A stretch of DNA of 64,000 nt from Candidatus Omnitrophota bacterium (lineage in GTDB: Bacteria; Omnitrophota; Gorgyraeia; JAHIPI01). Numbering within the stretch: position 1 is the first letter of the stretch; the number at the start of each line of letters is the position of its first letter. The notes under the pieces are model-generated. The model was not told the origin of the DNA, did no database searches, and worked only from the letters and a program-made list of their open reading frames with translations. Made by a program: the position numbers and the translations under genes. The DNA is taken from positions 12,012 through 76,011 of the forward strand of contig JADHVZ010000002.1 in NCBI GenBank assembly GCA_016783745.1, given 5' to 3'. Positions 1-64,000 of the stretch are shown in pieces.

Positions 1-1235
1 TCCTTCGCCCCCATAAGAGACATGTATAATGTCCTGGGAATGGGCGTAGCTGTCATGGTCAAAACATCAAGGATAAAACGCAGTTTTTTTAGTTTTTCCT
101 TGTGGTGGACGCCGAATCTCTGCTCTTCGTCGATCACCACAAGGCCAAGGTCTTTAAAGGCCACATCTGAAGATAACACGCGGTGCGTGCCGATGATTAT
201 ATCGACAATTCCCTCTTTCAGGGCCTTAAGGATGAGGGACTGCTCAGATCTAGACCTGAAGCGGCTCAGCATAGCCACTTCCACCGGATACTTCTTCATC
301 CTTTCCTTAAAATTATTATAGTGCTGCTCCGCCAGGATGGTTGTGGGCACTAATATCACCACTTGCCTGTTGTCCATAACAGCCTTAAACGCAGCGCGGA
401 TGGCCACCTCTGTTTTGCCGTAGCCTACATCGCCGCATATAAGACGGTCCATGGGCCTTGATGACTCCATATCATTTTTTACTTCTATAGTCGACCTGCT
501 CTGATCCGGAGTTTCTTCAAAAGGAAAATCCTCTTCTAATTCCTTTTGCCAGTCCGTATCGGCGGAGTAACTAAAACCTTGACGGGACTCTCTTTTAGCG
601 GCCAATTCAAGCAGATCAAGGGCAAAGCTGTTTATGCCCTTCTGTGCCAGCTTCTTAGCGCTTCCCCATACCTTGCCGCCAAGTTTATGTACCTTCGGCC
701 TCTTTTCAAAGCCGATATATTTCTGAATAAGATTTAAGTCTGAAAACGGAACATGCAGATTATCGCCGCCGGCATACTCGATCACGATGTGGTCTACAAT
801 AGATCCGCCCATCCTATGCCTTTCAAGCCCGCGGTAAACGCCTATACCGTGATCTACATGCACTACCCTGTCTCCGGATTCTATGTCTACGAATGAGTCT
901 ATGGGGGATCGCTCGGTGAATTTGGCAGCTAATGATCTTAACTTCTTTTTGTAGACACCTTTTATAGGCAGGATTATGGCTATGTTATGATCTTCCAGCG
1001 GACGCCCACTTTCGATATCATAACTTTTTATCTTTTCTATAAGGTCATCTTTTAGCTCAATGCGTATCGGATCGCCGAAAGTCACTGGAAACACGGAAAC
1101 CGCCCCTCCCCGCTGGTCAAATTCCCCTGCCCCGGATATTCGCACTACGCGCTCATATCCGTAATTATAGAGGCGCTGAAAAAAATCCTCCAGATCCAGT
1201 TTTTCGCTTTTATAGACCTTTATCGCTTCAAACAT
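1..1235 (-). CDS. mfd: Transcription-repair coupling factor Mfd (superfamily-2 translocase). The 3' end runs off the window and the N-terminus appears short.
   Basis: Minus-strand translation from the ATG at 1235 reads MFEAIKVYK... It contains DHGIGVY (an RNAP-interaction-domain-like motif), helicase motifs GDVGYGKTEVAIRAAF and LGLVVIDEEQRFGV, and TATPIPRTL. The frame stays open to position 1. Confidence 0.8.
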   Translation of the reverse strand, partial: MFEAIKVYKSEKLDLEDFFQRLYNYGYERVVRISGAGEFDQRGGAVSVFPVTFGDPIRIELKDDLIEKIKSYDIESGRPLEDHNIAIILPIKGVYKKKLRSLAAKFTERSPIDSFVDIESGDRVVHVDHGIGVYRGLERHRMGGSIVDHIVIEYAGGDNLHVPFSDLNLIQKYIGFEKRPKVHKLGGKVWGSAKKLAQKGINSFALDLLELAAKRESRQGFSYSADTDWQKELEEDFPFEETPDQSRSTIEVKNDMESSRPMDRLICGDVGYGKTEVAIRAAFKAVMDNRQVVILVPTTILAEQHYNNFKERMKKYPVEVAMLSRFRSRSEQSLILKALKEGIVDIIIGTHRVLSSDVAFKDLGLVVIDEEQRFGVHHKEKLKKLRFILDVLTMTATPIPRTLYMSLMGAK

Positions 1236-1281
1236 AGGATTTTATCCTATCACCTACAACCTATAACCTACCACCTATTAT

Positions 1282-2976
1282 TTACATTGTCTCCGGGCTG
1301 GAGACACCAAGAAGCGTCAGTCCGTTCGATATGACAATGCGGATTGCAAGACATAGGAAAAGCCGTGCTTCTGTCTGGCGAATATCATCGGATATTATGC
1401 GATGTTTATCATAATAGCTGTGAAAGGCCGCGGCTACTTCCTCAAGGTATGATATGAGAGGGAACACCTCAAGTCTTTTCGAGCACATTTCGATGACGTA
1501 AGGAAAACTTCCGAGCAGCTTCATTATTTCTATATCTTTCTCCCCGCAAAGATATCTTTTATTCAGAGCTGCTTTTGCGCCGCTGCCTTTTTCTGTACGA
1601 AATTTTAATATGCTGGATATTCTGGCGTGCGCGTACTGTATATAGTAAACAGGGTTATCCATGGAATGTTTTTTCGCCAGTTCCATGTCGAAATCCAGAT
1701 GGGAGTCCCTTCCCCTCCTTAAAAAAAAGAATCTGGTTACATCCTTGCCGACTTCTCCGATCAACTCATGAAGGGTTATAAACTCTCCTTCACGGGTGGA
1801 CATCTGAACGGCTTTACCTTCTTTGTGCAGCGTGCACAGTTGGACCAGCAGTACCTGAAGAGAGTCCCTATTTTTCTCAAATGTCTTTACGGCAGCCTGC
1901 AGCCTTGAGATATATCCGTGGTGATCCGGGCCCCAGATATCGATGAGGGTGTTAAAACCCCTCTTGACTTTACTTATATGGTAAGCTATGTCCGGGGCAA
2001 GGTAAGTGTATTCGCCCGTACTTTTCACTACCACCCTGTCCTTATCATCTTTGAATGCGGTAGACTTAAACCAGACAGCGCCGCCTTTTTTATAAAGCAG
2101 CTTTTTTCTCGATAAAAAATTAAGGGCGCTTTTGATCCTGCCGGATCTGGCCAATTTTTTCTGGCTAAACCAGACATCAAACCTTACGTTAAAGCTCTCA
2201 AGGTCTTTTTTTATGTTATCGGTTATCCAGCGGCAGCCGAAATCACAGAAAAAAGGCAGCGACTCCCGCTTTAGAAAACGCGCGCCGTATTTCGCCTTGA
2301 TGGCCGTAGCAATGTCAATGATATATTGGCCCTTGTATCCCCCTTCGGGCAAGGCGGGCTGCTCGCCGAACAGCTCCAGATATCGCGCCCTTACAGATTC
2401 CCCGAGAAGAGTTATCTGGTTGCCCTCGTCATTCAGATAATATTCTCTGGTTACTTTGTGGCCGGCGAATTCAAGGATGTTAGCTAATGTATCGCCAAAG
2501 GCGCCTTGCCGGCCATGCGCAATGGTAAGAGGTCCCGTTGGATTGGCGCTTACAAACTCTATATTTACCTTGGACTGCTTTTCGCGGTCTATGCGGCCGA
2601 ATTTGTTTTTCTTCTCCGCTATAAGCCCCAGCGTATCAAAGAGCCTTTTATTTGAATACCAGAAATTGATGAATCCCGGCCCCTTGGCTTCGACCTTGAC
2701 TATCTCGTTCTTAAACGTGCAACCGCCGATTTTTCGGCCTATCCGTTCGCATAACATCTGAGCGAGATCCATAGGATTAACTTTTGCCTGCTTTGAAATA
2801 CGTAGAGCTATGTTTGTGGATATATCCCCGTGGCTTCTGTCTTTCGGCGGTTCCAGCTCTATCCCAGGCATATGGCTATCCTTGGGCGGATCCGCGGCCT
2901 CCATCTCGTGAAAAAACTCCCGGAGACACTTTTCTATGATATTTTTAAGGCCTTCTTCGAATTTCCTTGTAAGCAT
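1282..2976 (-). CDS. argS: Arginyl-tRNA synthetase
   Basis: 564-aa ORF. It has a class I aaRS signature SANPTGPLTIAHGR (a HIGH-motif variant), a DALR anticodon-binding C-terminus, and the typical ArgRS C-terminal Met. Confidence 0.95.
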   Translation of the reverse strand: MLTRKFEEGLKNIIEKCLREFFHEMEAADPPKDSHMPGIELEPPKDRSHGDISTNIALRISKQAKVNPMDLAQMLCERIGRKIGGCTFKNEIVKVEAKGPGFINFWYSNKRLFDTLGLIAEKKNKFGRIDREKQSKVNIEFVSANPTGPLTIAHGRQGAFGDTLANILEFAGHKVTREYYLNDEGNQITLLGESVRARYLELFGEQPALPEGGYKGQYIIDIATAIKAKYGARFLKRESLPFFCDFGCRWITDNIKKDLESFNVRFDVWFSQKKLARSGRIKSALNFLSRKKLLYKKGGAVWFKSTAFKDDKDRVVVKSTGEYTYLAPDIAYHISKVKRGFNTLIDIWGPDHHGYISRLQAAVKTFEKNRDSLQVLLVQLCTLHKEGKAVQMSTREGEFITLHELIGEVGKDVTRFFFLRRGRDSHLDFDMELAKKHSMDNPVYYIQYAHARISSILKFRTEKGSGAKAALNKRYLCGEKDIEIMKLLGSFPYVIEMCSKRLEVFPLISYLEEVAAAFHSYYDKHRIISDDIRQTEARLFLCLAIRIVISNGLTLLGVSSPETM

Positions 2977-3338
2977 TATTGATTTTTTTCGTTCAACTTT
3001 TTTTGAGGGGCGTCATACCAGAGCTTTTCCAGATTATAAAAGGCCCTCGTATCCTTGTAAAAGACATGGACGACGATGTCGCCGCAGTCAAGCAGGATCC
3101 AGAGGGCCTCTCCCTTGCCTTCTTTATGCAAGACTCTGCAATTGTGGCTTAAAAGCTCACTTTCAATATTATCCGCGATAGCTTCGATCTGAACGGTGGA
3201 TTCACCGCTTGCTATGATAAAATGATCCGAGATAGATCCGAGTTTCCTTAGATCTATCGCAATAAGGCCTTGAGCTTTCTTTGCCGAAGCCGCGTTTGCG
3301 ATGACCTCTATCTTTTCCTCTGCCGAGATCTCTTTCAA
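2976..3338 (-). CDS. rsfS: Ribosomal silencing factor RsfS (Iojap family)
   Basis: 120-aa ORF. Its length and motifs fit the RsfS/Iojap family (…GDIVVHVF…). It sits between nadD and argS, as in many bacteria. Confidence 0.85.
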   Translation of the reverse strand: MKEISAEEKIEVIANAASAKKAQGLIAIDLRKLGSISDHFIIASGESTVQIEAIADNIESELLSHNCRVLHKEGKGEALWILLDCGDIVVHVFYKDTRAFYNLEKLWYDAPQKKLNEKNQ

Positions 3339-3349
3339 TGAAATTTTTC

Positions 3350-3499
3350 TTAGGAGGATTTCAGTATCTTGTACATGCCGGTTCCGCAGTCAGGGCAGCA
3401 GCCCTTCATCGCGGGCCTGCCGTTTTTCATGGTGACTTTCTTGCCGTCCTTGATCTCTTTCTTGTCCTTACACTTTACGCAGTACCCTTTTTCACCCAT
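3350..3499 (-). CDS. Small zinc-ribbon protein of 49 aa, DUF5679-like (family name from memory).
   Basis: Not in the ORF track because it is under 60 aa. The minus-strand translation is MGEKGYCVKCKDKKEIKDGKKVTMKNGRPAMKGCCPDCGTGMYKILKSS. It has CxxC…CPxCG spacing typical of a small Zn-ribbon. An RBS-like GGAG lies upstream, and the ORF fills a gap that is otherwise empty. Confidence 0.55.
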   Translation of the reverse strand: MGEKGYCVKCKDKKEIKDGKKVTMKNGRPAMKGCCPDCGTGMYKILKSS

Positions 3500-3579
3500 T
3501 TTCCGCTCCTTTTGTTTTTTTTGTTAACTCCCAATGATATAAATTATCATAAATATGCCCTGCCGTCAAGATTAAGTAT

Positions 3580-4146
3580 CTATTTATAGAGCCTGTGTTT
3601 TTGTATGAATCGCCTGACAGGTTCCGGCACTAAATATCTTATTTCTCCCGATTTCCTGATGATCCGCCTGATCGAGGATGAAGATATATCTACGGATGCC
3701 ATTTTTATACGCCTTACCCCTCTCGTTCTTCCCGATCGCGATCCGGACCGGTTTGCTACAACGAAATCCGCCAGATCAAGGGCCTTTTTTATATCTTTCC
3801 ATGTGCCCAGCTTATTGTCCGCCCCTAACAGAAAAAAGAGCCTGGTGTTTTTCCCGTATTTTTTCTTCAGCGTCTTTAACGTTTCTATCGAGTAAGAGAC
3901 GGATCGTTTTTTCATCTCTATGGGGGAAGCCTCAAACACCGGGTTCCCCTGGCAGGCAAGTACAGTCATCCTGTACCTCATATCCGCGCTGCAGTCCGGG
4001 ATTTTCTTATGGGGAGGTATGTAGGCCGGTATGAATATCACCTTGTCGAGGCCGAGCCTTAAAGCGGCCTCCTGCGCTAATACAAGATGCCCGATGTGGG
4101 GCGGATTAAAAGTGCCGCCAAGTATACCGATCCTCTTGCCCTTCAA
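3580..4146 (-). CDS. nadD: Nicotinate-nucleotide adenylyltransferase
   Basis: 188-aa ORF. The N-terminal GILGGTFNPPHIGH nucleotidyltransferase motif (HxGH) is present. Confidence 0.9.
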   Translation of the reverse strand: MKGKRIGILGGTFNPPHIGHLVLAQEAALRLGLDKVIFIPAYIPPHKKIPDCSADMRYRMTVLACQGNPVFEASPIEMKKRSVSYSIETLKTLKKKYGKNTRLFFLLGADNKLGTWKDIKKALDLADFVVANRSGSRSGRTRGVRRIKMASVDISSSSIRRIIRKSGEIRYLVPEPVRRFIQKHRLYK

Positions 4147-4150
4147 TTTT

Positions 4151-5407
4151 CTATCTCCTGACCTGACCTTTTCCCAGGACTACATATTTATAAGTAGTGA
4201 GTTCCCGTATTCCCATCGGGCCGCGGGCATGAAGCTTATCCGTGCTTATGCCGATCTCAGCGCCGAGTCCGAATTCAAATCCGTCTGTAAATCTTGTGGA
4301 TGCGTTCAAATATACGCACGCCGCGTCCACCCTTTTTAAGAATTTTGCGGCGGTGCCATCATCACTTGTGACAATAGCATCGGAATGCCTGGAGCCGTAT
4401 TTATTTATATGGGATATGGCTTCCTCTACGCTTGTGACGATCTTTACGGAGAGGATCAGGTCCAGATACTCCTCTGTCCAGTCACTTTCACCAGCCCTCC
4501 TGGCCCACTTTAATATCGCTCTAGTTTTCTCGCAGCCCCTTATCTCCACCCCTTTATCTTTCAGCGCGGCCGCGGCTATCGGCAGGAACCTCGGAGCAAT
4601 ATCCTCATGGACGAGCAGCGTCTCCATAGCATTGCAAACGCCCGGTCTTTGCACTTTCGCGTTCAGCGCTATCTTGTGCGCCATATTCAGGTCAGCTTCT
4701 TTATCCACATAAACATGGCATACACCCTTATAGTGTTTTATGACAGGTATAAGAGAGTTTGAAGCGACTTCCCGTATAAGCCCCTCGCCTCCCCGGGGTA
4801 TTATAAGGTCTATGTGTTCAGTAAGCTTTAAAAGCCTTCTTACCGCATTTCTCGAAGCAGTCGTTACAAGCATAACGGAATCTTCGGGTACCCTTGTTCC
4901 TGAAATACCTCTTTTTATGCATTTTAATATAGCCTTGTTTGAATTAAGCGCTTCACTGCCGCCTTTCAGGATAACGGCATTGCCTGATTTTACGCATAAT
5001 CCCGCGCAGTCACTCGTTACATTAGGCCTCGACTCATAAATGATGCCTATGACTCCTATCGGGACTATCATCTTTCCTATCAGAAGGCCGTTTGGCCTTC
5101 TTTTGGCTTCCTCCATTCTGCCTACGTGATCTTTGAGATTTGCGACCGCGTTTAATGAGGCAGCCATGCTGTCTATTCTCTTTGAATTGAGCCGGAGCCT
5201 GTCAATAAGCGAGGATTTGAGTTTTTTAAGCTTTGCCTTTCTTATATCCTCGCGGTTGGCTCTTAATATGCTTCCCTTGCCGCGCTCAATAGCCGCAGAC
5301 ATCTTTCTTATGGCCGCGTTTTTTTCCTTCGAAGACAGTTGGGCCAGTATATAACTCGCCCGTTTCGCGGCCTTTGCGATACTTAGGACATCGGATTTTG
5401 TGCTCAT
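4151..5407 (-). CDS. proA: Gamma-glutamyl phosphate reductase (glutamate-5-semialdehyde dehydrogenase)
   Basis: 418-aa aldehyde-dehydrogenase-fold protein. It overlaps proB by 4 nt, the classic proBA arrangement. Confidence 0.95.
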   Translation of the reverse strand: MSTKSDVLSIAKAAKRASYILAQLSSKEKNAAIRKMSAAIERGKGSILRANREDIRKAKLKKLKSSLIDRLRLNSKRIDSMAASLNAVANLKDHVGRMEEAKRRPNGLLIGKMIVPIGVIGIIYESRPNVTSDCAGLCVKSGNAVILKGGSEALNSNKAILKCIKRGISGTRVPEDSVMLVTTASRNAVRRLLKLTEHIDLIIPRGGEGLIREVASNSLIPVIKHYKGVCHVYVDKEADLNMAHKIALNAKVQRPGVCNAMETLLVHEDIAPRFLPIAAAALKDKGVEIRGCEKTRAILKWARRAGESDWTEEYLDLILSVKIVTSVEEAISHINKYGSRHSDAIVTSDDGTAAKFLKRVDAACVYLNASTRFTDGFEFGLGAEIGISTDKLHARGPMGIRELTTYKYVVLGKGQVRR

Positions 5408-6519
5408 AAAATCACCAAATTATCCCTATGGATGACTTCGTCATAATACTTATAACCAAGGGCTTTTTCTATCTCTTTAGTTTTCAGCCCTTTGATCTTG
5501 TTTAATTCTGAAGACGAATAATTGGCTATACCTCTGGCAAACTCCTTGCCGTCCTCTCCGATAATGATCACAGCGTCCCCGACGCCGAATCTTCCGCTGC
5601 ACTCGATCACGCCCGAAGCAAGCAGGCTTCTGTTCTTGTTTATCAGTACGTCTTTAGCCCCCGAGTCCACCTTTACCTTGCCGGCTGTTTTTGAAGAATA
5701 CGCTATCCAGCGCTTCCTGGCGCTTATTTTCGGCTGCCTGGCGAGGAAAAGCGTACCTATACACTTGCCCTCAATGACATCTGCGATCACGCCTTTTCGT
5801 TTACCGTTTACGATCACGCACTCTATTCCGGCATTAGTGACCAGCTTGGCCGCCTCGAGCTTGGTGCCCATGCCTCCGACACCGAATCTGCTGCGGCCAT
5901 CATCGGCCATCATCTCTATATCTTCTGTCACATTATGTATCTTACGGATCACTTCTTTTCTTGTTTTATCTTTTCTATCAAATCTATACAAACCATCGAC
6001 ATTTGACATGATTATCAGCTTGTCCGCCTCTATTAAACTGGCTACAAGGCTTGAGAGCCTGTCGTTATCCCCAAACTTTATTTCCTCGGTCGAAACCGTA
6101 TCATTTTCGTTGACTATCGGGACAATGCCCCGTTTCAGCAAAGCTAAAAGAGTATTGCGCGCATTAAGGTATCTGGCCCTGTTGTTTATGTCATCCTGAG
6201 TAAGAAGTACCTGCGCTGTCAGGTGATTCAATTTCTTGAATTGCTCGTCATATGATCTCATAAGTTCCGCCTGGCCCGTGGCCGCGCAGGCCTGTACTTC
6301 AGGCAGGTATTCCGGCCGCTTATCCAGTCCTATGATGCGCATACCCACTAATATTGCCCCGGAAGTGACTATTATGACACCAAAGCCCATCTTTTTTACA
6401 CGATCTACCCCATCAGCTATATTCTTTAATACATCAGTATCAAGAGTGCTCTGCTCACTTGCGAGAACAGACGTGCCTACTTTGATGACTATCGTCTTAT
6501 TGCTATTCTTTTGAGCCAT
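5404..6519 (-). CDS. proB: Glutamate 5-kinase with a C-terminal PUA domain
   Basis: 371-aa protein with an amino-acid kinase fold (VIKVGTSVL…) plus a C-terminal PUA-like region. It lies immediately upstream of proA. Confidence 0.95.
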   Translation of the reverse strand: MAQKNSNKTIVIKVGTSVLASEQSTLDTDVLKNIADGVDRVKKMGFGVIIVTSGAILVGMRIIGLDKRPEYLPEVQACAATGQAELMRSYDEQFKKLNHLTAQVLLTQDDINNRARYLNARNTLLALLKRGIVPIVNENDTVSTEEIKFGDNDRLSSLVASLIEADKLIIMSNVDGLYRFDRKDKTRKEVIRKIHNVTEDIEMMADDGRSRFGVGGMGTKLEAAKLVTNAGIECVIVNGKRKGVIADVIEGKCIGTLFLARQPKISARKRWIAYSSKTAGKVKVDSGAKDVLINKNRSLLASGVIECSGRFGVGDAVIIIGEDGKEFARGIANYSSSELNKIKGLKTKEIEKALGYKYYDEVIHRDNLVIL

Positions 6520-6521
6520 GG

Positions 6522-7487
6522 TTAAATTACCTTTTTTAGTTCGGCCGCAAGGCCTTTAAGAAAATCACTGATGCCCTCACCCGTCATCGCCGATATCCGG
6601 TAAACCTTGCCTACCCCCTTCGGATCAAAGAACTTTATTGTTTCTTTTGACTGCGGCATATCCATTTTATTCGCTACAATGACCTGCTTTTTCAGCGTAA
6701 GTTCCTTACTGTAGAGCCCAAGTTCCATATTGAGTTTTGAAAAACTGACTTCGGGATCCCGCCCCTCGATACCCGACATATCGATAAGATGTACAAGGAT
6801 CCTTGTCCTCTCTATGTGACGCAAAAATCTGTCACCCAGTCCCCGGCCCGAGTGCGCGCCCTCTATAAGGCCGGGAATATCCGCTATAACAAAACTAAAA
6901 TCACCGAGTTGAGCCACACCCAGGTTCGGATTTTTTGTAGTGAATGGAAAACCGGCTATTCGCGGCCTTGCTGAGGTTATCTTTGACAACAGTGTGGATT
7001 TTCCGGCATTGGGATAACCGATGATCCCGACATCGGCTACCAGCTTGAGCTCAAGTGAAAGCTCTCTGGATTCACCTGCTTCGCCGGGCGTAGCCTCCCT
7101 TTTTCTGCTGTTTCCTCTTCCGCCGGCTCCGCCCCTGGCTATTATGACTTGCTCACCGGTTTTGCTCAGGTCCCGAAGGATCGCACCTGTGTCCGAATCG
7201 CGGATAATGGTACCCGGAGGGACTCTTAAGAGACATTCCTTGCCGTCTTCGCCTTTTTTATTGTTTGAGCCGCCGTGTTTGCCGGAAGTGGCTTTAAAGT
7301 GTTTGTTGAACCTGAATTCTATTAGGGTCTGACGATTATTGTCAGCCAGGATCACTATATTACCGCCCTGGCCTCCGATTCCCCCGTTGGGGCGGCCGTA
7401 TTTTTTGCCGCGCGTAGTCTCAAAGCTGGCGCAGCCTCCCCCGCCGTTACCTGCCTTGACAGATATTTTGGCTTCATCAACAAACAT
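6522..7487 (-). CDS. obg: GTPase Obg/CgtA
   Basis: 321-aa protein. The N-terminal glycine-rich Obg fold starts MFVDEAKISVKAGNGGGG, and the G-domain motifs GYPNAGKST and DIPG are present. It lies downstream of rplU-rpmA. Confidence 0.95.
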   Translation of the reverse strand: MFVDEAKISVKAGNGGGGCASFETTRGKKYGRPNGGIGGQGGNIVILADNNRQTLIEFRFNKHFKATSGKHGGSNNKKGEDGKECLLRVPPGTIIRDSDTGAILRDLSKTGEQVIIARGGAGGRGNSRKREATPGEAGESRELSLELKLVADVGIIGYPNAGKSTLLSKITSARPRIAGFPFTTKNPNLGVAQLGDFSFVIADIPGLIEGAHSGRGLGDRFLRHIERTRILVHLIDMSGIEGRDPEVSFSKLNMELGLYSKELTLKKQVIVANKMDMPQSKETIKFFDPKGVGKVYRISAMTGEGISDFLKGLAAELKKVI

Positions 7488-7493
7488 TTATTT

Positions 7494-7736
7494 TTAGGCT
7501 GGGATTATATTGATGGATCGGTTTTTTTTAAATTGCACAACGCCTTCTATCCTGGCAAAAAGAGTGTCATCCGAACCCCGCCCTACATTAAGCCCGGGCT
7601 TAAATGACGTTCCTCTCTGCCTTACAATAATACTTCCGGCCTTTACTGTCTGGCCGCTATAACGCTTTACACCCAGGCGTTGAGCGTTGCTGTCTCTTCC
7701 ATTACGGGAACTGCCTAGTCCTTTTTTATGTGCCAT
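7494..7736 (-). CDS. rpmA: 50S ribosomal protein L27
   Basis: 80 aa. The N-terminus [24 protein letters not shown] matches L27. Confidence 0.95.
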
Positions 7737-8050
7737 TACGTTATCTCCTTCACCTTCAGAGTGATAAAATTCTGCCTATGCCCTTTCTTAAACTTCGAGC
7801 TTTTACGCCTTTTGTATTTATAAGCTGTTACCTTCTTTGTCTTCCCTGCTCCCAGCACATCGCATGATATATTAGCTCCCTTGATATGCGGATCACCTAT
7901 TTCTACTTTCTTGCCTAAGTGCCGCATGATCACTTTGCCGAGCTTTAAAGTCTTTTTACTATCGCTTAAAACAATATCAGCATTGATGACATCGCCTTTT
8001 TTGACCTTTACCTGACTTCCGCCTAATTCAATGACCGCGTATTCCATCAT
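7736..8050 (-). CDS. rplU: 50S ribosomal protein L21
   Basis: 104 aa. The N-terminus reads [21 protein letters not shown]. The stop overlaps the rpmA start. Confidence 0.95.
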
Positions 8051-8132
8051 GTCTCCTTATATTATGCTGAGTATATATAAATCACATTTAAGCGGAACAT
8101 CATATCATAATCGCATTATAAAGTCAAGGTCC

Positions 8133-9635
8133 TTATTTAACATTTATACTGCAGTCTTCTATGTGTAGATGTGCATCTTCAGCGAATGCGATCCTGCATC
8201 TAGAGCTTCTTGCCAATGCCTTTAAAGTCGAGGTATAACTTTTCAAAAGATATTCCTTAAGTGCAGGGCTCACAACAAGTTCCACTCTTTTATGCCTTAC
8301 AGTCTTTAGCTTTTTCTCAAGCTGCCTTATCAGCTCTATGGACATTGTCAGCGCGGATTTTACCGTACCCCTTCCACTGCAATAGGGGCAGCTTTGATAT
8401 GAGACACCTTCAAGGCTTCTGCGCATCCTCTGCCTTGTCAGCTCTACAAGCCCGATAGAGGAAAAGCCCAGGACCTTACTTCGGGCCTTATCCTGCTTCA
8501 TGGCCGTTATTAATGTGTGAAATACCGCATCCCTGTGACCGCGCTCCTCCATATCAACAAAATCTATTACGATTATCCCGCCTATATCCCTTAGCTTAAG
8601 CTGCCTTGCTATCTCCAGCGCAGCCTCCTTGTTGACCGTAAAGGCTGTATCCTCCAGGTTTTTCCCGCCAAATCCGCCTGTGTTGACATCTATGGCCACA
8701 AGGCTCTCCGTCTGTTCTATCACTATATGGCCCTTGGAGCGCAGCTTGACCCTTCTCTTGTATATCTTTTCGATCTCCTCGGCGATATTGTATTTTTCAA
8801 ATATGGGTATATGTCCTTTATAGAATTTTAATTTTGCTCTCATTTTAGGCGATATGGCTCTTAATAGCGATAATGTCTTTTTGAATTCCAGCCTTGAATC
8901 GACTACCATCGAATTTGTGCTCTCTGAGAAATTATCTCTGGCCATACGCTGGATAAGCCCGTATTCTTCATGGATCAGCGAAGGCGCTGACTTTTTTGAA
9001 GCTATTTTTTCGATATGCCTGTAAAGTGAGTACTGGTGAGAAAATTCTCTCTTCAGTTCGTCTCTGGAGTGGTTAGCAGCCGCTGTTCTGGCGATCACCC
9101 CCACATCCTTAGGCACATTCAGCTGCTCGATCACTGTCTTTAATCTTTTCCGCTCTTTCTGATCCGCTATTTTTCTGGATATACCCGTATGAGTATCATG
9201 GGCCATGAACACAAGATATCTTCCGGGAAGCGTTATATGAGCCGAAAGCCTGGCCCCCTTTGTGCCTATCGGTTCCTTGACGATCTGCACCAGTATCTCC
9301 TGCCCCTTTTTCAGCACATCGGTTATTTTCTTTTCGCCGTGCGGCAGGTCTTTCTTTTTAAAGCTGCCCCCCATTTCCTCTTTCACGATATCGCTGTAAG
9401 ATGAACCCTCTTCCAGGACGTCATCTATGTACAGAAAACCGTTTTTCTCAAGCCCGATATTCACAAAGGCCGCGCCTATACCTGACATCACAGACTCCAC
9501 CCTGCCTTTATATACGCTGCCCACGAGCCTTCTTGCGATAGTCCTCTCAACATAAAATTCGTCAAGCTTGTTGTTATCTAATATAGCTACCTTACTTTCC
9601 TCGGCCGTGGCATTTACTATGATATCTTTTCCCAT
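8133..9635 (-). CDS. rng: Ribonuclease G/E family endoribonuclease
   Basis: 500 aa. An N-terminal S1 domain is followed by the RNase E/G catalytic core (DNase-I-like and Zn-link CPxCxGxG motifs: CPYCSGRG). Confidence 0.9.
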   Translation of the reverse strand: MGKDIIVNATAEESKVAILDNNKLDEFYVERTIARRLVGSVYKGRVESVMSGIGAAFVNIGLEKNGFLYIDDVLEEGSSYSDIVKEEMGGSFKKKDLPHGEKKITDVLKKGQEILVQIVKEPIGTKGARLSAHITLPGRYLVFMAHDTHTGISRKIADQKERKRLKTVIEQLNVPKDVGVIARTAAANHSRDELKREFSHQYSLYRHIEKIASKKSAPSLIHEEYGLIQRMARDNFSESTNSMVVDSRLEFKKTLSLLRAISPKMRAKLKFYKGHIPIFEKYNIAEEIEKIYKRRVKLRSKGHIVIEQTESLVAIDVNTGGFGGKNLEDTAFTVNKEAALEIARQLKLRDIGGIIVIDFVDMEERGHRDAVFHTLITAMKQDKARSKVLGFSSIGLVELTRQRMRRSLEGVSYQSCPYCSGRGTVKSALTMSIELIRQLEKKLKTVRHKRVELVVSPALKEYLLKSYTSTLKALARSSRCRIAFAEDAHLHIEDCSINVK

Positions 9636-9767
9636 AAGTTCATCCCTCTATATAAGAAAAAGCGCTCTTCTTTGCTTTTGATTCCCCGCCGATGAAGTGA
9701 TGCAAAATAAGAGCACCTTGACCTATAATTTTAATTAAAGTGTTTATAGTTAAAAGGGAAGCCCCTT

Positions 9768-11327
9768 TTATTGGTCCAGTTCGATTGAAAGCGGCACATT
9801 GGCGCTTGACGTAAGATCTGCGCCTTTGAAGTCATCCTTCAGGATGTTGACCGTCATAAAGATGATAAGCTCTGTTTTTTCCACATACTGTTCGGTTTTC
9901 TTAAACCACCAGTCGCCTATTCCCGGGATATCGCCTAAAAACGGGACCTTGTTTTCGTAATCCACGTTATTTTCCTTGATAAGCCCGCCTATCATAAGGG
10001 TATCGCCGTCCCGCACCATGACCTGGGTCGCCGCCTGGCGCACCGAATACCTGGGAGCCGTTATGCCCCTCGCCGCATCAAGCACATCATACCCAAGAAG
10101 GTCTGATACCTCCGGTATCAGGTCAACTACGATGTCTCCCACATCATTGATGTGGGGAACGACAAAAAGTTTTATGCCAAGTTCCTTTTCCGTATATCCT
10201 GTTATCTCAATGGTGCCGGTATCAGGGTTACGCTCAAAGGTAGGGATGGCTATTATTATTCCTACAAGTATCGTGGCCGGTTTATTATTCAGTGTGGTAA
10301 CGCGCGGATTGGATACGATCTCGGTGTTCCTTCTGGATTTTAGATATTCCAGCACCGCCGCGAATTGAGAAAAATCAAGGGTTCCCATGGTAAAACTGCC
10401 TGTGGTCGCAAGAGGCATAGAGCTCATTGAAGTGGAGTGGAAGTCATCCGAAGGTACAGTACTCTGGTTTTCGAGTCCGCCGGTCTCAGCCCCCTTTCCT
10501 ATCGGTAAAAAATCACCCAACTCAAACTTTCCCAAGAGCCTCGAACCGGCCGTCTCAAAGGGGAATACCCATGGCCTGCTCGCGCCGGTTGCAGTGATCT
10601 TCGCATTCCAGTCAATACCAAGCTTCTCATCGCCGTCCAATGTGGTCTCTATGATCTTCGAGGAAATCAGGACCTGTTGCGTCTTCGCGTCCAGCTTGCC
10701 TATTACCCGCCTTATCTTGTAAAGGTTAGTCGGAATGTCAGTGACGATCAAGACATTCGTCCTCTCGTCGAATTTTATTTTATCTTTGCCGCGGTCGGTC
10801 AACATCTCTTTTATCGATTCCGCGACCTCCGCAGACTTAGCGTAATTAAGGGTGAACACCTCGGTAGTAAGCTCTTCCTGCTGGAGATTTTCGAGCGTAG
10901 TCACTCTTATGATGTTCTCATTTTTTTCATAAGCATAGCCGTAATTTTTGCAAATGATCTCAAGCGCTGTCTCCCAGTTTACGTTGCTTAATCTTATCGT
11001 TACAAATCCCTCAACGTCTCTTCCGGCTACAATATTGACACCGCTTTTTTCCGCCAGTACCCTCAATACTGTTTTTATGTCCGCGTCCTTAAAGTCTATG
11101 GTGATATTACCGGGCGCTATCTTCTTGGCAACCAATTTTTTTTCGGATGATGCCGCATCCTCAACCGGCGTGATGACTTTAGCGTCCTCTTCTGGGATGG
11201 GATCGCTGTCTTGAGGAACTTCTTCTTCAGCGTGACACGGGGCGCTGTCCATGTAAAAAAACGACATGGCCATAAATGAAAGAAATAAAACTATGACACC
11301 GGATAATAACATTTTCCCGCTTCTCAA
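9768..11327 (-). CDS. pilQ: Type IV pilus secretin PilQ
   Basis: 519 aa. It has a signal peptide and N0/secretin domains, including the secretin signature VSNPRVTTLNNKPATILVG. Confidence 0.85.
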   Translation of the reverse strand: MRSGKMLLSGVIVLFLSFMAMSFFYMDSAPCHAEEEVPQDSDPIPEEDAKVITPVEDAASSEKKLVAKKIAPGNITIDFKDADIKTVLRVLAEKSGVNIVAGRDVEGFVTIRLSNVNWETALEIICKNYGYAYEKNENIIRVTTLENLQQEELTTEVFTLNYAKSAEVAESIKEMLTDRGKDKIKFDERTNVLIVTDIPTNLYKIRRVIGKLDAKTQQVLISSKIIETTLDGDEKLGIDWNAKITATGASRPWVFPFETAGSRLLGKFELGDFLPIGKGAETGGLENQSTVPSDDFHSTSMSSMPLATTGSFTMGTLDFSQFAAVLEYLKSRRNTEIVSNPRVTTLNNKPATILVGIIIAIPTFERNPDTGTIEITGYTEKELGIKLFVVPHINDVGDIVVDLIPEVSDLLGYDVLDAARGITAPRYSVRQAATQVMVRDGDTLMIGGLIKENNVDYENKVPFLGDIPGIGDWWFKKTEQYVEKTELIIFMTVNILKDDFKGADLTSSANVPLSIELDQ

Positions 11328-11713
11328 TTTATTCCTCCTTCCACCTCAAGATCTATGGTATGAGTCTCCCCGTGGATCTTAAGCGTAATAGCTTTTTCCA
11401 TAATTTTAATGATCTCGACATTATTGATCTTATCGCCCTCGCCCACTATCTCGCTGTTTAAAACCGCGACAGAGTTTCCGTAGGGGTCAAATATCACCCC
11501 TTCAAACTTAACGTCTTCCACGCTCTCTATACCGTCAATGCCCAGTGATAATCTTTTCTGTCCGGTTACCAGCGGCATAAAAGGGTCTCTCCTGTCGCCT
11601 ATCTTATAAACAAAAACCTCTTCGCCGGAGGGCTGTGTGTTTCCTGCCGGCAGTGACGCGGTTATAAAAAAAATGATAAATAAGACCGGAAATCTTCCGC
11701 GCATTCTACTCAC
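11324..11713 (-). CDS. pilP: Pilus assembly protein PilP (lipoprotein-like)
   Basis: 129 aa. It carries the conserved RDPF motif typical of PilP. Its position is between pilO and pilQ. Confidence 0.6.
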   Translation of the reverse strand: MSRMRGRFPVLFIIFFITASLPAGNTQPSGEEVFVYKIGDRRDPFMPLVTGQKRLSLGIDGIESVEDVKFEGVIFDPYGNSVAVLNSEIVGEGDKINNVEIIKIMEKAITLKIHGETHTIDLEVEGGIN

Positions 11714-12302
11714 CTTTCAAGATGAATGTTTTTACAACAAGCTGCACATTGTGACGTTTAGGATTCAGCGGGTTAGCAGCTATCTCTATATCCGATACTT
11801 CCATAAACCTCTTACCGCTTTCCAGCGCCGCGATAAAGGTGCCGAGCTGATGGTAGCCGCACAGAGCTTTTATAAGGATCCTTTGCTGGCTATAGATATC
11901 GGACGAATTCATATCAGCCTCATCCAGTTCTTCTTTTACGGGTATTATCTCAGTGATCTTGACTCCGGTGTCCATGGCCATCTCAGAGAGACGCTCAAGC
12001 ACCTCAGGGAATTCCTCCTCTTTGGGCAGTTTATTAAGGTAAAAATCCGCCTTCGCCTTAAGTTCGCCTACCTCTTTTTTTATAACAGGCATTCTGTCGA
12101 TAGAAAGCTCGGCCTTGGCTATCCGGCTCTCTGTTCTGGATACCTCGCGAAACGCGGAAAGGAATTTCGCTACTATCGGAGAAATAAAAAATAGATAATA
12201 GCCGGCAAGCGCCAGAAGGCATATTATAAGGGCTATGGCCATGATCTCACGCTTCTTTGCCTTCTTCAAAAAACTCAATGGATCAAAATTTATCTTCTTC
12301 AT
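11706..12302 (-). CDS. pilO: Pilus assembly protein PilO
   Basis: 198-aa bitopic protein with a single N-terminal TM segment and a coiled-coil. Its position is between pilN and pilP. Confidence 0.6.
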   Translation of the reverse strand: MKKINFDPLSFLKKAKKREIMAIALIICLLALAGYYLFFISPIVAKFLSAFREVSRTESRIAKAELSIDRMPVIKKEVGELKAKADFYLNKLPKEEEFPEVLERLSEMAMDTGVKITEIIPVKEELDEADMNSSDIYSQQRILIKALCGYHQLGTFIAALESGKRFMEVSDIEIAANPLNPKRHNVQLVVKTFILKGE

Positions 12303-12310
12303 AGCGCCTT

Positions 12311-12943
12311 CTATTTAAAATAGCAGATCAGCTCAAAATCCATAATTTCGATATCTTTTAAGCGCGATCGCTGTATGGAGGTAGCCTCGACTTCTTCATA
12401 GTCTGCAAAAAAAGACTTGTTATTCTTAAGGCTTTTAATAAACTTACCTATAGCGGCGGTCTCTTCGCCGCCTTTTGCGATAACGCTGCCGTTAATATGC
12501 AGCGTTTTGATTATTTTTTTTCTGGTGATCGTCTGTGGCTGCTGGTCCTCACTGCCCGAACGCTTAAGCTCCATTCTTTCCAGCAGCGTCTCCTGCTCAA
12601 GCCATAATCTATTAAGCCAGACTCCGGGGGTCATGACATCGCTCAGGTCGCTTAACTTCTTCGCCCAGCTCATCCTGCCTTGGATCAGGCTGTCAATAGC
12701 ATCTATCTTTACCCTCTTAGTGGTAAGCTCGTCTGTGAGTTCATCGGCGATTTTTTTTTCCGGCTGAAGCGCTTGCCACTTATCCTCCAGCTCAGCAAGG
12801 CTCTTCTCTTTCATATTCGTGGAAAATCCGAGGATAATATGCACCAGAACAACTATAATAACAAGCGGGAGAAATGATATATTCGGAAGCTCGACCTTTT
12901 TTACTCTTAATTCTTTAGGAAGCAGGTTTATTTTAATCATCAT
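12311..12943 (-). CDS. pilN: Pilus assembly protein PilN
   Basis: 210 aa. It starts MMIKINLLPKE (the PilN INLLP signature) followed by a TM helix. Confidence 0.75.
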   Translation of the reverse strand: MMIKINLLPKELRVKKVELPNISFLPLVIIVVLVHIILGFSTNMKEKSLAELEDKWQALQPEKKIADELTDELTTKRVKIDAIDSLIQGRMSWAKKLSDLSDVMTPGVWLNRLWLEQETLLERMELKRSGSEDQQPQTITRKKIIKTLHINGSVIAKGGEETAAIGKFIKSLKNNKSFFADYEEVEATSIQRSRLKDIEIMDFELICYFK

Positions 12944-12947
12944 AGGT

Positions 12948-14015
12948 TCACCTCAAGGCCAGTCCTATCGCCACGCCCAGCTGATCCTTTATCCTGGAAA
13001 GCAATTCCTTGTCAATGGCAGGGTCTATTTCCATGCCGGCGATCGGGTCCCATTGAGCGACTTCTATGTCAAGGGTTTCCTTGAACAGGCCCGATACCTC
13101 ATTTATCCTGGCCCCTCCTCCGGTCAGAAACGCGCTCTCTATTCCCTTGCCCGATTGATTTTCATAGTAACTAAAGGAAAGCCTCACCTCATCGATAATA
13201 TTATGTAAAATAGCCTTCATTTTTTCATCGACCTTATCTGAGCGGGCGCCGGGATTTAATTTCATGTCCTCTGCTGCGGCCAGATCTACGGACATGGCTT
13301 CTGAAATTGATTTAGTAATATCGTTTCCTCCGAGCTGAATGACTCTGGAAAAATAGAGGATCCCCTCATCAAGTATATTAATATCAGTTGCCGTTGCCCC
13401 GATGTCGATTAAAGCGGAAGCTCCGGCCTTATCCCTATCCGCGCTATTGAGAAAGGCATTGACATTCGCGAACGAGGCGATGTCCAGCATTCCTATGGAT
13501 AATCCCGCTTCAGCGATCATCTTTGCCCGCTCATATACAGCGGCTTTTTTCGCGGCTGCAAGCAAGACACGCATCTTATTTTCGGTGCCTATACGCGGCT
13601 GTAGAAGCTGATGATCAATAAAAACCTCATCAATTGTAAAGGGTAGATATTTTTCAGCTTCAAACGGGATAGCGTTTTTAAGCTCTTCAGGTGTCATGTG
13701 CGGTAATTCTATAAATCTGACTACTACTGACGGGCCTGAGAGTGCGGTATTGACTTCTTTGCCCGTGATCTTCGTTTTAAAGATCACTTCCTTTAACGCG
13801 CTAAGCCGGTTGTCGTTGTAGGGCGCGGATATCTTCTTATAAAAAAGATTTTTTATCTTCAGGCCGTCCCGCTCTTTTGAGAGTTCGACATATTTTATCG
13901 CTTGCGAACCTATGTCCAGCCCTATTTGACTTACTTCGGCTTTTGGCCCGAAAAGTTCTATTTTCCCGAATTTTTTTAGGATATTATTCATCATGTAGTG
14001 AATGCCCCCCGACAT
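12948..14015 (-). CDS. pilM: Type IV pilus assembly ATPase-fold protein PilM
   Basis: 355-aa actin-like (FtsA/MreB fold) protein. It lies directly upstream of pilN. Confidence 0.85.
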   Translation of the reverse strand: MSGGIHYMMNNILKKFGKIELFGPKAEVSQIGLDIGSQAIKYVELSKERDGLKIKNLFYKKISAPYNDNRLSALKEVIFKTKITGKEVNTALSGPSVVVRFIELPHMTPEELKNAIPFEAEKYLPFTIDEVFIDHQLLQPRIGTENKMRVLLAAAKKAAVYERAKMIAEAGLSIGMLDIASFANVNAFLNSADRDKAGASALIDIGATATDINILDEGILYFSRVIQLGGNDITKSISEAMSVDLAAAEDMKLNPGARSDKVDEKMKAILHNIIDEVRLSFSYYENQSGKGIESAFLTGGGARINEVSGLFKETLDIEVAQWDPIAGMEIDPAIDKELLSRIKDQLGVAIGLALR

Positions 14016-14337
14016 CGCAGCTGACGGGAGACGATGTACCCGTTACTCCTATAGTGTAAGTTCCGTTTGCGGGACATAAAGGCTTGCCTCCGCGCAGGTA
14101 ATTGTATATCTCCTCCTCCTGTGTCGAACTTACCGCAACCCCTTCGTTAATATTGTTTTCAAAAATCCATCTGTCTACGGCGCCTTCTATCTGCCTCAGG
14201 TTATTCTGGCAGACAGTCTGTCTTGTCAGGATACGGGTCCTGTAAAAATTAGGTATCGCCATTGTGGTAAGAACTGCGATGACGGTTATGACAATAATGA
14301 GTTCTATAAGTGTAAATCCTGCCCTCTTTTTTATCAT
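13984..14337 (-). CDS. Prepilin-type N-terminal cleavage/methylation domain protein (small pilin or pseudopilin)
   Basis: 117 aa. The N-terminus MIKKRAGFTLIELIIVITVIAVL is a class III signal with the G|FTLIE cleavage motif. The C-terminus carries CPANGTYTI…SC Cys pairs shared with its two paralogues. It overlaps the pilM start. Confidence 0.8.
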   Translation of the reverse strand: MIKKRAGFTLIELIIVITVIAVLTTMAIPNFYRTRILTRQTVCQNNLRQIEGAVDRWIFENNINEGVAVSSTQEEEIYNYLRGGKPLCPANGTYTIGVTGTSSPVSCDVGGHSLHDE

Positions 14338-14432
14338 ATTATATAAATACGATTAGTTCCTAATTAAAAAATATATCTTTAGTTAAAGGTACCATATAAC
14401 AATGGATAAGTCAAGAGAAGGCGGGATAAAAA

Positions 14433-14476
14433 CGAAAAATAAAAAAAGGCGATGGAAAAATACCAAATCCATCGCC
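14433..14476 (-). terminator. Rho-independent terminator downstream of the pilin gene at 14512-14853
   Basis: A perfect 9-bp inverted repeat (ggcgatgga at 14448-14456 and tccatcgcc at 14468-14476) has an 11-nt loop. On the plus strand an A-run at 14433-14447 precedes it, which gives a U-run after the hairpin on the minus-strand RNA. Confidence 0.7.
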
Positions 14477-14511
14477 TTTTCATTTACAAGGTCCGCTATT
14501 ACCTTAAAATA

Positions 14512-14853
14512 TTAATAGCCGGCCGGTAAAGCGCCGTGCTGGCTGCATGAAGGAGCGGTATTGACGTCATTTATCGTATAAGTACCGCTAGCAGGACAGT
14601 TTGGGTACCCGCCGCGCACATAATCACCAACGTTAGCCGTAGATGGAGTTGGTGTGCCGGACTGCCTTGTTTCAAGCGCCCACTGCTGCTTACCTGAATC
14701 GATCTGCCTCATATTATTGAAACATGCATTTTGCTGGGCCGTTGTTCTGGCTCTTACAAAATTAGGTATAGCTATAACCGCCAATAGACCTATAATTGCT
14801 ACAACTATCATGATTTCGACAAGCGTAAAGCCCTTTTTGTTAAGCCTTCTCAT
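14512..14853 (-). CDS. Type IV pilin (PilA-like), the likely major pilin
   Basis: 113 aa. The N-terminus MRRLNKKGFTLVEIMIVVAIIGLLAVIAIPNF is a prepilin signal. Alone among the three pilins it has its own upstream intergenic region, a sigma70-like promoter and a strong terminator. The C-terminus carries CPASGTYTI…SC. Confidence 0.8.
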   Translation of the reverse strand: MRRLNKKGFTLVEIMIVVAIIGLLAVIAIPNFVRARTTAQQNACFNNMRQIDSGKQQWALETRQSGTPTPSTANVGDYVRGGYPNCPASGTYTINDVNTAPSCSQHGALPAGY

Positions 14854-14930
14854 GTTAATCCCTCCTCTCGTGCCAATTTGGCAACTGTACAGTTAGAGAA
14901 CACCGTCACCCCTTAGGTAGGAGGTATTTT

Positions 14931-14960
14931 ATTATAATCTACCCCTGGCAATGACTTCAA
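14931..14960 (-). promoter_or_regulatory. Candidate sigma70-type promoter for the pilin gene at 14512-14853
   Basis: On the minus strand, TTGAAG (plus 14955-14960), an 18-nt spacer and TATAAT (plus 14931-14936) sit about 70 nt upstream of the pilin start codon. Confidence 0.35.
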
Positions 14961-15081
14961 GCATACCCTCTAATCTTGTACTCAACGTAGTATATCATAC
15001 CGTTGAACAAAAGTCAATATGTCAACAATAAAATTACTGTATCTTTATTGCTTACAAAGAGATACGTGAATAGCAAAATTT

Positions 15082-15405
15082 TTAAAATTCACCGTGCTCG
15101 CTGCAGGAGGGAGGTGTATCTATATTGTTTATCGTGTATGTACCTCTGCCGGGACATGCAGGAAACCCTCCACGAATATATGTGCCTACCTCACCCTCGC
15201 TGGGTGAATCAGATCCTGTCTTATTATCGAGGATCCCCCAATTCTGTTTCGCGTAATGTATCTGTCTCATACTGTTGATGCACGAACTCTGCTGGGCCGT
15301 GTTCCTGGATCTTACAAAATGAGGCACAGCAATAACGGATAAGAGGCCGATAATAGCGACTACGATCATTATTTCGACGAGAGTAAAACCTGCCCTGTAT
15401 TTCAA
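15082..15405 (-). CDS. Type IV pilin paralogue
   Basis: 107 aa. The N-terminus MKYRAGFTLVEIMIVVAIIGLLSVIAVPHF is a prepilin signal, and the C-terminus carries CPGRGTYTI…SC. It lies 19 nt downstream of pilC. Confidence 0.8.
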   Translation of the reverse strand: MKYRAGFTLVEIMIVVAIIGLLSVIAVPHFVRSRNTAQQSSCINSMRQIHYAKQNWGILDNKTGSDSPSEGEVGTYIRGGFPACPGRGTYTINNIDTPPSCSEHGEF

Positions 15406-15424
15406 TGTTACCTCACTCCCACTT

Positions 15425-16636
15425 TTACATCGTGATAATAGTCGATATTTTAAAGATCGGCAAAAACATGCAAATAACGATAGTACCTATGATCACTCCT
15501 AAAAAAGCGATGATTACGGGCTCTATTATGCTCGTCAACCCGCTTATGGCGGTATCTACCTCCGCGTCATAGAAATCAGCTATTTTAGAAAGCATCTTCT
15601 CGAGTTGACCGGTCTGCTCGCCAACATTTATCATCCTGACTACCATGGGAGGAAATACAGCGCTTTTCGAAAGAGGTTCGGCTATATTTTCTCCGTTTTT
15701 TATGCTTGCTCTTACGTTAGAAACGGCGCGCTCTATCACTTTATTGCCGGCTGTCTTGCCTACTATCTCAAGCGAGTTTAAGATCGGCACACCGCTTTTT
15801 ACCAGAGTGGAGAGTGTTCTTGTAAACTTACTGACAGCTACTTTTCTAAGTAATATACCTATTATAGGCATATTCAGTGTGAGTTTGTCGAATCGTAGAG
15901 CCCCTCTCTCTGTCTTTTTATACCGGGATATGAGTATCATAAAGACTGCCATTCCGGAAATGGTAAAAATGAAATACCTCCTTAAAAAATCGCTCACAGA
16001 TATAAGTACCTGGGTAGGCATGGGAAGCGCTGCGCCGAATCCTGCGAATATCTCCTTAAAAACAGGGATGACTTTTAAAAGTAAGATAGCCGTTATAACC
16101 ATCGCCATACCGGTGATGATGGCCGGATAGATCAGGGCCGACTTGACCTTCTTCTGGAGGATGCTCGTTTTTTCAAGGTATGTCGCCAGCCTGTCAAGGA
16201 TCTCATCAAGCATGCCGCTTGATTCACCGGCCCTTACCATATTCACAAATAAGCCGGAGAATACCTTCGGCTGCCTTGAAAGCGCCTCTGACAGACTGGA
16301 GCCGGTTTCAACATCATCCCTGATCCGGAGAATAGCGACTGAGAACCTTTTATTATCTAACTGCTCTCCTAATATATCGAGCGCGCTGACCAGAGGTATG
16401 CCCGCGTCAACCATTGTAGCCATCTGCCTGGAAAATATGACAATATCATCAAGCCCTATTTTTTTCTGGAAAAATGAGGATCCGCCCCCTGCCGATTCCT
16501 TGCTTTTCGTTAAGGAGACAATGACCAGGTTCTTTTCGCGCAATTTTTTTATGAGGGCGGGCCTGTCCGGGGCATCCAGCGCCCCGGTCACGGTCTTGCC
16601 GTCCTCACTCTTAGCCACATATTTGAATGTTGCCAC
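15425..16636 (-). CDS. pilC: Type IV pilus inner-membrane platform protein PilC (GspF family)
   Basis: 403 aa with two GspF repeats and three TM segments, in the conserved position downstream of pilB. Confidence 0.9.
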   Translation of the reverse strand: MATFKYVAKSEDGKTVTGALDAPDRPALIKKLREKNLVIVSLTKSKESAGGGSSFFQKKIGLDDIVIFSRQMATMVDAGIPLVSALDILGEQLDNKRFSVAILRIRDDVETGSSLSEALSRQPKVFSGLFVNMVRAGESSGMLDEILDRLATYLEKTSILQKKVKSALIYPAIITGMAMVITAILLLKVIPVFKEIFAGFGAALPMPTQVLISVSDFLRRYFIFTISGMAVFMILISRYKKTERGALRFDKLTLNMPIIGILLRKVAVSKFTRTLSTLVKSGVPILNSLEIVGKTAGNKVIERAVSNVRASIKNGENIAEPLSKSAVFPPMVVRMINVGEQTGQLEKMLSKIADFYDAEVDTAISGLTSIIEPVIIAFLGVIIGTIVICMFLPIFKISTIITM

Positions 16637-16640
16637 TCTG

Positions 16641-18362
16641 CTACCCCCCCGTAGTTATCCTCAATACCTCCTCTAATGTAGTATTGCCGTCTAAAAATTT
16701 TCTCAACGCGTTTTGCCTTAAAGTCTTCATCCCCTGTTTCATCGCGTATGCTTTTATCTGATCAGATGGCACGCGCCTTATCACCATATCCCTTATCGTG
16801 TCGTCTATGTTCAGTACCTCAAGTGTCCCCATGCGGCCGCAGTATCCTGTGTCGTCGCAGCGCTGGCAGCCTTTACCGGCAAAAAAATCCTTCGCGCCGG
16901 CATTTTCCAGCTCCGAACTGCCTATTCCCATTCTATCGAAAACTGATTTTGGAATGTCTACTTTTTTCTTGCAATCCGGGCATATCTTACGGCATAACCT
17001 TTGCGCGGCGACCAGGATAAGGCTTGAGGCTATCAAAAAAGGTTCTACTCCCATGTCTACCAATCTTGTGATCGAGCCGACCGCGTCATTTGTATGCAGT
17101 GTGCTCAATACCAGCTCGCCGGTCAAGGATGCCTTTATAGCTATATCGGCAGTCTCAAAATCACGTATTTCGCCTACCATTATTATGTCAGGGCTCTGCC
17201 TTAGGAGTCCGCGTAAGCCGTTGGCGAAAGTCAGGCCTATATCAGGATTGGCCTGGATCTGAGTAATTCCCTCGACCTGATATTCGACAGGATCCTCTAT
17301 CGTTATAATGTTTTTGGCAGCCGTATTAAGAGAGTTCAGGATAGAATACAGAGTCGTTGATTTTCCGCTGCCGGTCGGCCCGGTAAGCAGAATCATCCCG
17401 TAAGGCTTTTTGATGGCCTGGTTAAAAAGCTCAAGATTATCTTTTAAAAAACCGAGCTTTTCGAGGCCGACTCCTAAATTGGCTTTATCAAGTGCCCTCA
17501 AAACGACTTTACTGCCGTACGCGATGGGTAAGACGGAGACTCTGAAATCGATCTCCTTGCCCTCCAGCCTTATCTTGAATCTTCCGTCCTGCGGCAGCCT
17601 GGACTCAGTTATGTCAAGATTTGACATTATTTTTAATCTTGCCAGTATGGCATTCTGATTTCGCTTTGGCATGACCAGGGCTTCCTGAAGCGCGCCGTCG
17701 ATCCTGTATCTTATCCTTAGCTCTTTCTCGCAAGGCTCGATGTGGATATCGCTTGCTCTTTTTTTCAGGGCCTCGACCAGTATCAGGTCGACCATTTTGA
17801 CGATAGGGGCTTTTTTGCTCTCCTCGGTAAGCTGCGTGACATCGATTTCTTCTTCCTCGACTACCTCAATATCCTCTTCGCCTCCCCCATCTTCAGCCTC
17901 CTTGACAAGCTCTGCCATTTCGCTATGGCCGCCGTAATAACCTGCTATAGCTTCCTTTATATCCTGTTCTGTGGCTATCACAGGGTCTATTCTATATTTG
18001 GTCAGCATCCCTACGTCATCGATCGCGAATATATTCAGCGGGTCAGCCATCGCCAGAGTCAACGTCTTTCCGATCGCGGAGACTGGCAGGACATTATACT
18101 GCCTGGCAGTCCTCTCCGGAACTATTTTTAATACGTCGGGGGCTATCTTGTATTTGGAAAGGTTGATCGGCGGGATATTCAACTCCTGGCTCAACAGCAC
18201 CATAAGGTCTTTCTGAGAAATAAGGCCCTGCAGTATCAGTATCTCGCTTATGCTGCACTTTCTCTTTTTTTGTTCTTTGATGGCAAGATCAAGCTGCTCT
18301 TTTGTGATATATTTATTTGTCAAAAGCAGCTCCACAAATTTGTCCCTGAGTGATTTTTTCAT
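16641..18362 (-). CDS. pilB: Type IV pilus assembly ATPase PilB (GspE family), copy 1
   Basis: The ORF track extends it to 18416, but the start is better placed at MKKSLRDKF (the ATG at 18362 overlaps the upstream TGA as ATGA). It has an N-terminal MshEN-like domain, Walker A GPTGSGKST and a tetracysteine CxxC…CxxC motif. Confidence 0.9.
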   Translation of the reverse strand: MKKSLRDKFVELLLTNKYITKEQLDLAIKEQKKRKCSISEILILQGLISQKDLMVLLSQELNIPPINLSKYKIAPDVLKIVPERTARQYNVLPVSAIGKTLTLAMADPLNIFAIDDVGMLTKYRIDPVIATEQDIKEAIAGYYGGHSEMAELVKEAEDGGGEEDIEVVEEEEIDVTQLTEESKKAPIVKMVDLILVEALKKRASDIHIEPCEKELRIRYRIDGALQEALVMPKRNQNAILARLKIMSNLDITESRLPQDGRFKIRLEGKEIDFRVSVLPIAYGSKVVLRALDKANLGVGLEKLGFLKDNLELFNQAIKKPYGMILLTGPTGSGKSTTLYSILNSLNTAAKNIITIEDPVEYQVEGITQIQANPDIGLTFANGLRGLLRQSPDIIMVGEIRDFETADIAIKASLTGELVLSTLHTNDAVGSITRLVDMGVEPFLIASSLILVAAQRLCRKICPDCKKKVDIPKSVFDRMGIGSSELENAGAKDFFAGKGCQRCDDTGYCGRMGTLEVLNIDDTIRDMVIRRVPSDQIKAYAMKQGMKTLRQNALRKFLDGNTTLEEVLRITTGG

Positions 18363-20101
18363 CAAACTGCCCCTATGTCCTGGTCTCCGACAGTAAGCCG
18401 CACGACCTCTTCCCATGTCGTTATCCCGCCAAGCGCTTTCTTCAGCCCGTTCTGCCTGAGGGTCGTCATGCCTTCTTTTCTCGCGGCTTTCTTTATTTCA
18501 TGTTCCTGGGCCATACCAGCTATCAACTCCTTTATCTTAGGCGTTAACACAAGTGTCTCCGCTATTCCGATCCTGCCCTTATATCCGGTTTGAAAGCAGT
18601 GCTTACAGCCTCTTCCCCTGAAGAGCGTCACTTTATCTTTGCTTATATCCATACTCACATCCTTGAAGGCCGACTTGCTTACCTCATATTCCTCTTTACA
18701 GCTCGGGCATATCTTTCTTGCCAGCCGTTGCGCGGCAACTAAAAATATAGAGGATGTGATTAAAAACGGCTCTATCCCCATATTTACCAATCGCACCACT
18801 GAACCGGCAGCGGTAGTAGTATGCAGTGTGCTTAACACTAAGTGTCCGGTCAGCGCCGACTTAATAGCTATATCAGCGGTATCATAATCTCTTATCTCAC
18901 CCACCATTATTACATCGGGGTCCTGCCTCAAAATACTGCGCAAGGCCCCGGCAAAGGTAAGGCCGATACCCGGCTTTATTGTCACCTGGTTTATTCCGCG
19001 CAGGTCATATTCTATGGGGTCTTCGACCGTCACTAAATTCTTATCAGGAGTATCTATAGTCTTAAGGATCGAATACAATGTCGTCGTTTTTCCGCAGCCG
19101 GTCGGACCGCACACCACTATCATCCCGTGCGGCCTCTTAGATTCCCTTTTTATATCCTCCAGGGGCTTGTCTTCAAAACCCAATTTATCCAGATCGAGCA
19201 TGGCCTGGTCTTTATCAAGGACTCTCAGCGCGGCTTTTTCTCCGATACTCGAAGGTAAAACCGATATTCGGAAATCGACCTCTCTATTATGGATCTTTAT
19301 CTTGAATCTTCCATCCTGAGGGAGCCTTCTTTCGGCTATCTTCAGGTCGGACATGACCTTCAACCTCGATACTATTGCTTCATGCATAAAACGGGGAGGG
19401 CTCTTAGCCTCTCTTAATACCCCGTCTATCCTGTAGCGGATTCTTAGCTTATTCTCCATTGGCTCTATCAGTATATCGCTGGCTTTGACCCTTACGCCGT
19501 CGGACAGAATGAGGTTAGTCACCTTGACAATAGGCGTCTCTTGCGTCATCCGGATGAGATCGGTAGTAGCAAGGCTGTCTTTGCGCTCGTGCTCCACCAC
19601 CATCTCCACTTTATCATCGGCCTGCGCCATACCGGCCATTATCTCTTCAATGGCCTCGTGGGCGGCTTCACCGTAGTACTGGTCTATCGCCGACTGGATG
19701 TCTTTATCTGTTGTTATCAATACGCCTATCTGAAAACCGGTCAATGCCTTTATCTCATCTATGGCGAAGACATTGAGGGGATCGGCCATTGCCACTGTCA
19801 ATGTATTGCCTATCTTAGAAATAGGTATGATCTGGAAGTGTTGGGCGGTTTTGCGCGGTATTAATTTTGCGACGGTCGGATCTATCCTATACCTCGCGAG
19901 ATTTATAGGAGGGACTCCCAGTTCTTCAGAGAGAACGACCATCAGGTCTTTTTTGTCGACAAAGCCCTTTTCGGATAAAATATCGCTAAGCTTACCGCCT
20001 TTTCCCCTCTGAATCTTTAGGGCTTCATCGAGTTTTTCCGGAGTGATAAGGCCCTTTTCAAGCAATATCTTATTTATACGCGCTTTTAGCGGTAAGGCCA
20101 T
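18362..20101 (-). CDS. Second PilB/GspE-family secretion ATPase (PilB paralogue, MshE-like)
   Basis: 579 aa. The N-terminus carries an MshEN-type motif, RINKILLEKGLITPEKLDEALKIQ. It also has Walker A GPTGCGKTT and a tetracysteine motif. Confidence 0.9.
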   Translation of the reverse strand: MALPLKARINKILLEKGLITPEKLDEALKIQRGKGGKLSDILSEKGFVDKKDLMVVLSEELGVPPINLARYRIDPTVAKLIPRKTAQHFQIIPISKIGNTLTVAMADPLNVFAIDEIKALTGFQIGVLITTDKDIQSAIDQYYGEAAHEAIEEIMAGMAQADDKVEMVVEHERKDSLATTDLIRMTQETPIVKVTNLILSDGVRVKASDILIEPMENKLRIRYRIDGVLREAKSPPRFMHEAIVSRLKVMSDLKIAERRLPQDGRFKIKIHNREVDFRISVLPSSIGEKAALRVLDKDQAMLDLDKLGFEDKPLEDIKRESKRPHGMIVVCGPTGCGKTTTLYSILKTIDTPDKNLVTVEDPIEYDLRGINQVTIKPGIGLTFAGALRSILRQDPDVIMVGEIRDYDTADIAIKSALTGHLVLSTLHTTTAAGSVVRLVNMGIEPFLITSSIFLVAAQRLARKICPSCKEEYEVSKSAFKDVSMDISKDKVTLFRGRGCKHCFQTGYKGRIGIAETLVLTPKIKELIAGMAQEHEIKKAARKEGMTTLRQNGLKKALGGITTWEEVVRLTVGDQDIGAV

Positions 20102-20110
20102 ATTGTGATT

Positions 20111-20560
20111 TTATTTTTTTTCGTAGTATTGGTTTAAGGCGTTGTTTATATCAGTCATAGTACTTACGAAGGCCTGGACCTTACAGCCTGACATAAGCTC
20201 TATATCCTCGACTGCCTGCAAATTGAGAGGATTCGCCATAGCAATAGTCATGGTATTTCCTATTTTATCTACAACGATCAGACAATACTGCCTGGCGACA
20301 TTTTCCGGTATTATCTTGATCAGGGCCGGATCCACCTCATAGCTCTGAAGCGGTAGGTATGGAAAGCCATACTGGATAGTTATGGCCTGAGCTATCTGCT
20401 CTTCAGTCACGTATCCTAATCCCACAAGTATCGTGCCTAATAGCCCGCTCTTTTGCTTCTGGATCTTTAACGCCTTGTCCAACTGGTCTTTCTTTAATAT
20501 TCCCTTTTCAAGCAGAAGCTCTCCCAGTTGCTTGGATACTACTCTTCTTATCGGCGACAT
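20111..20560 (-). CDS. Standalone GspE-N / MshEN-domain protein, a putative c-di-GMP receptor
   Basis: 149 aa with no ATPase domain. It contains two tandem 24-residue segments, QLGELLLEKGILKKDQLDKALKIQ and LLGTILVGLGYVTEEQIAQAITIQ. Both fit the MshEN c-di-GMP-binding motif (R)LGxxLLxxGxIxxxxLxxALxxQ. Confidence 0.75.
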   Translation of the reverse strand: MSPIRRVVSKQLGELLLEKGILKKDQLDKALKIQKQKSGLLGTILVGLGYVTEEQIAQAITIQYGFPYLPLQSYEVDPALIKIIPENVARQYCLIVVDKIGNTMTIAMANPLNLQAVEDIELMSGCKVQAFVSTMTDINNALNQYYEKK

Positions 20561-20573
20561 ATTTACCTATTCC

Positions 20574-21644
20574 TTAAAGGCTTCCCTTTGCGTATTTCGC
20601 GAGCTCGCTCGGATCTGAAGACCGCGCGAAAGCGTCATCGTATGAAATAATGCCTTTTTTATAAAGCGTGGCAAGCGCCTGGTTCATCGTGCGCATGCCT
20701 TCCCTTTGCCCTGTCTGTATCTGAGAATATATCTGATGGACTTTAGATTCTCTTATCAGCGCCCTCACTGCGGGATTGGCGATAAGGATCTCATTCACCA
20801 GCACCCTGCCCGGCGGCGTTTTTTTGGGCACCAGAAGCTGCGCTATTATTCCTACTAACACAAAAGATAACTGCGTCCTTATCTGCTGCTGCTGATGTGA
20901 CGGAAACACATCTATGATCCTGTTTACGGTCTGCACGCTATCTGATGTATGCAGAGTAGCTAACACGAGGTGGCCTGTCTCCGCGATTATAAGCGCGGCC
21001 GCTATAGTCTCAAGGTCCCGCATTTCCCCTATGAGTATGACATCCGGATCCTGCCTCAAAACGTACTTAAGCGCCGCGCCAAAGGTATGGGTATCGTGAT
21101 GGACCTCTCTCTGGTCTATTATAGCTTTTTTATTTTTAAAAACAAATTCTATCGGGTCTTCGATGGTTATGATATGGCATTCCCGCTCATCATTGATAAA
21201 ATCGACCATTGCCGATAAGGTCGTGGATTTTCCTGTTCCGGTTGCCCCTGTTATCAGCACCAGCCCCTTAGGTTTACGGCATAACGCCTGCATTACGCCC
21301 ATGGGAAGGCCCGCTTCCTCAAAACCCATTACCTCAAACGGGATAAGCCTGATGGCTATGCCCACGTTTCCCCGCTGAAGGAATACATTGACTCTGAACC
21401 TGCAAAGGTGGCTTATCTCAAAAGAAAAATCGAGCTCTTTTTCCTTTTCGAATATCGCGATCTGTTCTTCTGTTAACATCCCGTAAGCTATTTTTTTCGT
21501 TTCTTCGGGCGTAAGTACCTTCTCGTCCGCGTTAACCAGCTTTTCATCGATCCTCATCTTCGGAGGATAGTTGGCGCCAATATGAAGGTCGGATGAATTT
21601 TTCTCTAACAGTTGCTTTAGGATGACGTTTATATCGATCGACAT
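20574..21644 (-). CDS. pilT: Twitching-motility retraction ATPase PilT
   Basis: 356 aa with Walker A GATGTGKST, the PilT AIRNLIRE-like motif (ALIRESKVHQI) and a short N-domain. Confidence 0.9.
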   Translation of the reverse strand: MSIDINVILKQLLEKNSSDLHIGANYPPKMRIDEKLVNADEKVLTPEETKKIAYGMLTEEQIAIFEKEKELDFSFEISHLCRFRVNVFLQRGNVGIAIRLIPFEVMGFEEAGLPMGVMQALCRKPKGLVLITGATGTGKSTTLSAMVDFINDERECHIITIEDPIEFVFKNKKAIIDQREVHHDTHTFGAALKYVLRQDPDVILIGEMRDLETIAAALIIAETGHLVLATLHTSDSVQTVNRIIDVFPSHQQQQIRTQLSFVLVGIIAQLLVPKKTPPGRVLVNEILIANPAVRALIRESKVHQIYSQIQTGQREGMRTMNQALATLYKKGIISYDDAFARSSDPSELAKYAKGSL

Positions 21645-21662
21645 TTCAGCTCCTGTCCTTTG

Positions 21663-23072
21663 TCAAATGATCTTATTTTTGCCCTGCGTTTTCGCGGCGG
21701 CAACCGAATCCGCGGCTTTCTTCTTGAGTGATTCCGAAGAAGAACCGTCTATGGGATTCTCGCTGACCCCGCCGCTTATTGTCAGGCGCCTTCCTGATCC
21801 GCTACCCAGTTCAATATTTTCAACAGTTTTTCTTACGGCCTCGGCTATTCTATAAGCCTCTTTTTTATTCTTCTCCGGAAGTAATAAAGCGAATTCATCT
21901 CCGGAAAGCCGCGCTGCCCTGCCTATTTGAGTGACATGCTCTTCTAGCACGGAGGCTATCATCTTAAGCGCCTTCTCCGTCACGAGCTCGCCGTTATCAC
22001 TTCTGAACTTATCGAATCCGTCGACATTAAACATGACATACGAACAAGGCCTCTGATAAAGGACACCTCTTTTGATCTCCTCACCAAGCCTTAAGGTGAC
22101 ATAGGCCTCGTTGTATAAGCCGGTGAGATCATCCTTTATGGCCAACTCCCTGGCCTTTCTGATAAGTATCTCTCTGTCATAAGCTATAGCGGCTTGTTTA
22201 GAGAAGATCTTCAGCACATCCATATCGTCGGAATTAAATGTATAGTCACTTTCCCTGCTTCCCGCGAGCATCATCCCGACCGCCTTACCGCGCGATATGA
22301 TGGGAAATGCGGCGAAGTTTTCAACGCCAACGTCTTCCATGAACATTTCCGTATCCTTCGAGCGCTTAGTGCCGGAATCGGCATATACAATAGCGCCTTT
22401 TAATAAAGCTTCCCCGAGTAAGTCTTTCCCGGGACGTATTTTGAGATCGCGAAGCTTTTCGTTTGTAAGATTATTCTCTACGGCCGATTCCAGGGTCCCG
22501 GCTTCGATAGGCCTCGGTAAATAGATCACCGCGTAACCCGCGTTCATAATCTCGACGGTCTTATCGGCTATAAGAGCCATAACGCCATCAAGGTCAGACG
22601 CCATGGAAATTTCTTCGCTTATTTGCAGCAAGCTGGATAAGGCAAGGACTTTTTTATGGATCTCTATATTTATCAATTTCGTCTTTTCCCCATACGAGTT
22701 AAGCTCATCCATGTCCCGCCTGATACGTGATGTCAGGCTGTTGATCGAACTCCCAAGCTCGCCTATCTCGTCTTCGGAAGATACGGAGATTCTGCGGTCG
22801 AACATCCCTCCGGCTATAAGTTTTGATTCTATCGCCATATCGATGACCGGCATTATAAGCTGCCGCGCCAGCACAAGGCCTAACAGAGCCAAGATGACAC
22901 TAAAGAAAAGGATCCACGATGTCTCTATTATATCTCCTGTGGGGGGAAATATCTTATCCCGGAGGAGGTAGGCTGCTACAAGCAAAGGTATCATTGCCAT
23001 AAGGCAAAAAGCAACCGTAAATTTGCGGCGTATCCCTTTTGGCGCCAGGGATAATTTTTTGAGAAGATCCAT
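21663..23072 (-). CDS. Membrane-anchored HAMP-GAF-GGDEF protein, a putative diguanylate cyclase with an SGDEF active-site variant
   Basis: 469 aa. An N-terminal TM pair is followed by a HAMP-like linker, a GAF domain and a C-terminal GGDEF domain (…DGFDKFRSDNGE…RLSGDEFALLLP). Confidence 0.85.
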   Translation of the reverse strand: MDLLKKLSLAPKGIRRKFTVAFCLMAMIPLLVAAYLLRDKIFPPTGDIIETSWILFFSVILALLGLVLARQLIMPVIDMAIESKLIAGGMFDRRISVSSEDEIGELGSSINSLTSRIRRDMDELNSYGEKTKLINIEIHKKVLALSSLLQISEEISMASDLDGVMALIADKTVEIMNAGYAVIYLPRPIEAGTLESAVENNLTNEKLRDLKIRPGKDLLGEALLKGAIVYADSGTKRSKDTEMFMEDVGVENFAAFPIISRGKAVGMMLAGSRESDYTFNSDDMDVLKIFSKQAAIAYDREILIRKARELAIKDDLTGLYNEAYVTLRLGEEIKRGVLYQRPCSYVMFNVDGFDKFRSDNGELVTEKALKMIASVLEEHVTQIGRAARLSGDEFALLLPEKNKKEAYRIAEAVRKTVENIELGSGSGRRLTISGGVSENPIDGSSSESLKKKAADSVAAAKTQGKNKII

Positions 23073-23179
23073 AAATGACTCCCCTATAATTATTGTACTT
23101 TTTTTACAGAAAAAGTATACATTATTACACGCTAATTGTCAATATAGCATGCCGATTATAATAATTACAATGCGCGGCG

Positions 23180-24277
23180 CTAAAAAACCGATCTGTGCAT
23201 ATCTACATTGATCACAAGTGCCAGAGATAACCATGTAGTTATAAGGCTTGACCCCCCATAGCTGATGAGAGGCAGGGGCAGTCCTACGACCGGCATAAAA
23301 CCGGCAGCCATTGCGATGTTGACTATGACCTGGAAGGATATCATCGCGGCTACGCCTGAGACGATAAGCCTGCCGTAAATATCGTTTGACCTGCTCGCGA
23401 CAGATAATATGCGGATTATAAGCAGACAGAAAAGCAGTATCACCAAAAAACTGCCCGCAAAGCCCCATTCCTCTCCTACTACGGAAAATATAAAATCAGT
23501 ATGGCGTTCCGGTAAAAAATTCAGCTGATTCTGAGTCCCGCTTGTCCACCCTTTTCCGAACAACCCTCCTGAGCCGATAGCGATCTTTGACTGGATCACA
23601 GTGTAACCTGCCCCCAGAGGATCCATATTGGGATTCATAAATACAAGCAGTCTTCTTTTTTGATAATCCTTTAAGAAATTCCAGAAAAGTGGTGACGCTA
23701 TGAGACCCGCCAATATCGTCCCAATAATAAACCTCATTGGCGTCTCCGAGCACAGCAAGATGGCAAATAGTATGGGCAGGAGCGCTATGGCGCTGCCAAG
23801 ATCCGGCTCCTTGAATATGAGCAGGCAGAAAAGGCCTGTTATGCCTAATGCCGCAAGAAATGTGCGTATGTCTCTTATGGAATGACGGTTATTGCCTAGA
23901 AAATATGACAATGTCAATATCATGGCGAGTTTAGCAAACTCGGATGGCTGGAATGTCAGCCATCCGAAGCTCAGCCATCTGCGCGCGCCCATCCTTGATC
24001 CACCGATAAAAAGTATCAGGATAAGCGCTAAAGCGATCAAGACGTAAAAAAGGTAAGACCAGTCAAGTATGCGGCGAAAATCTATATTGATGATGACGAC
24101 AAGCATCACAATGCTGACCGCCAGCCACGCAACCTGCCTGAACATGAAGTTGATCCCCTTTATCTCCCCCATGCCGCGTGAGGCGCTATAAAGAAAAAGA
24201 AGGCCTATTCCGAATATAAGTAACGGCAATATGATCAGAAAAGGGTCGAAGCCTCGTTTATAACTTATATTGTACAT
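23180..24277 (-). CDS. rodA: Rod shape-determining protein RodA (SEDS family)
   Basis: 365-aa polytopic FtsW/RodA/SpoVE protein. It lies immediately downstream of mrdA in the mreBCD-mrdA-rodA cluster. Confidence 0.9.
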   Translation of the reverse strand: MYNISYKRGFDPFLIILPLLIFGIGLLFLYSASRGMGEIKGINFMFRQVAWLAVSIVMLVVIINIDFRRILDWSYLFYVLIALALILILFIGGSRMGARRWLSFGWLTFQPSEFAKLAMILTLSYFLGNNRHSIRDIRTFLAALGITGLFCLLIFKEPDLGSAIALLPILFAILLCSETPMRFIIGTILAGLIASPLFWNFLKDYQKRRLLVFMNPNMDPLGAGYTVIQSKIAIGSGGLFGKGWTSGTQNQLNFLPERHTDFIFSVVGEEWGFAGSFLVILLFCLLIIRILSVASRSNDIYGRLIVSGVAAMISFQVIVNIAMAAGFMPVVGLPLPLISYGGSSLITTWLSLALVINVDMHRSVF

Positions 24278-24278
24278 C

Positions 24279-25997
24279 CTACAGGTAGTCCAGTTCTTTT
24301 AACTTTTTGAAAATTTTAGCGGCGATCTTGCAGGGTTTATCCCCGCCACTTCCGCCATACTCTAAAAAGACTACTAACGATATTTTGGGCCTTCCTGCCG
24401 GTGAGTAACCCGCAAACCAGGCGTGAGTGCCGGCCGGCCCGGCCTGAGCTGTCCCGGTCTTTCCGGCTATCTCTATGCCGGGAACACCGGCATGTTTTGC
24501 TGTCCCTTGATCATCCTCTACAGCCCGCCTGGTTCCTTCTTTTATCACATTAAAAGTCCCGCCTGAGATATTGAGCCAGCTCTTATGGGAACCGGATACA
24601 TCGATATCGCCTATTTTTTTTACAATAAACGGACTGATCATCTGGCCTTCAAGGGCAAGCGCGTTTATCATCCTGGCTATCTGGATCGGCGTTACCAGAA
24701 GATAGCCCTGGCCTATGGCATAATTTACGGTATCGCCCTCGTACCACTTTTCCATTTTTTCGCGCTTTTTCCATGACCTGCCCGGCACGATTCCTTCTGA
24801 CTCATACGGAAGGTCTATCCCGGATTTGCTTCCGAATCCATAAAGTGCGGCGAAATGCTCTATTTTATCTACGCCTGTCTTCCTGCCGGCCTTATAAAAA
24901 AATACGTTACATGAGTTCTTTATGCCTTCCGCCATAGTCTGCAGTTTATGGCCTGATTTTTTCCAGCAGCTGAATGTTCTGTAGCCGAGCGCATAAGAGC
25001 CTTTACAATCCAGTTGCTCATCATGTTTTATACTTCCGGAATCAAGCGCGGCCGAAGCAGTTACTATCTTAAAAACGGAACCCGGGGGATATGTGCCGGA
25101 AATGGCTCTGTTGACCAGAGGATAATCACTTCTCCCGAGCAGATCCGTCACCTTGCGGTAGCCGGATGATGAAACAAATATATTAGGATTAAAATCCGGT
25201 TTACTTACAAGCCCGATCACTTCCCCGTCCTCGGCATCCATGACCACTACAGCGCCATTATGTTCTTCCAGCAGTGAATCTATAAACGCCTCAAGCTCGA
25301 TATCTATGGTAGTAGTAATATCCCTTCCCTTACTTGGCTCCCTTATGCCGAGCACCCTTAATTCCCTGCCTTTTGCGTCGACCTCTATCTGCATGCCGCC
25401 GCTTTCACCTTTAAGATAATCGTCGTAATAAAATTCGATGCCGCCTCTTCCTACAAGATCCATCGGCTTGTATCCGTACTCCCTCAAGACATCGAGTTCC
25501 TCCTCGGATATTTTGCCCACGTACCCTGCTATATGCCCGGCTACATTGGAATTCGGATAATGCCTTGTAGGATAGGTCTGTATGATGAGCCCGGGGAAAT
25601 CCACGCTTCTCTCAGAGATCGATATAGCGGTTTCTTTGCCTATATCTTTCTTGATAATAAGGGGAATGAATGGCGCGACAAAGTCTTCTTTCAGCTTTTT
25701 CTTTAAATCCGCCTCGGACAGCTCTAACAATCCGCTTAAACGGCTTAGGCCTTTATCGTCGACATTAAACTCCTGAGGTATCACGGCGCAATCAAACGCC
25801 AGACGATTGCCGGCTAAAAGCTTACCGTTACGGTCATATATATTTCCGCGGGGCGCGATCAGCGGGAGGAGCCTTATCCTGTTTCTTTTTGATAGTTCGG
25901 AATAATGGTAACTCTGCAGGCACTGGATGTAAAATAGGCATATGACCAACGCGATGAAGAAAAACACGATCATAATTTTCATAATGCGTATCCTCAT
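24279..25997 (-). CDS. mrdA: Penicillin-binding protein 2 (elongasome transpeptidase)
   Basis: 572 aa. It has a PBP dimerisation domain and a transpeptidase domain with SxxK (STFK-like), SxN and KTG motifs. Confidence 0.9.
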   Translation of the reverse strand: MRIRIMKIMIVFFFIALVICLFYIQCLQSYHYSELSKRNRIRLLPLIAPRGNIYDRNGKLLAGNRLAFDCAVIPQEFNVDDKGLSRLSGLLELSEADLKKKLKEDFVAPFIPLIIKKDIGKETAISISERSVDFPGLIIQTYPTRHYPNSNVAGHIAGYVGKISEEELDVLREYGYKPMDLVGRGGIEFYYDDYLKGESGGMQIEVDAKGRELRVLGIREPSKGRDITTTIDIELEAFIDSLLEEHNGAVVVMDAEDGEVIGLVSKPDFNPNIFVSSSGYRKVTDLLGRSDYPLVNRAISGTYPPGSVFKIVTASAALDSGSIKHDEQLDCKGSYALGYRTFSCWKKSGHKLQTMAEGIKNSCNVFFYKAGRKTGVDKIEHFAALYGFGSKSGIDLPYESEGIVPGRSWKKREKMEKWYEGDTVNYAIGQGYLLVTPIQIARMINALALEGQMISPFIVKKIGDIDVSGSHKSWLNISGGTFNVIKEGTRRAVEDDQGTAKHAGVPGIEIAGKTGTAQAGPAGTHAWFAGYSPAGRPKISLVVFLEYGGSGGDKPCKIAAKIFKKLKELDYL

Positions 25998-26506
25998 AAT
26001 GCGGTCTCACTTAATCCAAGCACTCTCGTCAGGAAAGCGAAGATCCATATGGCAAGAAAAGAGTTTAACAATGATATCAAGACAACGGGAGAATTAAATA
26101 AGAGCCTCGATCCGGCCCAATGTGACACGGAGGGCCCCCGCGCGCTGACGATGATGAAATATGCCGAAAGGACGATAAAAGACAGTGTGAACGTCAGGAT
26201 GAAGTGCGTGATCATACTGTCTCTATAAAATTTGGTGTTGCTCTTGCCTATTATGTATCCGCCGGCGGCGAAAAGCATGGCATTCAGGCCGAATAGCCTT
26301 ATGGAGAAAATATCAAGCAGTAGGCCGCAAAAAAAACCCGTCTCAGCGCCGAACTTTCCGCTGGAAAAAAGAGCGAAAAAAGCGGTTACTATGATCAAGA
26401 TGTTCGGCTTCACGGTGCCTGATCTTAAAAGATCGCTGATCACCAGTTGTAAAAAAAATCCCAGCAGTATTACTGTGTAGGCTTGCCCGCGTTTTACTCT
26501 ATGCAT
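25994..26506 (-). CDS. mreD: Rod shape-determining protein MreD
   Basis: 170-aa polytopic membrane protein between mreC and mrdA. Confidence 0.7.
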   Translation of the reverse strand: MHRVKRGQAYTVILLGFFLQLVISDLLRSGTVKPNILIIVTAFFALFSSGKFGAETGFFCGLLLDIFSIRLFGLNAMLFAAGGYIIGKSNTKFYRDSMITHFILTFTLSFIVLSAYFIIVSARGPSVSHWAGSRLLFNSPVVLISLLNSFLAIWIFAFLTRVLGLSETAL

Positions 26507-27267
26507 AGGACTTCTTCTAATTTCGAAAACTTACCCGAAGGCTGTATGATAGCGAATTTATACAACCTTCCCTTTTCCTTTGCCACTTTTATTATTTCGC
26601 CTATCAATAGGCCCTTTGGATAGATACCGCCCATGCCGGAAGTCAGGACCTTATCCCCGGCGCTGACTTCTGATTCCAGCGAAAGATATATGAGTTTACA
26701 CTCGCCCTGGGCGGTGCCTGTTAAAAGTCCGGTCTCGCGGCTGTTCTGCACTATCGCGCCCACCTTTGAGTCTATATCATTGATCAGCATGACTTTACTC
26801 ATAGCCTCGCCGGGCTCCCTGATCCTTCCTATAAGCCCATTTCCGGATATGACTACCATATCATTCCTGATGCCGTCTCCCCTGCCTTTATCTATGAAAA
26901 CAACGGACGACCAGTTATTCGGATCCCTTCCTATGACAGAGGCCGGGATAGACTGCTTTTCGATCTCCTTCTTGAAACCCAGAAGTTCGCGCAGCCGCTC
27001 ATTCTCAAGGGCGATCTCATCCAGTTTTACGGTCTTGTTCTGTAATTCCACGATCCTTCGCTTAAGCCCTGTCTTCTCGCTGTCTGCGTAAGGCAGGCGC
27101 GAGATCTTTTCAAAATAATCAAATAAGTTATCGAGAGCTTTAAGCGGAGATCTTGCGGTGCTATAGATGGCTCTTTTGAGATGCTTGACAGGCTCCGGGG
27201 GGGCGAACATGGACCAGATAAGAATCGCGGTTATAACGATTACGACGATTAACCTGGGCCTCAACAC
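26494..27267 (-). CDS. mreC: Rod shape-determining protein MreC
   Basis: 257 aa with an N-terminal TM segment, a coiled-coil and a C-terminal beta domain. It lies downstream of mreB. Confidence 0.85.
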   Translation of the reverse strand: MLRPRLIVVIVITAILIWSMFAPPEPVKHLKRAIYSTARSPLKALDNLFDYFEKISRLPYADSEKTGLKRRIVELQNKTVKLDEIALENERLRELLGFKKEIEKQSIPASVIGRDPNNWSSVVFIDKGRGDGIRNDMVVISGNGLIGRIREPGEAMSKVMLINDIDSKVGAIVQNSRETGLLTGTAQGECKLIYLSLESEVSAGDKVLTSGMGGIYPKGLLIGEIIKVAKEKGRLYKFAIIQPSGKFSKLEEVLCIE

Positions 27268-27288
27268 AATGATTCGCCTTTAGATTTT

Positions 27289-28371
27289 TTAAGATTCAAG
27301 CTTTGGGATGACCGCGACTTTTTTCAGATATCTTAGTTCTCCGAGGACCTTCCCTGTTCCCAGGGCGACTGCGGTCAAAGGATCGTCAGCAAGGTGAACA
27401 GGCAGGCCCGTCTCCTCAGAAATCAGTTTTGATAATCCTTTGAGCAGCGATCCGCCTCCGGCCATGACTATACCTCTCTCTATGAGGTCCGCTGAGAGCT
27501 CCGGCGGGGTGCGCTCAAGCGTTATCCTTACGGATTCCACGATCTGGGCTATGGGCTCTGCCAGCGCTTCACGTATTTCCTCGCTTGAGATCGTGATCAT
27601 CTTAGGCAAGCCCGCTACAAGGTCCCTGCCGCGGACTTCCATGGTCAATTCCTCTTCCAGGGGGTAGGCGGAACCGACCTTCATCTTTATGTCCTCGGCC
27701 GTTCTTTCTCCGACCATCAGATTGTAGGTCTTCTTCAGATAATCGATTATCGACTCGTCCATTTCGTCGCCGCCGATCCTTATGCTTCTTGAAAAGACTA
27801 TTCCCGCCAGAGATATCAGGGCTATCTCGGTTGTCCCTCCGCCGATGTCTATGATCATGTTACCCGCGGGCTCCTGTATCGGCAGCCCGACTCCGATCGC
27901 GGCCGCGACAGGTTCTTCGATCATGTGCACCTCTCTCGCGCCGGCATGCAGGGCGGAATCCTTAACCGCTCTTTTTTCCACTTCCGTGATCCCGGAGGGT
28001 ATAGCGATCACCATACGCGGCCTTACAAAAAATCTTCTTGAGTTGTGGGCCTTTTTGATGAAATACCGCAGCATGCTCTCCGTTATCTCAAAATCCGCTA
28101 TGACTCCGTCTCTCATCGGCCTTATCGCCACTATGTTGCCGGGTGTACGGCCAAGCATCCTTTTGGCTTCTTCGCCGACCGCCAGGACATTTGAAGTCCC
28201 CTTTTGAATAGCCACTACAGAGGGTTCACACAGGACTATCCCCTGCCCTTTGACGTAGACAAGCGTGCTTGCCGTTCCCAGGTCGATTCCCATATCATTT
28301 GAGAAAAACGCAAGCACATAATTGAATAACCACATAAAACCGTCAGAAATTTTTTTGACCTTGTCTTTCAT
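27289..28371 (-). CDS. mreB: Actin homologue MreB
   Basis: The [25 protein letters not shown]-terminal phosphate-1 motif and the actin-fold ATPase motifs are present. The true start may be the internal Met at MWLF. Confidence 0.95.
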
Positions 28372-28474
28372 TTTTTTTCTCCTAACATGTCCTGAGGCTG
28401 AGGTTTTTAATATGAATTGCAGTTAATATATAAGATTGATAATGAAATAATTATAACAAAAAAGAGCCGGGATG

Positions 28475-29767
28475 TCAATAGATGGAGACCGATTTCAGGA
28501 TATTAAAAAATTCCGGGAAGGAAGTGTTTACGCAGGAAACATCATCTATAACGCTTTTCTCAGAGGCAAATAGAGCCGCGATCGAAACAGCCATCGCGGT
28601 TCTGTGATCGCGGAAGCTTGATAGGTCCGACCCGATGAGCTTGCCGGGGCCATCGATCACAACATCGTCTCCTTTAGAGCGTATGACGGCTCCCATCCTG
28701 GAGAGGTTATGCTGCATGGATCGTATGCGGTCTGTTTCCTTGACTCGAAGTTCGCCGGCGCCTTTTATAACAGTCTGCCCTTCGGCAAAGGCCGCGGCTA
28801 TCATCAGTGCCGGCAGTTCATCGATAGAACCCGGTATTTCAGATCTTTCTATGGTAGCCGGCCTGAGCTTGCTGGAACGGATAATGAGATCACAGACAGG
28901 TTCCCATCCATCGATCTTTTTATTAATTTCGATATTTGCGCCCATTTCCTTCAGGATCTCAAGGGCCCCCGTACGCGTCTTGTTGCAGCCAACGTCCTTG
29001 ATGACGAGCTCTGAATCCTCCCCAAGCAGCGCCGCGACGATAAAAAAAGCCGCTCCTGATATGTCCCCCGGAACCCTCATGTTTTTGCCCTTTAAAGACC
29101 GCCCTTTTTTTATTGTCGTCTTAAGGCCGTCTGAAGCAATATCCGCGCCGAAGAGCTTAAGCATCCTCTCGGAGTGGTCCCGCGACTTAAACGGCTCTGT
29201 CACGGAAGTAACGCCGTCGGCGTGAAGCCCCGCGAAAAGGATGGATGATTTTACCTGCGCGCTGGCTGCAGGCGATATATGATCTATACCCTTAAGCCTT
29301 CCTCCGTGTATTGTAAGAGGGGCGAGATCGGCGTCATCCCTGCCTTCTATGCGGGCCCCCATCTGTCTAAGCGGCTCGGTGACTCTTTTCATGGGCCTTC
29401 GGCTCAAAGAGTCGTCACCGGATAAAGTGCATTCAAAATCTTCTCCGGCGAGGATCCCAAGTAAAAGCCGCATGGTCGTTCCCGAATTGCCAAGATAAAG
29501 TTCCGCGGCAGGTTTTTTAAGTCCGCCGGACCCGGCCCCATTGACCGTTACAGTAGAGCCGCTCAAACCGATCCCTACTCCCAAATTTTTAAAGGCCGCC
29601 ATAGTTGAAAGGCAATCCTCGGCATTTAAAAAATTTTCGATTTTTGTGACGCCTTCCGAGATAGAGCCCAGCATTACCGCCCGGTGGGATATTGATTTAT
29701 CTCCCGGCAGGACTATTTCGCCTCTGATCGACTTTGCGGGATTTATCGTCTTGCTATTGTTGCTCAT
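28475..29767 (-). CDS. aroA: 3-phosphoshikimate 1-carboxyvinyltransferase (EPSP synthase)
   Basis: 430-aa EPSP synthase fold (…LPGDKSISHRAVMLG…). Confidence 0.95.
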   Translation of the reverse strand: MSNNSKTINPAKSIRGEIVLPGDKSISHRAVMLGSISEGVTKIENFLNAEDCLSTMAAFKNLGVGIGLSGSTVTVNGAGSGGLKKPAAELYLGNSGTTMRLLLGILAGEDFECTLSGDDSLSRRPMKRVTEPLRQMGARIEGRDDADLAPLTIHGGRLKGIDHISPAASAQVKSSILFAGLHADGVTSVTEPFKSRDHSERMLKLFGADIASDGLKTTIKKGRSLKGKNMRVPGDISGAAFFIVAALLGEDSELVIKDVGCNKTRTGALEILKEMGANIEINKKIDGWEPVCDLIIRSSKLRPATIERSEIPGSIDELPALMIAAAFAEGQTVIKGAGELRVKETDRIRSMQHNLSRMGAVIRSKGDDVVIDGPGKLIGSDLSSFRDHRTAMAVSIAALFASEKSVIDDVSCVNTSFPEFFNILKSVSIY

Positions 29768-29847
29768 AAGAGAGCCGCCATATTAATTTAAAAGGCCGGG
29801 TATTTACGATGCCCGGCCAGGTCATTTATCATTGTCATACTGAAAAA

Positions 29848-30612
29848 CTAATCACTTCGCACAACAACATTGTCGTTCACCATCATAGAGCCTGGCTTGA
29901 GCTCTTTTAAGATCGCCGCCGCGGCCATTGTATCGTAGATCTTTTCTACCTTAGCTTCGCCGACATACTTACCGCCCCTGAACACCGTTAACATATTTCC
30001 CAGGCGGATATCGTCTCTGGTGCCTATATCCACCACTATAAAATTATACTCCCTGTTGATGATAAGTACCTTGCCCTCAAGCTCGCCCGCCGCCCTTACG
30101 ACTATACGCTCCAGCTCTATGCCCTGCTTGTTTACTATATCGCGGACCTTGTCTTCCAGGACATCCTTGACCTCTGCCAGTTTATCAATGCGCCCCTTAA
30201 GCTCACTGTATTTTGTTTTTTCTTCATCAAGTGTACCTTGTATCTTACGCTTTTCGCTTAAAGCGGAGTTTAATTTTGACCTGATCCCTTCTATCTCGCT
30301 GTCTTTCTTGCTGAGCCTGGACCTTATGATGTCGTTCTGCGATTTTTCCTTCTCATAGGTCTCCTCGAGCACTTTTTTTTCCGTCTCAAGGGCGTTTATA
30401 TTCATATCGAGGTCTTTCTTTATCAGCTCAAGCTCCTCTACCTCAAGAGACAACCTTTTTCTCTCTTTCATGGTCTGAGCAAGCTCGTTCTGAAGGGCGA
30501 TTTTTTCCTCTTTTTCGCTTTTTAGCGACATAGACAATACTAAAGAAACTACTATTAAAACCACCGCGACCGCCAGCGAAACGATAGTGACAATTTTATT
30601 TTCTTTTAACAT
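29848..30612 (-). CDS. Hypothetical membrane-anchored coiled-coil protein
   Basis: 254 aa. An N-terminal TM segment is followed by about 150 aa of heptad-rich coiled-coil and a C-terminal beta-rich domain of about 70 aa. I do not recognise the family. Confidence 0.5.
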   Translation of the reverse strand: MLKENKIVTIVSLAVAVVLIVVSLVLSMSLKSEKEEKIALQNELAQTMKERKRLSLEVEELELIKKDLDMNINALETEKKVLEETYEKEKSQNDIIRSRLSKKDSEIEGIRSKLNSALSEKRKIQGTLDEEKTKYSELKGRIDKLAEVKDVLEDKVRDIVNKQGIELERIVVRAAGELEGKVLIINREYNFIVVDIGTRDDIRLGNMLTVFRGGKYVGEAKVEKIYDTMAAAAILKELKPGSMMVNDNVVVRSD

Positions 30613-30675
30613 AAGTCCCCTATTTATTTACATGTTGTATCAATTATACCATAGGTTCATAAAAATGCAAACTAA

Positions 30676-31593
30676 TTAACTTTCATTTTTTAGTTTATCG
30701 ATCACTTCCTTCAAATCAGCCGGTAATGGAGATGTAAAATGCTGCGGCTGTTTGGTCGTCGGATGCAAAAAAGATATCTCAGAGGCGTGTAACGCCTGGC
30801 GGGATATCAATTTTTTCTTTCTTTTTACCCCGTAGGTCTCATCGCCAAGCACAGGATGGCCAAGATAGGCCAGGTGGACCCTTATCTGATGCGTCCTGCC
30901 TGTCTCCGGCTTGATCTCAAGAAGGGTATGGTCCTTAAGCCTATCAATGACTTTGTATCGGGTGATCGCCTCTTTTGAATCGGCAAACTTTACCGCCATT
31001 TTTTTTCTGTCGCGGTGGTGGCGCCCTATTGGCTCAGAGATGACGCCGTTATCCAGCTGTACAACACCTTCTACAACGGCTATATATCTTTTATCAGTCG
31101 TCCTTCTGCTGAATTGCCGGGATATAAACGCGTGAGCCTGTTCGTCCTTTGCGACGATCAGGAGCCCTGATGTGTTTTTGTCAAGGCGGTGGACGATCCC
31201 GGGCCTTCCTTCATCCGAGGTAGAAAGTTTACTTACATGATAGACGAGGGCGTTTACCAGTGTTCCGGTGTAATTGCCGGGCGCAGGGTGAGCCACCATG
31301 CCAGCAGGCTTATCGACAACAAGAAGCTTATCGTCCTCGTATATTATATTAAGGGATATATTTTCAGGCGCGATCGTAAGTTTCCGGGGCTTTAGTATTT
31401 CGGCCTCTATTACATCCCCCGCCTCGACCTTATGATTGCTTTTGTGGGACGCCCCGTTCAGAAGGACCTTTTTTCCCTTTATCAGCTTCTGCAGGCGAGT
31501 CCTGGATATTGACCGGGGGAGGTGATTTACCAGATATAGATCAAGCCTCCCTCCGGCCTCACCTCCGGTCACCGTAAATTTGTAGTTTTCCAT
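30676..31593 (-). CDS. rluD: 23S rRNA pseudouridine synthase, RluA/RluD family
   Basis: An S4 domain is followed by the catalytic motif HRLDKNTSGLL. The start is better placed at MENYKF (the ATG at 31593) than at the ORF-track Met. Confidence 0.85.
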   Translation of the reverse strand: MENYKFTVTGGEAGGRLDLYLVNHLPRSISRTRLQKLIKGKKVLLNGASHKSNHKVEAGDVIEAEILKPRKLTIAPENISLNIIYEDDKLLVVDKPAGMVAHPAPGNYTGTLVNALVYHVSKLSTSDEGRPGIVHRLDKNTSGLLIVAKDEQAHAFISRQFSRRTTDKRYIAVVEGVVQLDNGVISEPIGRHHRDRKKMAVKFADSKEAITRYKVIDRLKDHTLLEIKPETGRTHQIRVHLAYLGHPVLGDETYGVKRKKKLISRQALHASEISFLHPTTKQPQHFTSPLPADLKEVIDKLKNES

Positions 31594-31597
31594 GGGA

Positions 31598-32335
31598 TCA
31601 GGCCTTTTTACTGCGGAGTAATAATAAAAGTGATGAAGCAAAGAATATTGCCATAGATATGAATTGAGATATGGACAACCCGTAAAGAACGGCCGTCAGA
31701 TCACCTCTAAAAAAATCAATAGCGAATCTGCCTGAGGAAAAGAGTATGAGGTATGTGAAAAATATCATTCTGCCATTCCTGCTTTTTTCATATATAAACC
31801 TGAGCGCGATGAACATCAGCAATAGATATACGGATATATAAAGCTGGGTTGGATGTATAGGCTGAATAATACGGCCATCCGCGTAAAATCCGAAGAAAGA
31901 ATATGTCGGTTTTCCGTAGCAGCAGCCGTTTAAAATACATCCTATCCTTCCGATCGCCTGTCCGAGGGCTATATACGGCATGATCAGGCCGGCCGTTTTC
32001 CATAAAGGCAGGTTGTTCTTATTTATCAAATACCAGGCTGTCAGGATCCCCGCGAAAAGGCCTCCGTGGATCGCAAGGCCCCCCTCATTGATCATAAAGA
32101 TATTCAGCGGATTGCTTATGTATGGCCTCGGATTAAGGATGACATGCAATACCCTTGCCCCCGCTATACCCCAGATCAGCGAGTACAGAAAGATGTCGCA
32201 TATCACGCCGGAAGGCAGGCCGTCGCGCCTCGCTGTACGGCTCGCGAGAAATACAGCGAGAAGAAATCCGAGCGCCACCATCACGCCATATGAATATATC
32301 TTGAGGTTGCCTATTTCAAATAATATCGGGTGCAT
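31598..32335 (-). CDS. lgt: Prolipoprotein diacylglyceryl transferase
   Basis: 245-aa polytopic protein with the Lgt signature region (…GGLAIHGGL…). Confidence 0.9.
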   Translation of the reverse strand: MHPILFEIGNLKIYSYGVMVALGFLLAVFLASRTARRDGLPSGVICDIFLYSLIWGIAGARVLHVILNPRPYISNPLNIFMINEGGLAIHGGLFAGILTAWYLINKNNLPLWKTAGLIMPYIALGQAIGRIGCILNGCCYGKPTYSFFGFYADGRIIQPIHPTQLYISVYLLLMFIALRFIYEKSRNGRMIFFTYLILFSSGRFAIDFFRGDLTAVLYGLSISQFISMAIFFASSLLLLLRSKKA

Positions 32336-32786
32336 TCTTTGACTTATCCTTTATCGACATCATGATGTGGTAAGCAAGAAGAGCCCCGCCGATAGTAATG
32401 GTCGTATCCGCGACATTGAAAACCGACCAGAATCGAATATCGATAAAATCTATTACATAACCAAAGCGAAGGCGGTCTATAAGATTTCCTGTCGTCCCGG
32501 CAAGTATGAGCAATAGCCCCGCCTTAAGATACAACGAGCTACTGCGCAGCTTTCTTGAGTTCAGGACGATTATGAATATCGTAAGGATTGAAAGGAGGAT
32601 GAAGACGGGCAGCATCCCTTTAAACATACCGAATGCCGCGCCGCTATTATGGATCAGGGTGATGTGGAACACCCCCTTTAATATAGGTATGGTCTCGTTT
32701 AGCTTCAGGTTCGATGATGCAAGAAATTTAGTGGCTTGGTCCAGCGCGATTAACGCGCCGGCGATTAACGCGGATCGCGGCCTCAC
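32316..32786 (-). CDS. lspA: Lipoprotein signal peptidase II
   Basis: 156 aa with NSGAAFG and FNVAD motifs. It lies downstream of ileS, as in the classic ileS-lspA arrangement. Confidence 0.9.
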   Translation of the reverse strand: MRPRSALIAGALIALDQATKFLASSNLKLNETIPILKGVFHITLIHNSGAAFGMFKGMLPVFILLSILTIFIIVLNSRKLRSSSLYLKAGLLLILAGTTGNLIDRLRFGYVIDFIDIRFWSVFNVADTTITIGGALLAYHIMMSIKDKSKNAPDII

Positions 32787-32789
32787 CTG

Positions 32790-33161
32790 CTATTTCTCCT
32801 CTTCCTTCTTTTTGCACGGTATGCAAAGTTGCGCGTGAGGTATGGCGGCTAACCGTCTTTTACTGATTTTTTTTTCGCATGAAAGGCACTTGCCATAATT
32901 ATTTTCCTTTATTCTCTTCAGCGCCTCATCTATCATTATCAGTGTCTTGTGCTCACCGGAGGCAAGATTGAGCGAGAACTCGCGTTCATAATTGTCAGAA
33001 GCCATATCTGCCATATGAAGGGTGTATCCTGATAAGTCTCCGGCGGCGTCTTTCTGCGACAGCCGTCGTGTTTCCCCGGTAATGTGGCCGACGTTGGAGA
33101 CCAGCTCCTCCCTTTTTTTGATCAGCAGTATCTTATATTTCTCAAGTTCCCTCTTTGTCAT
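32790..33161 (-). CDS. DksA/TraR-family C4 zinc-finger protein
   Basis: 123 aa. A coiled-coil N-terminus is followed by the C-terminal CLSCEKKI…CIPCKK zinc finger. Confidence 0.75.
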   Translation of the reverse strand: MTKRELEKYKILLIKKREELVSNVGHITGETRRLSQKDAAGDLSGYTLHMADMASDNYEREFSLNLASGEHKTLIMIDEALKRIKENNYGKCLSCEKKISKRRLAAIPHAQLCIPCKKKEEEK

Positions 33162-35999
33162 TTATTTTCTCCTTTTGAGACCCCTTACTACTTCCCCGCA
33201 TTTCAAGCAAAGCCCGGGGTGTTCCTTATCCGCCCCTACAGTGGATGCGTAATTCCAGCACCTCTGGCATTTATTACCGTCCGCCTTTGAGATCCTTATG
33301 CTTACCGGGATCTCATCGGCTTTTCTGCTTCCGGATGGCGGGTCTTTAGCTATTTCGACAGATGATACTATAAAAAGTGTGTTGAATAGTTTCGTTTCCT
33401 GGTCAAGGGTGTCCAGCCACTCTTTATTATCGCTGTACAGAACTACTTTTGCGTCAAGCGAACTTCCGATCACACCTTCGCCTCTGGCTTCCTCCAGCAT
33501 CTTCAGGACAGAATCCCTCAACGGTAAAAGCCTATCGCTCCATTTCCGTATATAAGATTCCCCGAACGCGCCTGAGGTCATCTGCTTCAGCTTTTTCAGG
33601 TCCGGCCAGTCTTCAAGATAAATGCTTTCGGCCTTTACTCCGGGAAGAGAGCGCCAGACTTCTTCCGATGTGTACGCTAAAACAGGCGCCATGACCCTGG
33701 ATAGAATGCTGATTATCTCATAAAGAGCGCTCTGGGCGCCCCTCCTTAAGCGAGATTCCCTGCCGGCTGTATATAAAGTGTCTTTAAGCACATCGAGATA
33801 TATCGAAGACATATCCACGACGCAGAAATTATAGATCGAGTTAAAAACTTTATGGAACGCGAAATTCTTAAAATTACTCTCGGCCGTCTCGAGTAACCGG
33901 CACGCGCGCCACATCGCCCACTTGTCTATTTCAGACATATCTTCTATTGGTACGGCATTATTTGCCGGATCGAAATCATAGAGATTGCCGAGCATATACC
34001 TCGATGTGTTTCTTATCTTTCTGTAGGCATCGGCAAGCCTGGCCAGAATGACCTCTGATAAACGCACATCGTCTCTATAATCGCAGGAGGCGACCCAGAT
34101 GCGCAATATGTCGGCCCCGTATCTTTTCATCACGTCTTCCGGAGATATGACATTGCCAAGCGACTTGGACATCTTTTTTCCCTCGCCGTCCACTACGAAC
34201 CCGTGAGTCAAGACCGACTTATATGGCGCGCTCCCGTCGATAGCCGTAGAGGTAAGGATGGCTGACTGAAACCACCCGCGATGCTGGTCACTGCCTTCGA
34301 GGTAGAGGTCGGCCGGGAATTCCTTTCTCGGCTTCAAAACAGCCTGATGGCTTACCCCTGACTCGAACCATACATCTAATATATCAAGTTCTTTTTCGAA
34401 CTCATCGGATCCGCATTTTTTGCATTTTGTCCCGGCAGGAATAAGCTCCGAGGCCGCTTTAATGAACCAGGCGCCGGAACCTTCCTTTTCAAATATACCC
34501 GCTACATGATTTATAATGTCTTTATCCAATAGCAGCTCATCGCATTCAGCGCAGTAAAGCGCGGTTATGGGAACTCCCCAGAGGCGCTGCCTTGAAAGGC
34601 ACCAGTCAGGCCTGTTCCGGACCATCGTCGAAATGCGGCCTTGGCCCGCCTCAGGCACCCACTTAACAGACTCTCCGATGAACTTGCCTACCCTGGTTCT
34701 CAGGCCGTCATGGTCCACGTTCATAAAATATTGAGCGGTCGCCCTGAAAATAATAGGGCTCTTACACCTCCAGCAATGCGGATACGAATGCCCCGCGTCT
34801 TCACTGTGCATCAAGGAATTTATACTTTTGAGCTTCTCGATTATTTTTTTGTTTGCGTCAAAGACGTGTAAGCCCTTAAATTCCGCGGCGGTTTCATCAA
34901 ACCTGCCTTTTGAGTCTACGGGCATTACTGTCGGTAGTCCGTATTTTTTCCCGGTCAAATAGTCTTCATGGCCATGTCCGGGAGCGGTATGCACACATCC
35001 TGTGCCCTCTTCATGCGATACATAATCCGCCAGCACGATTTTCGACGTTCTGTCAATAAACGGATGAGCGCAATCAAACCCTTCGAGATCCCTTCCTTTG
35101 AATGTAGAGATAATCGAAGGTTCCGCCAGCTTCAGTTTTTTACTTAAGGCTTCAAAGAGGTCCTGGGCGAGTATCAGATATGAACCACTGTTTTCCACAA
35201 GAACGTATTTCAAAGTCGGGGCGAGCGCTATTGCTACATTAGCCACGAGCGTCCATGGCGTAGTCGTCCATATGAGGACATGGGCATCTCCCTTTACGCG
35301 CGCGGCTGCTTCACTGCCCAACGCCTTTTTAAACCGGCCCGTTTCGTTTAGCTTAAATTTTACAAAAACGGACGGGGATGTGCGCGGATTATATTCGATC
35401 TCTGCCTCCGCCAGCGCGGTCTCACATTTATAGCACCAGTTTACCGGCTTAAGATCTTTGTAGATATAACCCTTACCGACAAGTTCCGCGAAAGACCTTA
35501 TGATGGCTCCCTCATATTCCGGATTCAGCGTCAAATAAGGATTTTCCCAGTCCCCGAATATCCCCAGCCTCTCGAATTGAGCCTTCTGTATCTTCACGAA
35601 TTTAAGAGCAAAATCCCTGGCCTTGTTCCTGAACTTCACCTGGGGGATATCGCCCTTTTCTATGCCGAGCTTTTTCATCAGCTGGTGCTCGACCGGCAGG
35701 CCGTGGCAGTCCCAACCCGGGATATACGGCACATTATATCCGGCAAGGGTATTGAACTTTATTACAATATCTTTGAGGATCTTATTGAGCACATGCCCCA
35801 TGTGTATATCGCCGTTGGCGTACGGCGGGCCGTCGTGCAGGACATATTTAGGGGCCTTCTCTCTCTTTTTCGACATAAGGCGGTAAATATCCTGTTCCTT
35901 CCAGCGCTTCAGCATCTGGGGTTCGCGCTGAGGCAGGTTGGCCTTCATGGGGAAGTCCGTCTTCGGCAGATTTAAGGTATCTTTGTACTCCATTACCAT
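33162..35999 (-). CDS. ileS: Isoleucyl-tRNA synthetase
   Basis: 945 aa with the class I signatures HMGH and KMSKS (KMSKSLGN) and a C-terminal zinc-binding CxxC pair. Confidence 0.97.
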   Translation of the reverse strand: MVMEYKDTLNLPKTDFPMKANLPQREPQMLKRWKEQDIYRLMSKKREKAPKYVLHDGPPYANGDIHMGHVLNKILKDIVIKFNTLAGYNVPYIPGWDCHGLPVEHQLMKKLGIEKGDIPQVKFRNKARDFALKFVKIQKAQFERLGIFGDWENPYLTLNPEYEGAIIRSFAELVGKGYIYKDLKPVNWCYKCETALAEAEIEYNPRTSPSVFVKFKLNETGRFKKALGSEAAARVKGDAHVLIWTTTPWTLVANVAIALAPTLKYVLVENSGSYLILAQDLFEALSKKLKLAEPSIISTFKGRDLEGFDCAHPFIDRTSKIVLADYVSHEEGTGCVHTAPGHGHEDYLTGKKYGLPTVMPVDSKGRFDETAAEFKGLHVFDANKKIIEKLKSINSLMHSEDAGHSYPHCWRCKSPIIFRATAQYFMNVDHDGLRTRVGKFIGESVKWVPEAGQGRISTMVRNRPDWCLSRQRLWGVPITALYCAECDELLLDKDIINHVAGIFEKEGSGAWFIKAASELIPAGTKCKKCGSDEFEKELDILDVWFESGVSHQAVLKPRKEFPADLYLEGSDQHRGWFQSAILTSTAIDGSAPYKSVLTHGFVVDGEGKKMSKSLGNVISPEDVMKRYGADILRIWVASCDYRDDVRLSEVILARLADAYRKIRNTSRYMLGNLYDFDPANNAVPIEDMSEIDKWAMWRACRLLETAESNFKNFAFHKVFNSIYNFCVVDMSSIYLDVLKDTLYTAGRESRLRRGAQSALYEIISILSRVMAPVLAYTSEEVWRSLPGVKAESIYLEDWPDLKKLKQMTSGAFGESYIRKWSDRLLPLRDSVLKMLEEARGEGVIGSSLDAKVVLYSDNKEWLDTLDQETKLFNTLFIVSSVEIAKDPPSGSRKADEIPVSIRISKADGNKCQRCWNYASTVGADKEHPGLCLKCGEVVRGLKRRK

Positions 36000-36856
36000 T
36001 AAATATATTTTCCTATTATTAAATCCAGCTTCTTCCTTGTCTCAGCCGGGATCATGTCCTTCGAGGTTATGATAGCGTCTTTCAAGCTTGAACCGCAGGA
36101 GCAGCTCCTTTTCACAGGGATGCCCTGGATCGCGTTCTTCACAGTCGTTTTTGCGGCTTCGCTGTTTTTCATCAGATTCCGAACGATCATCTCTATTGTG
36201 ACGTCTTCCGAGACGTGCCAGCAGTCATAGTCTGTCACCATCGCAAGCGTCGCGTAACAGATCTCGGCTTCCCTCGCGAGCCTGGCTTCCGGCATATTCG
36301 TCATTCCGATAATGTCGATCCCCCAGCTTCTATACAAAAGCGATTCCGCTCTTGTGGAAAAAGCCGGGCCCTCCATATTGATGTACGTGCCGCCTTTATG
36401 TACGGTGACACCCGCTTTTTTTCCCGCTGTGAACAGCGCGCCGCTTAGTTCACCGCATACAGGATCCGAAAAAGCTATATGAGCCGCGACACCTTCTCCA
36501 AAAAATGTGGTCTTCCTTGCCTGGTTAGTCCTGTCAATAAACTGATCCGGTATGACCATATCAAGCGGCTTAAGCCCTTCTTTCAGGCTTCCGACCGCGG
36601 CGACCGATATTATTCTATCGACGCCCAATTTTTTCATACCGTATATATTCGCGCGGTAATTTAATTCACTCGGCAGTATTTTGTGGCCTGTCCCGTGACG
36701 CGGCAGAAACACCACAACCTTGCCTTCCAGTTCGCCTGAAATAAAACTATCCGAAGGATCGCCGAATGGCGTAGTCACTTTCTCTTCCCGGCGGTTTTTT
36801 ATTTCATCAATATTATATACGCCGCTTCCCCCTATGACTCCTATTTTGCCCATCAC
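35999..36856 (-). CDS. mtnP: S-methyl-5'-thioadenosine / purine nucleoside phosphorylase (PNP-I family)
   Basis: 285-aa PNP/MTAP fold (GVIGGSG…, phosphate-binding region). Confidence 0.8.
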   Translation of the reverse strand: MMGKIGVIGGSGVYNIDEIKNRREEKVTTPFGDPSDSFISGELEGKVVVFLPRHGTGHKILPSELNYRANIYGMKKLGVDRIISVAAVGSLKEGLKPLDMVIPDQFIDRTNQARKTTFFGEGVAAHIAFSDPVCGELSGALFTAGKKAGVTVHKGGTYINMEGPAFSTRAESLLYRSWGIDIIGMTNMPEARLAREAEICYATLAMVTDYDCWHVSEDVTIEMIVRNLMKNSEAAKTTVKNAIQGIPVKRSCSCGSSLKDAIITSKDMIPAETRKKLDLIIGKYI

Positions 36857-36961
36857 TATTCTCCCATAGAGATTATTTTATTTTTTGACCTTGCCCCCTT
36901 GATGATCGCTATTCGGCTTATTGCGCGAAGCCCTTGTTTTTACCCTAACGGATATCTTCAT

Positions 36962-37264
36962 TTATCGCAGCATACTTCCCAGCTGGTACAAGCTTGAGAC
37001 CAGAAACATCCTCAGAAAAAAAAGAGCCATTATCGCCAGTATCGGCGATATATCTATCCCTATGTTATGGGCAGGGATAAGCCTTCTGAAAGGATAGAGT
37101 ATAGGTTCCGTCAGTTTAGATAAAAGCTGGACTAAAAAATTATACGGGTCAGGGCTGAACCAGCTTATAACGGCTCTTATGATGATCAACCATGAAAGAA
37201 AACGTATAGCCATTTCCAGGACACCGGCGACAGCTATAAAAAGATTACCGAGAATAAACATCAT
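36962..37264 (-). CDS. yggT: YggT-family membrane protein
   Basis: 100 aa, two TM helices, and the YggT motif ISWF.PD…L..LTEP.L.P.RR..P..G.D.SP. Confidence 0.7.
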   Translation of the reverse strand: MMFILGNLFIAVAGVLEMAIRFLSWLIIIRAVISWFSPDPYNFLVQLLSKLTEPILYPFRRLIPAHNIGIDISPILAIMALFFLRMFLVSSLYQLGSMLR

Positions 37265-38088
37265 TTATCTCCGTCGCTAAGTTCCCTTGAGCGCTTTTCG
37301 GCGGCCTTTATCCCATCCCTGATGATGCCATCGAGCCTTCTATCCTCAAACACCTTGAATGCCGCCTCCGTGGTTCCGCCTTTAGACGTAACACGCTTTC
37401 TCAGGCTTTCGGCGTTATAACCGCTGTCTCTAAGCAGGATAGCGCTGCCCAGCGCTGTCTTAAAGGCCAGATGCCTTGCCCTGTCCTCGCCTATTCCCAT
37501 TTCTACGGCGCATTTCTCCAGCATCTCAGTCAGATAGAAAAAGTACGCCGGGCCGCTTCCCGAGACCGCTGTTACCGCGTCCATAAGCCGCTCTTCGATC
37601 TCGATAACGTCACCGATCGACTTAAATATTTGAGTCACTAATCTCTTATCCTGATCGATGACTTCTGAGTCAAAACTTAAAGCGGACATACTTTGATTTT
37701 CAAGCGCCCCCATGTTTGGCATGACCCTTGCTACGCGGACATCAACGTCAAGTATCTTCTTTATCTTTTCTATGGAAATGCCGGCGGCTATGGAAATTAC
37801 CAGCTTGGAGGAATTCAGAAGGTGTGAGACTTCTCTTAAAAGCTCTTTGGCATCCTGAGGCTTTACGGCAAATAAAATAGCGTTACAGGAATTGATCAGC
37901 TCTTCGGAGGAATTGGCCACGTTTGCGCTAAGGCTTCCGCTGACAAAACTGCTCTTCTCAGTCAAGTGATCATACAGATAGAGATTCCCGGAATATATTG
38001 ACCCCGAGGCTACAACGCCTTTCGCGATAGCCTCCCCCATGTTCCCGCATCCGATTATACCGAGCTTAATATCTCTCTCGAATTCCAT
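37261..38088 (-). CDS. proC: Pyrroline-5-carboxylate reductase
   Basis: 275 aa with an N-terminal Rossmann motif GIIGCGNMGEA and a P5CR C-terminal dimerisation domain. Confidence 0.9.
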   Translation of the reverse strand: MEFERDIKLGIIGCGNMGEAIAKGVVASGSIYSGNLYLYDHLTEKSSFVSGSLSANVANSSEELINSCNAILFAVKPQDAKELLREVSHLLNSSKLVISIAAGISIEKIKKILDVDVRVARVMPNMGALENQSMSALSFDSEVIDQDKRLVTQIFKSIGDVIEIEERLMDAVTAVSGSGPAYFFYLTEMLEKCAVEMGIGEDRARHLAFKTALGSAILLRDSGYNAESLRKRVTSKGGTTEAAFKVFEDRRLDGIIRDGIKAAEKRSRELSDGDK

Positions 38089-38111
38089 ATTATTGTCCCC
38101 TTAATATTTCT

Positions 38112-38807
38112 TTATTTAAAAATGGCGGAACCGATTCTTACGATATCGGCGCCCTCTTCGATAGCTACTTCAAAATCACCCGACATCCCCATCGATAGAT
38201 GCTTCATGTTGATATTGTCGCGATTATAAGGCTTTAGATCCCCCAGCAGTTCTTTTAACTTCCTGAAATGAGGCCTTGAATCCTCCGGATCGTCTGAATA
38301 CGGCGCCAAAGTCATTAGTCCGAGCAGCATAATGTTCTTCATGCCGGCTATTGACCCCACAAGGCCCCTGACGCCGTCAGGGCTGATCCCGAACTTAGAG
38401 CCTTCACCGGAAACGTTTACCTGGACCAGGATACTTTGCGCTTTATTAAGCTTTTCCGCCTCTATCTGAATTCTTTCGGCAAGATGCAGGCTATCCACAG
38501 AATGTATCAGATCAAACAGCTGAACCGCCTTTTTAACTTTGTTTGTCTGAAGGTGTCCTATAAAATGCCAGCGGACAGCCTGCGCCCCGCTAAGCCGGCT
38601 GTATTTTTCCTCGGCGTCACGGACTCTATTTTCGCCAATATCCGTTATGCCTGACTTTATCGCCTCTTCCGCCTCATCGATGCCGGCCTCTTTTGTAACG
38701 CAGACAAGGACGATATCAGAGGCGCTTCTGCCGCAAGCCAATGCCGTTTTTTCGATCTTCGAATTGATATTACTAAGTTTATTCCTGATCATCTTTTTTA
38801 TTGGCAA
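38112..38807 (-). CDS. yggS: YggS-family pyridoxal-phosphate homeostasis protein
   Basis: 231 aa with an alanine-racemase N-terminal-like TIM barrel (…VTKEAG…HFIGHLQTNK…). Confidence 0.85.
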   Translation of the reverse strand: MPIKKMIRNKLSNINSKIEKTALACGRSASDIVLVCVTKEAGIDEAEEAIKSGITDIGENRVRDAEEKYSRLSGAQAVRWHFIGHLQTNKVKKAVQLFDLIHSVDSLHLAERIQIEAEKLNKAQSILVQVNVSGEGSKFGISPDGVRGLVGSIAGMKNIMLLGLMTLAPYSDDPEDSRPHFRKLKELLGDLKPYNRDNINMKHLSMGMSGDFEVAIEEGADIVRIGSAIFK

Positions 38808-38889
38808 AACAGAATAGCATAATAGTCACATATTGTCAACGCAATTAAGGTGTAAAGAGGCTGGAATATGAGGCAGATAAACGAAGATA

Positions 38890-39942
38890 CTAAAAATAAT
38901 CGCTAATAAAGTCGCCTACGCTTCTTGAGATCTTTTGCAGTATCCTGGGCCGGCCTTTTCTGCGGGTCAGGCCTTCAAGCCTTCGCTCTGCGCCGTACAG
39001 CGCAAGGCCGATCGATGTCAGATGGGAAGTGTTTTTAATGTCTCTGGCTCTTCCTTTTGCGTTACGCACATATGATGTCTCGGACGGAATACCAAATATC
39101 AAATTCACTTTTTCAACGAAATCCTCATGGATAAAACCTCCGCCTGTCAAATATATCTTAGAGACCGTTTTATCACGGCGGATCTTATCGAGTTTCGACT
39201 TTAGCTCCTCAAGCACGCCGTCCTGTATCACGCTTTTCTCCACAACAGCTGTACCCCTCAACAAGTTGTCGTAAAACAGGCATCCGGAGGTGTAGCTGTT
39301 ATCGATCTCCAATAATATTACGCCTTTTTTCTCAGTTTCCGCCGACAGCAGGCACTTCGAACTCGCGATCCCGGAAAAAACAATATCTTCCATGTCGATA
39401 CCCGCGAGGTTCATCGCCTTGACTATATTCTGCAGGAACGGGACATGTGCCATGACAAGCAAGGCCTCTATCTCCAGCTTTACGCCGTAAAGCCCTACTG
39501 GATTCTCGATATCACTCTGGCCGTCTACCACAAAATCCTGAGGTATCGAATGAATTATTTCTTTCTCAATATTGATCGGCATGGTATTGGCTACCTTAAG
39601 CGCGTCTTTTATGTTTTTGTCGGTGATCTCTTCTCCCCGCAGGTTAAGCTTTGCTATGCCGCGGCTTTTCTCGCTGAATATATTGCCTCCGGAGACTGAG
39701 ATAAAAGCCTTTTGTCCTTCAGATCCGGATTCCTCGCGAGCCATGCGGAGGGCCTTGCGAATGGCACGGCTCAAAACGTCTATGTCGAGGACTCCTTTGC
39801 CGCCCAGGAGTCTTCCTTCCGATTTTCCGAGCCCGGTTACAAGCAGGCCTTCCTCCTTACTTAGGGCCGAAATACATGCCGACACCCTGGAAGAATGAAC
39901 ACTTATGGCAGTAATAATATTGTCTTTTTTTATCTTTTCCAT
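38890..39942 (-). CDS. ftsA: Divergent FtsA-like actin-fold cell-division protein with eroded nucleotide-binding motifs
   Basis: 350 aa, collinear with FtsA (…IENPVGLYGVKLEIEALLVMAHVPFLQNIVKAMNLAGIDMEDIVFSGIASS… aligns with the E. coli FtsA sequence [51 protein letters not shown] recalled from memory). The phosphate motifs are degenerate: DIGGGT is replaced by EIDNSYT, and EIGT by the corresponding N-terminal segment ISVHSS. Confidence 0.7.
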   Translation of the reverse strand: MEKIKKDNIITAISVHSSRVSACISALSKEEGLLVTGLGKSEGRLLGGKGVLDIDVLSRAIRKALRMAREESGSEGQKAFISVSGGNIFSEKSRGIAKLNLRGEEITDKNIKDALKVANTMPINIEKEIIHSIPQDFVVDGQSDIENPVGLYGVKLEIEALLVMAHVPFLQNIVKAMNLAGIDMEDIVFSGIASSKCLLSAETEKKGVILLEIDNSYTSGCLFYDNLLRGTAVVEKSVIQDGVLEELKSKLDKIRRDKTVSKIYLTGGGFIHEDFVEKVNLIFGIPSETSYVRNAKGRARDIKNTSHLTSIGLALYGAERRLEGLTRRKGRPRILQKISRSVGDFISDYF

Positions 39943-40742
39943 TTCGGGCCGATCACCGGTTCTTTAAAGCGAAGGTCTATGTATCTTATGTCTTCGGGCC
40001 TGATCTTAGTGTCCTGCAGTATAGTCTTGAGATTGTTCAGCCTGGATGCGTATTCCTCATGCCCTATCTTGATCTCAAGCCCGTCCTCCAGAAAAAATAT
40101 TGTATTCCTGATGCTTGAGACATCGATTTCCACAAGCTTATGCTCACCAAGTATACCCGATGAATCCAGCTCTTTCAATAAATACAAGGCCTTTTTAACT
40201 CTTTTTGATTCAGCCTTCGACCCGACTTGCATGGAAACATCCATGCGGATACCACTGATTATGGGCAGGTTATTATCGGGTGATTCCTTTACTTTCGACA
40301 GCAAAACAGCATCAGAATCTACAGGGTAGTATAGGCCTTTATGTATCTGCGCTATAGGGTATCTTAGTATCACTTTCGCCATTACTGTGGCCGGAAACGC
40401 CCTGCTAAGCCTCAGATCAGATAACTCCGGATAATCTTGCAGCATGCGCCGCCGGATGCCGTTCAACCCTAACATAAATATATTTTTCCCGACTATCATT
40501 TCCTGAAGGTCGGTATAATTTACGGTAGAATCCGCTGTCTTCCCGGCCAATATAAGTTCCCGCACTACAAAATGAGAGCTTTTAAAATAAAACAGGTAAA
40601 AAGATGTGGCCGTCAGGGCAAGCGCGAACAAGATCGCAAGCGACACTATCAGCTTCTTGCGGGAGGCCGTACCGCCCGGCCCCCTGGCCTTATCACGTTT
40701 CTGCTTACCGCTTTTCGCTATCTTTGCTTTAAAGTATGGCAT
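39930..40742 (-). CDS. ftsQ: Cell division protein FtsQ/DivIB
   Basis: 270 aa with a basic N-terminus, one TM segment, and POTRA and beta domains. It sits between ddl and the ftsA-like gene. Confidence 0.75.
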   Translation of the reverse strand: MPYFKAKIAKSGKQKRDKARGPGGTASRKKLIVSLAILFALALTATSFYLFYFKSSHFVVRELILAGKTADSTVNYTDLQEMIVGKNIFMLGLNGIRRRMLQDYPELSDLRLSRAFPATVMAKVILRYPIAQIHKGLYYPVDSDAVLLSKVKESPDNNLPIISGIRMDVSMQVGSKAESKRVKKALYLLKELDSSGILGEHKLVEIDVSSIRNTIFFLEDGLEIKIGHEEYASRLNNLKTILQDTKIRPEDIRYIDLRFKEPVIGPKWKR

Positions 40743-40757
40743 TTTCTATATCTCCCC

Positions 40758-41690
40758 TTATTTTTTCTTCCCCTTGTTTTCCGTCGCAAGCCGCAACAGC
40801 TTCACGCACAGCTTACCAAAACTTATCCCCGCGGCTTCCGCGGCTTTCGGCATTAGGCTTCTTTCGGTAAGCCCCGGTATTGAGTTGACTTCAAGCACAT
40901 ATATCGCGCCGTCCGGGGAGAGCAGCATGTCAACTCTCGAAAAATCACTGCAGCCCAGAGACTGATGGGCGGCGAGTGCGAGCGCCTGCGCTTTTTCAGC
41001 CAGGCCTTCCGGCAATTCTGCCGGCACCCTGTATTCTGTTTTCTTATTCTTATATTTCGCGTCAAAATCATAGAAGACATTTTCCGGTATTATCTCGACT
41101 ACAGGCAGCGCGGTCTCTTCTAAAATCCCTACTGTTATTTCTCTCGCTTTTATAAATTTCTCGACTATGATGCTGGGTGAGAACATAAACGCATTTCTGC
41201 ACGCGTTATCAAATTCATCTTCATTCCGGGCCATCGACAGCCCGATACTTGAACCTTCATTTTGCGGCTTCACGACAACCGGCAGCGACAAAGAGCCCAG
41301 CGCCTCACGGGACGGTTTGTTAAGTATCTTGTAGTCAGGCACTGGTATATTGTTTTCTTCGAATATCTTTCGCGAGGCTATCTTATCCAGCGCAAGTCGT
41401 GAAGCATTGGCCCCGGAACCTGTATACGGTATGCCCATAGCCTCCAGGATCTTTTGCACGGTCCCGTCTTCGCCGAATCGTCCGTGAAGTGCTATAAAAG
41501 CTATATCCGGCCGGCGGCGCTTCAATTGATTTTCAGCATCTCTTCCGTCAAGTTCCACCAGCTCAGCATCAAGTCCTTCAAGCCTCAGCGCCTCATATAC
41601 AGCCCTGCCTGATCTTAATGAAATATCGCGCTCGTTCGACGGCCCGCCCGCGATAATAGCTACCTTTCCCATGCCTTCAGCATTAGACAA
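40758..41690 (-). CDS. ddl: D-alanine--D-alanine ligase
   Basis: 310-aa ATP-grasp protein with Ddl N-terminal and C-terminal domains. Confidence 0.95.
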   Translation of the reverse strand: MSNAEGMGKVAIIAGGPSNERDISLRSGRAVYEALRLEGLDAELVELDGRDAENQLKRRRPDIAFIALHGRFGEDGTVQKILEAMGIPYTGSGANASRLALDKIASRKIFEENNIPVPDYKILNKPSREALGSLSLPVVVKPQNEGSSIGLSMARNEDEFDNACRNAFMFSPSIIVEKFIKAREITVGILEETALPVVEIIPENVFYDFDAKYKNKKTEYRVPAELPEGLAEKAQALALAAHQSLGCSDFSRVDMLLSPDGAIYVLEVNSIPGLTERSLMPKAAEAAGISFGKLCVKLLRLATENKGKKK

Positions 41691-42606
41691 TTTTTATCTC
41701 CGTTGACAGCTCGACGCCGCTTTTATTCCTGACGCTCTTTTTCGCAAGATAGATAAGGCTCATAACATCGCTGGCGCTGGCCCTTCCCCTGTTCACTATG
41801 AAATTAGCGTGTTTTGGCGAGATCAAAGCGCCGCCCGAGGACTTGCCTTTAAGCCCGCATTCATCTATAAGGGCGCCGGCGGACCTATCGAGATCAACAG
41901 GATTTTTAAAAATGCAGCCGGCGCTCGCTATTCGAAGCTCCTGGGTCTGCTTCTTTTTTAACAAATAATTATCGCATTCTCTCCTGATATCGCTTTCGCC
42001 TTTCTTTATCAAATTAAATTTTACTTCAAGGATCATACTGTCTTTAAGGCTGACTGACTTGTTGCTGAACGAAAATTCGAGCTTATTTAATAGCTTGATC
42101 CCGCCGTCACGCTCCATTACCCTGATCTCTTCGACAAAATCTCCGATATTATGCCACTCAACGGTATTTTCATAATGCCTTGACGCGGCATTCGTCATAG
42201 TGGCTCCGCCGACTGATCCGGGGATACCCGAAAGAAACTCCAGTCCGCCCAACCCTCTGTCGCCGCAGAACCGCAAAAATTCATTAAGAGATACTGAGGA
42301 GGAAACGCATACCTTTTGGCCGCTCCAGAAGATATAATTCAAACTGGGAGAACTCATATTTATGACAACACCCTTTATGCCTTCGTCTCTGACCAGAATA
42401 TTTGTTCCGTTGCCCAGTGGAATAACCGGAATATTATTTTTTCTGGCAGTCAGAGCGCACTTCTTCAGATCGTCGATGTCTTGAGGTTCGAACCATATCT
42501 CGGCAGGCCCGCCTATCCGGAATGACGTGTGTCTATACATCGGCTCACCGTAACGCACCTTTCCTCTCACATTTGATCTTATGATCTTTTTTATGTCATT
42601 TGTCAT
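41683..42606 (-). CDS. murB: UDP-N-acetylenolpyruvoylglucosamine reductase
   Basis: 307 aa with FAD-binding PCMH and MurB C-terminal domains. Confidence 0.9.
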   Translation of the reverse strand: MTNDIKKIIRSNVRGKVRYGEPMYRHTSFRIGGPAEIWFEPQDIDDLKKCALTARKNNIPVIPLGNGTNILVRDEGIKGVVINMSSPSLNYIFWSGQKVCVSSSVSLNEFLRFCGDRGLGGLEFLSGIPGSVGGATMTNAASRHYENTVEWHNIGDFVEEIRVMERDGGIKLLNKLEFSFSNKSVSLKDSMILEVKFNLIKKGESDIRRECDNYLLKKKQTQELRIASAGCIFKNPVDLDRSAGALIDECGLKGKSSGGALISPKHANFIVNRGRASASDVMSLIYLAKKSVRNKSGVELSTEIKIV

Positions 42607-43958
42607 ATCTTAGACTTAAGCTCCTCCGCGACTTCGTTTATATCTCCGGCGCCGAGCACAAGAACCATATCACCGCTTCCGGCTATCTTTCTTATATGCG
42701 GGCTGATCTCTTCTTTTTTCATATACTCGACGTTCTTGATGCCGCTTCTCTTCATCTCCAGATAAAGATTCTTTGAGCTGATATCCGGAATAGCCTTTTC
42801 GCTTGCCGAATAAATATCAGCCAGAATAGTATGCCCGGCCGCCCGAAAACATCCTATATAATCCTTAAAAAGATCTTTTGTCCTGGTATACCTATGAGGC
42901 TGAAAAACCACTATTACATTTTTCTTCAAAGGCAGGCACGCCCTCAGAACTGCTTCGATCTCCGCTGGATGGTGAGCGTAATCCTCTATCACCATCATAC
43001 CGCCCTTTGTTTTTTTGATCTCGAACCTTCTCTTAGTGCCCTTGTACGCGGCCAACGCGGCCTTTATAACATGAAAATCTATTCCGGCGTCATGGGCCAC
43101 GGATATCGCGGCTAAGGCGTTTGTCACATTGTGCGATCCCGGCGTAGTGAATTTTATGTCTCCGGGCATGGCCTTCCCGTCGATAGAACATTTGAACATC
43201 ATATCAAGGCCTGATTGCCTTATTCCGGCGGCCTGTACTCTGGCGTTTTTAGCCGTTCCGAAGCCGGATTTATTTCCCGGATATTTTGCGCATGATCCCG
43301 CCAGCAGCGCATCATCGGTATTATAGTAAAGCATCCCGCCCTTTTTGATATTATCCGTGAATCTTTCGTAAATATCGACCGCGTTTTCTATTGACTTAAA
43401 ATAATCCAGATGCTCCCTGTCTATGTTCAGCAACACCGCTTTATCAGGGTAAAATTTGAGAAAAGAGCCGTCACTTTCGTCCGCTTCGAATATAAAATGA
43501 TCGCCGTCTCCGGATAGGATGTTAGAATGAAAATTCAGGACTTCACCGCCGATAGCCGCGGACGGCTTCAGTCCGGCGGCTTCAAAGATCAGCGCTATAA
43601 AAGCTGTGGTGGTGGTTTTGCCGTGCGCCCCGGTAACAGCAATACTCTTTTTGGGCTCTGCCAGCTTCGACAGCATATCAGCCCGGTGTATGACAGGTAT
43701 ACCCGTCTTGCGGGCTGATTCAAGCTCCGCGTTGTCGCCCGGTATGGAACTTGAATACACTACCAGATCACATCCTTCCAGATTTCCGCTGTCATGGCCT
43801 ATCCGGCAGCGTATACCTTCGGCCTTCATCTCCTTGATTATACTGTTTTCCTTCGTGTCGGAACCCGTCACTTCATATCCCCGGCGCTTCAATATCCTGG
43901 CGATACCGCTCATGCCTATTCCGCCGATTCCCACAAAGTGGATCTTATTATACGTCAT
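42603..43958 (-). CDS. murC: UDP-N-acetylmuramate--L-alanine ligase
   Basis: 451-aa Mur ligase with GIGGIGMSG and GTHGKTTTT motifs. Confidence 0.95.
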   Translation of the reverse strand: MTYNKIHFVGIGGIGMSGIARILKRRGYEVTGSDTKENSIIKEMKAEGIRCRIGHDSGNLEGCDLVVYSSSIPGDNAELESARKTGIPVIHRADMLSKLAEPKKSIAVTGAHGKTTTTAFIALIFEAAGLKPSAAIGGEVLNFHSNILSGDGDHFIFEADESDGSFLKFYPDKAVLLNIDREHLDYFKSIENAVDIYERFTDNIKKGGMLYYNTDDALLAGSCAKYPGNKSGFGTAKNARVQAAGIRQSGLDMMFKCSIDGKAMPGDIKFTTPGSHNVTNALAAISVAHDAGIDFHVIKAALAAYKGTKRRFEIKKTKGGMMVIEDYAHHPAEIEAVLRACLPLKKNVIVVFQPHRYTRTKDLFKDYIGCFRAAGHTILADIYSASEKAIPDISSKNLYLEMKRSGIKNVEYMKKEEISPHIRKIAGSGDMVLVLGAGDINEVAEELKSKI

Positions 43959-45091
43959 AGTGATCTCGTCTTAAGTTTCATCAGCCTTCCTATCTCATTC
44001 GAAAGGGCCTTTGCCGCGTCAGTTTTAGCCAGCGAACCCATGGCTGCTTTCATGGAATCTCTGAGGCCGCCGTCTTTCATAAGTTCGGCTAGCTTTGAAA
44101 GCAGGGTTTCTTCTGATAGGTCCTTCTCATCTATGACGCAGGCGGCGCCTCTATCACCGAGAAAGGAGGCGTTCCGCGTTTGATGCCTTTCCGCGAAGGG
44201 ATACGGTATCAAGATACAAGGTATCCTGTGCGCGCACAATTCAAAGATCGCCGACGAACCTGCCCTGCTGATCGCGACGTCCGCGGCGCTGTAAACAACA
44301 CCCATACCCTTGAAAAAAGGATACACTACGTGCCGCATACCGGTCTTCCCGTATTCCGCTTTCACGTTCTCATAGTCACTCTCTCCGCAAATATGCACTA
44401 CCTGGATTTTATTCTTCGATCCGGCGTCCATATTCTTAAACATGTCAACGGTTATTATATTGATGCCGCTGGAACCCTGGCTGCCGCCCATCACAAGAAC
44501 CGTAAATCTATCGGTCTCAAGGCTCAAAAACTCCCTGCAAACACCTTTGTCCTGAACATTTACCGCTAATGCGCTTATGGGGTTGCCGGTGACAACTGTG
44601 TTTTTCGACGGTTTTCCGGTATCGTCCGGAAAAGATAGCGCCACCTTTGTAGCGAAGGCCCGCATCATCCTGTTGGCCCTGCCCATTGCGGCATTCTGCT
44701 CATGTATCAAAGTAGGTACGCCCAATAGCGAAGACGCCACAAACGGAGGCCCGGCCACGTATGCGCCGAATCCGACAAAAAAATCCGGCTTGCCGGAGAA
44801 TATTATCCGCATGGATTTCAGTGACCCTTTTATCAGCGAATAAGCAAAACTAAACAACTTTCCGGGCGAACGGATATTCAGGCCCTTGACCGGCAGTGTA
44901 TGGAAATCAAAGCGGCTCTCCCTTAAAAGAGACTTGCCAAGGGCATTATCGGTAGTTAAAAAAGATACCTCGACGCTGTCCCCGTAATCCTTTATTATCT
45001 CCTCTGCCAGCGCAAGCCCCGGAAAAATATGGCCGGCGCTCCCGCCGCAGGCTATGAATATCTTTTTTTTATCTCGCATTACCCCTTCCAA
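43955..45091 (-). CDS. murG: UDP-GlcNAc:undecaprenyl-PP-MurNAc-pentapeptide GlcNAc transferase
   Basis: 378-aa GT28 protein. The N-terminus carries GGSAGHIFPGLA. Confidence 0.95.
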   Translation of the reverse strand: MEGVMRDKKKIFIACGGSAGHIFPGLALAEEIIKDYGDSVEVSFLTTDNALGKSLLRESRFDFHTLPVKGLNIRSPGKLFSFAYSLIKGSLKSMRIIFSGKPDFFVGFGAYVAGPPFVASSLLGVPTLIHEQNAAMGRANRMMRAFATKVALSFPDDTGKPSKNTVVTGNPISALAVNVQDKGVCREFLSLETDRFTVLVMGGSQGSSGINIITVDMFKNMDAGSKNKIQVVHICGESDYENVKAEYGKTGMRHVVYPFFKGMGVVYSAADVAISRAGSSAIFELCAHRIPCILIPYPFAERHQTRNASFLGDRGAACVIDEKDLSEETLLSKLAELMKDGGLRDSMKAAMGSLAKTDAAKALSNEIGRLMKLKTRSL

Positions 45092-46166
45092 GATTCAGTA
45101 ACATGCCTATCAGCATCATATGAGTCACAAGCGAAGTCCCTCCGTAACTGAGAAACGGTAACGGCAGGCCTTTTGTCGGCAGACTTCCGGTGGACACACC
45201 TATGTTTATTATCGCTTCAAGTCCTATTATAGACGTGATCCCGAATGCCAGCAAGCGTGAAAATTCAGAACCCTTTTTAAAAGTTATCCTCATCCCGTTC
45301 CATATCAAGACACCAAACAAAATAACGATCAATCCCGCGCCTACGAAACCCATCTCCTCCCCGATTATGGAAAATATAAAGTCCGTATGGGATTCCGGCA
45401 GATAAAAAAGTTTCTGCTTTGAATTGCCAAGTCCGACGCCAAAGATGCCTCCGGATCCCAGAGCGGTAAAGGACTGTATCATCTGAAATCCCGTGCCTTT
45501 TGGATCCTTCCACGGATCAACGAAGGCCATGATCCTGGCAAACCTGTATGGACTGCTTATGATCAATAGTCCGACCAGAGGCAAGCCGGCGATAAAGGTC
45601 ATAAAGAGATGTTTTATTTTAGCTCCGTACGCATACAGCAATATAATACCTACTACAGCCAGCTCGACCGAACTGCCCAGGTCAGGCTGTATGATGACCA
45701 GGCCGCTCAACGCCGAGATAACAAAGAGGGCAGGCAGATATACCCTTACAAGCGAATCACCCGCGAGCGATTTCCTGTCCAGGAAATCAGCAAGATATAT
45801 TAAGAGGGCCGGCTTAACGACCTCAACAGGCTGAAAATTCAAAAAACCGATTTTGAGCCATCTCCTGGCGCCGCTTACAGATAACCCGACTCCGGGGATC
45901 AGGACCAGGATGAGCATCACGAAGGCAAAGAACATCATTTTTTTCGAATGAGCCCTTAATATATTAAGATCGATAGTCATAAAAATAAATGCAGCGAATA
46001 GGCCTATCAATAGCGATATGATATGGCGCTTTAAAAAAAATAGATTATCGCCGAACCTATCATACGCGTAAACCGCGCTCGAGCTGTATATCATCACTAC
46101 GCCTATAGATACCAGCGTCGCCGTAACTGCGAATATAGATATCCTGGCCCCTCTCAAGCTTTGCAT
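45069..46166 (-). CDS. ftsW: Cell division protein FtsW (SEDS glycosyltransferase)
   Basis: 365-aa polytopic FtsW/RodA-family protein between murD and murG. Confidence 0.9.
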   Translation of the reverse strand: MQSLRGARISIFAVTATLVSIGVVMIYSSSAVYAYDRFGDNLFFLKRHIISLLIGLFAAFIFMTIDLNILRAHSKKMMFFAFVMLILVLIPGVGLSVSGARRWLKIGFLNFQPVEVVKPALLIYLADFLDRKSLAGDSLVRVYLPALFVISALSGLVIIQPDLGSSVELAVVGIILLYAYGAKIKHLFMTFIAGLPLVGLLIISSPYRFARIMAFVDPWKDPKGTGFQMIQSFTALGSGGIFGVGLGNSKQKLFYLPESHTDFIFSIIGEEMGFVGAGLIVILFGVLIWNGMRITFKKGSEFSRLLAFGITSIIGLEAIINIGVSTGSLPTKGLPLPFLSYGGTSLVTHMMLIGMLLNLGRGNAR

Positions 46167-46179
46167 ATATCACTCATTT

Positions 46180-47526
46180 TTAGGAAAGTGCCCTGCGGAA
46201 GACGGATGCCTTGAATTCATCCCCCCGCTCTTTATAATTTTTAAACATATCGAAGCTGGAGCACATGGGCGAGAGGATCACCGCGTCGCCACTTTGAGCG
46301 GCCTTTCCGGAAAATGTAACGGCTTCCTGCAGTGTACCGCATTCATGTATCCGCACATCTTGACCGTTTAACGCGCTCCTTATTTTGGATCTCGTTTCGC
46401 CTATTAAAACAGCATATTTTATTTTTTTTGCCAGCTCGATTATAGGGCTGTAATCGCTGCCCTTATCCCTTCCTCCGGCTATCAGAATGACACTCTGCTC
46501 GGGGAAATCCCTCAGCGCCTTCATTGTGCTGTCAACAGTAGTGCTCTTAGAATCGTTTATATATTTTACACCGTCTATTTCGTACACCAGTTCAAATCTA
46601 TGAGGAAGGGCCTTAAAGCTTCTTATAGCATCCAGCATATCTGCGTTGCGGATGTTCAGCTTTAAAACCAGAAAGGCCGCAAGGGCGTTTTGAATATTAT
46701 GAATTCCGCGCAGGCCGGTTTCGCTCCCGCCGCATACATCGACCGGGCCGCTTCCTGTATCAATGAATATTCTCTGGTTTGACAAATAGCTGCCTCTGAC
46801 CTTTTCTTTGACGCTGAAATAGAAGCATTCGGCTTTCACGCCATCCGCCATTCTTCTTACCGCGGGATCATCGTGATCGAGGATCGCGTAGTCTCCGGAT
46901 CCCTGATTCTCGAATATCCGCGACTTTGCTTCACGGTATTTCTTCATGTTTTTATATCTATCCAGATGGTCCTGCGTGACATTAAGTAAAACTGATATTT
47001 TGGGCCTGAATCTCTCTATCGTCTCGAGTTGGAATGAGCTTACTTCAAGAGACACTACAGAGCCGGGTGAGATATCCAGGACCTCTTCGCATATCGGCCT
47101 GCCGATGTTGCCTAAAAGATGCGATCGCATTCCGTTAACGCCAAGCATATGGTGGATCATGGACACAGTCGTGCTTTTGCCGTTTGTGCCCGTCACAGCC
47201 ACTATAGGTGAGCGGCAGAAACGATATCCTAATTCAAGCTCGCTGATCACAGGTATGCCGGCATCCCTGGCCCACTTTAGCGGCTCCGCGTCAAAGGCGA
47301 CTCCGGGACTCGTGACCACAAGGTCGCTTTTTTCGATAAAGCCTTTTGAATGCGCTCCCATTTCACTCTCGACTTCACCCAAGGCTTCAAGCTTGGCCCG
47401 GATGGCGTCATCGTCGCGGGATTCGCTGATGCGCGCGCTCGCGCCAACACGCTTTAACAGCTTCGCCGCGCTAAACCCACTCTCCGATAATCCAATAACT
47501 GTTACCCGCTTATTCGCTATATCCAT
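46180..47526 (-). CDS. murD: UDP-N-acetylmuramoylalanine--D-glutamate ligase
   Basis: Mur ligase with the motif VTGTNGKSTT. The start is better placed at MDIANKRV (the ATG at 47526, preceded by a GGAGG RBS). The ORF-track N-extension (SPNDTSPNDT…) merely translates a 15-bp tandem repeat. Confidence 0.9.
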   Translation of the reverse strand: MDIANKRVTVIGLSESGFSAAKLLKRVGASARISESRDDDAIRAKLEALGEVESEMGAHSKGFIEKSDLVVTSPGVAFDAEPLKWARDAGIPVISELELGYRFCRSPIVAVTGTNGKSTTVSMIHHMLGVNGMRSHLLGNIGRPICEEVLDISPGSVVSLEVSSFQLETIERFRPKISVLLNVTQDHLDRYKNMKKYREAKSRIFENQGSGDYAILDHDDPAVRRMADGVKAECFYFSVKEKVRGSYLSNQRIFIDTGSGPVDVCGGSETGLRGIHNIQNALAAFLVLKLNIRNADMLDAIRSFKALPHRFELVYEIDGVKYINDSKSTTVDSTMKALRDFPEQSVILIAGGRDKGSDYSPIIELAKKIKYAVLIGETRSKIRSALNGQDVRIHECGTLQEAVTFSGKAAQSGDAVILSPMCSSFDMFKNYKERGDEFKASVFRRALS

Positions 47527-47538
47527 ATATCCTCCAGA

Positions 47539-47613
47539 GGGGGACGTGCCACTTGGGGACGTGTCATTAGGGGACGTGTCATTAGGGGACGGTCCAAAAG
47601 GGGACACACCATA
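47539..47613. repeat. Tandem array of five imperfect 15-bp repeats (consensus GGGGACGTGTCATTA) just upstream of murD
   Basis: Read directly from the sequence: ggggacgtgccactt, ggggacgtgtcatta, ggggacgtgtcatta, ggggacggtccaaaa, ggggacacaccatac. Confidence 0.8.
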
Positions 47614-47686
47614 CTAACTAAGCGATCTGCCCCCTCCTTACTCATCATCTTAAGGTTTTTCATTTTTATCATTATGGTATGTTGTA

Positions 47687-47925
47687 AAGCAATGTTGATC
47701 TTCTCTCGCTCCATAAAAATTTTTAACGCCTCTCACGGCGCAAAAAATCGGGGTCGGTCAACTCGCTCGACACTGCCGTGTCGGCTCGTACTTTCGCTTC
47801 GTTTTACGAATCGAAAGTACCGGAGCGTTGCGGGTGCGGCCGGACAATGTGACCGCCCTTTTAGAAACCGATTTTTTGCTTGTTCGAGGCTAAATTTTTG
47901 AGTCGCTCGAGAATGATCAACATTG
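47687..47925. repeat. Nested palindromic element of about 240 bp, a MITE-like or structured-RNA candidate, in the mraY-murD intergenic region
   Basis: The terminal inverted repeats are aagcaatgttgatc…ctctcgctc (47688-) and gagtcgctcgag…gatcaacattgctt (-47925). The inner inverted repeats are gcaaaaaatcgg (47742) / ccgattttttgc (47866) and a central hairpin gtactttcg…cgaaagtac. Confidence 0.6.
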
Positions 47926-47934
47926 CTTATAGCC

Positions 47935-49023
47935 CTATCTCAATTTTAATGTCGCCAGCGCAAACAGCGCAAGTATCGCAGAGATGATCCAGAAGCGGAT
48001 CGTGATCTTAGGCTCCGGCCAGCCCTTAAGCTGATAGTGATGATGCAAAGGCGCCATCAGGAATATCCTTTTTCCTTTGAGTTTGAAAGACGCCACCTGC
48101 AGGATCACTGAAAGCGCCTCGATAACAAATACTCCCCCCACGAATAGCAGCAGCACTTCCTTCTTTATCAGCACTGCCACCGTTCCTATAGCGCCGCCGA
48201 GGGCGAGTGAGCCCGTATCACCCATAAATATCGAAGCGGGATGTGAATTAAACCAGAGGAATCCCAGTCCGCCGCCTAAGATGGACGCGCAAAAAACCGT
48301 CACTTCTCCGGCCTGCGGGATAAACGGTATACCCAGATAATCGCTTACCGCAAAATGGCCGGTAACGTAGCACATAGCGCTATATGCGGCGGCGATCATG
48401 ATGACGCATCCTATGGCCAGGCCGTCAAGTCCGTCTGTCAGATTTACGGCATTACTTGATCCGACGATCACTATGATGACAAAGGGGAGGTAAAATATAC
48501 CCAGATCGATGATAAGTTTTTTAAAAAAAGGAAAATGTAAAAGCGTGCTCGCGCCTGATGAAAAATATAAAAAAAGCGCAACGACCGCGCCCATGATCAG
48601 CTGGCCGGTAAATTTGGTCTTTACCCTCAACCCTCCGCCGTCTCTACCGGACAACTTTATAAAATCATCCATAAACCCGACTACTCCAAGCCCCAGAGTC
48701 ACCCCAAGCACCAGCCATATATACGCGTTATCCCAACGCGCCCATAAAAGAGTTGAGATCAGTATGGCGGTGATGACAAGGACCCCGCCCATAGTAGGCG
48801 TTCCGGATTTATTGCCGTGAAACTTATCCAGAGTCGGAGCGTGAGGCCTGTAGGTCTTTTCCCCTATTTCCAGGAAAGATAAAAGTCTTATTATGATCGG
48901 CCCCAGCGCCACGCAGATAATAAACGCGCTGATAGCCGCAAACGCGGTCCGAAAGGTGATGTACCTGAATACGTTAAAGCCGAACCATAATTCTCTTAGC
49001 GGATAAAAGATGTGATAAAACAC
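47935..49023 (-). CDS. mraY: Phospho-N-acetylmuramoyl-pentapeptide transferase
   Basis: The MraY polytopic topology and conserved DD/GxxGxx motifs are present. The start is uncertain: the ORF-track Met at 49131 would overlap murF by 135 nt, so I propose the GTG at 49023 (VFYHIFYPL…). Confidence 0.9.
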   Translation of the reverse strand: MFYHIFYPLRELWFGFNVFRYITFRTAFAAISAFIICVALGPIIIRLLSFLEIGEKTYRPHAPTLDKFHGNKSGTPTMGGVLVITAILISTLLWARWDNAYIWLVLGVTLGLGVVGFMDDFIKLSGRDGGGLRVKTKFTGQLIMGAVVALFLYFSSGASTLLHFPFFKKLIIDLGIFYLPFVIIVIVGSSNAVNLTDGLDGLAIGCVIMIAAAYSAMCYVTGHFAVSDYLGIPFIPQAGEVTVFCASILGGGLGFLWFNSHPASIFMGDTGSLALGGAIGTVAVLIKKEVLLLFVGGVFVIEALSVILQVASFKLKGKRIFLMAPLHHHYQLKGWPEPKITIRFWIISAILALFALATLKLR

Positions 49024-50414
49024 TTGATCACGTCCTCCATTTTCGACCCGCGCGAGCCCTTGACAAGCACCACGTCGTCCGCCCGGGTGAATTTTTTTAG
49101 TATCAAAGCCGCTTCCTCCTTTGTCGCGCATGAGGCGGCCTTTTTCATGCCCGACCTTCTTGCCGCGAGAAAGCTTTTATGAGACTGCCGTCCTACAGTC
49201 AAAAAAAAGTCTATACCGGATCCGGCAACGGCCTTACCGAATCTCTTATGATAATACCCTGACCTTTGCCCCAGCTCAAGCATATCTCCGGCCACAAGTA
49301 TCCTCCTGCCGTTTGTCTTGTATCCGGCAAGCGCCTTAACAGCGTTTTTAAGAGACGCGGGATTCGAATTATATGTATCATCGATGATCTCGACTCCGCG
49401 GTAAACGCTCATGGACATCCTTTTATCAAGCGGCCTGTACTTTTTTAATGCCGTGGCTATCTCCTTGTGCCGCAGATCAAATATCCTGCCGACCGCGATA
49501 GCTGCCAGCGCGTTATATATATCATGATACGCGGCCGAGGTCACAGTATACGGATTTCCTTCAACAGTAAACCTCCAGCTATTAGCCTGTTTCTTCAATT
49601 CCTTCGCTCTGAAGTCTGATTCCCGCTTGATACCGAAGGTGACCGCTCTCAGCCCTTTCTTAGAGTAGCTTCTTAAGAATAAATCGTCATTATTCAAGAC
49701 CGCGATATCGCCTGCGCCCAGGTGATCAAGTAATTCCTTTTTAGCGCGGAATACCCCTTCTAGGTTCTTCAGATATTCCAGGTGAGACGGCCCTATATTA
49801 GTTATCACCCCTATATTAGGCATTGATATCAGGGCCAGTCTTTTTATCTCACCCGGAGCATTCATGCCCAGCTCTATTACAGCGCTTTTATTTTTACCGG
49901 ACAGCTTAAGCAAAGTCAAAGGCACGCCGATAGAATTGTTTAGCGTGCCGGAGCTCTTTAACGGATACCACCCGTTATCAAGAACGCGGGATATCATGTC
50001 TTTTGTGGCCGTCTTACCATTAGAGCCGGTGACCGCCACAAGAGGTATATCAAACCTGCTTCTGTAAAAATGAGCTAAGTCACCCAGCGCCTTTACCGTA
50101 TCTTTGCAGGCGGCGATAAATGGCTTTACCTTCCAGGCCCCGGATTCAAACTCACGCGCAAAAGAGCTCTTAGAGCAAAGCAATATTCCGGATGCGCCCT
50201 TATTAGCCGCTTCACGAGCGAAGCTATGACCATCAAATCTCGGACCTTTTATCGCTATAAAAAGATCGCCTTTGCGGATAGCCCTGCTGTTTGTAGAAAC
50301 ACCCTTTACAACGGCACCCGCGTTTCCGGCGAGAAGCCTTCCTTTTGTGGCCTCTATTATTTCGCCCGCTTTAAACATCTTCCTTAAACGCTTTCCTGAC
50401 CGCCTCTTTATCAT
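48996..50414 (-). CDS. murF: UDP-MurNAc-tripeptide--D-alanyl-D-alanine ligase
   Basis: 472-aa Mur ligase (VTGSNGKTATK). Confidence 0.9.
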   Translation of the reverse strand: MIKRRSGKRLRKMFKAGEIIEATKGRLLAGNAGAVVKGVSTNSRAIRKGDLFIAIKGPRFDGHSFAREAANKGASGILLCSKSSFAREFESGAWKVKPFIAACKDTVKALGDLAHFYRSRFDIPLVAVTGSNGKTATKDMISRVLDNGWYPLKSSGTLNNSIGVPLTLLKLSGKNKSAVIELGMNAPGEIKRLALISMPNIGVITNIGPSHLEYLKNLEGVFRAKKELLDHLGAGDIAVLNNDDLFLRSYSKKGLRAVTFGIKRESDFRAKELKKQANSWRFTVEGNPYTVTSAAYHDIYNALAAIAVGRIFDLRHKEIATALKKYRPLDKRMSMSVYRGVEIIDDTYNSNPASLKNAVKALAGYKTNGRRILVAGDMLELGQRSGYYHKRFGKAVAGSGIDFFLTVGRQSHKSFLAARRSGMKKAASCATKEEAALILKKFTRADDVVLVKGSRGSKMEDVIKCFITSFIR

Positions 50415-51831
50415 TAAACGGAAATCTGTTATCTCCGATTATTTGATAGTCCTCGTGCCCTTTACCCGCGATGACCACAATATCTGAGGCGTTTCTATTT
50501 TTAAGCGACTTTTCTATCGCCTTAGATCTATCCGGTATCTTCTCATATGATTTAAATCCGCGCCCTAATCCGGCTTCGATCTCTTTTAATATACGGCCGG
50601 GGTCTTCCTTCCTCGGGTTATCATTGGTCAATATGACATGGTCAGCGATCTCGCTTGCTATTCTGCCCATCTTCGCCCGCTTGGTCCTGTCTCTGTTGCC
50701 TCCGCACCCGAATACGACTACAAGCTCCCCGCCGCTCAAGTTCCTTAACTCAGTCAGAATATTCTTAAGCGCGTCATGGGTGTGAGCGTAATCTATGAAG
50801 ATCTTAAAGCGCTGTCCCATATCAACGCTCTCCAGCCTGCCCGGCACACAAAAGAGCCGCCCTACAGCCTCTTGTATAACGTCGGCCTTTATACCCTCAG
50901 CGTATGATATCGCGGCGGCGGCAAGGACATTATAGACATTGTGCCTGCCGATCAAAGGCGTCCTGATATTAATCGTTCCCCCGGGCATATCCAGAAAAAA
51001 ACGGGTGCCGTTTATGTCCGCTTCAATATGCCTGGCTGTAAAGTCTGCCTTATTTCTTATTCCGTAACTTAGGACCTTCGCTTTAGTAGATTTTTTAAAC
51101 CGGTCATAATACTTGTCGTCTCTATTCAATATGGCGGCGGAATCCGATTTTAATGAACGGAATAAATGCTTTTTTGAATCAATATAATCACTCATGGTCA
51201 AGTGATAGTCTAAATGATCCCCGGTTATATTTGTCAGGGCTGCCACGTTGTAACTTATGCCTGATACCCTGGACTGCTTCAACGCATGACTTGAGACTTC
51301 CATTATCACATACTTACATCCCCGCCCCGACATATCCTTAAGAAGCGAATGCAATTTTACCGGGCCGGGAGTCGTGTGAGAGGATCCGATCACACTTTGC
51401 CTGATCCTATGCTTTATGCTGCCAAGGAGCGCGGGCGACCTTCCGGATGCCTTGAAGATCTCATAGGCCAGGTGCGTTGTGGTGGTCTTGCCGTTAGTGC
51501 CGGTAACACCCGCGAACTTTAACCGCCTTGACGGTTTACCGTAAAAGCGAGCCGCTAATTCAGGCAGGATCAGAGATGTGTCCTTTACGAGAATAGTCTT
51601 CCCGCCACTCAAACCATCAATTAGTCTTGTAGCGCAAACACAAGCTGCCCCCCGCCTTACCGCATCGCGGATAAAAGTATGGCCGTCAGCCTCATACCCT
51701 TTTACCGCGATGAATAAATCGCCTTTTTTAACAGCCCGCGAGTCGACCGCGATCCCGCTTATCACGAATTCGGGGCTGAGGTTTAGGGTTTTATGCTTGA
51801 TGTTCTTGAATAATTTTTTGATTGTAATCAT
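50371..51831 (-). CDS. murE: UDP-MurNAc-L-Ala-D-Glu--2,6-diaminopimelate ligase
   Basis: 486-aa Mur ligase (VTGTNGKTTTT) with a DNPR motif (TNDNPRKE), which suggests meso-DAP specificity. Confidence 0.9.
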   Translation of the reverse strand: MITIKKLFKNIKHKTLNLSPEFVISGIAVDSRAVKKGDLFIAVKGYEADGHTFIRDAVRRGAACVCATRLIDGLSGGKTILVKDTSLILPELAARFYGKPSRRLKFAGVTGTNGKTTTTHLAYEIFKASGRSPALLGSIKHRIRQSVIGSSHTTPGPVKLHSLLKDMSGRGCKYVIMEVSSHALKQSRVSGISYNVAALTNITGDHLDYHLTMSDYIDSKKHLFRSLKSDSAAILNRDDKYYDRFKKSTKAKVLSYGIRNKADFTARHIEADINGTRFFLDMPGGTINIRTPLIGRHNVYNVLAAAAISYAEGIKADVIQEAVGRLFCVPGRLESVDMGQRFKIFIDYAHTHDALKNILTELRNLSGGELVVVFGCGGNRDRTKRAKMGRIASEIADHVILTNDNPRKEDPGRILKEIEAGLGRGFKSYEKIPDRSKAIEKSLKNRNASDIVVIAGKGHEDYQIIGDNRFPFNDKEAVRKAFKEDV

Positions 51832-51840
51832 GGTCTTCTT

Positions 51841-52007
51841 ATTCGTTGTTGTTATTAGATTTAAACCGTTAATCGTATTTCACTTCGATTACCTTTGTTC
51901 GGTTTTCGGTTCACGGTTTTCGGTTTACGGAACATCCAAGGGATTGTAAAAACCGTAAACCGTACACCGTAAACCGTACATACGATCAACGAAATAACAA
52001 CTAATTC
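51841..52007. repeat. Palindromic intergenic repeat element, family copy 1 (REP/MITE-like)
   Basis: About 165 bp between the ftsI stop and the murE start. A 28-nt core aaaaccgtaaaccgtacaccgtaaaccg and the flanks cgttaatcgtatttc…cgatcaacga are shared with a second copy at 61010-61165. The arm cggtttacgg is complementary to ccgtaaaccg, so the element folds into a long hairpin. Confidence 0.75.
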
Positions 52008-53707
52008 AAATCCGGTCGAACCCCCATGTACCTCAAGGTATTGCCGGCTATATCCGCGAATACGGGCGCGGCTACCGTCCCTCCGTAATGAAATGGCTGG
52101 GGCTCTACAAACGCCACAGCGATAGCAAGCTCAGGCTCATCCACAGGAGCGAATCCTACAAAAATAGCGTTATATTTTGTCTTGGAGTATGCCCCGTTCT
52201 CTTCTACGCGTTGCGCGGTTCCTGTCTTACCGGCTGAGGAATATCCATCTATAGACGCCATTTTTCCGGTACCGCTTTCTACAACCATTTTGAGTACGTC
52301 CTTCACCTTTAGAGCCGTCTCTTTGGATATCACCCTCCTGATAAACTCAGGTTCAAACTCTCTTATGTTTTCTCTGTTTTGATCAAGCAATCCTTTTACG
52401 ACCCTGGGACGCATAAGTATGCCGTCGTTGGCAATACACGAGATAGCTGCCGCCATCTGAAGAACGGTGACTGCTATCTCCTGTCCTATCGGAACTGATG
52501 AAATAGAGCATTTAGACCACTTTGACACTTCCCTGACGATCCCGCTGGCTTCGCCTGGCATATCAACATCAGTCTTCCCTCCGAAGCCGAATTTTGTAAT
52601 ATATTTATATAATCTCTCTTCGCCAAGCACTTCCGCCGCCTTAACAGTGCCGATATTGCTCGACTTTACTATCACGTCTTTAAATTTAAGCGTTCCGTAA
52701 GGCTTATGGTCATGCAGTATGCGTCCTCCAACGTAATATCTGCCGTTTTCGCAGTAGAATTCATCGTTTAATGAGATCAGCTTTTCTTCCAGCGCCGCGC
52801 TTGCCGTAACGATCTTAAAGGAGCTTCCCGGTTCCAGCATATCTGTCACGGCCCTGTTCCGCATCGCCTCAACCGTGGATTCCCCGCGCTTATTCAGGTC
52901 ATATGAAGGCCAGTTGCTAAGCGCCAGTATGTCTCCTGTCGAGGCGTTCATCACCACAACGCTCGCCGATTTTGGGTTGTGTTTTTTTACGCCTGCCTCC
53001 AGGGCCCGCTCCGCGATATGCTGAACTGTCTCATCAATAGTAAGCACAACATTATATCCGTCACGCGGCGGTAAGTAATGATCCTCGACCGAACTCACTT
53101 GACGTCGCTTTGCGTCGAGAACGGCGACTTTATAACCTTCCTTACCTTTTAATTCTCCGTCATAATACTTCTCAATACCCTCTAAGCCGTTGTTATCTAT
53201 ATCAACAAAACCAAGGATGTGAGACGCCAGTTCATTATTGGGATAACTTCTTTCGCTTTCAGGGACAAAGTCAATACCAGGCAGGTTTTCGGCCTTGATC
53301 TTTCGCGCTGCCTCATCAGGAAGTTTTCGTGAGATCCATACGAAAAGCTTATCGTTTGAGATCCTTTCCAGTATGCCTTCCTTGCTTAGGCCAAGTACCG
53401 AAGAAAGAAATCCGGCTGTCCCGCTCTTATCCGTGATAAAACGCGGCGCCGCATATAGAGAATATCTTGGCACATTTATAACAAGTTCTCTAAGGTTCCT
53501 GTCAAATATCACACCCCTTTTCGGGGGAAGCGTTACAACAACATTCCTGTTATTCTCCGCAATATCTCTGTAGTATTGGTGCCTGGCTACCTGGATGTAA
53601 AGCAGCCTTGCCGCCAGGCCCGTTAAACATGATATAAGTACTATAAAAACGGCGAATAACCGCCCCCTGCTGTATTTTTTATACCGATAATCCAGATTTT
53701 TTTTCAT
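52001..53707 (-). CDS. ftsI: Penicillin-binding protein 3 / FtsI (divisome transpeptidase)
   Basis: 568 aa with an N-terminal TM segment, a PBP dimerisation domain and a transpeptidase domain with SxxK/SxN/KTG motifs. Confidence 0.9.
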   Translation of the reverse strand: MKKNLDYRYKKYSRGRLFAVFIVLISCLTGLAARLLYIQVARHQYYRDIAENNRNVVVTLPPKRGVIFDRNLRELVINVPRYSLYAAPRFITDKSGTAGFLSSVLGLSKEGILERISNDKLFVWISRKLPDEAARKIKAENLPGIDFVPESERSYPNNELASHILGFVDIDNNGLEGIEKYYDGELKGKEGYKVAVLDAKRRQVSSVEDHYLPPRDGYNVVLTIDETVQHIAERALEAGVKKHNPKSASVVVMNASTGDILALSNWPSYDLNKRGESTVEAMRNRAVTDMLEPGSSFKIVTASAALEEKLISLNDEFYCENGRYYVGGRILHDHKPYGTLKFKDVIVKSSNIGTVKAAEVLGEERLYKYITKFGFGGKTDVDMPGEASGIVREVSKWSKCSISSVPIGQEIAVTVLQMAAAISCIANDGILMRPRVVKGLLDQNRENIREFEPEFIRRVISKETALKVKDVLKMVVESGTGKMASIDGYSSAGKTGTAQRVEENGAYSKTKYNAIFVGFAPVDEPELAIAVAFVEPQPFHYGGTVAAPVFADIAGNTLRYMGVRPDLN

Positions 53708-53782
53708 GAGATATTTTTACCACTATCCAGGATGAAAGAGAGGACGCAGCGTGCTGCTGGCGGCAAGTGTTCGGAAAAAAGT

Positions 53783-54169
53783 CTACATTGATGCGGGCTT
53801 ATTAGCAAGGGATCGGGCCTCTGTCTTTCTGTCTATGAAGCTAAAAAATCTTTCTAGCACCACACTCCGCCTCTCCGAAACCGTCGCTACTCCCATAACG
53901 GGCGTTTCCCTTTCCGGTGCTACAGCCCACTCGCTAGGGATTGCGTATTTCATCCCGTTATTCTTTAATCTAATCTCAAGGCTGGCGGGCGACTCTAATG
54001 TGGCTACATTATACATCAATGTTTTATAACGGTCAAGTAATTGTGAGAGCATGACCTCATCGCTTTTTATAATATAATTAGCTTTTATGAGTAGAAACTG
54101 TTGATGCGCGTAGAGTAAGCTGCAGCATGTTAATAAAACTAATGCTGTTAGGTATTTTGAAAGCCGCAT
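53783..54169 (-). CDS. ftsL: FtsL-like cell division protein
   Basis: 128-aa bitopic protein with an N-terminal TM segment. It occupies the canonical position between rsmH and ftsI. Confidence 0.55.
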   Translation of the reverse strand: MRLSKYLTALVLLTCCSLLYAHQQFLLIKANYIIKSDEVMLSQLLDRYKTLMYNVATLESPASLEIRLKNNGMKYAIPSEWAVAPERETPVMGVATVSERRSVVLERFFSFIDRKTEARSLANKPASM

Positions 54170-54171
54170 AT

Positions 54172-55080
54172 TTATTTAACCCTCTCTGCTACCCGCAGTT
54201 TGGCGCTTCTTGCTCTGGGGTTTTTGCTTGCCTCAGACTGCGCGGGCACTACAGGTTTTTTTGTGATAATTTTTAACATACCTGATTTCGAATATGCCTT
54301 AAAAAGGTTTTTTACGATCCTGTCTTCTATCGAGTGAAACGATATAACGCACATCCTCGCCCCGGGCGCTAAATACGGTATGATATTTTTTAGCCCTTCT
54401 TCTATGCTTTCGATCTCCTTGTTCACGGCTATCCGTATAGCCATGAAGATCTTGGTCGCGGGATGTATCCGCCTGAACCTGAAGCGGTAAGGAAGGGCTT
54501 CCGTGGCTATCTCCGCCAGGGCCTTTGTGCTTTTTATTCGACCACTCCTTCTTGCTTCCACGATTTTTTGCGCTATTTTATGCGCGAATCGCTCTTCCCC
54601 GAATCTTCTAAAGATCGATATCAGCTCATCCTTCGTACAGCTGTTGACGACATCAGAGGCCGTTATGGGCTCGTCTCTGTCCATGCGCATGTCAAGCGGC
54701 CCGTCATGCTTTATGCTGAATCCTCTTTCCGGTTGGCTCAACTGAAATGACGATACTCCAAAGTCAAAAAGGGCGCCGTCTATTTTTTTTATCCCGGCTT
54801 TTTCAAATATCAGGTCAATATCCCTAAAATTCGATTTAAAAAGCCTAAATCTTCCGGAGACCTTATGAAGCCTTCTCCTTGCCTCCTCAAGCGCCTCCAT
54901 ATCCCTGTCTATTCCGATCACAAATCCATCGCCGCCCACTTTTCTTAAAAACTCACTGGCATGACCGGCCAATCCTACGGTGCAATCCGCTATTACCATG
55001 CCTTTTTTTAAGTCCAAATAAGTGATCACGTCGTCCAGGAGTACCGGGGTATGTAAGATAATGTCTTTGTCCATCGTCAC
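54172..55080 (-). CDS. rsmH: 16S rRNA (cytosine1402-N4)-methyltransferase
   Basis: 302-aa SAM-dependent methyltransferase (…DCTVGLAGH…DFGVSS…). Confidence 0.95.
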   Translation of the reverse strand: MTMDKDIILHTPVLLDDVITYLDLKKGMVIADCTVGLAGHASEFLRKVGGDGFVIGIDRDMEALEEARRRLHKVSGRFRLFKSNFRDIDLIFEKAGIKKIDGALFDFGVSSFQLSQPERGFSIKHDGPLDMRMDRDEPITASDVVNSCTKDELISIFRRFGEERFAHKIAQKIVEARRSGRIKSTKALAEIATEALPYRFRFRRIHPATKIFMAIRIAVNKEIESIEEGLKNIIPYLAPGARMCVISFHSIEDRIVKNLFKAYSKSGMLKIITKKPVVPAQSEASKNPRARSAKLRVAERVK

Positions 55081-55089
55081 TCGAGAGCC

Positions 55090-55275
55090 CTACCTGTGCC
55101 TGGCTTTATCAATGGAAAAACTTCGCCATCTGTATTGAGTCAGCCCTATGTTTTCAGGTTCCCTGTTTAAGGCACGCAGCCTCTTGAGCCTTTCGATCAG
55201 TACTGACATCTCGATTAATTCATCCGTATCGTTCTTGTAATGTGTTGCCATACATTTTGCGGCCATCCCGATCAC
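55090..55275 (-). CDS. Hypothetical small ORF (61 aa) in the 244-bp mraZ-rsmH gap
   Basis: It is the only ORF in an unusually long intergenic gap. I recognise no motif, and it may be non-coding. Confidence 0.2.
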   Translation of the reverse strand: MIGMAAKCMATHYKNDTDELIEMSVLIERLKRLRALNREPENIGLTQYRWRSFSIDKARHR

Positions 55276-55324
55276 CTCCTATTCATCGCGCGCAGTGGGG
55301 CATATCACGTGCGCGGATCTATCG

Positions 55325-55774
55325 CTAAGTAGAGTGGCCCCCTTCCAGCAGGTCCTCGGCAATACTTTCAAAAGATCCTCTTTCGCTATTATAAAATTCT
55401 TTCCATTTGCTACAGTCCCATATCTCGATCCTATTTGCTACGCCTATTATCATCACATCGCGTTTTATGCCGGCGAAATCCTTCAGGTACTTCGGAAGCA
55501 GTATCCTGCCTTGCTTGTCGAAGGCCGCCTCCTGCGCGCCGGAGAAAAACAGGCGGTTGAATTTTCTGGATTGAGATCTGGTAAACGGCATGGATTTGAA
55601 TTTTGTCTCCTGCTGCTTCCACTCTTCCTCCGAAAACATGAAGAGACAGTTATCAAGGCCGCGGGTAATATAAAATTTTTCTATATAATTAACCTTGGCT
55701 TGGTCGCGAAATTTCGCGGGAAGTATCAACCTCCCCTTTTTGTCCAGCGAATGCTCGTACTCACCGTAAAACAT
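55325..55774 (-). CDS. mraZ: Transcriptional regulator MraZ
   Basis: 149 aa with a duplicated MraZ/SpoVT-AbrB-like domain, starting MFYGEYEHSLDKKGRLILPAKFR. Confidence 0.9.
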   Translation of the reverse strand: MFYGEYEHSLDKKGRLILPAKFRDQAKVNYIEKFYITRGLDNCLFMFSEEEWKQQETKFKSMPFTRSQSRKFNRLFFSGAQEAAFDKQGRILLPKYLKDFAGIKRDVMIIGVANRIEIWDCSKWKEFYNSERGSFESIAEDLLEGGHST

Positions 55775-55966
55775 ATTCCACTTCCCTCCACTTTACTCCA
55801 TTTCACAGCAAGTATACATCACTGCGCAGGCTTTTGTCAATAGCATAAAGGGACTTTATAAATAAAACTTAATAAGCTGCGGGGTAATAGGTTACGCTAA
55901 CACAATGTCTGGTATGGAGGGGTCGATAGGAATCTATATATAGTGGGCTTTAGTATATAGATATTA

Positions 55967-56383
55967 TTATTTATTATGGCTAATTTTATCCAAAAGAATA
56001 TTGATATCTTCGATGAGAGGCTTAAGGGTATCTCTTTTTCTCAGCTTCAGCTTTTTTATCTGATTCCTGGAGACTATTTGCCTCAATTCACTTTCCAGTC
56101 TTTCAATCGGCCCTACGAGATTGCGTGTCAGAACGAGGCCTATCCAAAATAAGATGACGAATACGACCGGTAAAGAAATCGCTAATGCCATGTTGACCTT
56201 TCTTAAGACAGGCAATAGGTGGTAGGCGATGATCTCGGGTATGCCAAGCTGTTCGGCCATGAGATTGAATATGACATAGTAAAGGCAGCAACCCGTTATC
56301 AAGGTAGGCAGCATAAGAGATAACGCGATCAGTATTAGATACCGGCGCTCAAGCTTGTTACGCACAAGGAAAAATTGTCTCAT
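55967..56383 (-). CDS. Small membrane protein with two TM helices and a HAMP-like cytoplasmic linker
   Basis: The start is better placed at MRQFFLV (the ATG at 56383 with an AAAGGAGG RBS) than at the ORF-track 56476. Two TM segments are followed by LVGPIERLESELRQI, an amphipathic HAMP-like helix. Confidence 0.55.
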   Translation of the reverse strand: MRQFFLVRNKLERRYLILIALSLMLPTLITGCCLYYVIFNLMAEQLGIPEIIAYHLLPVLRKVNMALAISLPVVFVILFWIGLVLTRNLVGPIERLESELRQIVSRNQIKKLKLRKRDTLKPLIEDINILLDKISHNK

Positions 56384-56399
56384 AACGGTCCTCCTTTGT

Positions 56400-57125
56400 T
56401 CATTTTTGCTCTTTATAAAAAACCTTGATATCGTCGAAAAACGCCTCGGCGCTGGAGCCCGTACTGTCTGAATCACACATAAAAGCTATCGCGCCGATCT
56501 TCGCCTTTGGTTTTGATTTAAACGCGAGGAGATAATCCACGTAAATATTTCTTTCCTCAGTAACCCATTTATCCTCCGCGGACGGCCCGGATTCCACTAC
56601 CATAAGTTTAATATTGTCGGAATACGGGCTGGAAGATATCTCACCCGCCTCGAGATCCCTGGCCCAGACATACTCCAGGACTTTGGTATTGGAAAAAAAG
56701 ATCGCCGGAAATATCACGTACACACGCGCCGCGAAATCATCCTCTTCCTGATTTAGAAGATCCTCCGGAAGCCTTTTGTCGGGAAAATCTCCGACGCGCC
56801 ATTTCCACGAGATAAAAGGCCTGCCCTTGACATCGAGATTCATCTTGTGATAGAGGGCTGAGCAGGAGCGCCTACTCATGGCGCGTACATATGACTCATC
56901 ATCTTTAGTCTCAATGGAATAGTCTACCCTCTTGTGTAATATTTTTTTATCCCACTCTTTAAGCGAGTCATCGGAAGAGAACGGAAAATACTTTATTACG
57001 TCTACTTTTTTTTCGGGAAAAATATGGGATGCGAGATCAAAGCGGATGGATATAAAAACAAGGAAGATTGCGAAAACGGTTATAACCACATATATCGTTA
57101 AGCGCTTATTTTTTTGTGCGCACAT
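56400..57125 (-). CDS. Membrane-anchored, probably periplasmic protein with weak resemblance to the DUF3047 family
   Basis: 241 aa with an N-terminal signal anchor and then a W-rich beta domain (WKWRVGDFP…AARVYVIF…). The family assignment is from memory only. It overlaps the upstream GGDEF-PilZ gene by 20 nt. Confidence 0.5.
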   Translation of the reverse strand: MCAQKNKRLTIYVVITVFAIFLVFISIRFDLASHIFPEKKVDVIKYFPFSSDDSLKEWDKKILHKRVDYSIETKDDESYVRAMSRRSCSALYHKMNLDVKGRPFISWKWRVGDFPDKRLPEDLLNQEEDDFAARVYVIFPAIFFSNTKVLEYVWARDLEAGEISSSPYSDNIKLMVVESGPSAEDKWVTEERNIYVDYLLAFKSKPKAKIGAIAFMCDSDSTGSSAEAFFDDIKVFYKEQK

Positions 57126-58944
57126 ATTCGTCTATGAGCTCTTTATCACTCTGGCTGATCCATATGAATGAAATGGCGACATTAAAACATTTTCCCCCGT
57201 CAGCCTCACAGCGTAAGACCTTTCCGATCGCCGCTATAAGCCTGTCAGAGGATGGTATCCTTATACGTAATTCAAGGAAGGATCCCATCGGCACTCTTTT
57301 ATTTGAAACAAATTTCACGCCGGTAGCGCTGATATTCTTTGAATAGCTGTCTTCTACCACATTATAGGCGGGTTTCAAGTCATCGGAAAGCCGCACATAA
57401 TCTACGGCGCAGTCTGTATGCAGCCGCATGTAAGTCCTGTTCTCCGGGCCTCTGTAATCGTCACTGTTGATCATTTTGTCTAACTCATTGGTATTGAGCG
57501 CCCATTCTCCGCCCTTGGCATAGACGATCTTATTGACAAACATACGCCTTATCAGCGACTCCACCCGCACGGGGATGCCGCTACAGGCGGCAAACATCTT
57601 CTTTTTAAAATCCTGAGATATTAACTCGCATGAAAACACAGCATCAAAGAATTCGGACACATCATTATCTTTGAGGGGTTTTAACTCCAAAACATCACAA
57701 GTCTTGGCAAGGTCATTTTCATTCATAAATATGGAAAAAGGTGTCCTTGGCGCCTGTTTTATATCTACCATGTCGTCGGAAATGCTGCCTGCGATAAGCA
57801 TCCCCCATTCTGTGCCGCGCTCTTTGATGGCCCCTTTTATTATTTCCAGGCTGCCGCTGTCTATCCAGATAATATCGTCGGCCAGCACAGGGATGATCTT
57901 TATCTTAAGCTCTTTCATAAATCGCAGAAAGGCGTTAACAATATCCTCGTCTTTCAGGTCTTCGGCCTTGGGAGATTTATGCCCTGAATATTTTACGGGA
58001 AGATCCCGTATCTTGCGCACCATCGAAAAAAGAGCCGCTTTATGGGCATCATCCAGCGAATTGAGCGCGTCTAATACTTTACCGGCATCCATAAACTCTA
58101 AAAAACTGCTGAAGGCGTCAGCTATAGATCCATACTTTTTATTGATATCTTCTCTGCTGCACATAAGAAGCAGGCTGGGATAGATCTTGTCCGGGCTGAA
58201 AAGCTCAAGCATAAATCTTGTCTTGCCTATACCCTGCGGGCCCTTGACAAGTACGAATTTTTTTGCTCCTTTTTCCGCGTCCTTATATGACGCCTGGATG
58301 TGCGCCAATTCCTTCTGCCTGTCGATAAACTTTTTGCACGGAAGGGCGTTGGCCAGCAAATCCCTGCCTCTGACCTCTGCCATAATGTCCTTCACTGTTG
58401 AGACCCTGTTCCTACCCGTCCTTTTTGAAGAATACAGAGCCTGGTCAGCCTTTTCCAGGAGGCCGCTGGCGCTATCGGCGTCATCGGGGTATACGGCGAG
58501 GCCCATACTCATCGTCACACTTATGTTCTTTGCCCCCCGCTTGTCCTCTACTTTATTATCCTTGATCAATTTCAATATTTTACCGGCTGTATCAACGGAC
58601 TCATCGAGCCCTTTATCAAAAAATACTAAGGTAAATTCATCGCCGGCGTATCTGACTATGGTAGCTTCCTCACCGATGACGCTCCTTAAAATATCCGCGA
58701 TGTTCACAAGCACTTTATCGCCGCTGAGATGACCATAGGAATCGTTGATTTTTTTCAGGTTGTCACAGTCCATCATGAAGATAGAGATGCTTTTGTTTTC
58801 ATTTTTTGCCCTTGAGATCTCCCTTATGAGGACCTTATTGAGGTACCGCCTGTTGAACAAGCTGGTTAGATCATCGACGTAAGCCAGATCTACACTCTGC
58901 GGCTTGCTTTCCGCGCCGGTCCCTTTATGATTTTCTTCTGGCAT
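57106..58944 (-). CDS. Multidomain c-di-GMP signalling protein: degenerate GGDEF (AGDEF), a P-loop STAND/AAA-like NTPase, and a C-terminal PilZ
   Basis: The N-terminal GGDEF domain (DDLTSLFNRRYL…DCDNLKKINDSYGHLSGD…RYAGDEFTLVF) is followed by Walker A LVKGPQGIGKTRF and Walker B-like IIPVLADDIIWID. The C-terminus carries the PilZ motifs RTYMR and NISATG (RxxxR … D/NxSxxG). Confidence 0.75.
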   Translation of the reverse strand: MPEENHKGTGAESKPQSVDLAYVDDLTSLFNRRYLNKVLIREISRAKNENKSISIFMMDCDNLKKINDSYGHLSGDKVLVNIADILRSVIGEEATIVRYAGDEFTLVFFDKGLDESVDTAGKILKLIKDNKVEDKRGAKNISVTMSMGLAVYPDDADSASGLLEKADQALYSSKRTGRNRVSTVKDIMAEVRGRDLLANALPCKKFIDRQKELAHIQASYKDAEKGAKKFVLVKGPQGIGKTRFMLELFSPDKIYPSLLLMCSREDINKKYGSIADAFSSFLEFMDAGKVLDALNSLDDAHKAALFSMVRKIRDLPVKYSGHKSPKAEDLKDEDIVNAFLRFMKELKIKIIPVLADDIIWIDSGSLEIIKGAIKERGTEWGMLIAGSISDDMVDIKQAPRTPFSIFMNENDLAKTCDVLELKPLKDNDVSEFFDAVFSCELISQDFKKKMFAACSGIPVRVESLIRRMFVNKIVYAKGGEWALNTNELDKMINSDDYRGPENRTYMRLHTDCAVDYVRLSDDLKPAYNVVEDSYSKNISATGVKFVSNKRVPMGSFLELRIRIPSSDRLIAAIGKVLRCEADGGKCFNVAISFIWISQSDKELIDEYVRTKK

Positions 58945-58965
58945 TTTTACCTCTCGCGCTGTCCA

Positions 58966-59400
58966 TTACCTGCCTGGCTTCGCCCTGACACAGGAAGCGG
59001 CTTCTCTCAGGGTAAGATTTATTTTTTTTGAATTGAATTTACCGTCACTTACGGCCGTAAACGCGATCGCGTGTGTATTGGAATGAGTGAGGCTCAAGGC
59101 TATATTAAAACAAGACACATTTTTGAATTTTTTCTTGTCTAAACATATTTCAGGCTGTTCGTTACTTCCCTTTTTAACCTCTATGTCAGCGTAGAATGGC
59201 CTCGCGATATTGTTTAAGGCCTTGATGGTCGCTTCCTTGGCGGCAAATCTGGCGGCAAACCTGGGATATGGATCCCTGAAAGACCTGCAATATTTTATTT
59301 CCTGCGGGGTAAATATCTTTTTGTAAAATCTCTTGTTCCTGCCGTAAGATAATCGCCTGAATCTGGATATCTGCTCACAGTCTACGCCGACCTGTAACAT
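58966..59400 (-). CDS. acpS: Holo-[acyl-carrier-protein] synthase (4'-phosphopantetheinyl transferase)
   Basis: The start is better placed at MLQVGVDCEQISRF (the ATG at 59400). The motifs GVDxxxIxRF and FAAKEATIKAL are present. The longer ORF-track frame would run into the RNase P RNA gene. Confidence 0.8.
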   Translation of the reverse strand: MLQVGVDCEQISRFRRLSYGRNKRFYKKIFTPQEIKYCRSFRDPYPRFAARFAAKEATIKALNNIARPFYADIEVKKGSNEQPEICLDKKKFKNVSCFNIALSLTHSNTHAIAFTAVSDGKFNSKKINLTLREAASCVRAKPGR

Positions 59401-59420
59401 GCTTCTCCTGCGGATATTAA

Positions 59421-59838
59421 GTGGGTTTAAACAAGCTGACCTGTAAGCCGAGTTCTGTGCGCAGGCCCTAAGCCTGCCGGTAATCATTTCTCTTGCCCCA
59501 TCATTACTGATGAGGTCATAAGCGACCTTACCCGTCCCGACACCGTTGACTCTCCGTGCCTACGGCCCGGAGAAGTCTTCGACTCCACTACTTTATCGGT
59601 GAGTCTTATCCGGTAGAAGCGAGCAGCTTCTGATTCGGGACCTATTTGGTCTTGCTCCGCGTAGAGATTGCTCGTTTCACCCGCCTACGCTTGAGGCGTA
59701 GGCGACTCGTCTCTGTAGCTCTGATCCTATCCTTCCGGATGGCGGGCATTACCCGCTACGCCGCTCATCGGAGCTCGGACTTTCCTCCCTATCTTTTTTT
59801 AAAGAAAGAGCGATTACCCGATCTGCTTGTTTAAACCC
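59421..59838 (-). ncRNA. rnpB: RNase P RNA, bacterial type A
   Basis: The minus-strand RNA carries GGAAAGUCCGAGCUCC (CR-I), GGGUGAAAcGAG, and ACAGAACUCGGCUUACAGG (CR-IV/V). The P1 helix is formed by GGGUUUAAACAAGC (5' end at about 59838) pairing with GCUUGUUUAAACCC (3' end at about 59423). The length is about 416 nt. Confidence 0.8.
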
Positions 59839-60239
59839 GATAGATTTATCGCCTTATTGGCTAACTTATCGGCTTCTTTATTGTTTTCTCTATCGATTTT
59901 TATGATTTTGACGCTATTCATGCCGTTTATCAGAGTCACGGCCTTTTCAAATAAAGGCTTTATATTGCTCTTCCTTACCCTGAAATCCCCTTTTAGCTGA
60001 TTGGCGACAAGTTCACTGTCCAGATAAAGCTTAGCATTTTTGTATCCTAGAGTGATAGCCTCTTCTAATCCTGAGATAAGCGCTCTATACTCGGCCACAT
60101 TATTAGTAGCCTCACCCAGATACTCATATGCCGTCTTTATGATTTTATCATCTTCCTTTAGGACCACCCCCGCGCCCGCAGGGCCGGGATTGCCTCTTGC
60201 GGCTCCGTCTACATATATAGATACTGTATTCTCGCTCAA
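59814..60239 (-). CDS. rnhA: Ribonuclease HI
   Basis: 141-aa RNase H fold with the catalytic DEDD pattern (IYVDGAARGNPGPAG…AEYRAL…D…D). Confidence 0.85.
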   Translation of the reverse strand: MSENTVSIYVDGAARGNPGPAGAGVVLKEDDKIIKTAYEYLGEATNNVAEYRALISGLEEAITLGYKNAKLYLDSELVANQLKGDFRVRKSNIKPLFEKAVTLINGMNSVKIIKIDRENNKEADKLANKAINLSGLNKQIG

Positions 60240-60248
60240 GTGAATCTC

Positions 60249-60989
60249 CTACTTCTCTTCCTCGGCATAGAGTATCCTCGCGCACCGCTCGCAGGCCATC
60301 ACTCTCTTCTTTAATCTTATTTCGTCTATGATCTGCGGCGGAAGGTTCATAAAGCATCCTCCGCAGTTTTCTCCCACCACAGGTACCAGCGCAACGCCTT
60401 CTTTGCCGCTTAAGATCCTCTCGTACCTGGAAAGCATCTTCTTATCTATGAGGGGGGTGATGTTTTTTCTTTTACCGTCAAGCTCGCTAAGGCTTTTATC
60501 CGTCTCTTTCTTTTCATCTTCGATCTTTTTTTTCTCGATTTCGATCTTCTTCTCTTCATCCTCCAGCTCTTTCTTCGCTTCCTCGAGGGCCTTTTCAGCG
60601 GTTTCGATCAGGTCAAATATAGACAGGATATCTTCCTCCAGCACAGACTTATCCGCTTCGAAGCCGGATATTTCATGTTCAAGAGCGTTGTATTCCTTGT
60701 TGGTCTTGACCTGATAAAGCTGGGACTGGAGCTTTTTTATGTTGTTTTCCTTTTGTTCCAGATCGAGCTCTCTCTCTTTTCGCTTAAGCTGAAGCCTTTT
60801 CAGCTCATCATCCTTCTCTTTTGACTTGGAGCTTGCGGCTTCCATTTCATCATCAAGGGCATTGAGTCTGGCGGGCATCTCGCTGATCCACTTTTTCATG
60901 TCATAGATATCTTTGTCGAGGATCTGAAGATCGATCAGATTTTTCAGGAGTTCGGCTACTGACATTTTTTCCTCATTACTTTTTGGCAA
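60249..60989 (-). CDS. COG1579-type coiled-coil protein with a C-terminal C4 zinc ribbon
   Basis: 246 aa with a long Glu/Lys-rich coiled-coil and then CGGCFMNLP…CERCARIL. Confidence 0.75.
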   Translation of the reverse strand: MPKSNEEKMSVAELLKNLIDLQILDKDIYDMKKWISEMPARLNALDDEMEAASSKSKEKDDELKRLQLKRKERELDLEQKENNIKKLQSQLYQVKTNKEYNALEHEISGFEADKSVLEEDILSIFDLIETAEKALEEAKKELEDEEKKIEIEKKKIEDEKKETDKSLSELDGKRKNITPLIDKKMLSRYERILSGKEGVALVPVVGENCGGCFMNLPPQIIDEIRLKKRVMACERCARILYAEEEK

Positions 60990-61009
60990 TGAAACGTAAC
61001 GTTACAGCT

Positions 61010-61165
61010 CTTTGGTTGTTCATATATCGTTAATCGTATTTCGCTCGATTAGCTTAGTTTGGTTTACGGTTCATGGTTTACGGAAAAACCCCGGATTTTA
61101 AAACCGTAAACCGTACACCGTAAACCGGAGAAACGATCAACGATATACGATAAACGAATTATAAG
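61010..61165. repeat. Palindromic intergenic repeat element, family copy 2
   Basis: It shares cgttaatcgtatttc, ggtttacgg…ggtttacgg, a 28-nt identical core aaaaccgtaaaccgtacaccgtaaaccg, and cgatcaacga with copy 1 at 51841-52007. Confidence 0.75.
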
Positions 61166-61219
61166 CGTCTCTGCGAGATAACAAACAATTCAAGAGCACA
61201 TGCAATATATGTTGAATCC

Positions 61220-61296
61220 TGGTGGGCGGTAGAGGACTTGAACCTCTGACCTCGTGCATGTGAGGCACGCGCTCTAACCAGCTGAGCTAACCGCCC
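61220..61296 (-). tRNA. tRNA-Val (anticodon CAC), CCA encoded
   Basis: The minus-strand sequence is GGGCGGTTAGCTCAGCTGGTTAGAGCGCGTGCCTCACATGCACGAGGTCAGAGGTTCAAGTCCTCTACCGCCCACCA. It folds as a cloverleaf with the anticodon loop CUCACAU. Confidence 0.9.
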
Positions 61297-61397
61297 ATAC
61301 CTTTGCTTCGCAAAGGACACACCAAAATCAGCCTTTTAGGCCACAAAAATTAAGCTACATGAAGTCTCTTTTAGTACATTAGCAGGCTAGGCAAATC

Positions 61398-61568
61398 TTA
61401 CTGTTTTCCATTTTTACGCAAGGCTTCGCGGGCTGACATGTGTATCAGTTTGTCATTTTGCCAAATCGCAAGGGAACGACCCGTTTCTTTATGTCTTTTG
61501 ATAACCTCGCGTATCGCTTCTTTAAGCGCCTTAAAAGCCTTGTCATGTAAAGACTGCCTTTTTCTCAC
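61398..61568 (-). CDS. Hypothetical small protein (56 aa), translationally coupled to the upstream zeta-like gene
   Basis: The GTG start at 61568 overlaps the upstream TGA stop as GTGA. The sequence is VRKRQSLHDKAFKALKEAIREVIKRHKETGRSLAIWQNDKLIHMSAREALRKNGKQ, basic and helical. There is no ATG. Confidence 0.35.
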   Translation of the reverse strand: MRKRQSLHDKAFKALKEAIREVIKRHKETGRSLAIWQNDKLIHMSAREALRKNGKQ

Positions 61569-62146
61569 AACCTTCTCCCTTTTTCTGTAATTTTCTCAAA
61601 TAAATATTTATCAAAGACTGCAACCTTTCCATTTTTTTCCTCAGCAATCAATTTAGGAACAATGCTCTCGTTATTGAATAACATCCACGAATCCAGCAAT
61701 GGCATGTAAAACCTAAAAAAGTTAATACTGCTACGGATAAACCGACGACGCACATCTTGCAACGGAACATCATGCCCGCCATCAGCGACTCTGTCCTTGA
61801 TTCGCGCTAAAGCCAATTGCACATTCGGAATCCATAAAAAGAAAAGATGTAGATGATATCCCTTTCTTCTTAAATGCTTAAAAAGTTTAATGTATGATTT
61901 CCCTGCAAGTGTTGTTTCAAAAGCAAAATCAACGTTTTTGCCTGCCATTTCATAAATTTGCTTTAAAACGAGCCTTCCGGCTTTCATCGCAGCGATTCGC
62001 GGAGAAAAGGGAGATAACCCTTGAGCAATAAGATCGGCATTAATAAAATGCTGACATTTTGCATAGTCGGGTAAAAACTTCTTTGCAAATGTAGTTTTAC
62101 CTGATCCGTTAGGCCCGGCTATTATATAGATATTTTTATTCTTCAT
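61565..62146 (-). CDS. Zeta-toxin-like P-loop kinase / ATPase (COG4185-like)
   Basis: 193 aa with Walker A IIAGPNGSGKTT and the motifs INADLIA and FAFETTLAG, typical of the zeta-toxin/UNAG-kinase fold. Confidence 0.7.
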   Translation of the reverse strand: MKNKNIYIIAGPNGSGKTTFAKKFLPDYAKCQHFINADLIAQGLSPFSPRIAAMKAGRLVLKQIYEMAGKNVDFAFETTLAGKSYIKLFKHLRRKGYHLHLFFLWIPNVQLALARIKDRVADGGHDVPLQDVRRRFIRSSINFFRFYMPLLDSWMLFNNESIVPKLIAEEKNGKVAVFDKYLFEKITEKGRRL

Positions 62147-62349
62147 ATTTTCAAATATTTATGACTTCGTGCTTTTAATTTTGTCAAAATTCGTGGTGGC
62201 CAGGCCTGCTGTCTCAGGGCGTCATTTTATGGGACACTGCAAGGCTCAAAATGAGCACCACCCTCAAGGGACACACAACAATTAGCCTTTTAGACCGCGC
62301 AATTGAGCTAACTGAAACCCATTTGGGTACACCTACAGGCTAGACCTTA

Positions 62350-62688
62350 TTATTTAGTGCTTTTTAGGATGCGCGATACATGCTTTTTGAAAATGGGTAA
62401 TTTATTTTCTATAATATCCCATAAAATGTCTACATCTATGCCGAAGTATTCATGCGCCAAAATATTCCTCAGCCCTGCTATTTTTTTCCATTCGATTTCT
62501 GAATATTTTTCTTTTATGCTGGTTGGGATATTCTTCGCGGCTTCTCCGATAATCTCCAGATTACGCACAACGCCGTCAATCACTAGGTTATTCGTCTTAA
62601 GCTTTTCAAGAGATAATCTATCGGTATATTCTTCGATCCGGCGAAGCGCTTCCAGAATATCATCTATGTAAAGTCTGTGATCACGCAT
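62350..62688 (-). CDS. hepT: HepT-family toxin (DUF86, RNase)
   Basis: 112 aa with the Rx4HxY motif RNILAHEY. It overlaps the upstream mntA by 8 nt. Confidence 0.85.
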   Translation of the reverse strand: MRDHRLYIDDILEALRRIEEYTDRLSLEKLKTNNLVIDGVVRNLEIIGEAAKNIPTSIKEKYSEIEWKKIAGLRNILAHEYFGIDVDILWDIIENKLPIFKKHVSRILKSTK

Positions 62689-62974
62689 ATTTCACATCCG
62701 AAAGAACTTCTCTTTTTATCCTCGCCTTCAAGGCATCTTTTATTACCAGATCAACCTTGTGACGAAAGAGACTTTCCAGATAAAACTTAAGCTCCATATA
62801 ATTATCAAATGTCTTGCTATTCTTATCAAACTCAACGAGAATGTCTATATCGCTTTTGGCATGTTGGCTCGAGCGCACAAAAGAGCCAAAGATGCCTACT
62901 TTTTTCACGCCGTAAGCCTTTAGCTCATCTGAATGCTGCTTCATTGTCTTTAGTATTTTATTTTTGGGTGACAT
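62681..62974 (-). CDS. mntA: MntA-family nucleotidyltransferase antitoxin
   Basis: It has the GSx10DxD motif GSFVRSSQHAKSDIDIL. The start is better placed at MSPKNKIL (62974) than at the ORF-track 63004. Confidence 0.85.
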   Translation of the reverse strand: MSPKNKILKTMKQHSDELKAYGVKKVGIFGSFVRSSQHAKSDIDILVEFDKNSKTFDNYMELKFYLESLFRHKVDLVIKDALKARIKREVLSDVKYA

Positions 62975-63122
62975 ATTTATTCCTCTTTCTGAACAATGGT
63001 TCAATTTTTTTCAAATGACATTGATCCCATATAAGATTACATCCTTCTTGCCTTTGGTATATCTTAAGTCTCTGACTATCGTTAATTATCCAGAAACAAG
63101 AAAATTGCTATCAAAAAATTCA

Positions 63123-63199
63123 TGGTGGGCCCGCCTGGACTTGAACCAGGAACCCTCTGATTATGAGTCAGATGCTCTAACCAATTGAGCTACGAGCCC
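63123..63199 (-). tRNA. tRNA with a CAU anticodon (elongator tRNA-Met or lysidine-modified tRNA-Ile2), CCA encoded
   Basis: The minus-strand sequence is GGGCTCGTAGCTCAATTGGTTAGAGCATCTGACTCATAATCAGAGGGTTCCTGGTTCAAGTCCAGGCGGGCCCACCA. Positions 1 and 72 pair and the anticodon stem lacks three G-C pairs, so it is not an initiator. Confidence 0.85.
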
Positions 63200-63274
63200 C
63201 ACCCCTACGAAACTCTTTTATGGCTCAGTGCCCCGAGGGGTACGAGCCCCACTTCTACGAAACTCTTTTATGGC
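63191..63274. repeat. Tandem 34-bp direct repeat (period 50, 2 mismatches) that includes the first 9 nt of the tRNA-Met 5' end
   Basis: The copies are tacgagccccacccctacgaaactcttttatggc (63191-63224) and tacgagccccacttctacgaaactcttttatggc (63241-63274). Confidence 0.8.
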
Positions 63275-63379
63275 GAAGTCTCTCCGAAGCCTGTCGGCGC
63301 AGGAGGACCTTTAATTAATATAATTAGAGAGCAATTATACATTATTTTGTATATGTTTTCAAGGTAATAATATGAGTAC

Positions 63380-64000
63380 TTAGTCTTTCGCGACGTATTC
63401 AAACCAGTCAAAAAAAGCAGGCGTAGTGCTCTTCTTCCCGTTTCCCGTTGCATACATACCCAGGTACACGCCGGTCCATCCTCCGGCGACTTCCGTAGAC
63501 AAATATCTCGTTTGCGCCTGAGCCGCTGCCTTGAACTCCCTGCCATCCAGGGAGTAAGAGAAGTGGTATGTATCGCGATCCGCGGTTATTCTCAGACTTA
63601 CGGGCCCGCTGTCAATTTTATCATAGTCCATTCTGGTGACAAGACCGCCTACGCGCCTGCTTACCACAATAAGCCTCTCGCCTTCAATACACTTAACAGC
63701 AAGCTCATAATGATGCCTTTCGTTCATATACACCGCAAGGCCGGCTTCTTCATTTTCGCGCGAGGGCGAAAAATCCATAAGTGTTGTCGCTGTAAGGCAA
63801 AAATGCTCCTGCCTGCGTCCCAGAAAAGCCGGTGAGTCAGTATCGTTAAGCGATACCTCTGATCCGGATAATCTCAACCAGCCCGGACGCTCAGAGGTCG
63901 AGTAATGTTCATCACGCGGATTCCTCAAAAAATTCCACTCAAGCCCCCAGCCTCCGCCATCAAAGTCGTCTCTTGCAGGCGCATCATCCCATTTATGAAT
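63380..64000 (-). CDS. C-terminal beta-sandwich domain of a GH43-like glycoside hydrolase (xylosidase/arabinofuranosidase-like). The 5' part lies beyond the window edge.
   Basis: The frame is open to position 64000 (…IHKWDDAPARDDFDGGGWGLEWNFLRNPRDEHY…), and the C-terminus ends AFFDWFEY, typical of the GH43 C-terminal domain. Confidence 0.55.
   Translation of the reverse strand: MHKWDDAPARDDFDGGGWGLEWNFLRNPRDEHYSTSERPGWLRLSGSEVSLNDTDSPAFLGRRQEHFCLTATTLMDFSPSRENEEAGLAVYMNERHHYELAVKCIEGERLIVVSRRVGGLVTRMDYDKIDSGPVSLRITADRDTYHFSYSLDGREFKAAAQAQTRYLSTEVAGGWTGVYLGMYATGNGKKSTTPAFFDWFEYVAKD

Follow-up and report, generated by a model that had tools for sequence, protein, structure and literature searches.

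The window analysed here, a 64,000-nt stretch of a metagenome-assembled genome of Candidatus Omnitrophota, carries a type IV pilus locus in which genes for two PilB extension ATPases stand beside a gene for a free MshEN domain, a retraction ATPase gene and a gene for a membrane GGDEF protein. The arrangement raises the question of why one motor would have two extension ATPases, and by which of its parts it would read c-di-GMP. We read the locus as a type IVa pilus (T4aP) motor-and-control operon of Omnitrophota, ordered HAMP-GAF-divergent GGDEF, pilT, stand-alone MshEN, pilB-up, pilB-down and pilC, in which c-di-GMP input would arrive in trans via an MshEN adaptor. Based on sequence comparison, we give this reading a probability of about one half.

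Organization and conservation of the locus

All five genes of the module lie on the minus strand (Table 1), and Pfam and NCBIfam searches recover the order and domains of the original prediction: two full-length PilB paralogues, head to tail and tightly coupled, both of MshEN + T2SSE architecture and part of a single T4aP motor module; a separate MshEN-only protein; PilT; and a HAMP-GAF-GGDEF(SGDEF) membrane protein. Gene calls on four independent metagenome contigs match the window coordinates. The module extends past position 16641 into pilC and then into three pilin genes and the pilMNOP-like and pilQ genes (9768-15405), all on the same strand. The pilN-like and pilP-like genes are named by position only, the former having no Pfam match and the latter a sub-threshold match to T2SSB. 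The pilMNOPQ region encodes one alignment subcomplex and one secretin, and pilC, pilT and the pilMNOPQ set each occur once in the locus.

Table 1. Features of the pilus locus in the window
Feature	Coordinates	Strand	Evidence
Candidate operon promoter, sigma-70-like TTGACA-17-TATACT	23114..23142	-	11/12 consensus match only; 107-nt rodA-GGDEF spacer
Membrane HAMP-GAF-GGDEF protein, 469 aa, SGDEF	21663..23072	-	Pfam HAMP 31.9, GAF 49.1, GGDEF 89.3 bits
pilT, retraction ATPase, 356 aa	20574..21644	-	TIGR01420 472.9 bits (cutoff 319.1); Pfam T2SSE
Stand-alone MshEN protein (orphan), 149 aa, without ATPase	20111..20560	-	PF05157 68.3 bits; NF053729 61.2 bits
pilB-up, T4aP PilB-type extension ATPase, 579 aa, degenerate MshEN motif	18362..20101	-	TIGR02538 638.2 bits
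pilB-down, second T4aP PilB-type extension ATPase, 573 aa	16641..18362	-	TIGR02538 660.7 bits
pilC, platform protein, 403 aa	15425..16636	-	Pfam T2SSF x2, 231.5 bits; 4 nt past pilB-down
Three type IV pilin genes, 107/113/117 aa	13984..15405	-	N-terminal (G)FTL(I/V)E prepilin signatures; N_methyl matches
pilM, pilN-like, pilO, pilP-like, pilQ (secretin)	9768..14015	-	Pfam PilM_2, PilO, Secretin_N/Secretin

The 149-aa orphan is encoded in at least 510 species genomes. Order counts refer to related loci with enough sequence; the survey covers the locus itself, and a second platform might be encoded elsewhere in the genome. The order orphan MshEN, pilB-up, pilB-down is found in 62 of 62 species loci with room for it. 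pilC is kept in 47 of 48 related loci with room, pilT is found in 54 of 68, and the GGDEF protein sits upstream in nearly all.

Transcription of the operon probably starts at the candidate promoter between rodA and the GGDEF gene; downstream of it, the minus strand of the module shows no notable terminator-like site. Control of the operon or of the pilin leaders by a c-di-GMP riboswitch was rejected, as neither shows an Rfam match at the gathering threshold. The layout is not known from characterised type IV pilus systems. We find no published description of a GGDEF-pilT-MshEN-pilB-pilB arrangement, and the literature yields nothing specific on pilus motors of Omnitrophota, on PilBs in tandem or on MshEN proteins that stand alone.

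Two PilB-type ATPases

The two PilBs are 50% identical to each other, and their T2SSE cores (PF00437) score 453.5 and 458.6 bits. The PilB model TIGR02538 fits both best, with scores slightly under its equivalog cutoff of 675.65 bits; for PilB-down and PilB-up, in this order, the GspE model yields 610 and 596 bits, and the TfpB model NF053534 yields 469.3 and 444.0 bits, not reaching its cutoff of 850. The possibility that the second ATPase is of the MshE or type II secretion kind had been raised with the original prediction, and NCBIfam scores together with the ranking of PDB matches rule out an MshE-, GspE- or TfpB-type identity for either protein. The genomic context agrees, with pilC, pilT, pilins and pilMNOPQ alongside. 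Walker A and B, the Asp box, the second His of the His box and the tetracysteine zinc motif (CxxC...CxxC) are invariant in 68 PilB-up and 65 PilB-down orthologues, which excludes a pseudo-ATPase in either family. Judged by these motifs, both proteins are catalytically intact PilB-type ATPases. Each family nevertheless lacks a different canonical histidine. In PilB-up the DIH-IEP His is replaced by Leu (DILIEP) in 97% of orthologues; in PilB-down the first His of the His box is replaced (TG[H to Q/E]LV), with Gln in 86%.

Mean identity is 59-61% within each group and 48% between them, and no member of one group has its nearest neighbour in the other (0/135 mismatches). A direct comparison of the paralogues gives 594 bits, and comparison with Geobacter PilB gives 584 and 562-573 bits; by this comparison of bit scores the pair derives from an ancient duplication. 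All 16 differences that are fixed between the paralogues map to the ATPase domains; the N-terminal docking domain has none.

The junction of the two genes reads ...TTTGATGAAA. The pilB-up stop codon TGA (18364-18362) and the pilB-down ATG (18362-18360) share one nucleotide (TGATG), so that the four-nucleotide ATGA overlap described earlier has to be corrected. A longer pilB-down reading frame starting at 18416 lacks orthologue support. The spacer between the genes measures -4 to +6 nt in about 47 of 68 loci, and the two ATPases are therefore probably co-translated. Strict co-translation is not obligatory, since in three related loci the pilB genes are separated by genes for a receiver protein and a protein of about 550 aa of no known type.

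Decay of the c-di-GMP motif in the PilB N-domains

The reference for c-di-GMP binding is a pair of 24-residue MshEN motifs with 5 residues between them, each with Gly at position 3 and a terminal Gln. As had been proposed, all three N-domains of the module score as MshEN domains (PF05157, 68-82 bits). They align over their full length with the N-domains of MshE, PilF and Geobacter PilB in HMMER, and keep the 24+5+24 register without indels (residues 8-31 and 37-60 in both PilBs; 11-34 and 40-63 in the orphan). The proposal that the PilB N-segments fit the 24-residue motif thus holds for scaffold and spacing, and fails for the position-3 Gly and the final Gln of motif II.

Motif I of PilB-up begins RIN, with Asn (N10) in place of the position-3 Gly and T/S/M/A in orthologues; that of PilB-down begins KFV, with Val (V10) in this place and I/L/V/A in orthologues. 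The motif-I Gly, equivalent to G11 of MshE, is absent from 68 of 68 PilB-up and 65 of 65 PilB-down orthologues. Position 3 of motif II is S39 in both window proteins, with Ser in 46 and Gly in 14 orthologues of PilB-up (KLS...E in the window) and Gly in 40 and Ser in 16 of PilB-down. The terminal Gln is present in motif I of both PilBs and gives way to Glu in motif II of both window copies; among orthologues, motif II ends in Glu or Gly in PilB-up and in Glu (31) or Gln (27) in PilB-down. The relaxed published tandem motif is matched by 0/69 PilB-up and 0/66 PilB-down sequences, against 96/120 and 52/79 for the orphan.

In MshEN the backbone NH of the position-3 Gly reads the guanine. In Vibrio cholerae MshE, G11L leaves no detectable binding, and G40I and Q61A weaken binding 72-fold and 12-fold, respectively; the non-binder XpsE carries G11V. 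By this comparison the PilB N-domains keep the MshEN fold while the residues that hold c-di-GMP have decayed. Ser and Asn at the Gly position are smaller than the Leu and Ile tested, so weak c-di-GMP binding by PilB-up is possible.

A stand-alone MshEN protein under strong constraint

The orphan consists of a four-helix subdomain with the c-di-GMP motifs and an N1-like alpha/beta subdomain. The top Foldseek match of its AF2 model (pLDDT 83.6) is 5HTL, MshEN with c-di-GMP (TM 0.78/0.83), and its C-subdomain matches the N1 domain of GspE (2bh1_X, TMt 0.73), which docks on GspL in type II secretion. Motif I (QLG...Q) and motif II (LLG...Q) both retain the ligand-contacting positions: G13, G42, Q34 and Q63 are invariant or almost so across 120 clusters (Q34 in 118, Q63 in 120). 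Motif II starts with L, in agreement with the R/K/L consensus; motif I starts with Q or T, outside both the published and the extended (R/K/L) consensus, and is preceded by an invariant Lys.

No other protein of the module is as well conserved as the orphan: its mean identity to the window copy is 65%, compared with 59-63% in the ATPases and 42% in the GGDEF protein. The orphan shares 35-38% identity with the N-domain of each PilB and is just as distant from that of Geobacter PilB. This distance and its conservation rule out a recent fragment or pseudogene of pilB. Orphan and pilB-up are in frame in the window, 9 nt apart, but across 76 loci the spacer varies from -29 to +253 nt with no conserved frame, and fusion to PilB-up by stop-codon read-through is thereby ruled out. 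As far as its sequences tell, very strong constraint acts on both 24-residue motifs of the orphan. From the intact binding site we infer that it is the c-di-GMP-responsive element of the module, and the earlier idea of the orphan as a c-di-GMP-responsive clutch is strengthened by the near-invariance of both motifs.

The GGDEF protein and the supply of c-di-GMP

The GGDEF protein has two N-terminal hydrophobic segments, and its GGDEF domain (PF00990) aligns end to end with that of PleD. The window copy keeps SGDEF and the metal-binding Asp, has Arg for N335 and Glu for D344 of PleD, and shows no RxxD I-site in this alignment. Among 67 orthologues the N335 equivalent is R/H/E/C/K and never Asn, and the D344 equivalent is Glu in 59. 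A signature of the form xG[DE]EF occurs in 18 of the 67 and is degenerate in the other 49 (SGDTF, ADDEF, GDDEF, DRDTF etc.). With so few usable signatures the protein is probably not a conserved cyclase; the domain is divergent and probably not that of a canonical enzyme. Cyclases of the SGDEF and AGDEF types are reported to be active in other bacteria, so the window copy might retain some activity. It would more likely act as a membrane-anchored signalling or scaffolding partner than as a source of c-di-GMP. The nucleotide may be supplied by another GGDEF protein of the window that is more canonical, with the architecture GGDEF(AGDEF)-AAA_16-PilZ (57106-58944). With degenerate PilB motifs and a divergent GGDEF domain, the original count of four c-di-GMP-sensing or -making elements around the motor is not sustained.

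Comparison with known systems

In Acinetobacter baylyi, one T4aP depends on both PilB and TfpB (Ellison et al. 2021, PMC8213720), and whether they form separate hexamers or hetero-oligomers is a question posed in PMC11656802. The Omnitrophota locus likewise encodes two extension-type ATPases, which would serve one pilus. TfpB, however, is as far from PilB as GspE and MshE are, whereas the Omnitrophota copies are both PilB-type, and their genes are neighbours, usually with an overlap or close to one, and are kept throughout the species sampled.

The orphan has the fold and the 24+5+24 motifs of the N-domain of Vibrio cholerae MshE, through which c-di-GMP controls pilus extension (PMC5013675). 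In MshE the sensor sits in cis on the ATPase; in Omnitrophota the domains attached to the ATPases are degenerate, and the intact one forms a protein of its own. The GSPII-B domain of Thermus thermophilus PilF (PDB 8PDK) binds c-di-GMP with a Kd of 6 nM and controls twitching and adhesion, and the loss of Arg has been proposed as a predictor of high affinity (PMC11731258). The orphan likewise has an arginine-less motif pair with Leu at the start of motif II and consensus residues in the remainder; motif I starts with Gln or Thr, against K167 in GSPII-B, where motif II starts at L196. GSPII-B is fused to the ATPase together with two further N-terminal domains; the Omnitrophota domain is a separate protein.

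Pseudomonas aeruginosa PA3740, listed as 'MshEN - xT2SSE_N1' (Wang 2016 Supplementary Table 4), is also an MshEN-type protein without an ATPase domain, and is linked to surface motility. Its N1 is highly diverged and it is reported from beta- and gamma-proteobacteria, with no pil-operon context given in the material examined, while the Omnitrophota orphan has a canonical N1 and always lies directly upstream of the pilB genes. A plain stand-alone MshEN is absent from the 2016 catalogue of MshEN architectures. In the FimX-PilZ-PilB circuits of Xanthomonas and Pseudomonas, c-di-GMP reaches PilB in trans via separate proteins that bind its N-domain (PMC8389850). A degenerate GGDEF-containing protein is part of that circuit as well, but there a degenerate EAL domain serves as the receptor, together with a PilZ adaptor, and the circuit involves neither a stand-alone MshEN nor a second PilB.

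Models of motor control

In the reading we prefer, both PilBs would serve one pilus machine, either in a mixed hexamer or as two hexamers with different roles, as may be the case for PilB and TfpB of A. baylyi. c-di-GMP would be read mainly by the stand-alone MshEN through its four-helix subdomain, and the N1-like subdomain would act on a component of the motor, be it PilM, PilC or the N-domain of a PilB, by engaging or blocking it, and would so gate extension in trans. The loss of a different canonical His from each PilB, with the other catalytic residues kept and the pair never separated, is the pattern that reciprocal subfunctionalisation in a mixed ring would leave. In its most specific form, that of an obligate two-paralogue and possibly heterohexameric motor with its c-di-GMP sensor detached into a free, high-affinity MshEN adaptor, the proposal is doubtful. 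About as unlikely is a division of labour without physical cooperation, in which each PilB would drive a filament or task of its own (different pilins, DNA uptake, secretion). In favour of this, an extension ATPase usually belongs to a single system, pilC is followed by three pilin genes, and the pilB genes are parted by others in three loci; on the other hand, pilC, pilT and the pilMNOPQ set are each present once, the pair is kept together in all 62 loci with a spacer usually of at most 6 nt, and both ATPases are PilB-type. The confinement of the fixed differences to the ATPase domains, sparing the docking domain, is also not what different platforms would predict.

The reading proposed with the original prediction, of several c-di-GMP elements around the motor with the orphan buffering the local pool as a sink, draws on the register and the hydrophobic Leu/Ile positions kept by all three N-domains, on the SGDEF and metal-binding Asp of the window GGDEF domain, and on the observation of Wang et al. 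that imperfect MshEN motifs can still bind. PilB-up also passes the c-di-GMP-motif model NF053729 with 52.2 bits (cutoff 38), and PilB-down, with 36.9, falls only just under it. We nevertheless consider this reading decidedly unlikely. The guanine-reading Gly of motif I is missing from every PilB orthologue, none of which matches the relaxed tandem motif; PilB-down has replaced it with a bulky hydrophobic residue, as in XpsE and the G11L mutant; motif II of PilB-up (KLS) resembles the degenerate SLA of the non-binding Thermus GSPII-A; and the GGDEF signature is degenerate in most species, with the N335 equivalent never Asn. It is similarly improbable that the orphan is a nucleotide-independent decoy or assembly factor, a free PilB docking domain that competes with PilB at PilM or PilC or chaperones it there, its motifs being conserved for fold stability only. 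The hydrophobic motif residues do form the four-helix core as well, the C-subdomain resembles the GspL-docking N1 of GspE, and small protein inhibitors or cofactors of PilB are known (CpiA, PilZ). Yet both position-3 Gly and both terminal Gln, which contact the ligand, are invariant in the orphan and variable in PilB N-domains of the same fold, and this difference is not explained by fold stability alone.

Implications for Omnitrophota

The orphan together with two PilBs would make a new combination, a variant of the known T4aP motor types with its c-di-GMP sensor in trans. It bears on whether extension ATPases work as mixed assemblies and on the mechanical role of the N-terminal (MshEN/N1) domain of PilB, as the locus presents the parts separately: a predicted c-di-GMP-competent MshEN that is free, ATPase-borne copies that are seemingly ligand-blind, and two co-inherited PilBs. 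The orphan and the PilBs are all small, soluble proteins, and no culture of the organism is needed to express them. The phylum is widespread and mostly uncultured, and with at least 510 species-level genomes sharing it, the arrangement appears to be a lineage-defining feature and not a one-off, one that would define how surface attachment or host contact is controlled in Omnitrophota.

Organisation of the pilus motor module

The two tandem pilB genes lie in a compact minus-strand module that also encodes a HAMP-GAF-GGDEF protein, PilT, a stand-alone MshEN-only protein (hereafter the orphan) and PilC. The two extension ATPases are called PilB-up and PilB-down in transcription order. The five genes and every domain named in the original prediction were confirmed with Pfam and NCBIfam models. 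Intergenic distances within the module are 18, 13, 9, -1 and 4 nt, and gene boundaries are identical on four independent metagenomic contigs with an identical orphan protein. The junction of the two pilB genes, previously read as an ATGA overlap, is TGATG, with a single nucleotide shared between TGA (18364-18362) and ATG (18362-18360). The top sigma-70-like match of the region (TTGACA-17-TATACT, 11/12) falls in the spacer between rodA and the GGDEF gene, and a scan found no convincing minus-strand terminator within the module. On sequence grounds it is plausible that the whole module forms one transcription unit. The orphan and PilB-up share a reading frame in the window, separated by TAA and AAT CAC AAT (20102-20113, minus strand); this is probably a coincidence, because the frame relation is not kept in relatives. 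The ORFs overlapping the ends of the RNase P RNA probably have wrong listed starts or ends because of that overlap.

Features of the window
Feature	Position	Strand	Remarks
Three pilin genes, then pilM, pilN-like, pilO, pilP-like, pilQ	9768-15405	-	
pilC	15425-16636	-	
PilB-down, 573 aa	16641-18362	-	Pfam/NCBIfam
PilB-up, 579 aa	18362-20101	-	Pfam/NCBIfam
Orphan MshEN-only protein, 149 aa	20111-20560	-	Pfam/NCBIfam
pilT	20574-21644	-	Pfam/NCBIfam
HAMP-GAF-GGDEF protein, 469 aa	21663-23072	-	Pfam/NCBIfam
rodA	23180-24277	-	107-nt spacer, then GGDEF gene
PBP2	24279-25997	-	
mreC, mreD	between mreB and PBP2	-	
mreB	27289-28371	-	first of the mreB-to-pilQ genes in transcription order
Long same-strand ORF run	38890-55080	-	dcw (cell-division/cell-wall) cluster-like by eye only
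DUF3047 gene	56400-57125		after GGDEF-AAA_16-PilZ gene
GGDEF-AAA_16-PilZ protein, 612 aa	57106-58944	-	GGDEF 142 bits
ORF	58966-59487		ACPS-domain match; overlaps RNase P RNA end
RNase P RNA class A	59428-59829	-	210 bits
ORF	59814-60239		overlaps RNase P RNA end
tRNA-Val	61220-61296		
tRNA-Met	63123-63199		

c-di-GMP-binding motifs of the orphan and the PilBs

In the V. cholerae MshE N-domain (PDB 5HTL, PMC5013675), the backbone amides of the position-3 glycine and the next residue read guanine (Wang et al.). The substitution G11L leaves no detectable binding, G40I and Q61A weaken it 72-fold and 12-fold, and the effect of Arg9 is below 5-fold. The non-binder XpsE carries G11V and G40L, plus other changes. 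GSPII-B of Thermus PilF binds at 6 nM with Lys and Leu replacing both arginines, and its authors propose arginine loss as a predictor of high affinity; GSPII-A, with a degenerate motif II, shows no binding (PMC11731258).

The orphan motifs, QLGELLLEKGILKKDQLDKALKIQ and LLGTILVGLGYVTEEQIAQAITIQ, depart from the consensus at position 1 only. Across 120 orphan clusters both position-3 glycines and Q63, the terminal Gln of motif II, are invariant, the leucine positions are invariant or nearly so, and Q34, the terminal Gln of motif I, is retained in 118. The PilB N-terminal segments had been proposed to fit the motif as well; all three proteins do retain the 24+5+24 register, but for the PilBs the fit was overstated. 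PilB-up reads RIN... and KLS...E, and PilB-down KFV...K... and SIS...E. The motif-I glycine position holds T, S, M or A in 68 PilB-up orthologues and I, L, V or A in 65 PilB-down orthologues, and never Gly. A relaxed tandem motif (positions 2-24 of the search motif of Wang et al., two copies 5 residues apart) was found in the orphan in 96/120 clusters and 52/79 loci, against 0/69 PilB-up and 0/66 PilB-down sequences. The NCBIfam 53-position c-di-GMP-motif model gives 61.2 bits for the orphan, 52.2 for PilB-up and 36.9 for PilB-down; since PilB-up exceeds the cutoff of 38, it may possibly have residual binding.

Modelled with AlphaFold (pLDDT 83.6), the orphan has the c-di-GMP-bound MshE N-domain (5HTL) as its best match (TM 0.78-0.83), and its C-subdomain matches the N1 domain of EpsE, which was crystallised with EpsL. 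The strongest orphan matches in a library of 1.84 billion representatives are proteins of 1042-1325 aa with 4-7 MshEN-like stretches (P0121-P0123, P0129, P0132, P0141), whose repeats exceed the (MshEN)4-T2SSE maximum of Wang et al. 2016.

The two PilB paralogues

PilB-up and PilB-down are 50% identical. Their orthologues fall into two clean groups, with mean identities of 59-61% within each and 48% between them, and no nearest-neighbour mismatches among 135 sequences. The phmmer score between the paralogues (594 bits) is near their scores against Geobacter PilB (584 and 562-573 bits), which argues for an old duplication. The T4aP PilB model is the best for both (660.7 and 638.2 bits, just below the equivalog cutoff of 675.65), and both fall far under the TfpB cutoff. 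Whether one copy is an MshE- or T2SS-type ATPase, a question raised earlier, is answered by the profile scores, in which the PilB model tops the GspE model for both.

Neither group shows any variation in the Walker A, Asp box, Walker B, second His-box histidine or four zinc cysteines, which rules out either copy as a pseudo-enzyme. At sixteen positions each group has its own fixed residue, different from that of the other group; every one of these positions maps to the N2 and C-terminal ATPase domains, and the N-terminal domain has none. At residue 211 of PilB-up (window ~19469-19471) the canonical DIHIEP reads DILIEP in 97% of orthologues, and at residue 416 of PilB-down (~17115-17117) the His box TGHLV reads TG(Q/E)LV, with Gln in 86% of orthologues and Glu in the window. 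Judged against the Geobacter sequence, the two paralogues have thus lost different conserved histidines, one each. This reciprocal loss might carry a mechanistic meaning.

The GGDEF protein and other c-di-GMP genes

The GGDEF protein of the module has an SGDEF signature and keeps the metal-binding Asp. Alignment to PleD places Arg at the guanine-binding N335 and Glu at D344, and reveals no RxxD I-site. No other protein of the module is so poorly conserved: identity to the window copy averages 42%. The N335 equivalent is never Asn in 67 orthologues, and only 18 of them have an xG[DE]EF signature, others carrying SGDTF, ADDEF, GDDEF, DRDTF and similar; c-di-GMP synthesis is thus unlikely to be its conserved role across the phylum. 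Gene content indicates that the organism does have c-di-GMP signalling: the GGDEF-AAA_16-PilZ protein encoded elsewhere in the window combines AGDEF and the canonical substrate-binding Asn and Asp with a C-terminal PilZ domain bearing RxxxR and NxSxxG motifs. This cyclase-ATPase-receptor fusion is an unusual architecture.

Conservation across Omnitrophota

The orphan is 100% identical to a hypothetical protein from a Candidatus Omnitrophica MAG. Hundreds of relatives of ~149 aa share 60-89% identity with it, and all named ones belong to Omnitrophota; remoter stand-alone relatives (40-50%) come from Omnitrophota or 'PVC group' bins. When one genome per species was scanned, at least 510 proved to encode the orphan. 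In 80 retrieved loci, where ORFs were classified by comparison with the window's proteins, the order orphan, pilB-up, pilB-down is kept in 62/62 loci with enough downstream sequence, and pilC is present in 47 of the 48 with room. The GGDEF gene lies upstream in nearly all, pilT stands between it and the orphan in 54/68, and the two pilB genes are -4 to +6 nt apart in ~47/68.

The mreB-mreC-mreD-PBP2-rodA block directly precedes the module in the window (23180-28371, minus strand) and usually lies upstream in related loci (L007-L084), being found in most of those with enough upstream sequence, where an extra gene of ~1.7-2 kb often separates rodA from the GGDEF gene. Such a conserved linkage of elongasome and T4P motor is unusual. 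One subclade carries a stand-alone, unfused CheY-like receiver and a ~550-aa protein lacking any Pfam match between the two pilBs (L031 9860-12235, L051 12147-14431, L062 12150-14685); its operon is without pilT, and its GGDEF protein has the signature ADDEF.

Interpretation and precedents

Building on the observed gene content, conservation, motif states and catalytic integrity, the best-supported reading is a conserved Omnitrophota pilus motor operon in which two co-inherited, apparently active PilB paralogues would serve one platform, while the c-di-GMP-competent MshEN domain would now be a separate protein acting in trans. The motifs suggest that the orphan binds c-di-GMP and that the PilBs are non-binders; we infer a motor partner for the orphan and possible mixing of the PilBs in one ring. 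The original prediction counted four potential c-di-GMP-sensing or -making elements around one motor. Its underlying observation is real, apart from the junction detail and the overstated motif fit, and its interpretation holds in part: the three MshEN domains appear to comprise one strong candidate receptor, one doubtful and one unlikely, and the GGDEF protein is probably non-catalytic.

No published description of this layout was found in a literature search. Acinetobacter baylyi uses two extension motors, PilB and TfpB, for one pilus (PMC8213720), and a review explicitly leaves their hetero-oligomerisation open (PMC11656802). Thermus GSPII-B has a high-affinity site without arginines (PMC11731258), P. 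aeruginosa PA3740 is an MshEN protein without an ATPase, and FimX-PilZ-PilB brings c-di-GMP to PilB in trans (PMC8389850). None of the four matches the combination of features in the Omnitrophota operon, a phylum-wide, naturally split system that bears on two open PilB questions.

Follow-up and report, generated by a model that had tools for sequence, protein, structure and literature searches.

A free-standing MshEN protein, a candidate c-di-GMP receptor, encoded beside the paired type IV pilus extension ATPases of Omnitrophota

Gene order and conservation around S

We analyzed a window of 64,000 nucleotides from a Candidatus Omnitrophota genome, in which a type IV pilus (T4P) gene cluster lies on the minus strand in the order D, pilT, S, pilB1, pilB2, pilC, three pilin genes and pilM, with the mreBCD-pbp2-rodA genes located upstream of the cluster. 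The gene under study, S (20111..20560, stop codon included), runs from an ATG start to a TAA stop (20560 to 20111) and encodes a protein of 149 aa. Directly upstream of S lies pilT, encoding the retraction ATPase (20574..21644; TIGR01420, 472.9 bits), and D heads the cluster (21663..23072). Downstream are pilB1, encoding a T4P extension ATPase of 579 aa (18362..20101; TIGR02538, 638 bits; Pfam T2SSE and MshEN), pilB2, a second extension ATPase paralogue recognized by profile searches (16641..18362; 573 aa as called), and pilC, encoding the platform protein (15425..16636; Pfam T2SSF in two stretches), whose position after pilB2 is conserved. This arrangement confirms the placement of S between pilT and a pilB gene that had been proposed in an earlier reading made from the letters of the window and its open reading frames (hereafter the sequence-only reading). 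The pilB2 open reading frame could extend to 18416. Short plus-strand ORFs over S (20142..20342 and 20433..20618) were taken to be spurious shadows of the conserved minus-strand gene.

The S and pilB1 genes are closely spaced. A 9-nt spacer (20102..20110, minus strand) lies between the end of S and the first codon of pilB1, and translation across the junction reads ...YYEKK*NHNMALPLK, so that in the window the two genes share a reading frame and are parted by TAA plus 9 nt. We found no terminator-like site separating pilT, S and pilB1 on the minus strand, and pilB1 lacks an obvious Shine-Dalgarno sequence ahead of its start in the window.

To place S among its relatives, we carried out a word-indexed protein search, which returned 1746 matches. 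The best 120 of these 1746 were 147-154 aa long apart from a few variants and shared 65-100% identity with S; every source-named entry among them came from Omnitrophota/Omnitrophica MAGs, annotated as "hypothetical protein" or "PilB". When GTDB species were scanned, each represented by a single genome, relatives were encoded in 376 genomes, and the best 80 of these 376 loci all belonged to Omnitrophota, some of them titled automatically as "uncultured Planctomycetia".

Synteny was compared over 79 loci, each with a different S sequence. Wherever the contig was long enough, the genes stood in the order D-pilT-S-pilB1-pilB2(-pilC), with 44 complete cases, and the conserved position of S beside pilB, which the sequence-only reading had asked to see in relatives, was thereby established. 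In about 12-14 lineages or loci pilT is missing from the cluster, leaving D-S-pilB1-pilB2 with S retained. The linkage of S, pilB1, pilB2 and pilC was invariant over an identity range of 39% to 100%.

At 66 loci we compared the reading frames of the two genes and found pilB1 in frame with S in 24, at +1 in 18 and at +2 in 24. The gap between the two genes was mostly -4 to +20 nt (range, -4 to +507 nt), some pairs overlapping by 1-4 nt. Because the frames are random across the 66 loci, the shared frame in the window is a matter of chance. S is an independent gene and, judging from the spacing, probably translationally coupled to pilB1.

We further examined the evolutionary constraint on S. Compared with its counterpart at locus L009, S showed a pN of 0.069 and a pS of 0.742, a pN/pS ratio of about 0.09; pN and pS are given instead of dN/dS because synonymous sites were saturated. 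In six of seven comparisons, S changed less than the N-domain of PilB1. The median identity to the window was 65% for S, similar to the ATPase cores of PilB1 (64%) and PilB2 (68%), whereas within the helical bundle it was 64% for S and 46% for PilB1. The C-terminal (MshEN_C) half of S was as conserved as the binding half (65%). Purifying selection on S is strong.

The MshEN domain of S and its ligand-site residues

Profile searches divided S into two parts. NCBIfam NF053729 ('c-di-GMP_motif, MshE-related') matched residues 11-62 at 61.2 bits (cutoff, 38), and Pfam PF05157 matched residues 64-147 at 68.3 bits (cutoff, 23.1). The sequence-only reading had described S as consisting only of two tandem 24-aa motifs, which proved incorrect: residues 64-147 (20120..20371, minus strand) form a second subdomain, an alpha/beta fold of the MshEN_C or T2SSE_N1 type, recognized both by PF05157 and by the strands of an AlphaFold2 model. 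This subdomain opens with a clade signature, QYGFPYLPL, that is kept among the aligned S homologues. S is therefore a whole MshEN/GSPII domain, comprising a helical MshEN_N together with MshEN_C (T2SSE_N1), which has an alpha/beta fold, and is equivalent to the entire N-terminal MshEN module of a PilB.

The same reading had noted that no ATPase domain is attached, and our Pfam search agrees, since no PF00437 (T2SSE ATPase) match was obtained for S and the chain stops at residue 149. Of the 564 positions of the PilB model TIGR02538, only positions 2-138 could be aligned to S. S is not a PilB/GspE/MshE secretion ATPase, as the C-terminal T2SSE domain with its Walker A and B motifs is absent, nor is S itself a multi-GSPII ATPase of the (MshEN)n-T2SSE type, as a stop codon parts it from pilB1. 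S also matched NCBIfam NF008411, in the MshEN region of NfrB.

An AlphaFold2 model of S, built from a 57-sequence alignment, reached a pLDDT of 87.9 and a pTM of 0.77. It contains helices at residues 3-18, 24-37, 41-47 and 53-64, followed by three strands (94-100, 103-108 and 127-132) with helices. The top Foldseek match of the model was PilF GSPII-A (TM 0.84), and c-di-GMP-bound MshE (5HTL) was matched with a TM of 0.76-0.81 and an rmsd of 2.4 A. PilF GSPII-B and the N-domain of Xanthomonas PilB were also matched, and the weaker matches included PDB 2BH1 and 4PHT. Models, motifs and fold all place S in the MshEN domain family.

The two 24-aa motifs quoted in the sequence-only reading were confirmed within the 149-aa frame. 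By motif alignment, motif I occupies residues 11-34 (QLGELLLEKGILKKDQLDKALKIQ; 20459..20530, minus strand) and motif II residues 40-63 (LLGTILVGLGYVTEEQIAQAITIQ; 20372..20443, minus strand). Between them, the alignments place a five-residue spacer, KQKSG (residues 35-39; 20444..20458, minus strand), as long as the spacer of Vibrio cholerae MshE (VcMshE; PMC5013675). Ligand-site columns were read, with VcMshE numbering, from an alignment of 79 distinct S sequences, 66 PilB1 N-domains and 58 PilB2 N-domains. The glycine at position 3 of motif I (G11 in VcMshE) was present in 78 of 78 aligned S orthologues, and the glutamine at position 24 of motif I (Q32), the glycine at position 3 of motif II (G40) and the glutamine at position 24 of motif II (Q61) were each present in 79 of 79. 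A basic N-terminal patch is also kept in S, with R6 and K10 invariant.

The first position of each motif is different in character. Among the 79 orthologues, motif I opens with Gln in 64 and Thr in 13, not with Arg, and motif II opens with Leu in 78; the window copy has Gln and Leu, respectively. The first residue of motif I agrees with neither of the published patterns, [RKPN] and (R/K/L), whereas the Leu of motif II fits the extended (R/K/L) consensus only and not [RKPN]. With position 1 of motif I excepted, the tandem motif (R/K/L)hGxxhhxxGhhxxxxhxxxhxxQ with its five-residue spacer is present in S. When position 1 was ignored, this relaxed tandem motif was found in 58 of 79 S sequences, in 0 of 66 PilB1 and in 0 of 58 PilB2. 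The match is far beyond chance (61.2 bits with NF053729), but the earlier statement that the motifs match at nearly every position needs correcting for position 1, which is Arg in neither motif.

Published work on MshEN domains indicates how much weight these residues can bear. In MshE, the backbone amides of the motif glycines hydrogen-bond N7 and O6 of the guanines of c-di-GMP (Wang 2016, PMC5013675), and the G11L and G40I variants showed no ligand-induced stabilisation, binding being abolished (PMC5013675). XpsE, a natural non-binder, carries G11V and G40L, and isolated MshEN and MshEN_N domains bind c-di-GMP by themselves (both PMC5013675). In PilF GSPII-A constructs, replacing Gly by Ala in motif II lowered the affinity about 10-fold (PMC12002112). 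As for the first position, PilF GSPII-B binds c-di-GMP at 6 nM with Lys and Leu there, and its affinity drops when these residues are mutated back to Arg; its authors therefore widened the consensus to (R/K/L) and proposed a hydrophobic first residue as a predictor of very high affinity (PMC11731258).

On these grounds, binding of c-di-GMP by S is likely, and its ligand site appears to be under selection. An intact consensus is insufficient to prove binding because PilF GSPII-A still fails to bind when its consensus is restored, owing to its N-cap and inter-subdomain contacts (PMC12002112). The proposal that S is a free-standing MshEN protein and a candidate c-di-GMP receptor is nevertheless supported by models, motifs and fold alike, which make S a strong candidate.

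Degenerate sites in the motors and in D, and variants of the S module

We examined the same ligand-site columns in the two extension ATPases. PilB1 carries its own complete N-domain, but its site is degenerate (RIN.. / KLS.. ..E), as is that of PilB2 (KFV.. / SIS.. ..E). The motif I glycine, whose loss the sequence-only reading had missed, was absent from all N-domains of both proteins, being replaced in PilB1 (0 of 66 with Gly) by Thr, Ser, Asn, Met, Ile, Ala or Leu and in PilB2 (0 of 58) by Ile, Val, Leu, Ala or Thr. The motif II glycine was kept in 12 of 66 PilB1 (Ser in 49) and in 33 of 58 PilB2. The motif I glutamine was common to 64 of 66 PilB1 and 47 of 58 PilB2, and that of motif II was found in 2 of 66 PilB1, where Glu or Gly mostly stood instead, and in 28 of 58 PilB2. 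The combination of an intact S with degenerate PilBs extends to distant loci at 39-49% identity (L091, L092 and L094), whereas PilBs of other phyla, such as those of Geobacter (5ZFR, 6OLJ), read RLG...Q/RLG...Q. From these substitutions, PilB1 and PilB2 seem to be no longer capable of binding c-di-GMP.

The replacement of the motif-end Gln by Glu was considered as proof of non-binding by the PilBs and was downgraded. We give this change little weight because alone it merely weakens binding: the Q190E and Q218E variants of GSPII-B still bind, with a shift from 6 nM to 450-800 nM (PMC12207366).

Protein D is a membrane HAMP-GAF-GGDEF protein (21663..23072, minus strand; Pfam) with a catalytically degenerate GGDEF domain. 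In the window copy the signature reads SGDEF, and relative to PleD, D327 is replaced by N, N335 by R and D344 by E. In an alignment-based read-out, none of 67 D orthologues had the canonical GGDEF residue set; the signature was degenerate in about 42 of the 67, often as SGDTF, GDNEF or DRDTF, and no RxxD I-site was found in the 67. On the PleD residue check and the 67 orthologues, we rejected D as an adjacent diguanylate cyclase supplying local c-di-GMP. D is better viewed as a putative sensor in the membrane whose degenerate GGDEF domain serves for output or interaction, recalling FimX. Elsewhere in the window, positions 57106..58944 encode a GGDEF-AAA_16-PilZ protein that looks canonical (142 bits), so the organism probably makes c-di-GMP.

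Several relatives join the S module to other domains. In a protein of 765 aa (P0134), an S-type module is followed by ~45 aa of low-complexity linker, then by a degenerate MshEN module and the ATPase. Its first module best matches S (135 bits versus 97 for the PilB1 N-domain), the remainder best matches PilB1 (573 bits versus 494 for PilB2), and the gene that follows best matches PilB2 and is itself followed by pilC. These scores and this gene order identify P0134 as a natural fusion of S with PilB1 (S::PilB1) that occupies the same slot. Such a fusion is a classic indication that S and PilB1 work together, and it ties the S system to the known (MshEN)2-4-T2SSE architectures. In other loci the same slot holds an S with an extra helical bundle, only the binding bundle being duplicated (P0050, P0124 and locus L093), and at L094 a second stand-alone MshEN lies between pilB2 and pilC. 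S-type modules are also fused to PilZ (P0158, P0162) and to a DnaA-type ATPase (P0170). These further variants point to selection on c-di-GMP capacity.

Possible role of S and comparison with known systems

We favor, with some confidence, a reading in which S, acting in trans, is the detached subunit through which the T4P extension motor of Omnitrophota (PilB1/PilB2) senses c-di-GMP; S would correspond to the first N-terminal module of a PilB with two such modules. S and pilB1 would share a transcript and probably be coupled in translation. The four-helix bundle of S would take one c-di-GMP through the two hG...Q motifs, and the liganded protein would join PilB1, and possibly PilB2, whose N-domains are without the key glycines. 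This association may control the engagement of the extension ATPase with the PilM/PilC platform and, with it, the building of pili. We infer here that S binds the ligand and touches PilB1, and also the sign of its regulation; the sign is assumed to be activation by analogy with MshE and PilF, in which ligand binding promotes extension, adhesion and twitching (PMC11656802; PMC11731258). Regulation of the neighboring ATPases in trans, as the sequence-only reading had suggested, is thus the most plausible reading, but the partner is likely PilB1, as indicated by the tight coupling and the natural S::PilB1 fusion, and not PilT, which is absent in about a dozen lineages.

A more elaborate version of the sensing reading, which we regard as tentative, is that c-di-GMP sensing has left the pilus motors in Omnitrophota and that one shared, detachable MshEN subunit, S, has the only functional c-di-GMP site and docks reversibly on PilB1 and/or PilB2, licensing which extension ATPase, or a PilB1/PilB2 hetero-hexamer, works. 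Degenerate D would serve as a signal-dependent anchor for S, giving a three-part sensor-adaptor-motor system that is analogous to FimX-PilZ-PilB but built from other parts. If true, it would offer a natural system for control of the PilB hexamer in trans by MshEN/N1 domains.

The main rival to the sensing-module reading is a role as a brake or decoy, which we consider unlikely. Here S would be controlled by c-di-GMP and would compete with the PilB N-domains for docking on PilM/PilC, or cap PilB, so that extension is blocked until c-di-GMP changes the conformation of S. S does share its fold with the PilB N-domain, it is encoded between the antagonistic motor genes pilT and pilB, GspE N1 domains dock on GspL, a PilM homologue (2BH1 and 4PHT are among the weaker fold matches of S), and other protein inhibitors of PilB, such as CpiA, are on record (review PMC11656802). 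However, the linkage of S to pilB persists without pilT, and the clade-specific QYGFPYLPL linker of S differs from the ELGVPPINL of PilB, which argues against simple mimicry. In addition, the covalent S::PilB1 fusion and the (MshEN)2-4-T2SSE architectures fit a module added in cis or trans better than a competitor.

Slightly less probable still is that the conserved motif residues of S serve folding or protein-protein contacts. The top structural match of S, PilF GSPII-A, is a natural non-binding module in which consensus alone is insufficient (PMC12002112), position 1 of S motif I is non-canonical, and the neighboring GGDEF protein D is degenerate. Set against this, the non-binding GSPII-A, XpsE and the local PilB1 and PilB2 have lost the Gly and Gln contacts, whereas S keeps them; isolated MshEN and MshEN_N domains bind the ligand alone (PMC5013675); and the bundle-only duplication (P0050) and the S-type PilZ fusions point to c-di-GMP biology.

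The sequence-only reading had also raised the idea that S might buffer c-di-GMP, that is, act as a soluble sponge with no specific protein partner. S is small and soluble, and its site is probably of high affinity, but it is invariantly located directly upstream of pilB1 in a tightly coupled pair, a fusion with PilB1 exists, and the MshEN_C half is conserved at 65%, equal to the binding half; we found no support for buffering, which we regard as highly improbable. As for the idea that S is a 5' fragment left by pseudogenisation or splitting of a third pilB, or that readthrough of its in-frame TAA turns it into the front of a longer PilB, the shared frame in the window and the lack of an obvious Shine-Dalgarno sequence ahead of pilB1 weigh little against the 24/18/24 frame distribution and gaps of -4 to +507 nt at 66 loci, the 147-154 aa length of the best 120 homologues apart from a few variants, a pN/pS of about 0.09 and the complete N-domain of PilB1 itself, which together refute it as a general explanation and leave it a negligible probability.

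Known systems share parts of the arrangement proposed for the sensing subunit. With MshE (Vibrio cholerae, 5HTL) and PilF GSPII-B (Thermus thermophilus, 8PDK), S shares the two-subdomain fold (Foldseek TM 0.69-0.81) and the tandem 24-residue motifs with a 5-residue spacer, and with GSPII-B also the Leu at position 1 of motif II. However, motif I starts with Arg or Lys in MshE and GSPII-B and with Gln or Thr in S, and those domains are covalently joined to a T2SSE ATPase, whereas S is a separate polypeptide.

Among the ATPases with an (MshEN)2-4-T2SSE architecture are Thermus PilF, Deinococcus Dgeo_0623 and Clostridium Cthe_1107 (Wang 2016 Table S4, PMC5013675). S and PilB1 together reproduce their content of a binding module, a non-binding module and an ATPase, and PilF likewise mixes binding and non-binding modules (PMC12002112). 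The difference is that here the architecture is split over two genes across a phylum-level lineage, and that the non-binding module comes first in PilF, whereas in Omnitrophota the binding module comes first and is detached.

In the FimX-PilZ-PilB system of Xanthomonas and Pseudomonas (7LKM, 7LKO), the N-domain of PilB is non-binding and the c-di-GMP input comes through a separate receptor, as proposed for S. That system includes a degenerate GGDEF protein, comparable to D, and the fold of S matches the N-domain of Xanthomonas PilB. However, the receptor there is a degenerate EAL domain bridged by PilZ, whereas the putative receptor S is an MshEN domain and no PilZ adaptor gene is present in the S cluster; the likeness is one of analogy and not homology. 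In E. coli NfrB, MshEN is a local c-di-GMP input module, as S may be, although there it is joined to a glycosyltransferase and has a dedicated, active cyclase, DgcJ, whereas the neighbor of S, D, is catalytically degenerate.

MshEN proteins without an ATPase are not new in principle, as shown by PA3740 and by isolated MshEN constructs that bind in vitro (PMC5013675). PA3740 of Pseudomonas aeruginosa combines MshEN with a divergent T2SSE_N1 and is ATPase-less like S; the supplement of Wang 2016 (PMC5013675) lists it as a c-di-GMP binder with experimental support and a role in swarming. Its N1 part is highly diverged and its lineage is beta-/gamma-proteobacterial, and the literature yielded no description of its linkage to a pair of pilB genes with degenerate sites. 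In the searchable literature, which leaves most subscription journals outside its scope and so gives weak evidence of absence, we found nothing specific on a characterised stand-alone MshEN protein or on PilB or c-di-GMP in Omnitrophota. No description was found there of a phylum-wide syntenic split of sensor and motor, of systematic site loss in both cis domains (PilB1 and PilB2), or of a counterpart to the S::PilB1 fusion.

The control of PilB-type motors by c-di-GMP at their flexible N-terminal domain is an acknowledged open problem (PMC11656802). A sensing domain that occurs as a separate, conserved polypeptide beside degenerate copies in the motors would be a natural "split" system, in which sensor and motor can be separately purified, titrated and mutated. 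HMM-based annotation would call PilB1, which still obtains 52 bits from the c-di-GMP motif model, a c-di-GMP binder and leave S, the real candidate, a "hypothetical protein"; with S, genome surveys gain a further class of receptor.

Omnitrophota are bacteria with small cells that for the most part have not been cultured, and pili are thought to be important for their possibly host-associated lifestyle. A dedicated pilus switch would therefore be relevant to their ecology. Short proteins consisting of MshEN only are abundant in sequence space.

The GGDEF proteins

The pilus cluster (D-pilT-S-pilB1-pilB2-pilC) is headed by D, a membrane HAMP-GAF-GGDEF gene at 21663..23072 on the minus strand. 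Both its position and the degeneracy of the catalytic residues in its GGDEF domain are kept across the lineage, in the window and in the orthologues at loci L005-L089. With the reference diguanylate cyclase PleD as the numbering guide, the counterpart of N335 is Asn in none of these orthologues, the counterpart of D344 is nearly always Glu, and the GGDEF signature is frequently replaced by SGDTF, GDNEF or DRDTF. An I-site was looked for in D and the same orthologues and was absent. D may be a sensor or scaffold and not a cyclase.

Elsewhere in the window, a 612-aa protein (57106..58944, minus strand) has three parts: a GGDEF domain (142 bits), an ATPase region of the AAA_16/STAND-like type and, at the C-terminus, a PilZ domain. 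Its GGDEF domain looks canonical, with an AGDEF signature and the DxD, KKIND and GH residues all present. It is a predicted cyclase that carries its own c-di-GMP receptor domain.

Gene packing and synteny

The genes pilT-S-pilB1-pilB2-pilC are tightly packed throughout in the window, with gaps of 0-13 nt. A possible 5' extension of pilB2 (18362..18416) would add 18 codons reaching into pilB1 and give 591 aa; gene callers and orthologues favor the start at 18362 (573 aa), which leaves a one-base overlap with the pilB1 stop codon.

The pilus cluster lies directly downstream, on the same strand, of the cell elongation genes mreB-mreC-mreD-pbp2-rodA (23180..27267 and upstream). This synteny is kept in distant Omnitrophota (also L001, L009, L091 and L094), and some relatives (L005 and L007) have a radical-SAM gene between rodA and D. 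Many GTDB representatives carrying the Omnitrophota-type operon at 60-86% identity (L010, L022, L025, L030 and others) are titled "uncultured Planctomycetia/Planctomycetales bacterium"; these titles look like automatic placeholder taxonomy.

Additional copies and fusions of the putative sensor

In the distant Omnitrophota relative at L094, pilB2 and pilC are separated by a second MshEN-only gene (10034..10486, plus strand; 150 aa) whose motifs are mostly intact; this lineage therefore possesses a pair of free-standing sensors alongside its two PilBs. The metagenome-assembled genome JAQUQN01 (isolate STD1_50) contains two differing pilT-S-pilB1 loci, L026 and L087, whose S proteins are 70% and 68% identical to that of the window; either the pilus system is truly duplicated there or the bin is mixed. 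Two S variants of 212-215 aa, P0050 and P0124, have an additional helical c-di-GMP bundle at the N-terminus, and P0050 (L093, 6001..6639) occupies the usual S slot, in the order D-S-pilB1-pilB2-pilC.

The protein search also recovered S-type MshEN domains joined to other domains. In P0170 (454 aa), labeled DnaA by JGI, the partner is the ATPase domain of bacterial DnaA (PF00308, 221 bits), a fusion that hints at a possible c-di-GMP input to replication initiation in some uncultured lineage. P0158 (288 aa) and P0162 (723 aa) join a PilZ domain to MshEN and thus each contain two distinct c-di-GMP receptor domains; P0162 additionally carries a DUF7305 and adhesin-like region.

Follow-up and report, generated by a model that had tools for sequence, protein, structure and literature searches.

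A remodelled FtsA homologue lacking subdomain IIB/2B follows ftsQ at a division locus of Candidatus Omnitrophota without ftsZ

The stretch of DNA analysed here, hereafter the window, spans 64,000 nucleotides of a Candidatus Omnitrophota genome and carries a locus of division and cell-wall genes, all of them on the minus strand (Pfam, NCBIfam). Its dcw cluster is complete: beginning with mraZ, it extends through ddl and ftsQ to the gene for a 350-aa FtsA homologue, and ~97 bp further on come yggS-proC-yggT-mtnP-ileS. The features considered below are the following.

23180-28371, minus strand: mreB-mreC-mreD-PBP2-rodA elongasome block, ~8.5 kb downstream on the same strand (Pfam)
33162-35999, minus strand: ileS (tRNA-synt_1, E 7.5e-140)
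35999-36856, minus strand: mtnP (TIGR01694, 320 bits)
36962-37264, minus strand: yggT, YlmG family (Pfam YGGT, E 4.5e-23)
37261-38088, minus strand: proC (TIGR00112, 257 bits, above cutoff)
38112-38807, called start 38792, minus strand: yggS, YlmE family PLP protein (TIGR00044, 193.5 bits against a cutoff of 106.25)
38793-38889, minus strand: ftsA-yggS intergenic gap, the usual ftsZ slot, with a sigma-70-like site inside and no FtsZ similarity
38890-39942, minus strand: FtsA-like protein, 350 aa, without IIB/2B (SHS2_FTSA, TIGR01174, structure matches)
38893-38946, minus strand: C-terminal amphipathic helix, residues 333-350, ending in DYF (hydrophobic moment)
39136-39150, minus strand: adenosine motif remnant, residues 265-269, LTGGG (alignment)
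39163-39240, minus strand: IIB/2B deletion scar, residues 235-260, one helix left (profile alignment, alignment A2, AF2)
39289-39315, minus strand: degenerate phosphate-2 loop, residues 210-218, LLEIDNSYT (canonical D-I-G-G-G-T)
39454-39690, minus strand: subdomain 1C (SHS2 insert), residues 85-163, retained (PF02491)
39880-39909, minus strand: degenerate phosphate-1 loop, residues 12-21, AISVHSSRVS (motif counts)
39930-40742, minus strand: ftsQ (Pfam FtsQ_DivIB_C, E 1.5e-12)
40758-55774, minus strand: remainder of the dcw cluster, upstream of ftsQ (Pfam)
55325-55774, minus strand: mraZ, at the far end of the dcw cluster

Beyond ftsQ, the dcw order was ddl, murB, murC, murG, ftsW, murD, mraY, murF, murE and ftsI, followed by a 128-aa ORF in the ftsL position (no family match in Pfam or NCBIfam), rsmH and mraZ. 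FtsW scored above its cutoff (TIGR02614, 403.7 bits), as did MreB and RodA of the elongasome block with their NCBIfam models. The mtnP and ileS genes close a conserved ylm/ileS block, whose order was kept in L004, L006, L016 and L017. Thus the order ftsQ, ftsA-like, yggS, proC, yggT in a canonical dcw context, which a previous sequence-only reading had proposed, was borne out by Pfam and NCBIfam. The FtsA-like gene (MBL7070688.1, from a Candidatus Omnitrophota MAG) is the next gene after ftsQ and the last of the dcw cluster, likewise in relatives, and its start overlaps the ftsQ stop by 13 nt. Assemblies from ENA, Logan and NCBI yielded 8 contigs with an identical protein and gene order, and the order was retained in relatives at 69% and 46% identity. 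The identical and related proteins come from sources named Candidatus Omnitrophica or Omnitrophota.

The ftsA-yggS gap measured only 82-97 bp, leaving no room for a gene, and held a sigma-70-like site (TTGACA-17-TATTCT with a TG extension) at 38839-38811. This gap showed no FtsZ similarity. The slot of ftsZ is indeed occupied by yggS, as had been read from the letters. A tBLASTn or HMM search for FtsZ across the whole genome or bin had also been suggested; run on the window, it gave no FtsZ/tubulin match, be it by tblastn with three FtsZ proteins, by a tubulin-signature scan, or by Pfam Tubulin and FtsZ_C among essentially all long minus-strand ORFs. A tubulin/FtsZ gene was absent as well from the ~10 kb past each window end, for ~84 kb inspected altogether, and neither sepF nor a zipA-like gene was found in the ylm block with Pfam and NCBIfam. 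At non-Omnitrophota loci with a canonical FtsA, ftsZ came directly next in 5/5 cases (L007, L008, L013, L014, L015). It followed ftsA in none of the 11 Omnitrophota-type loci examined, nor was it among the called genes of L017 and L018, and the ftsZ-less slot between ftsA and the ylm genes was kept in L004, L006, L016 and L017. We infer that ftsZ was very probably lost from the whole genome, beyond its ancestral slot.

FtsZ loss in Omnitrophota is a previously reported trait. Pende et al. 2021 (PMC8178401) named this phylum FtsZ-less alongside Planctomycetes and Chlamydiae, and as the sole one of the three retaining FtsA. In their HMM survey, four non-OLB16 Omnitrophica genomes gave FtsZ in 0/4 and FtsA in 3/4, and FtsA was present but FtsZ absent in 2/3 genomes of PMC5147048. 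The single FtsZ-positive "Omnitrophica" genome, OLB16, was judged misclassified by Seymour et al. 2023. A 2025 survey (PMC12283558) grouped Omnitrophota with phyla of "highly conserved" dcw genes, ftsZ not being singled out, so published accounts do not fully agree. The analogy with FtsZ-less PVC lineages drawn earlier proved apt, the source being a PVC-affiliated Candidatus Omnitrophota listed as FtsZ-less (PMC8178401).

The identity of the FtsA-like protein was assessed by profile and structure comparisons. Residues 85-163 matched positions 1-78 of 79 of Pfam SHS2_FTSA (PF02491) with 73.3 bits, and many residues of this subdomain 1C were invariant across the family. The NCBIfam ftsA model TIGR01174 gave 157.9 bits, under its cutoff of 175.85, and only positions 2-225 of 371 were matched; PF14450 and PilM_2 had no Pfam match in the protein. 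In a PDB profile search, residues 1-234 aligned to FtsA 1-232 and residues 261-321 to FtsA 330-390. The AF2 model, built on 22 sequences, reached a pLDDT of 80.7, the other four of five models reaching only 57-66, and its best Foldseek matches were FtsA structures (7q6f, TM 0.77, E 9e-29). It predicted a C-terminal helix at residues 335-349. This helix is a putative membrane-targeting helix: its hydrophobic moment was 0.74, a value reached in 0/2000 shuffles, as compared with 0.51 for the membrane-targeting helix of E. coli FtsA, and Y349 and F350 were invariant.

The shortness of this homologue, already noted from the sequence, was traced to a precise loss of IIB/2B. In the PDB profile alignment, residues 235-260 (26 residues) stand in for FtsA 233-329 (~97 residues), alignment A2 showed a clean gap at the IIB/2B position, and the AF2 model placed a single helix, 243-255, at the scar. 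The spacer from phosphate-2 to the adenosine motif was 45 residues long versus 107-138 in 62 canonical FtsAs. Hence it is a clean deletion of IIB/2B, not general erosion, that accounts for the reduced length. In canonical FtsA, IIB/2B forms one wall of the adenine pocket, and the IA-IC body binds the cytoplasmic tails of late divisome proteins in model bacteria. Szwedziak et al. in 2012 reportedly saw the FtsZ peptide seated on FtsA 2B; PDB 4A2A is an FtsA:FtsZ(336-351) complex. Residues S267/I268 of E. coli FtsA are located in domain 2B (10.1101/2022.10.31.514644). In FtsA filaments the longitudinal contact is IIA-IIB and the lateral contact involves IC, and the IA-IC cleft is where FtsN binds (PMC7613929; PMC8897712). 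A 2B-less FtsA appears to be undescribed in the literature searched.

We then considered the nucleotide-binding motifs, defined as D-x-G-[TS]-x-x-K (phosphate 1), D-x-G-G-G-T (phosphate 2) and G-G-[GA] (adenosine). Both phosphate motifs had been called degenerate, and the alignments agreed. The phosphate-1 loop reads A-I-S14-V-H16-S-S-R19 versus the canonical G-L-D-I-G-T-x-K, with Ser14 at the Asp/Glu position and His16 at the Gly position; an acidic residue at the former position was found in 0/39 members of the clade of the window protein versus 62/62 canonical FtsAs. In phosphate-2, E212-I-D214-N-S-Y-T218 (the EIDNSYT first noticed) aligned in register with E. coli D210-I-G-G-G-T-M. Here E212, D214 and T218 were invariant in 39/39 members, the first Gly was found in 0/39, and Gly-Gly-Gly was replaced throughout the clade. 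The clade patterns were S-x-H/G-S-S-R for phosphate-1 and E-x-D-N-x-F/Y-T for phosphate-2. As for the adenosine motif, G267 was invariant and the second Gly was retained in 23/39 members. Unusual motifs are tolerated by other actin-fold proteins. Since both phosphate loops are rewritten, canonical ATP/Mg binding by the short FtsA is, on sequence grounds, very unlikely.

The clade of the window protein comprised 39 clusters, with lengths of 345-353 aa, identities of 46-100% and no frameshifts. A 22-sequence alignment contained 48 invariant columns, including S17, R19, E212, D214, T218 and the terminal YF. To judge from the sequences compared, the short FtsA is under purifying selection in its IA-IC body, its C-terminal amphipathic helix and its tight coupling to ftsQ. 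A sister clade (type-B) of 78 clusters, whose named members were all Ca. Omnitrophota/Omnitrophica, also lacked 2B and shared the ftsZ-less synteny. Motif erosion was confined to the clade of the window protein, and most nucleotide motifs survived in this larger 2B-less sister clade, so it does not follow that the phylum can do without nucleotide binding. One Omnitrophica MAG encoded a full-length FtsA, and there too yggS came straight behind ftsA. The phylogeny that had been suggested gathered the Omnitrophota-type FtsAs, including the full-length one, in a single clade (194/200 bootstraps).

Starting from the observations on gene order, on the lost domain, on the state of the motifs, on conservation and on the distribution across Omnitrophota, we consider it rather probable that ftsZ was lost and that FtsA was remodelled into an FtsZ- and nucleotide-independent membrane adaptor of the septal synthase. 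A deletion would have removed ftsZ from where it ancestrally lay, with ftsA on one side and the ylm block (yggS...ileS) on the other. FtsA would have been remodelled once its partner was lost: with IIB/2B excised, it would lack the site where the C-terminal peptide of FtsZ docks, along with half of the longitudinal IIA-IIB contact. In the clade of the window protein, the phosphate-1 and phosphate-2 loops would in addition have been rewritten. The resulting short FtsA may be anchored in the membrane and serve the septal peptidoglycan synthase, FtsQ-(FtsL/B)-FtsW-FtsI, as an adaptor or as a regulator. In place of a Z-ring, something else would provide positioning and constriction, perhaps, in parallel with Chlamydiae, the MreBCD-PBP2-RodA system, whose genes lie nearby. 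The locus would then be a natural case of a cell-wall divisome seemingly working without a Z-ring.

Some bacteria have ftsZ unlinked from the dcw cluster, and this counts for an alternative in which ftsZ only moved elsewhere in the genome and a different anchor, or a new surface on FtsA, tethers the Z-ring. The Z-ring divisome would then be normal, with the truncated FtsA as a mere variation peculiar to the lineage. Inspection covered only ~84 kb of this MAG, MAGs are incomplete, and dcw genes have been called highly conserved in Omnitrophota (PMC12283558). We nevertheless regard a moved ftsZ as unlikely: FtsZ was found in 0/4 non-OLB16 Omnitrophica (PMC8178401) and was absent in 2/3 genomes (PMC5147048), the sole positive being reportedly misclassified, and the ylm block has no sepF or zipA-like gene. 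Moreover, the FtsZ-docking subdomain is gone in ~120 protein clusters, which would hardly be expected had FtsA and FtsZ remained partners. That the missing ftsZ merely reflects an assembly or binning artefact has next to no chance of being right, even though the source is a metagenome-assembled genome, given that the ftsA-yggS junction stands on 8 independent contigs from different assemblies and recurs in other samples, in relatives that are 46-69% identical.

It could also be argued that the short FtsA is a decaying, functionless relic, heading for loss once FtsZ had disappeared. Its nucleotide motifs are eroded, an entire subdomain is missing, and FtsA was lost altogether in Planctomycetes and Chlamydiae (PMC8178401). 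Yet a relic fits poorly with a constant length of 345-353 aa free of frameshifts, 48 invariant columns at down to 46% identity that include the new motif residues, a conserved ftsQ overlap, and an AF2 model that folds confidently as FtsA, so that we hold decay to be quite improbable. We give hardly any credence to the idea that the protein is no FtsA orthologue, but a PilM-like or other SHS2 actin-fold adaptor lying after ftsQ by chance. Its ~350 aa are PilM-sized, it scores under the NCBIfam FtsA cutoff, and PilM structures are among the Foldseek matches with TM 0.55-0.65. However, a separate bona fide PilM (PilM_2, 187 bits) is encoded at 12948-14015 in a pilus cluster, by pilO and a secretin gene. 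Both in sequence and in structure, the best matches of our protein are FtsA, it fills the ftsQ-ftsA slot in every relative, its C-terminal helix is FtsA-like, and it groups with full-length Omnitrophota FtsA (194/200 bootstraps).

Compared with canonical FtsA (E. coli, V. maritimus, T. maritima; 7Q6D/7Q6F/4A2A; TIGR01174), the remodelled FtsA likewise follows ftsQ directly and closes the dcw cluster, and it has the IA, IC (SHS2) and IIA domains and the C-terminal amphipathic helix in common with it. It differs in lacking IIB/2B, the phosphate-1 Asp, the phosphate-2 Gly-Gly-Gly and an adjacent ftsZ, and in scoring under the equivalog cutoff. Type-B short FtsAs (e.g. P0303, P0278, P0100) are likewise devoid of 2B (40-61 residue spacer) and share the YF C-terminus, the post-ftsQ slot and the ftsZ-less synteny, but at only ~27% identity to the window protein they keep D-I-G-S-S-K (Asp 78/78), a G-x-S-x-T phosphate-2 and T-G-G. 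PilM (2YCH, 5EOU) is similar in size and has an actin fold with an IC-type domain, which binds a short cytoplasmic peptide in the IA-IC cleft (PMC7613929). PilM binds ATP and belongs to a pilMNOPQ operon, and it is structurally further than FtsA from our protein. In gene order, the B. subtilis-type arrangement is ftsA-ftsZ-ylm-ileS, and its yggS(ylmE)-yggT(ylmG)...ileS-dksA-type zinc finger(ylyA)-lspA-rluD order is matched here, whereas ftsZ, sepF and divIVA are absent and proC, mtnP and lgt are inserted.

The literature places Omnitrophota in the PVC superphylum, and likeness to Chlamydiae and Planctomycetes extends from this affiliation to a dcw cluster without ftsZ, in a phylum reported as FtsZ-less (PMC8178401), and to the retention of MreB, FtsQ, FtsW/FtsI and the peptidoglycan synthesis genes. 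Chlamydiae and Planctomycetes also lost FtsA (PMC8178401), whereas Omnitrophota have a remodelled and conserved one. Their dcw clusters are fragmented, while the one described here is intact and contiguous. The "repurposed actin homologue" of Chlamydiae is MreB and not FtsA, and so the retention of FtsA is the distinguishing feature of Omnitrophota.

Scanning the window with Pfam and NCBIfam models revealed a complete and contiguous dcw cluster, with all genes on the minus strand.

Genes of the dcw cluster
55325-55774 (-), mraZ
54172-55080 (-), rsmH
53783-54169 (-), 128-aa ORF in the ftsL position between rsmH and ftsI, no Pfam or NCBIfam match
52001-53707 (-), ftsI
50371-51831 (-), murE
48996-50414 (-), murF
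47935-49131 (-), mraY
46180-47607 (-), murD
45069-46166 (-), ftsW
43955-45091 (-), murG
42603-43958 (-), murC
41683-42606 (-), murB
40758-41690 (-), ddl
39930-40742 (-), ftsQ
38890-39942 (-), FtsA homologue, 350 aa

A counterpart of the 128-aa ORF, again of 128 aa, was also called as a gene in L020. The start of the FtsA homologue overlaps the ftsQ stop, and a gap of 82-97 bp, containing a sigma-70-like site (TTGACA-17-TATTCT), separates it from the next gene, yggS (TIGR00044, above cutoff). Then come proC (TIGR00112, above cutoff) and yggT, followed by the MTA phosphorylase gene (mtnP), ileS, a dksA-type zinc-finger gene, lspA, lgt and rluD. The sequence-only reading had placed yggS in the position normally held by ftsZ, and gene scans as well as tblastn and signature searches of the window bore this out. 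Indeed, tblastn with the E. coli FtsZ and two FtsZ from fetched loci found no ftsZ in the window at E <= 0.01, no tubulin signature was present in any frame of the window, and essentially all long window ORFs were scanned with no match to the Tubulin and FtsZ_C families. Nor was ftsZ found in the ~10 kb past each window end, that is, in a total of ~84 kb around the locus. A possibility was that the ftsA-yggS junction reflected an assembly artefact. This was rejected, as the identical protein and gene order were found on eight contigs from different assemblies (ENA, Logan and NCBI), showing that the junction is real. ftsZ is missing from its slot after ftsA. Both SEDS-bPBP pairs, FtsW-FtsI and RodA-PBP2, are intact in the window, and so is MreBCD.

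The FtsA homologue is identical to MBL7070688.1 (ISS26_00740), a 'hypothetical protein' from 'Candidatus Omnitrophica bacterium', and all of its named relatives belong to Candidatus Omnitrophota/Omnitrophica. L009 and L010, two GTDB-collection MAG loci with a short FtsA of the Omnitrophota type, bear the title 'uncultured Planctomycetia bacterium', probably an artefact of names assigned by automated taxonomy. An AlphaFold2 model of the window protein, computed from an input of only 22 sequences, reached a pLDDT of 80.7 and a pTM of 0.82 at best, the other four models having a pLDDT of 57-66. A structure search with the best model retrieved FtsA first (7Q6F, E 9e-29, TM 0.77) and PilM behind, and the pilus cluster of the window has a PilM of its own (12948-14015); a PilM identity was rejected on these grounds. 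Synteny, best sequence match and fold all identify the protein as an orthologue of FtsA. It departs from FtsA in three family-defining features, namely the curated full-length score, subdomain 2B and the nucleotide motifs, and is thus better described as a divergent FtsA lacking 2B than as a standard member. The short forms are missed or under-scored by curated FtsA models, hence the annotation of several of them as 'hypothetical protein'.

The loss of 2B was delineated with a profile of 22 family members searched against PDB sequences. Profile positions 1-234 align with residues 1-232 of the V. maritimus FtsA (7Q6F), and positions 261-321 with residues 330-390, so that 26 residues stand in place of ~97 in canonical FtsA. 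In alignment with E. coli and other full-length FtsAs, this appeared as one clean gap covering E. coli FtsA residues ~233-310. Since S267 and I268 of E. coli FtsA are located in domain 2B (10.1101/2022.10.31.514644), the gapped segment is 2B. A motif and spacer census of 183 sequences showed that the phosphate-2 and adenosine motifs lie exactly 45 residues apart in 39/39 members of the window clade (the 39 protein clusters of short FtsA that include the window protein); in 62 canonical FtsAs they are separated by 107-138 residues. The AlphaFold2 model has a single helix, 243-255, where 2B would be. In FtsA as in other actin-fold proteins, 2B lines one side of the adenine pocket, and in 2012 Szwedziak et al. 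reportedly showed, in the complex PDB 4A2A, that the FtsZ C-terminal peptide docks on it. 2B also makes the longitudinal IIA-IIB filament contact in canonical FtsA (PMC7613929; PMC8897712).

Phosphate 1, canonically G-L-D-I-G-T-x-K, reads A-I-S14-V-H16-S-S-R19 in the window protein. Its acidic residue is found in 0/39 window-clade members versus 62/62 canonical FtsAs, and its Gly is kept in 15/39. At phosphate 2, the canonical D-I-G-G-G-T has become E212-I-D214-N-S-Y-T218, for which the sequence-only reading had quoted EIDNSYT in the correct register. Throughout the window clade E, D and T are invariant at this motif, and the three Gly are replaced by D, N/S/T and N/S/H. The adenosine motif, canonically T-G-G, is L-T-G-G-G (265-269), its first Gly being invariant in the clade. 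Judging from the Asp standing for the first phosphate-2 Gly, the bulky side chains of the loop and the absence of the 2B wall, window-clade FtsA has very probably lost canonical ATP/Mg binding. Incidentally, P0096, a lone short FtsA of 355 aa placed with the window clade by all 200 bootstraps, has nucleotide motifs eroded in a different manner (AIEISPDR, LDVCRQYAE and LLGSES), which hints at independent decay after 2B loss.

Other parts of the protein were kept. The window protein has an intact 1C/SHS2 domain, which scores 73 bits with a model of 79 positions and includes many invariant residues. In FtsA of model bacteria, the FtsN cytoplasmic tail binds in the IA-IC cleft, and IC may contact FtsQ (PMC7613929). 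The helix made by the C-terminal 18 residues is strongly amphipathic, with a hydrophobic moment of 0.74, a value reached by 0/2000 shuffles; the E. coli FtsA membrane helix gave 0.51 by the same measure. Tyr-Phe at the C-terminus is invariant in the window clade. The possibility that the short FtsA is a pseudogene or relic was rejected on conservation, as the clade is uniform in length (345-353 aa) and shows 48 invariant columns although identity falls as low as 46%, pointing to a functional protein. Collectively, these data show that a conserved FtsA without 2B and canonical nucleotide motifs, and with IA-IC and the membrane helix, exists in the window clade.

A profile run exhaustively against 1.84 billion representatives retrieved further short single-stretch relatives of 348-361 aa, and a profile built from these led to a second clade, type B, of 78 clusters (342-365 aa), whose named members are all Ca. 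Omnitrophota/Omnitrophica FtsA. Type B is also devoid of 2B, with a spacer of 40-61 residues, and it retains D-I-G-S-S-K (Asp in 78/78), a G-x-S-x-T phosphate-2 loop and T-G-G; its C-terminus is Tyr-Phe, as in the window clade. The FtsZ-docking subdomain is deleted in ~120 protein clusters. Gene contexts were compared in fetched loci.

Context of ftsA in fetched loci
L017 (234-kb contig): type B; ftsQ-ftsA-yggS-proC-yggT-mtnP-ileS-...-mreB; no ftsZ
L018: type B; ftsA then unrelated genes; no ftsZ
L016 (Omnitrophica MAG CG11_big_fil_rev_8_21_14_0_20_42_13): full-length FtsA with 2B, 436 aa, 9986-11296; yggS-proC-mtnP-ileS directly 3'; no ftsZ
L007, L008, L013, L014, L015 (non-Omnitrophota): canonical FtsA; ftsZ immediately 3' of ftsA in 5/5

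L016 came from a family-alignment scan of genome contigs that yielded only eight loci (pattern-step filter). Its FtsA has near-canonical motifs (DLGSSR, DIGADLT and TGGT) and a C-terminal EYF. That a full-length FtsA with 2B is followed directly by yggS, and not by ftsZ, suggests that FtsZ was lost before FtsA was truncated. Used as a probe for Omnitrophota lineages retaining ftsZ, FtsQ returned only the same clade and one distant match. In a neighbour-joining tree (343 columns, 200 bootstraps), a method that is crude at such distances, all Omnitrophota-type FtsAs came together in 194/200 bootstraps, the window clade in 200/200 and type B in 197/200. All short forms as a single group were recovered in 0/200, and the full-length L016 protein joined type B and the sequences P0216 and P0226 in 106/200. 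Taken at face value, which provides only a lead, the tree has ftsZ leaving its slot before the loss of 2B, and 2B maybe lost more than once.

Pende et al. 2021 count Omnitrophica, along with Planctomycetes and Chlamydiae, as lacking FtsZ, and as alone among the three in keeping FtsA. Their table lists FtsA without FtsZ in Ca. Omnitrophus magneticus, RIFOXYB12_FULL_50_7 and WOR_2 SM23_29, neither protein in GWA2_41_15, and both only in OLB16 (PMC8178401). The same pattern appears in Rivas-Marin et al. 2016, where it was left open whether it was real or due to incomplete data (PMC5147048). According to Seymour et al. 2023, the OLB16/SURF_12 lineage had been misclassified as Omnitrophica (PMC10066038). 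The FtsZ-less state of the phylum is therefore already published, though only in one table and in the legend of a figure. A truncated FtsA is apparently undescribed in the searched papers that mention both FtsA and Omnitrophota. Against a general loss, a 2025 survey grouped Omnitrophota with phyla of 'highly conserved' dcw genes and does not mention ftsZ; its supplements hold no Omnitrophota rows (PMC12283558). With the ~84 kb free of ftsZ, these literature tables and the deletion of 2B as indirect support, and despite that survey, we consider it very probable that ftsZ is absent from the whole genome.

The dcw genes belong to a one-strand super-cluster (23180-55774) that also comprises a ylm/ileS block, yggS-proC-yggT-mtnP-ileS-dksA-type zinc finger-lspA-lgt-rluD, and a third block made of aroA and mreBCD-PBP2-rodA. 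It is likewise found in L001, in the window-clade relatives L004 and L006, and in L017, its order being common to both short-FtsA clades. The EPSP_synthase-family gene at 28475-29767 (-), which adjoins mreB amid cell-wall genes, was considered as murA; this was rejected, as it is aroA (TIGR01356, 422 bits, above cutoff). Between rluD and aroA, 29848-30612 (-) encodes a protein of 254 aa that matches no Pfam family and has weak SMC-like coiled-coil matches only. It is present at the same place in L001, L004 and L006 but missing from L017, and may be a candidate for a cytoskeletal or scaffold element in an FtsZ-less cell. Unlike in the window, where they are separate genes, murC and murB are fused into one gene of 747-771 aa in the type-B loci L017 (6032-8275) and L018 (6009-8324). 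A V. spinosum table gives a single locus tag for murB and murC (PMC12283558).

GGDEF proteins lie on both sides of the super-cluster, one of 612 aa (GGDEF-AAA_16-PilZ) with a DUF3047 protein directly upstream of mraZ at 56400-58944 (-), and a HAMP-GAF-GGDEF protein after rodA at 21663-23072; c-di-GMP genes thus flank the division and elongation genes. Elsewhere in the window are a large type IV pilus cluster at 9768-21644 (-), with a secretin gene, pilO, pilM (12948-14015), pilC, two small pilins bearing the N-methyl motif, two pilB-type ATPases, one pilT-like ATPase and a stand-alone MshEN-domain ORF (20111-20560), a HepT/MNT-type toxin-antitoxin pair at 62350-62688 and 62681-63004 (-), and a zeta-toxin-like P-loop protein at 61565-62146 (-).

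In model bacteria, two roles of FtsA are entangled, the membrane tethering of FtsZ and the switching on of the late divisome through IC. The whole phylum seemingly dropped the tethering role, FtsZ being apparently gone and the docking subdomain deleted, and kept the activation parts. The short FtsA would sit on the membrane through its C-terminal helix, and its IA-IC cleft may engage FtsQ, FtsW, FtsI or a small bitopic partner by their cytoplasmic tails. It would then be an adaptor for, or an activator of, the synthesis of septal peptidoglycan, needing neither FtsZ nor ATP-driven polymerisation. Lateral IC-mediated dimers might form, and the FtsA-type actin-like longitudinal contact presumably could not. 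By analogy with Chlamydiae, the MreB system, 8.5 kb downstream in the conserved super-cluster, is a candidate for positioning the septum. We tentatively propose, giving it slightly less than even credence, that the peptidoglycan septum of Omnitrophota is built and constricted by a full FtsQ/FtsW/FtsI divisome with no Z-ring, using a pseudo-actin FtsA without IIB and, in the window clade, also without nucleotide binding and actin-like longitudinal contact, 2B having possibly been shed more than once after FtsZ loss.

If 2B was shed repeatedly, these proteins would constitute a natural separation-of-function series, from full-length to 2B-less with motifs and to 2B-less without motifs, isolating divisome activation by FtsA from Z-ring tethering. 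They would offer a natural model for how septal peptidoglycan synthesis is positioned and activated without a Z-ring, and for whether activation of FtsWI by FtsA needs ATP or polymerisation. They also bear on the evolution of the FtsZ-less PVC state, in which Omnitrophota, with FtsA and an intact dcw cluster, look intermediate. Minus ftsZ, sepF and divIVA, the Omnitrophota super-cluster mirrors the ftsA-ftsZ-ylm-divIVA-ileS-ylyA-lspA-rluD region of B. subtilis.
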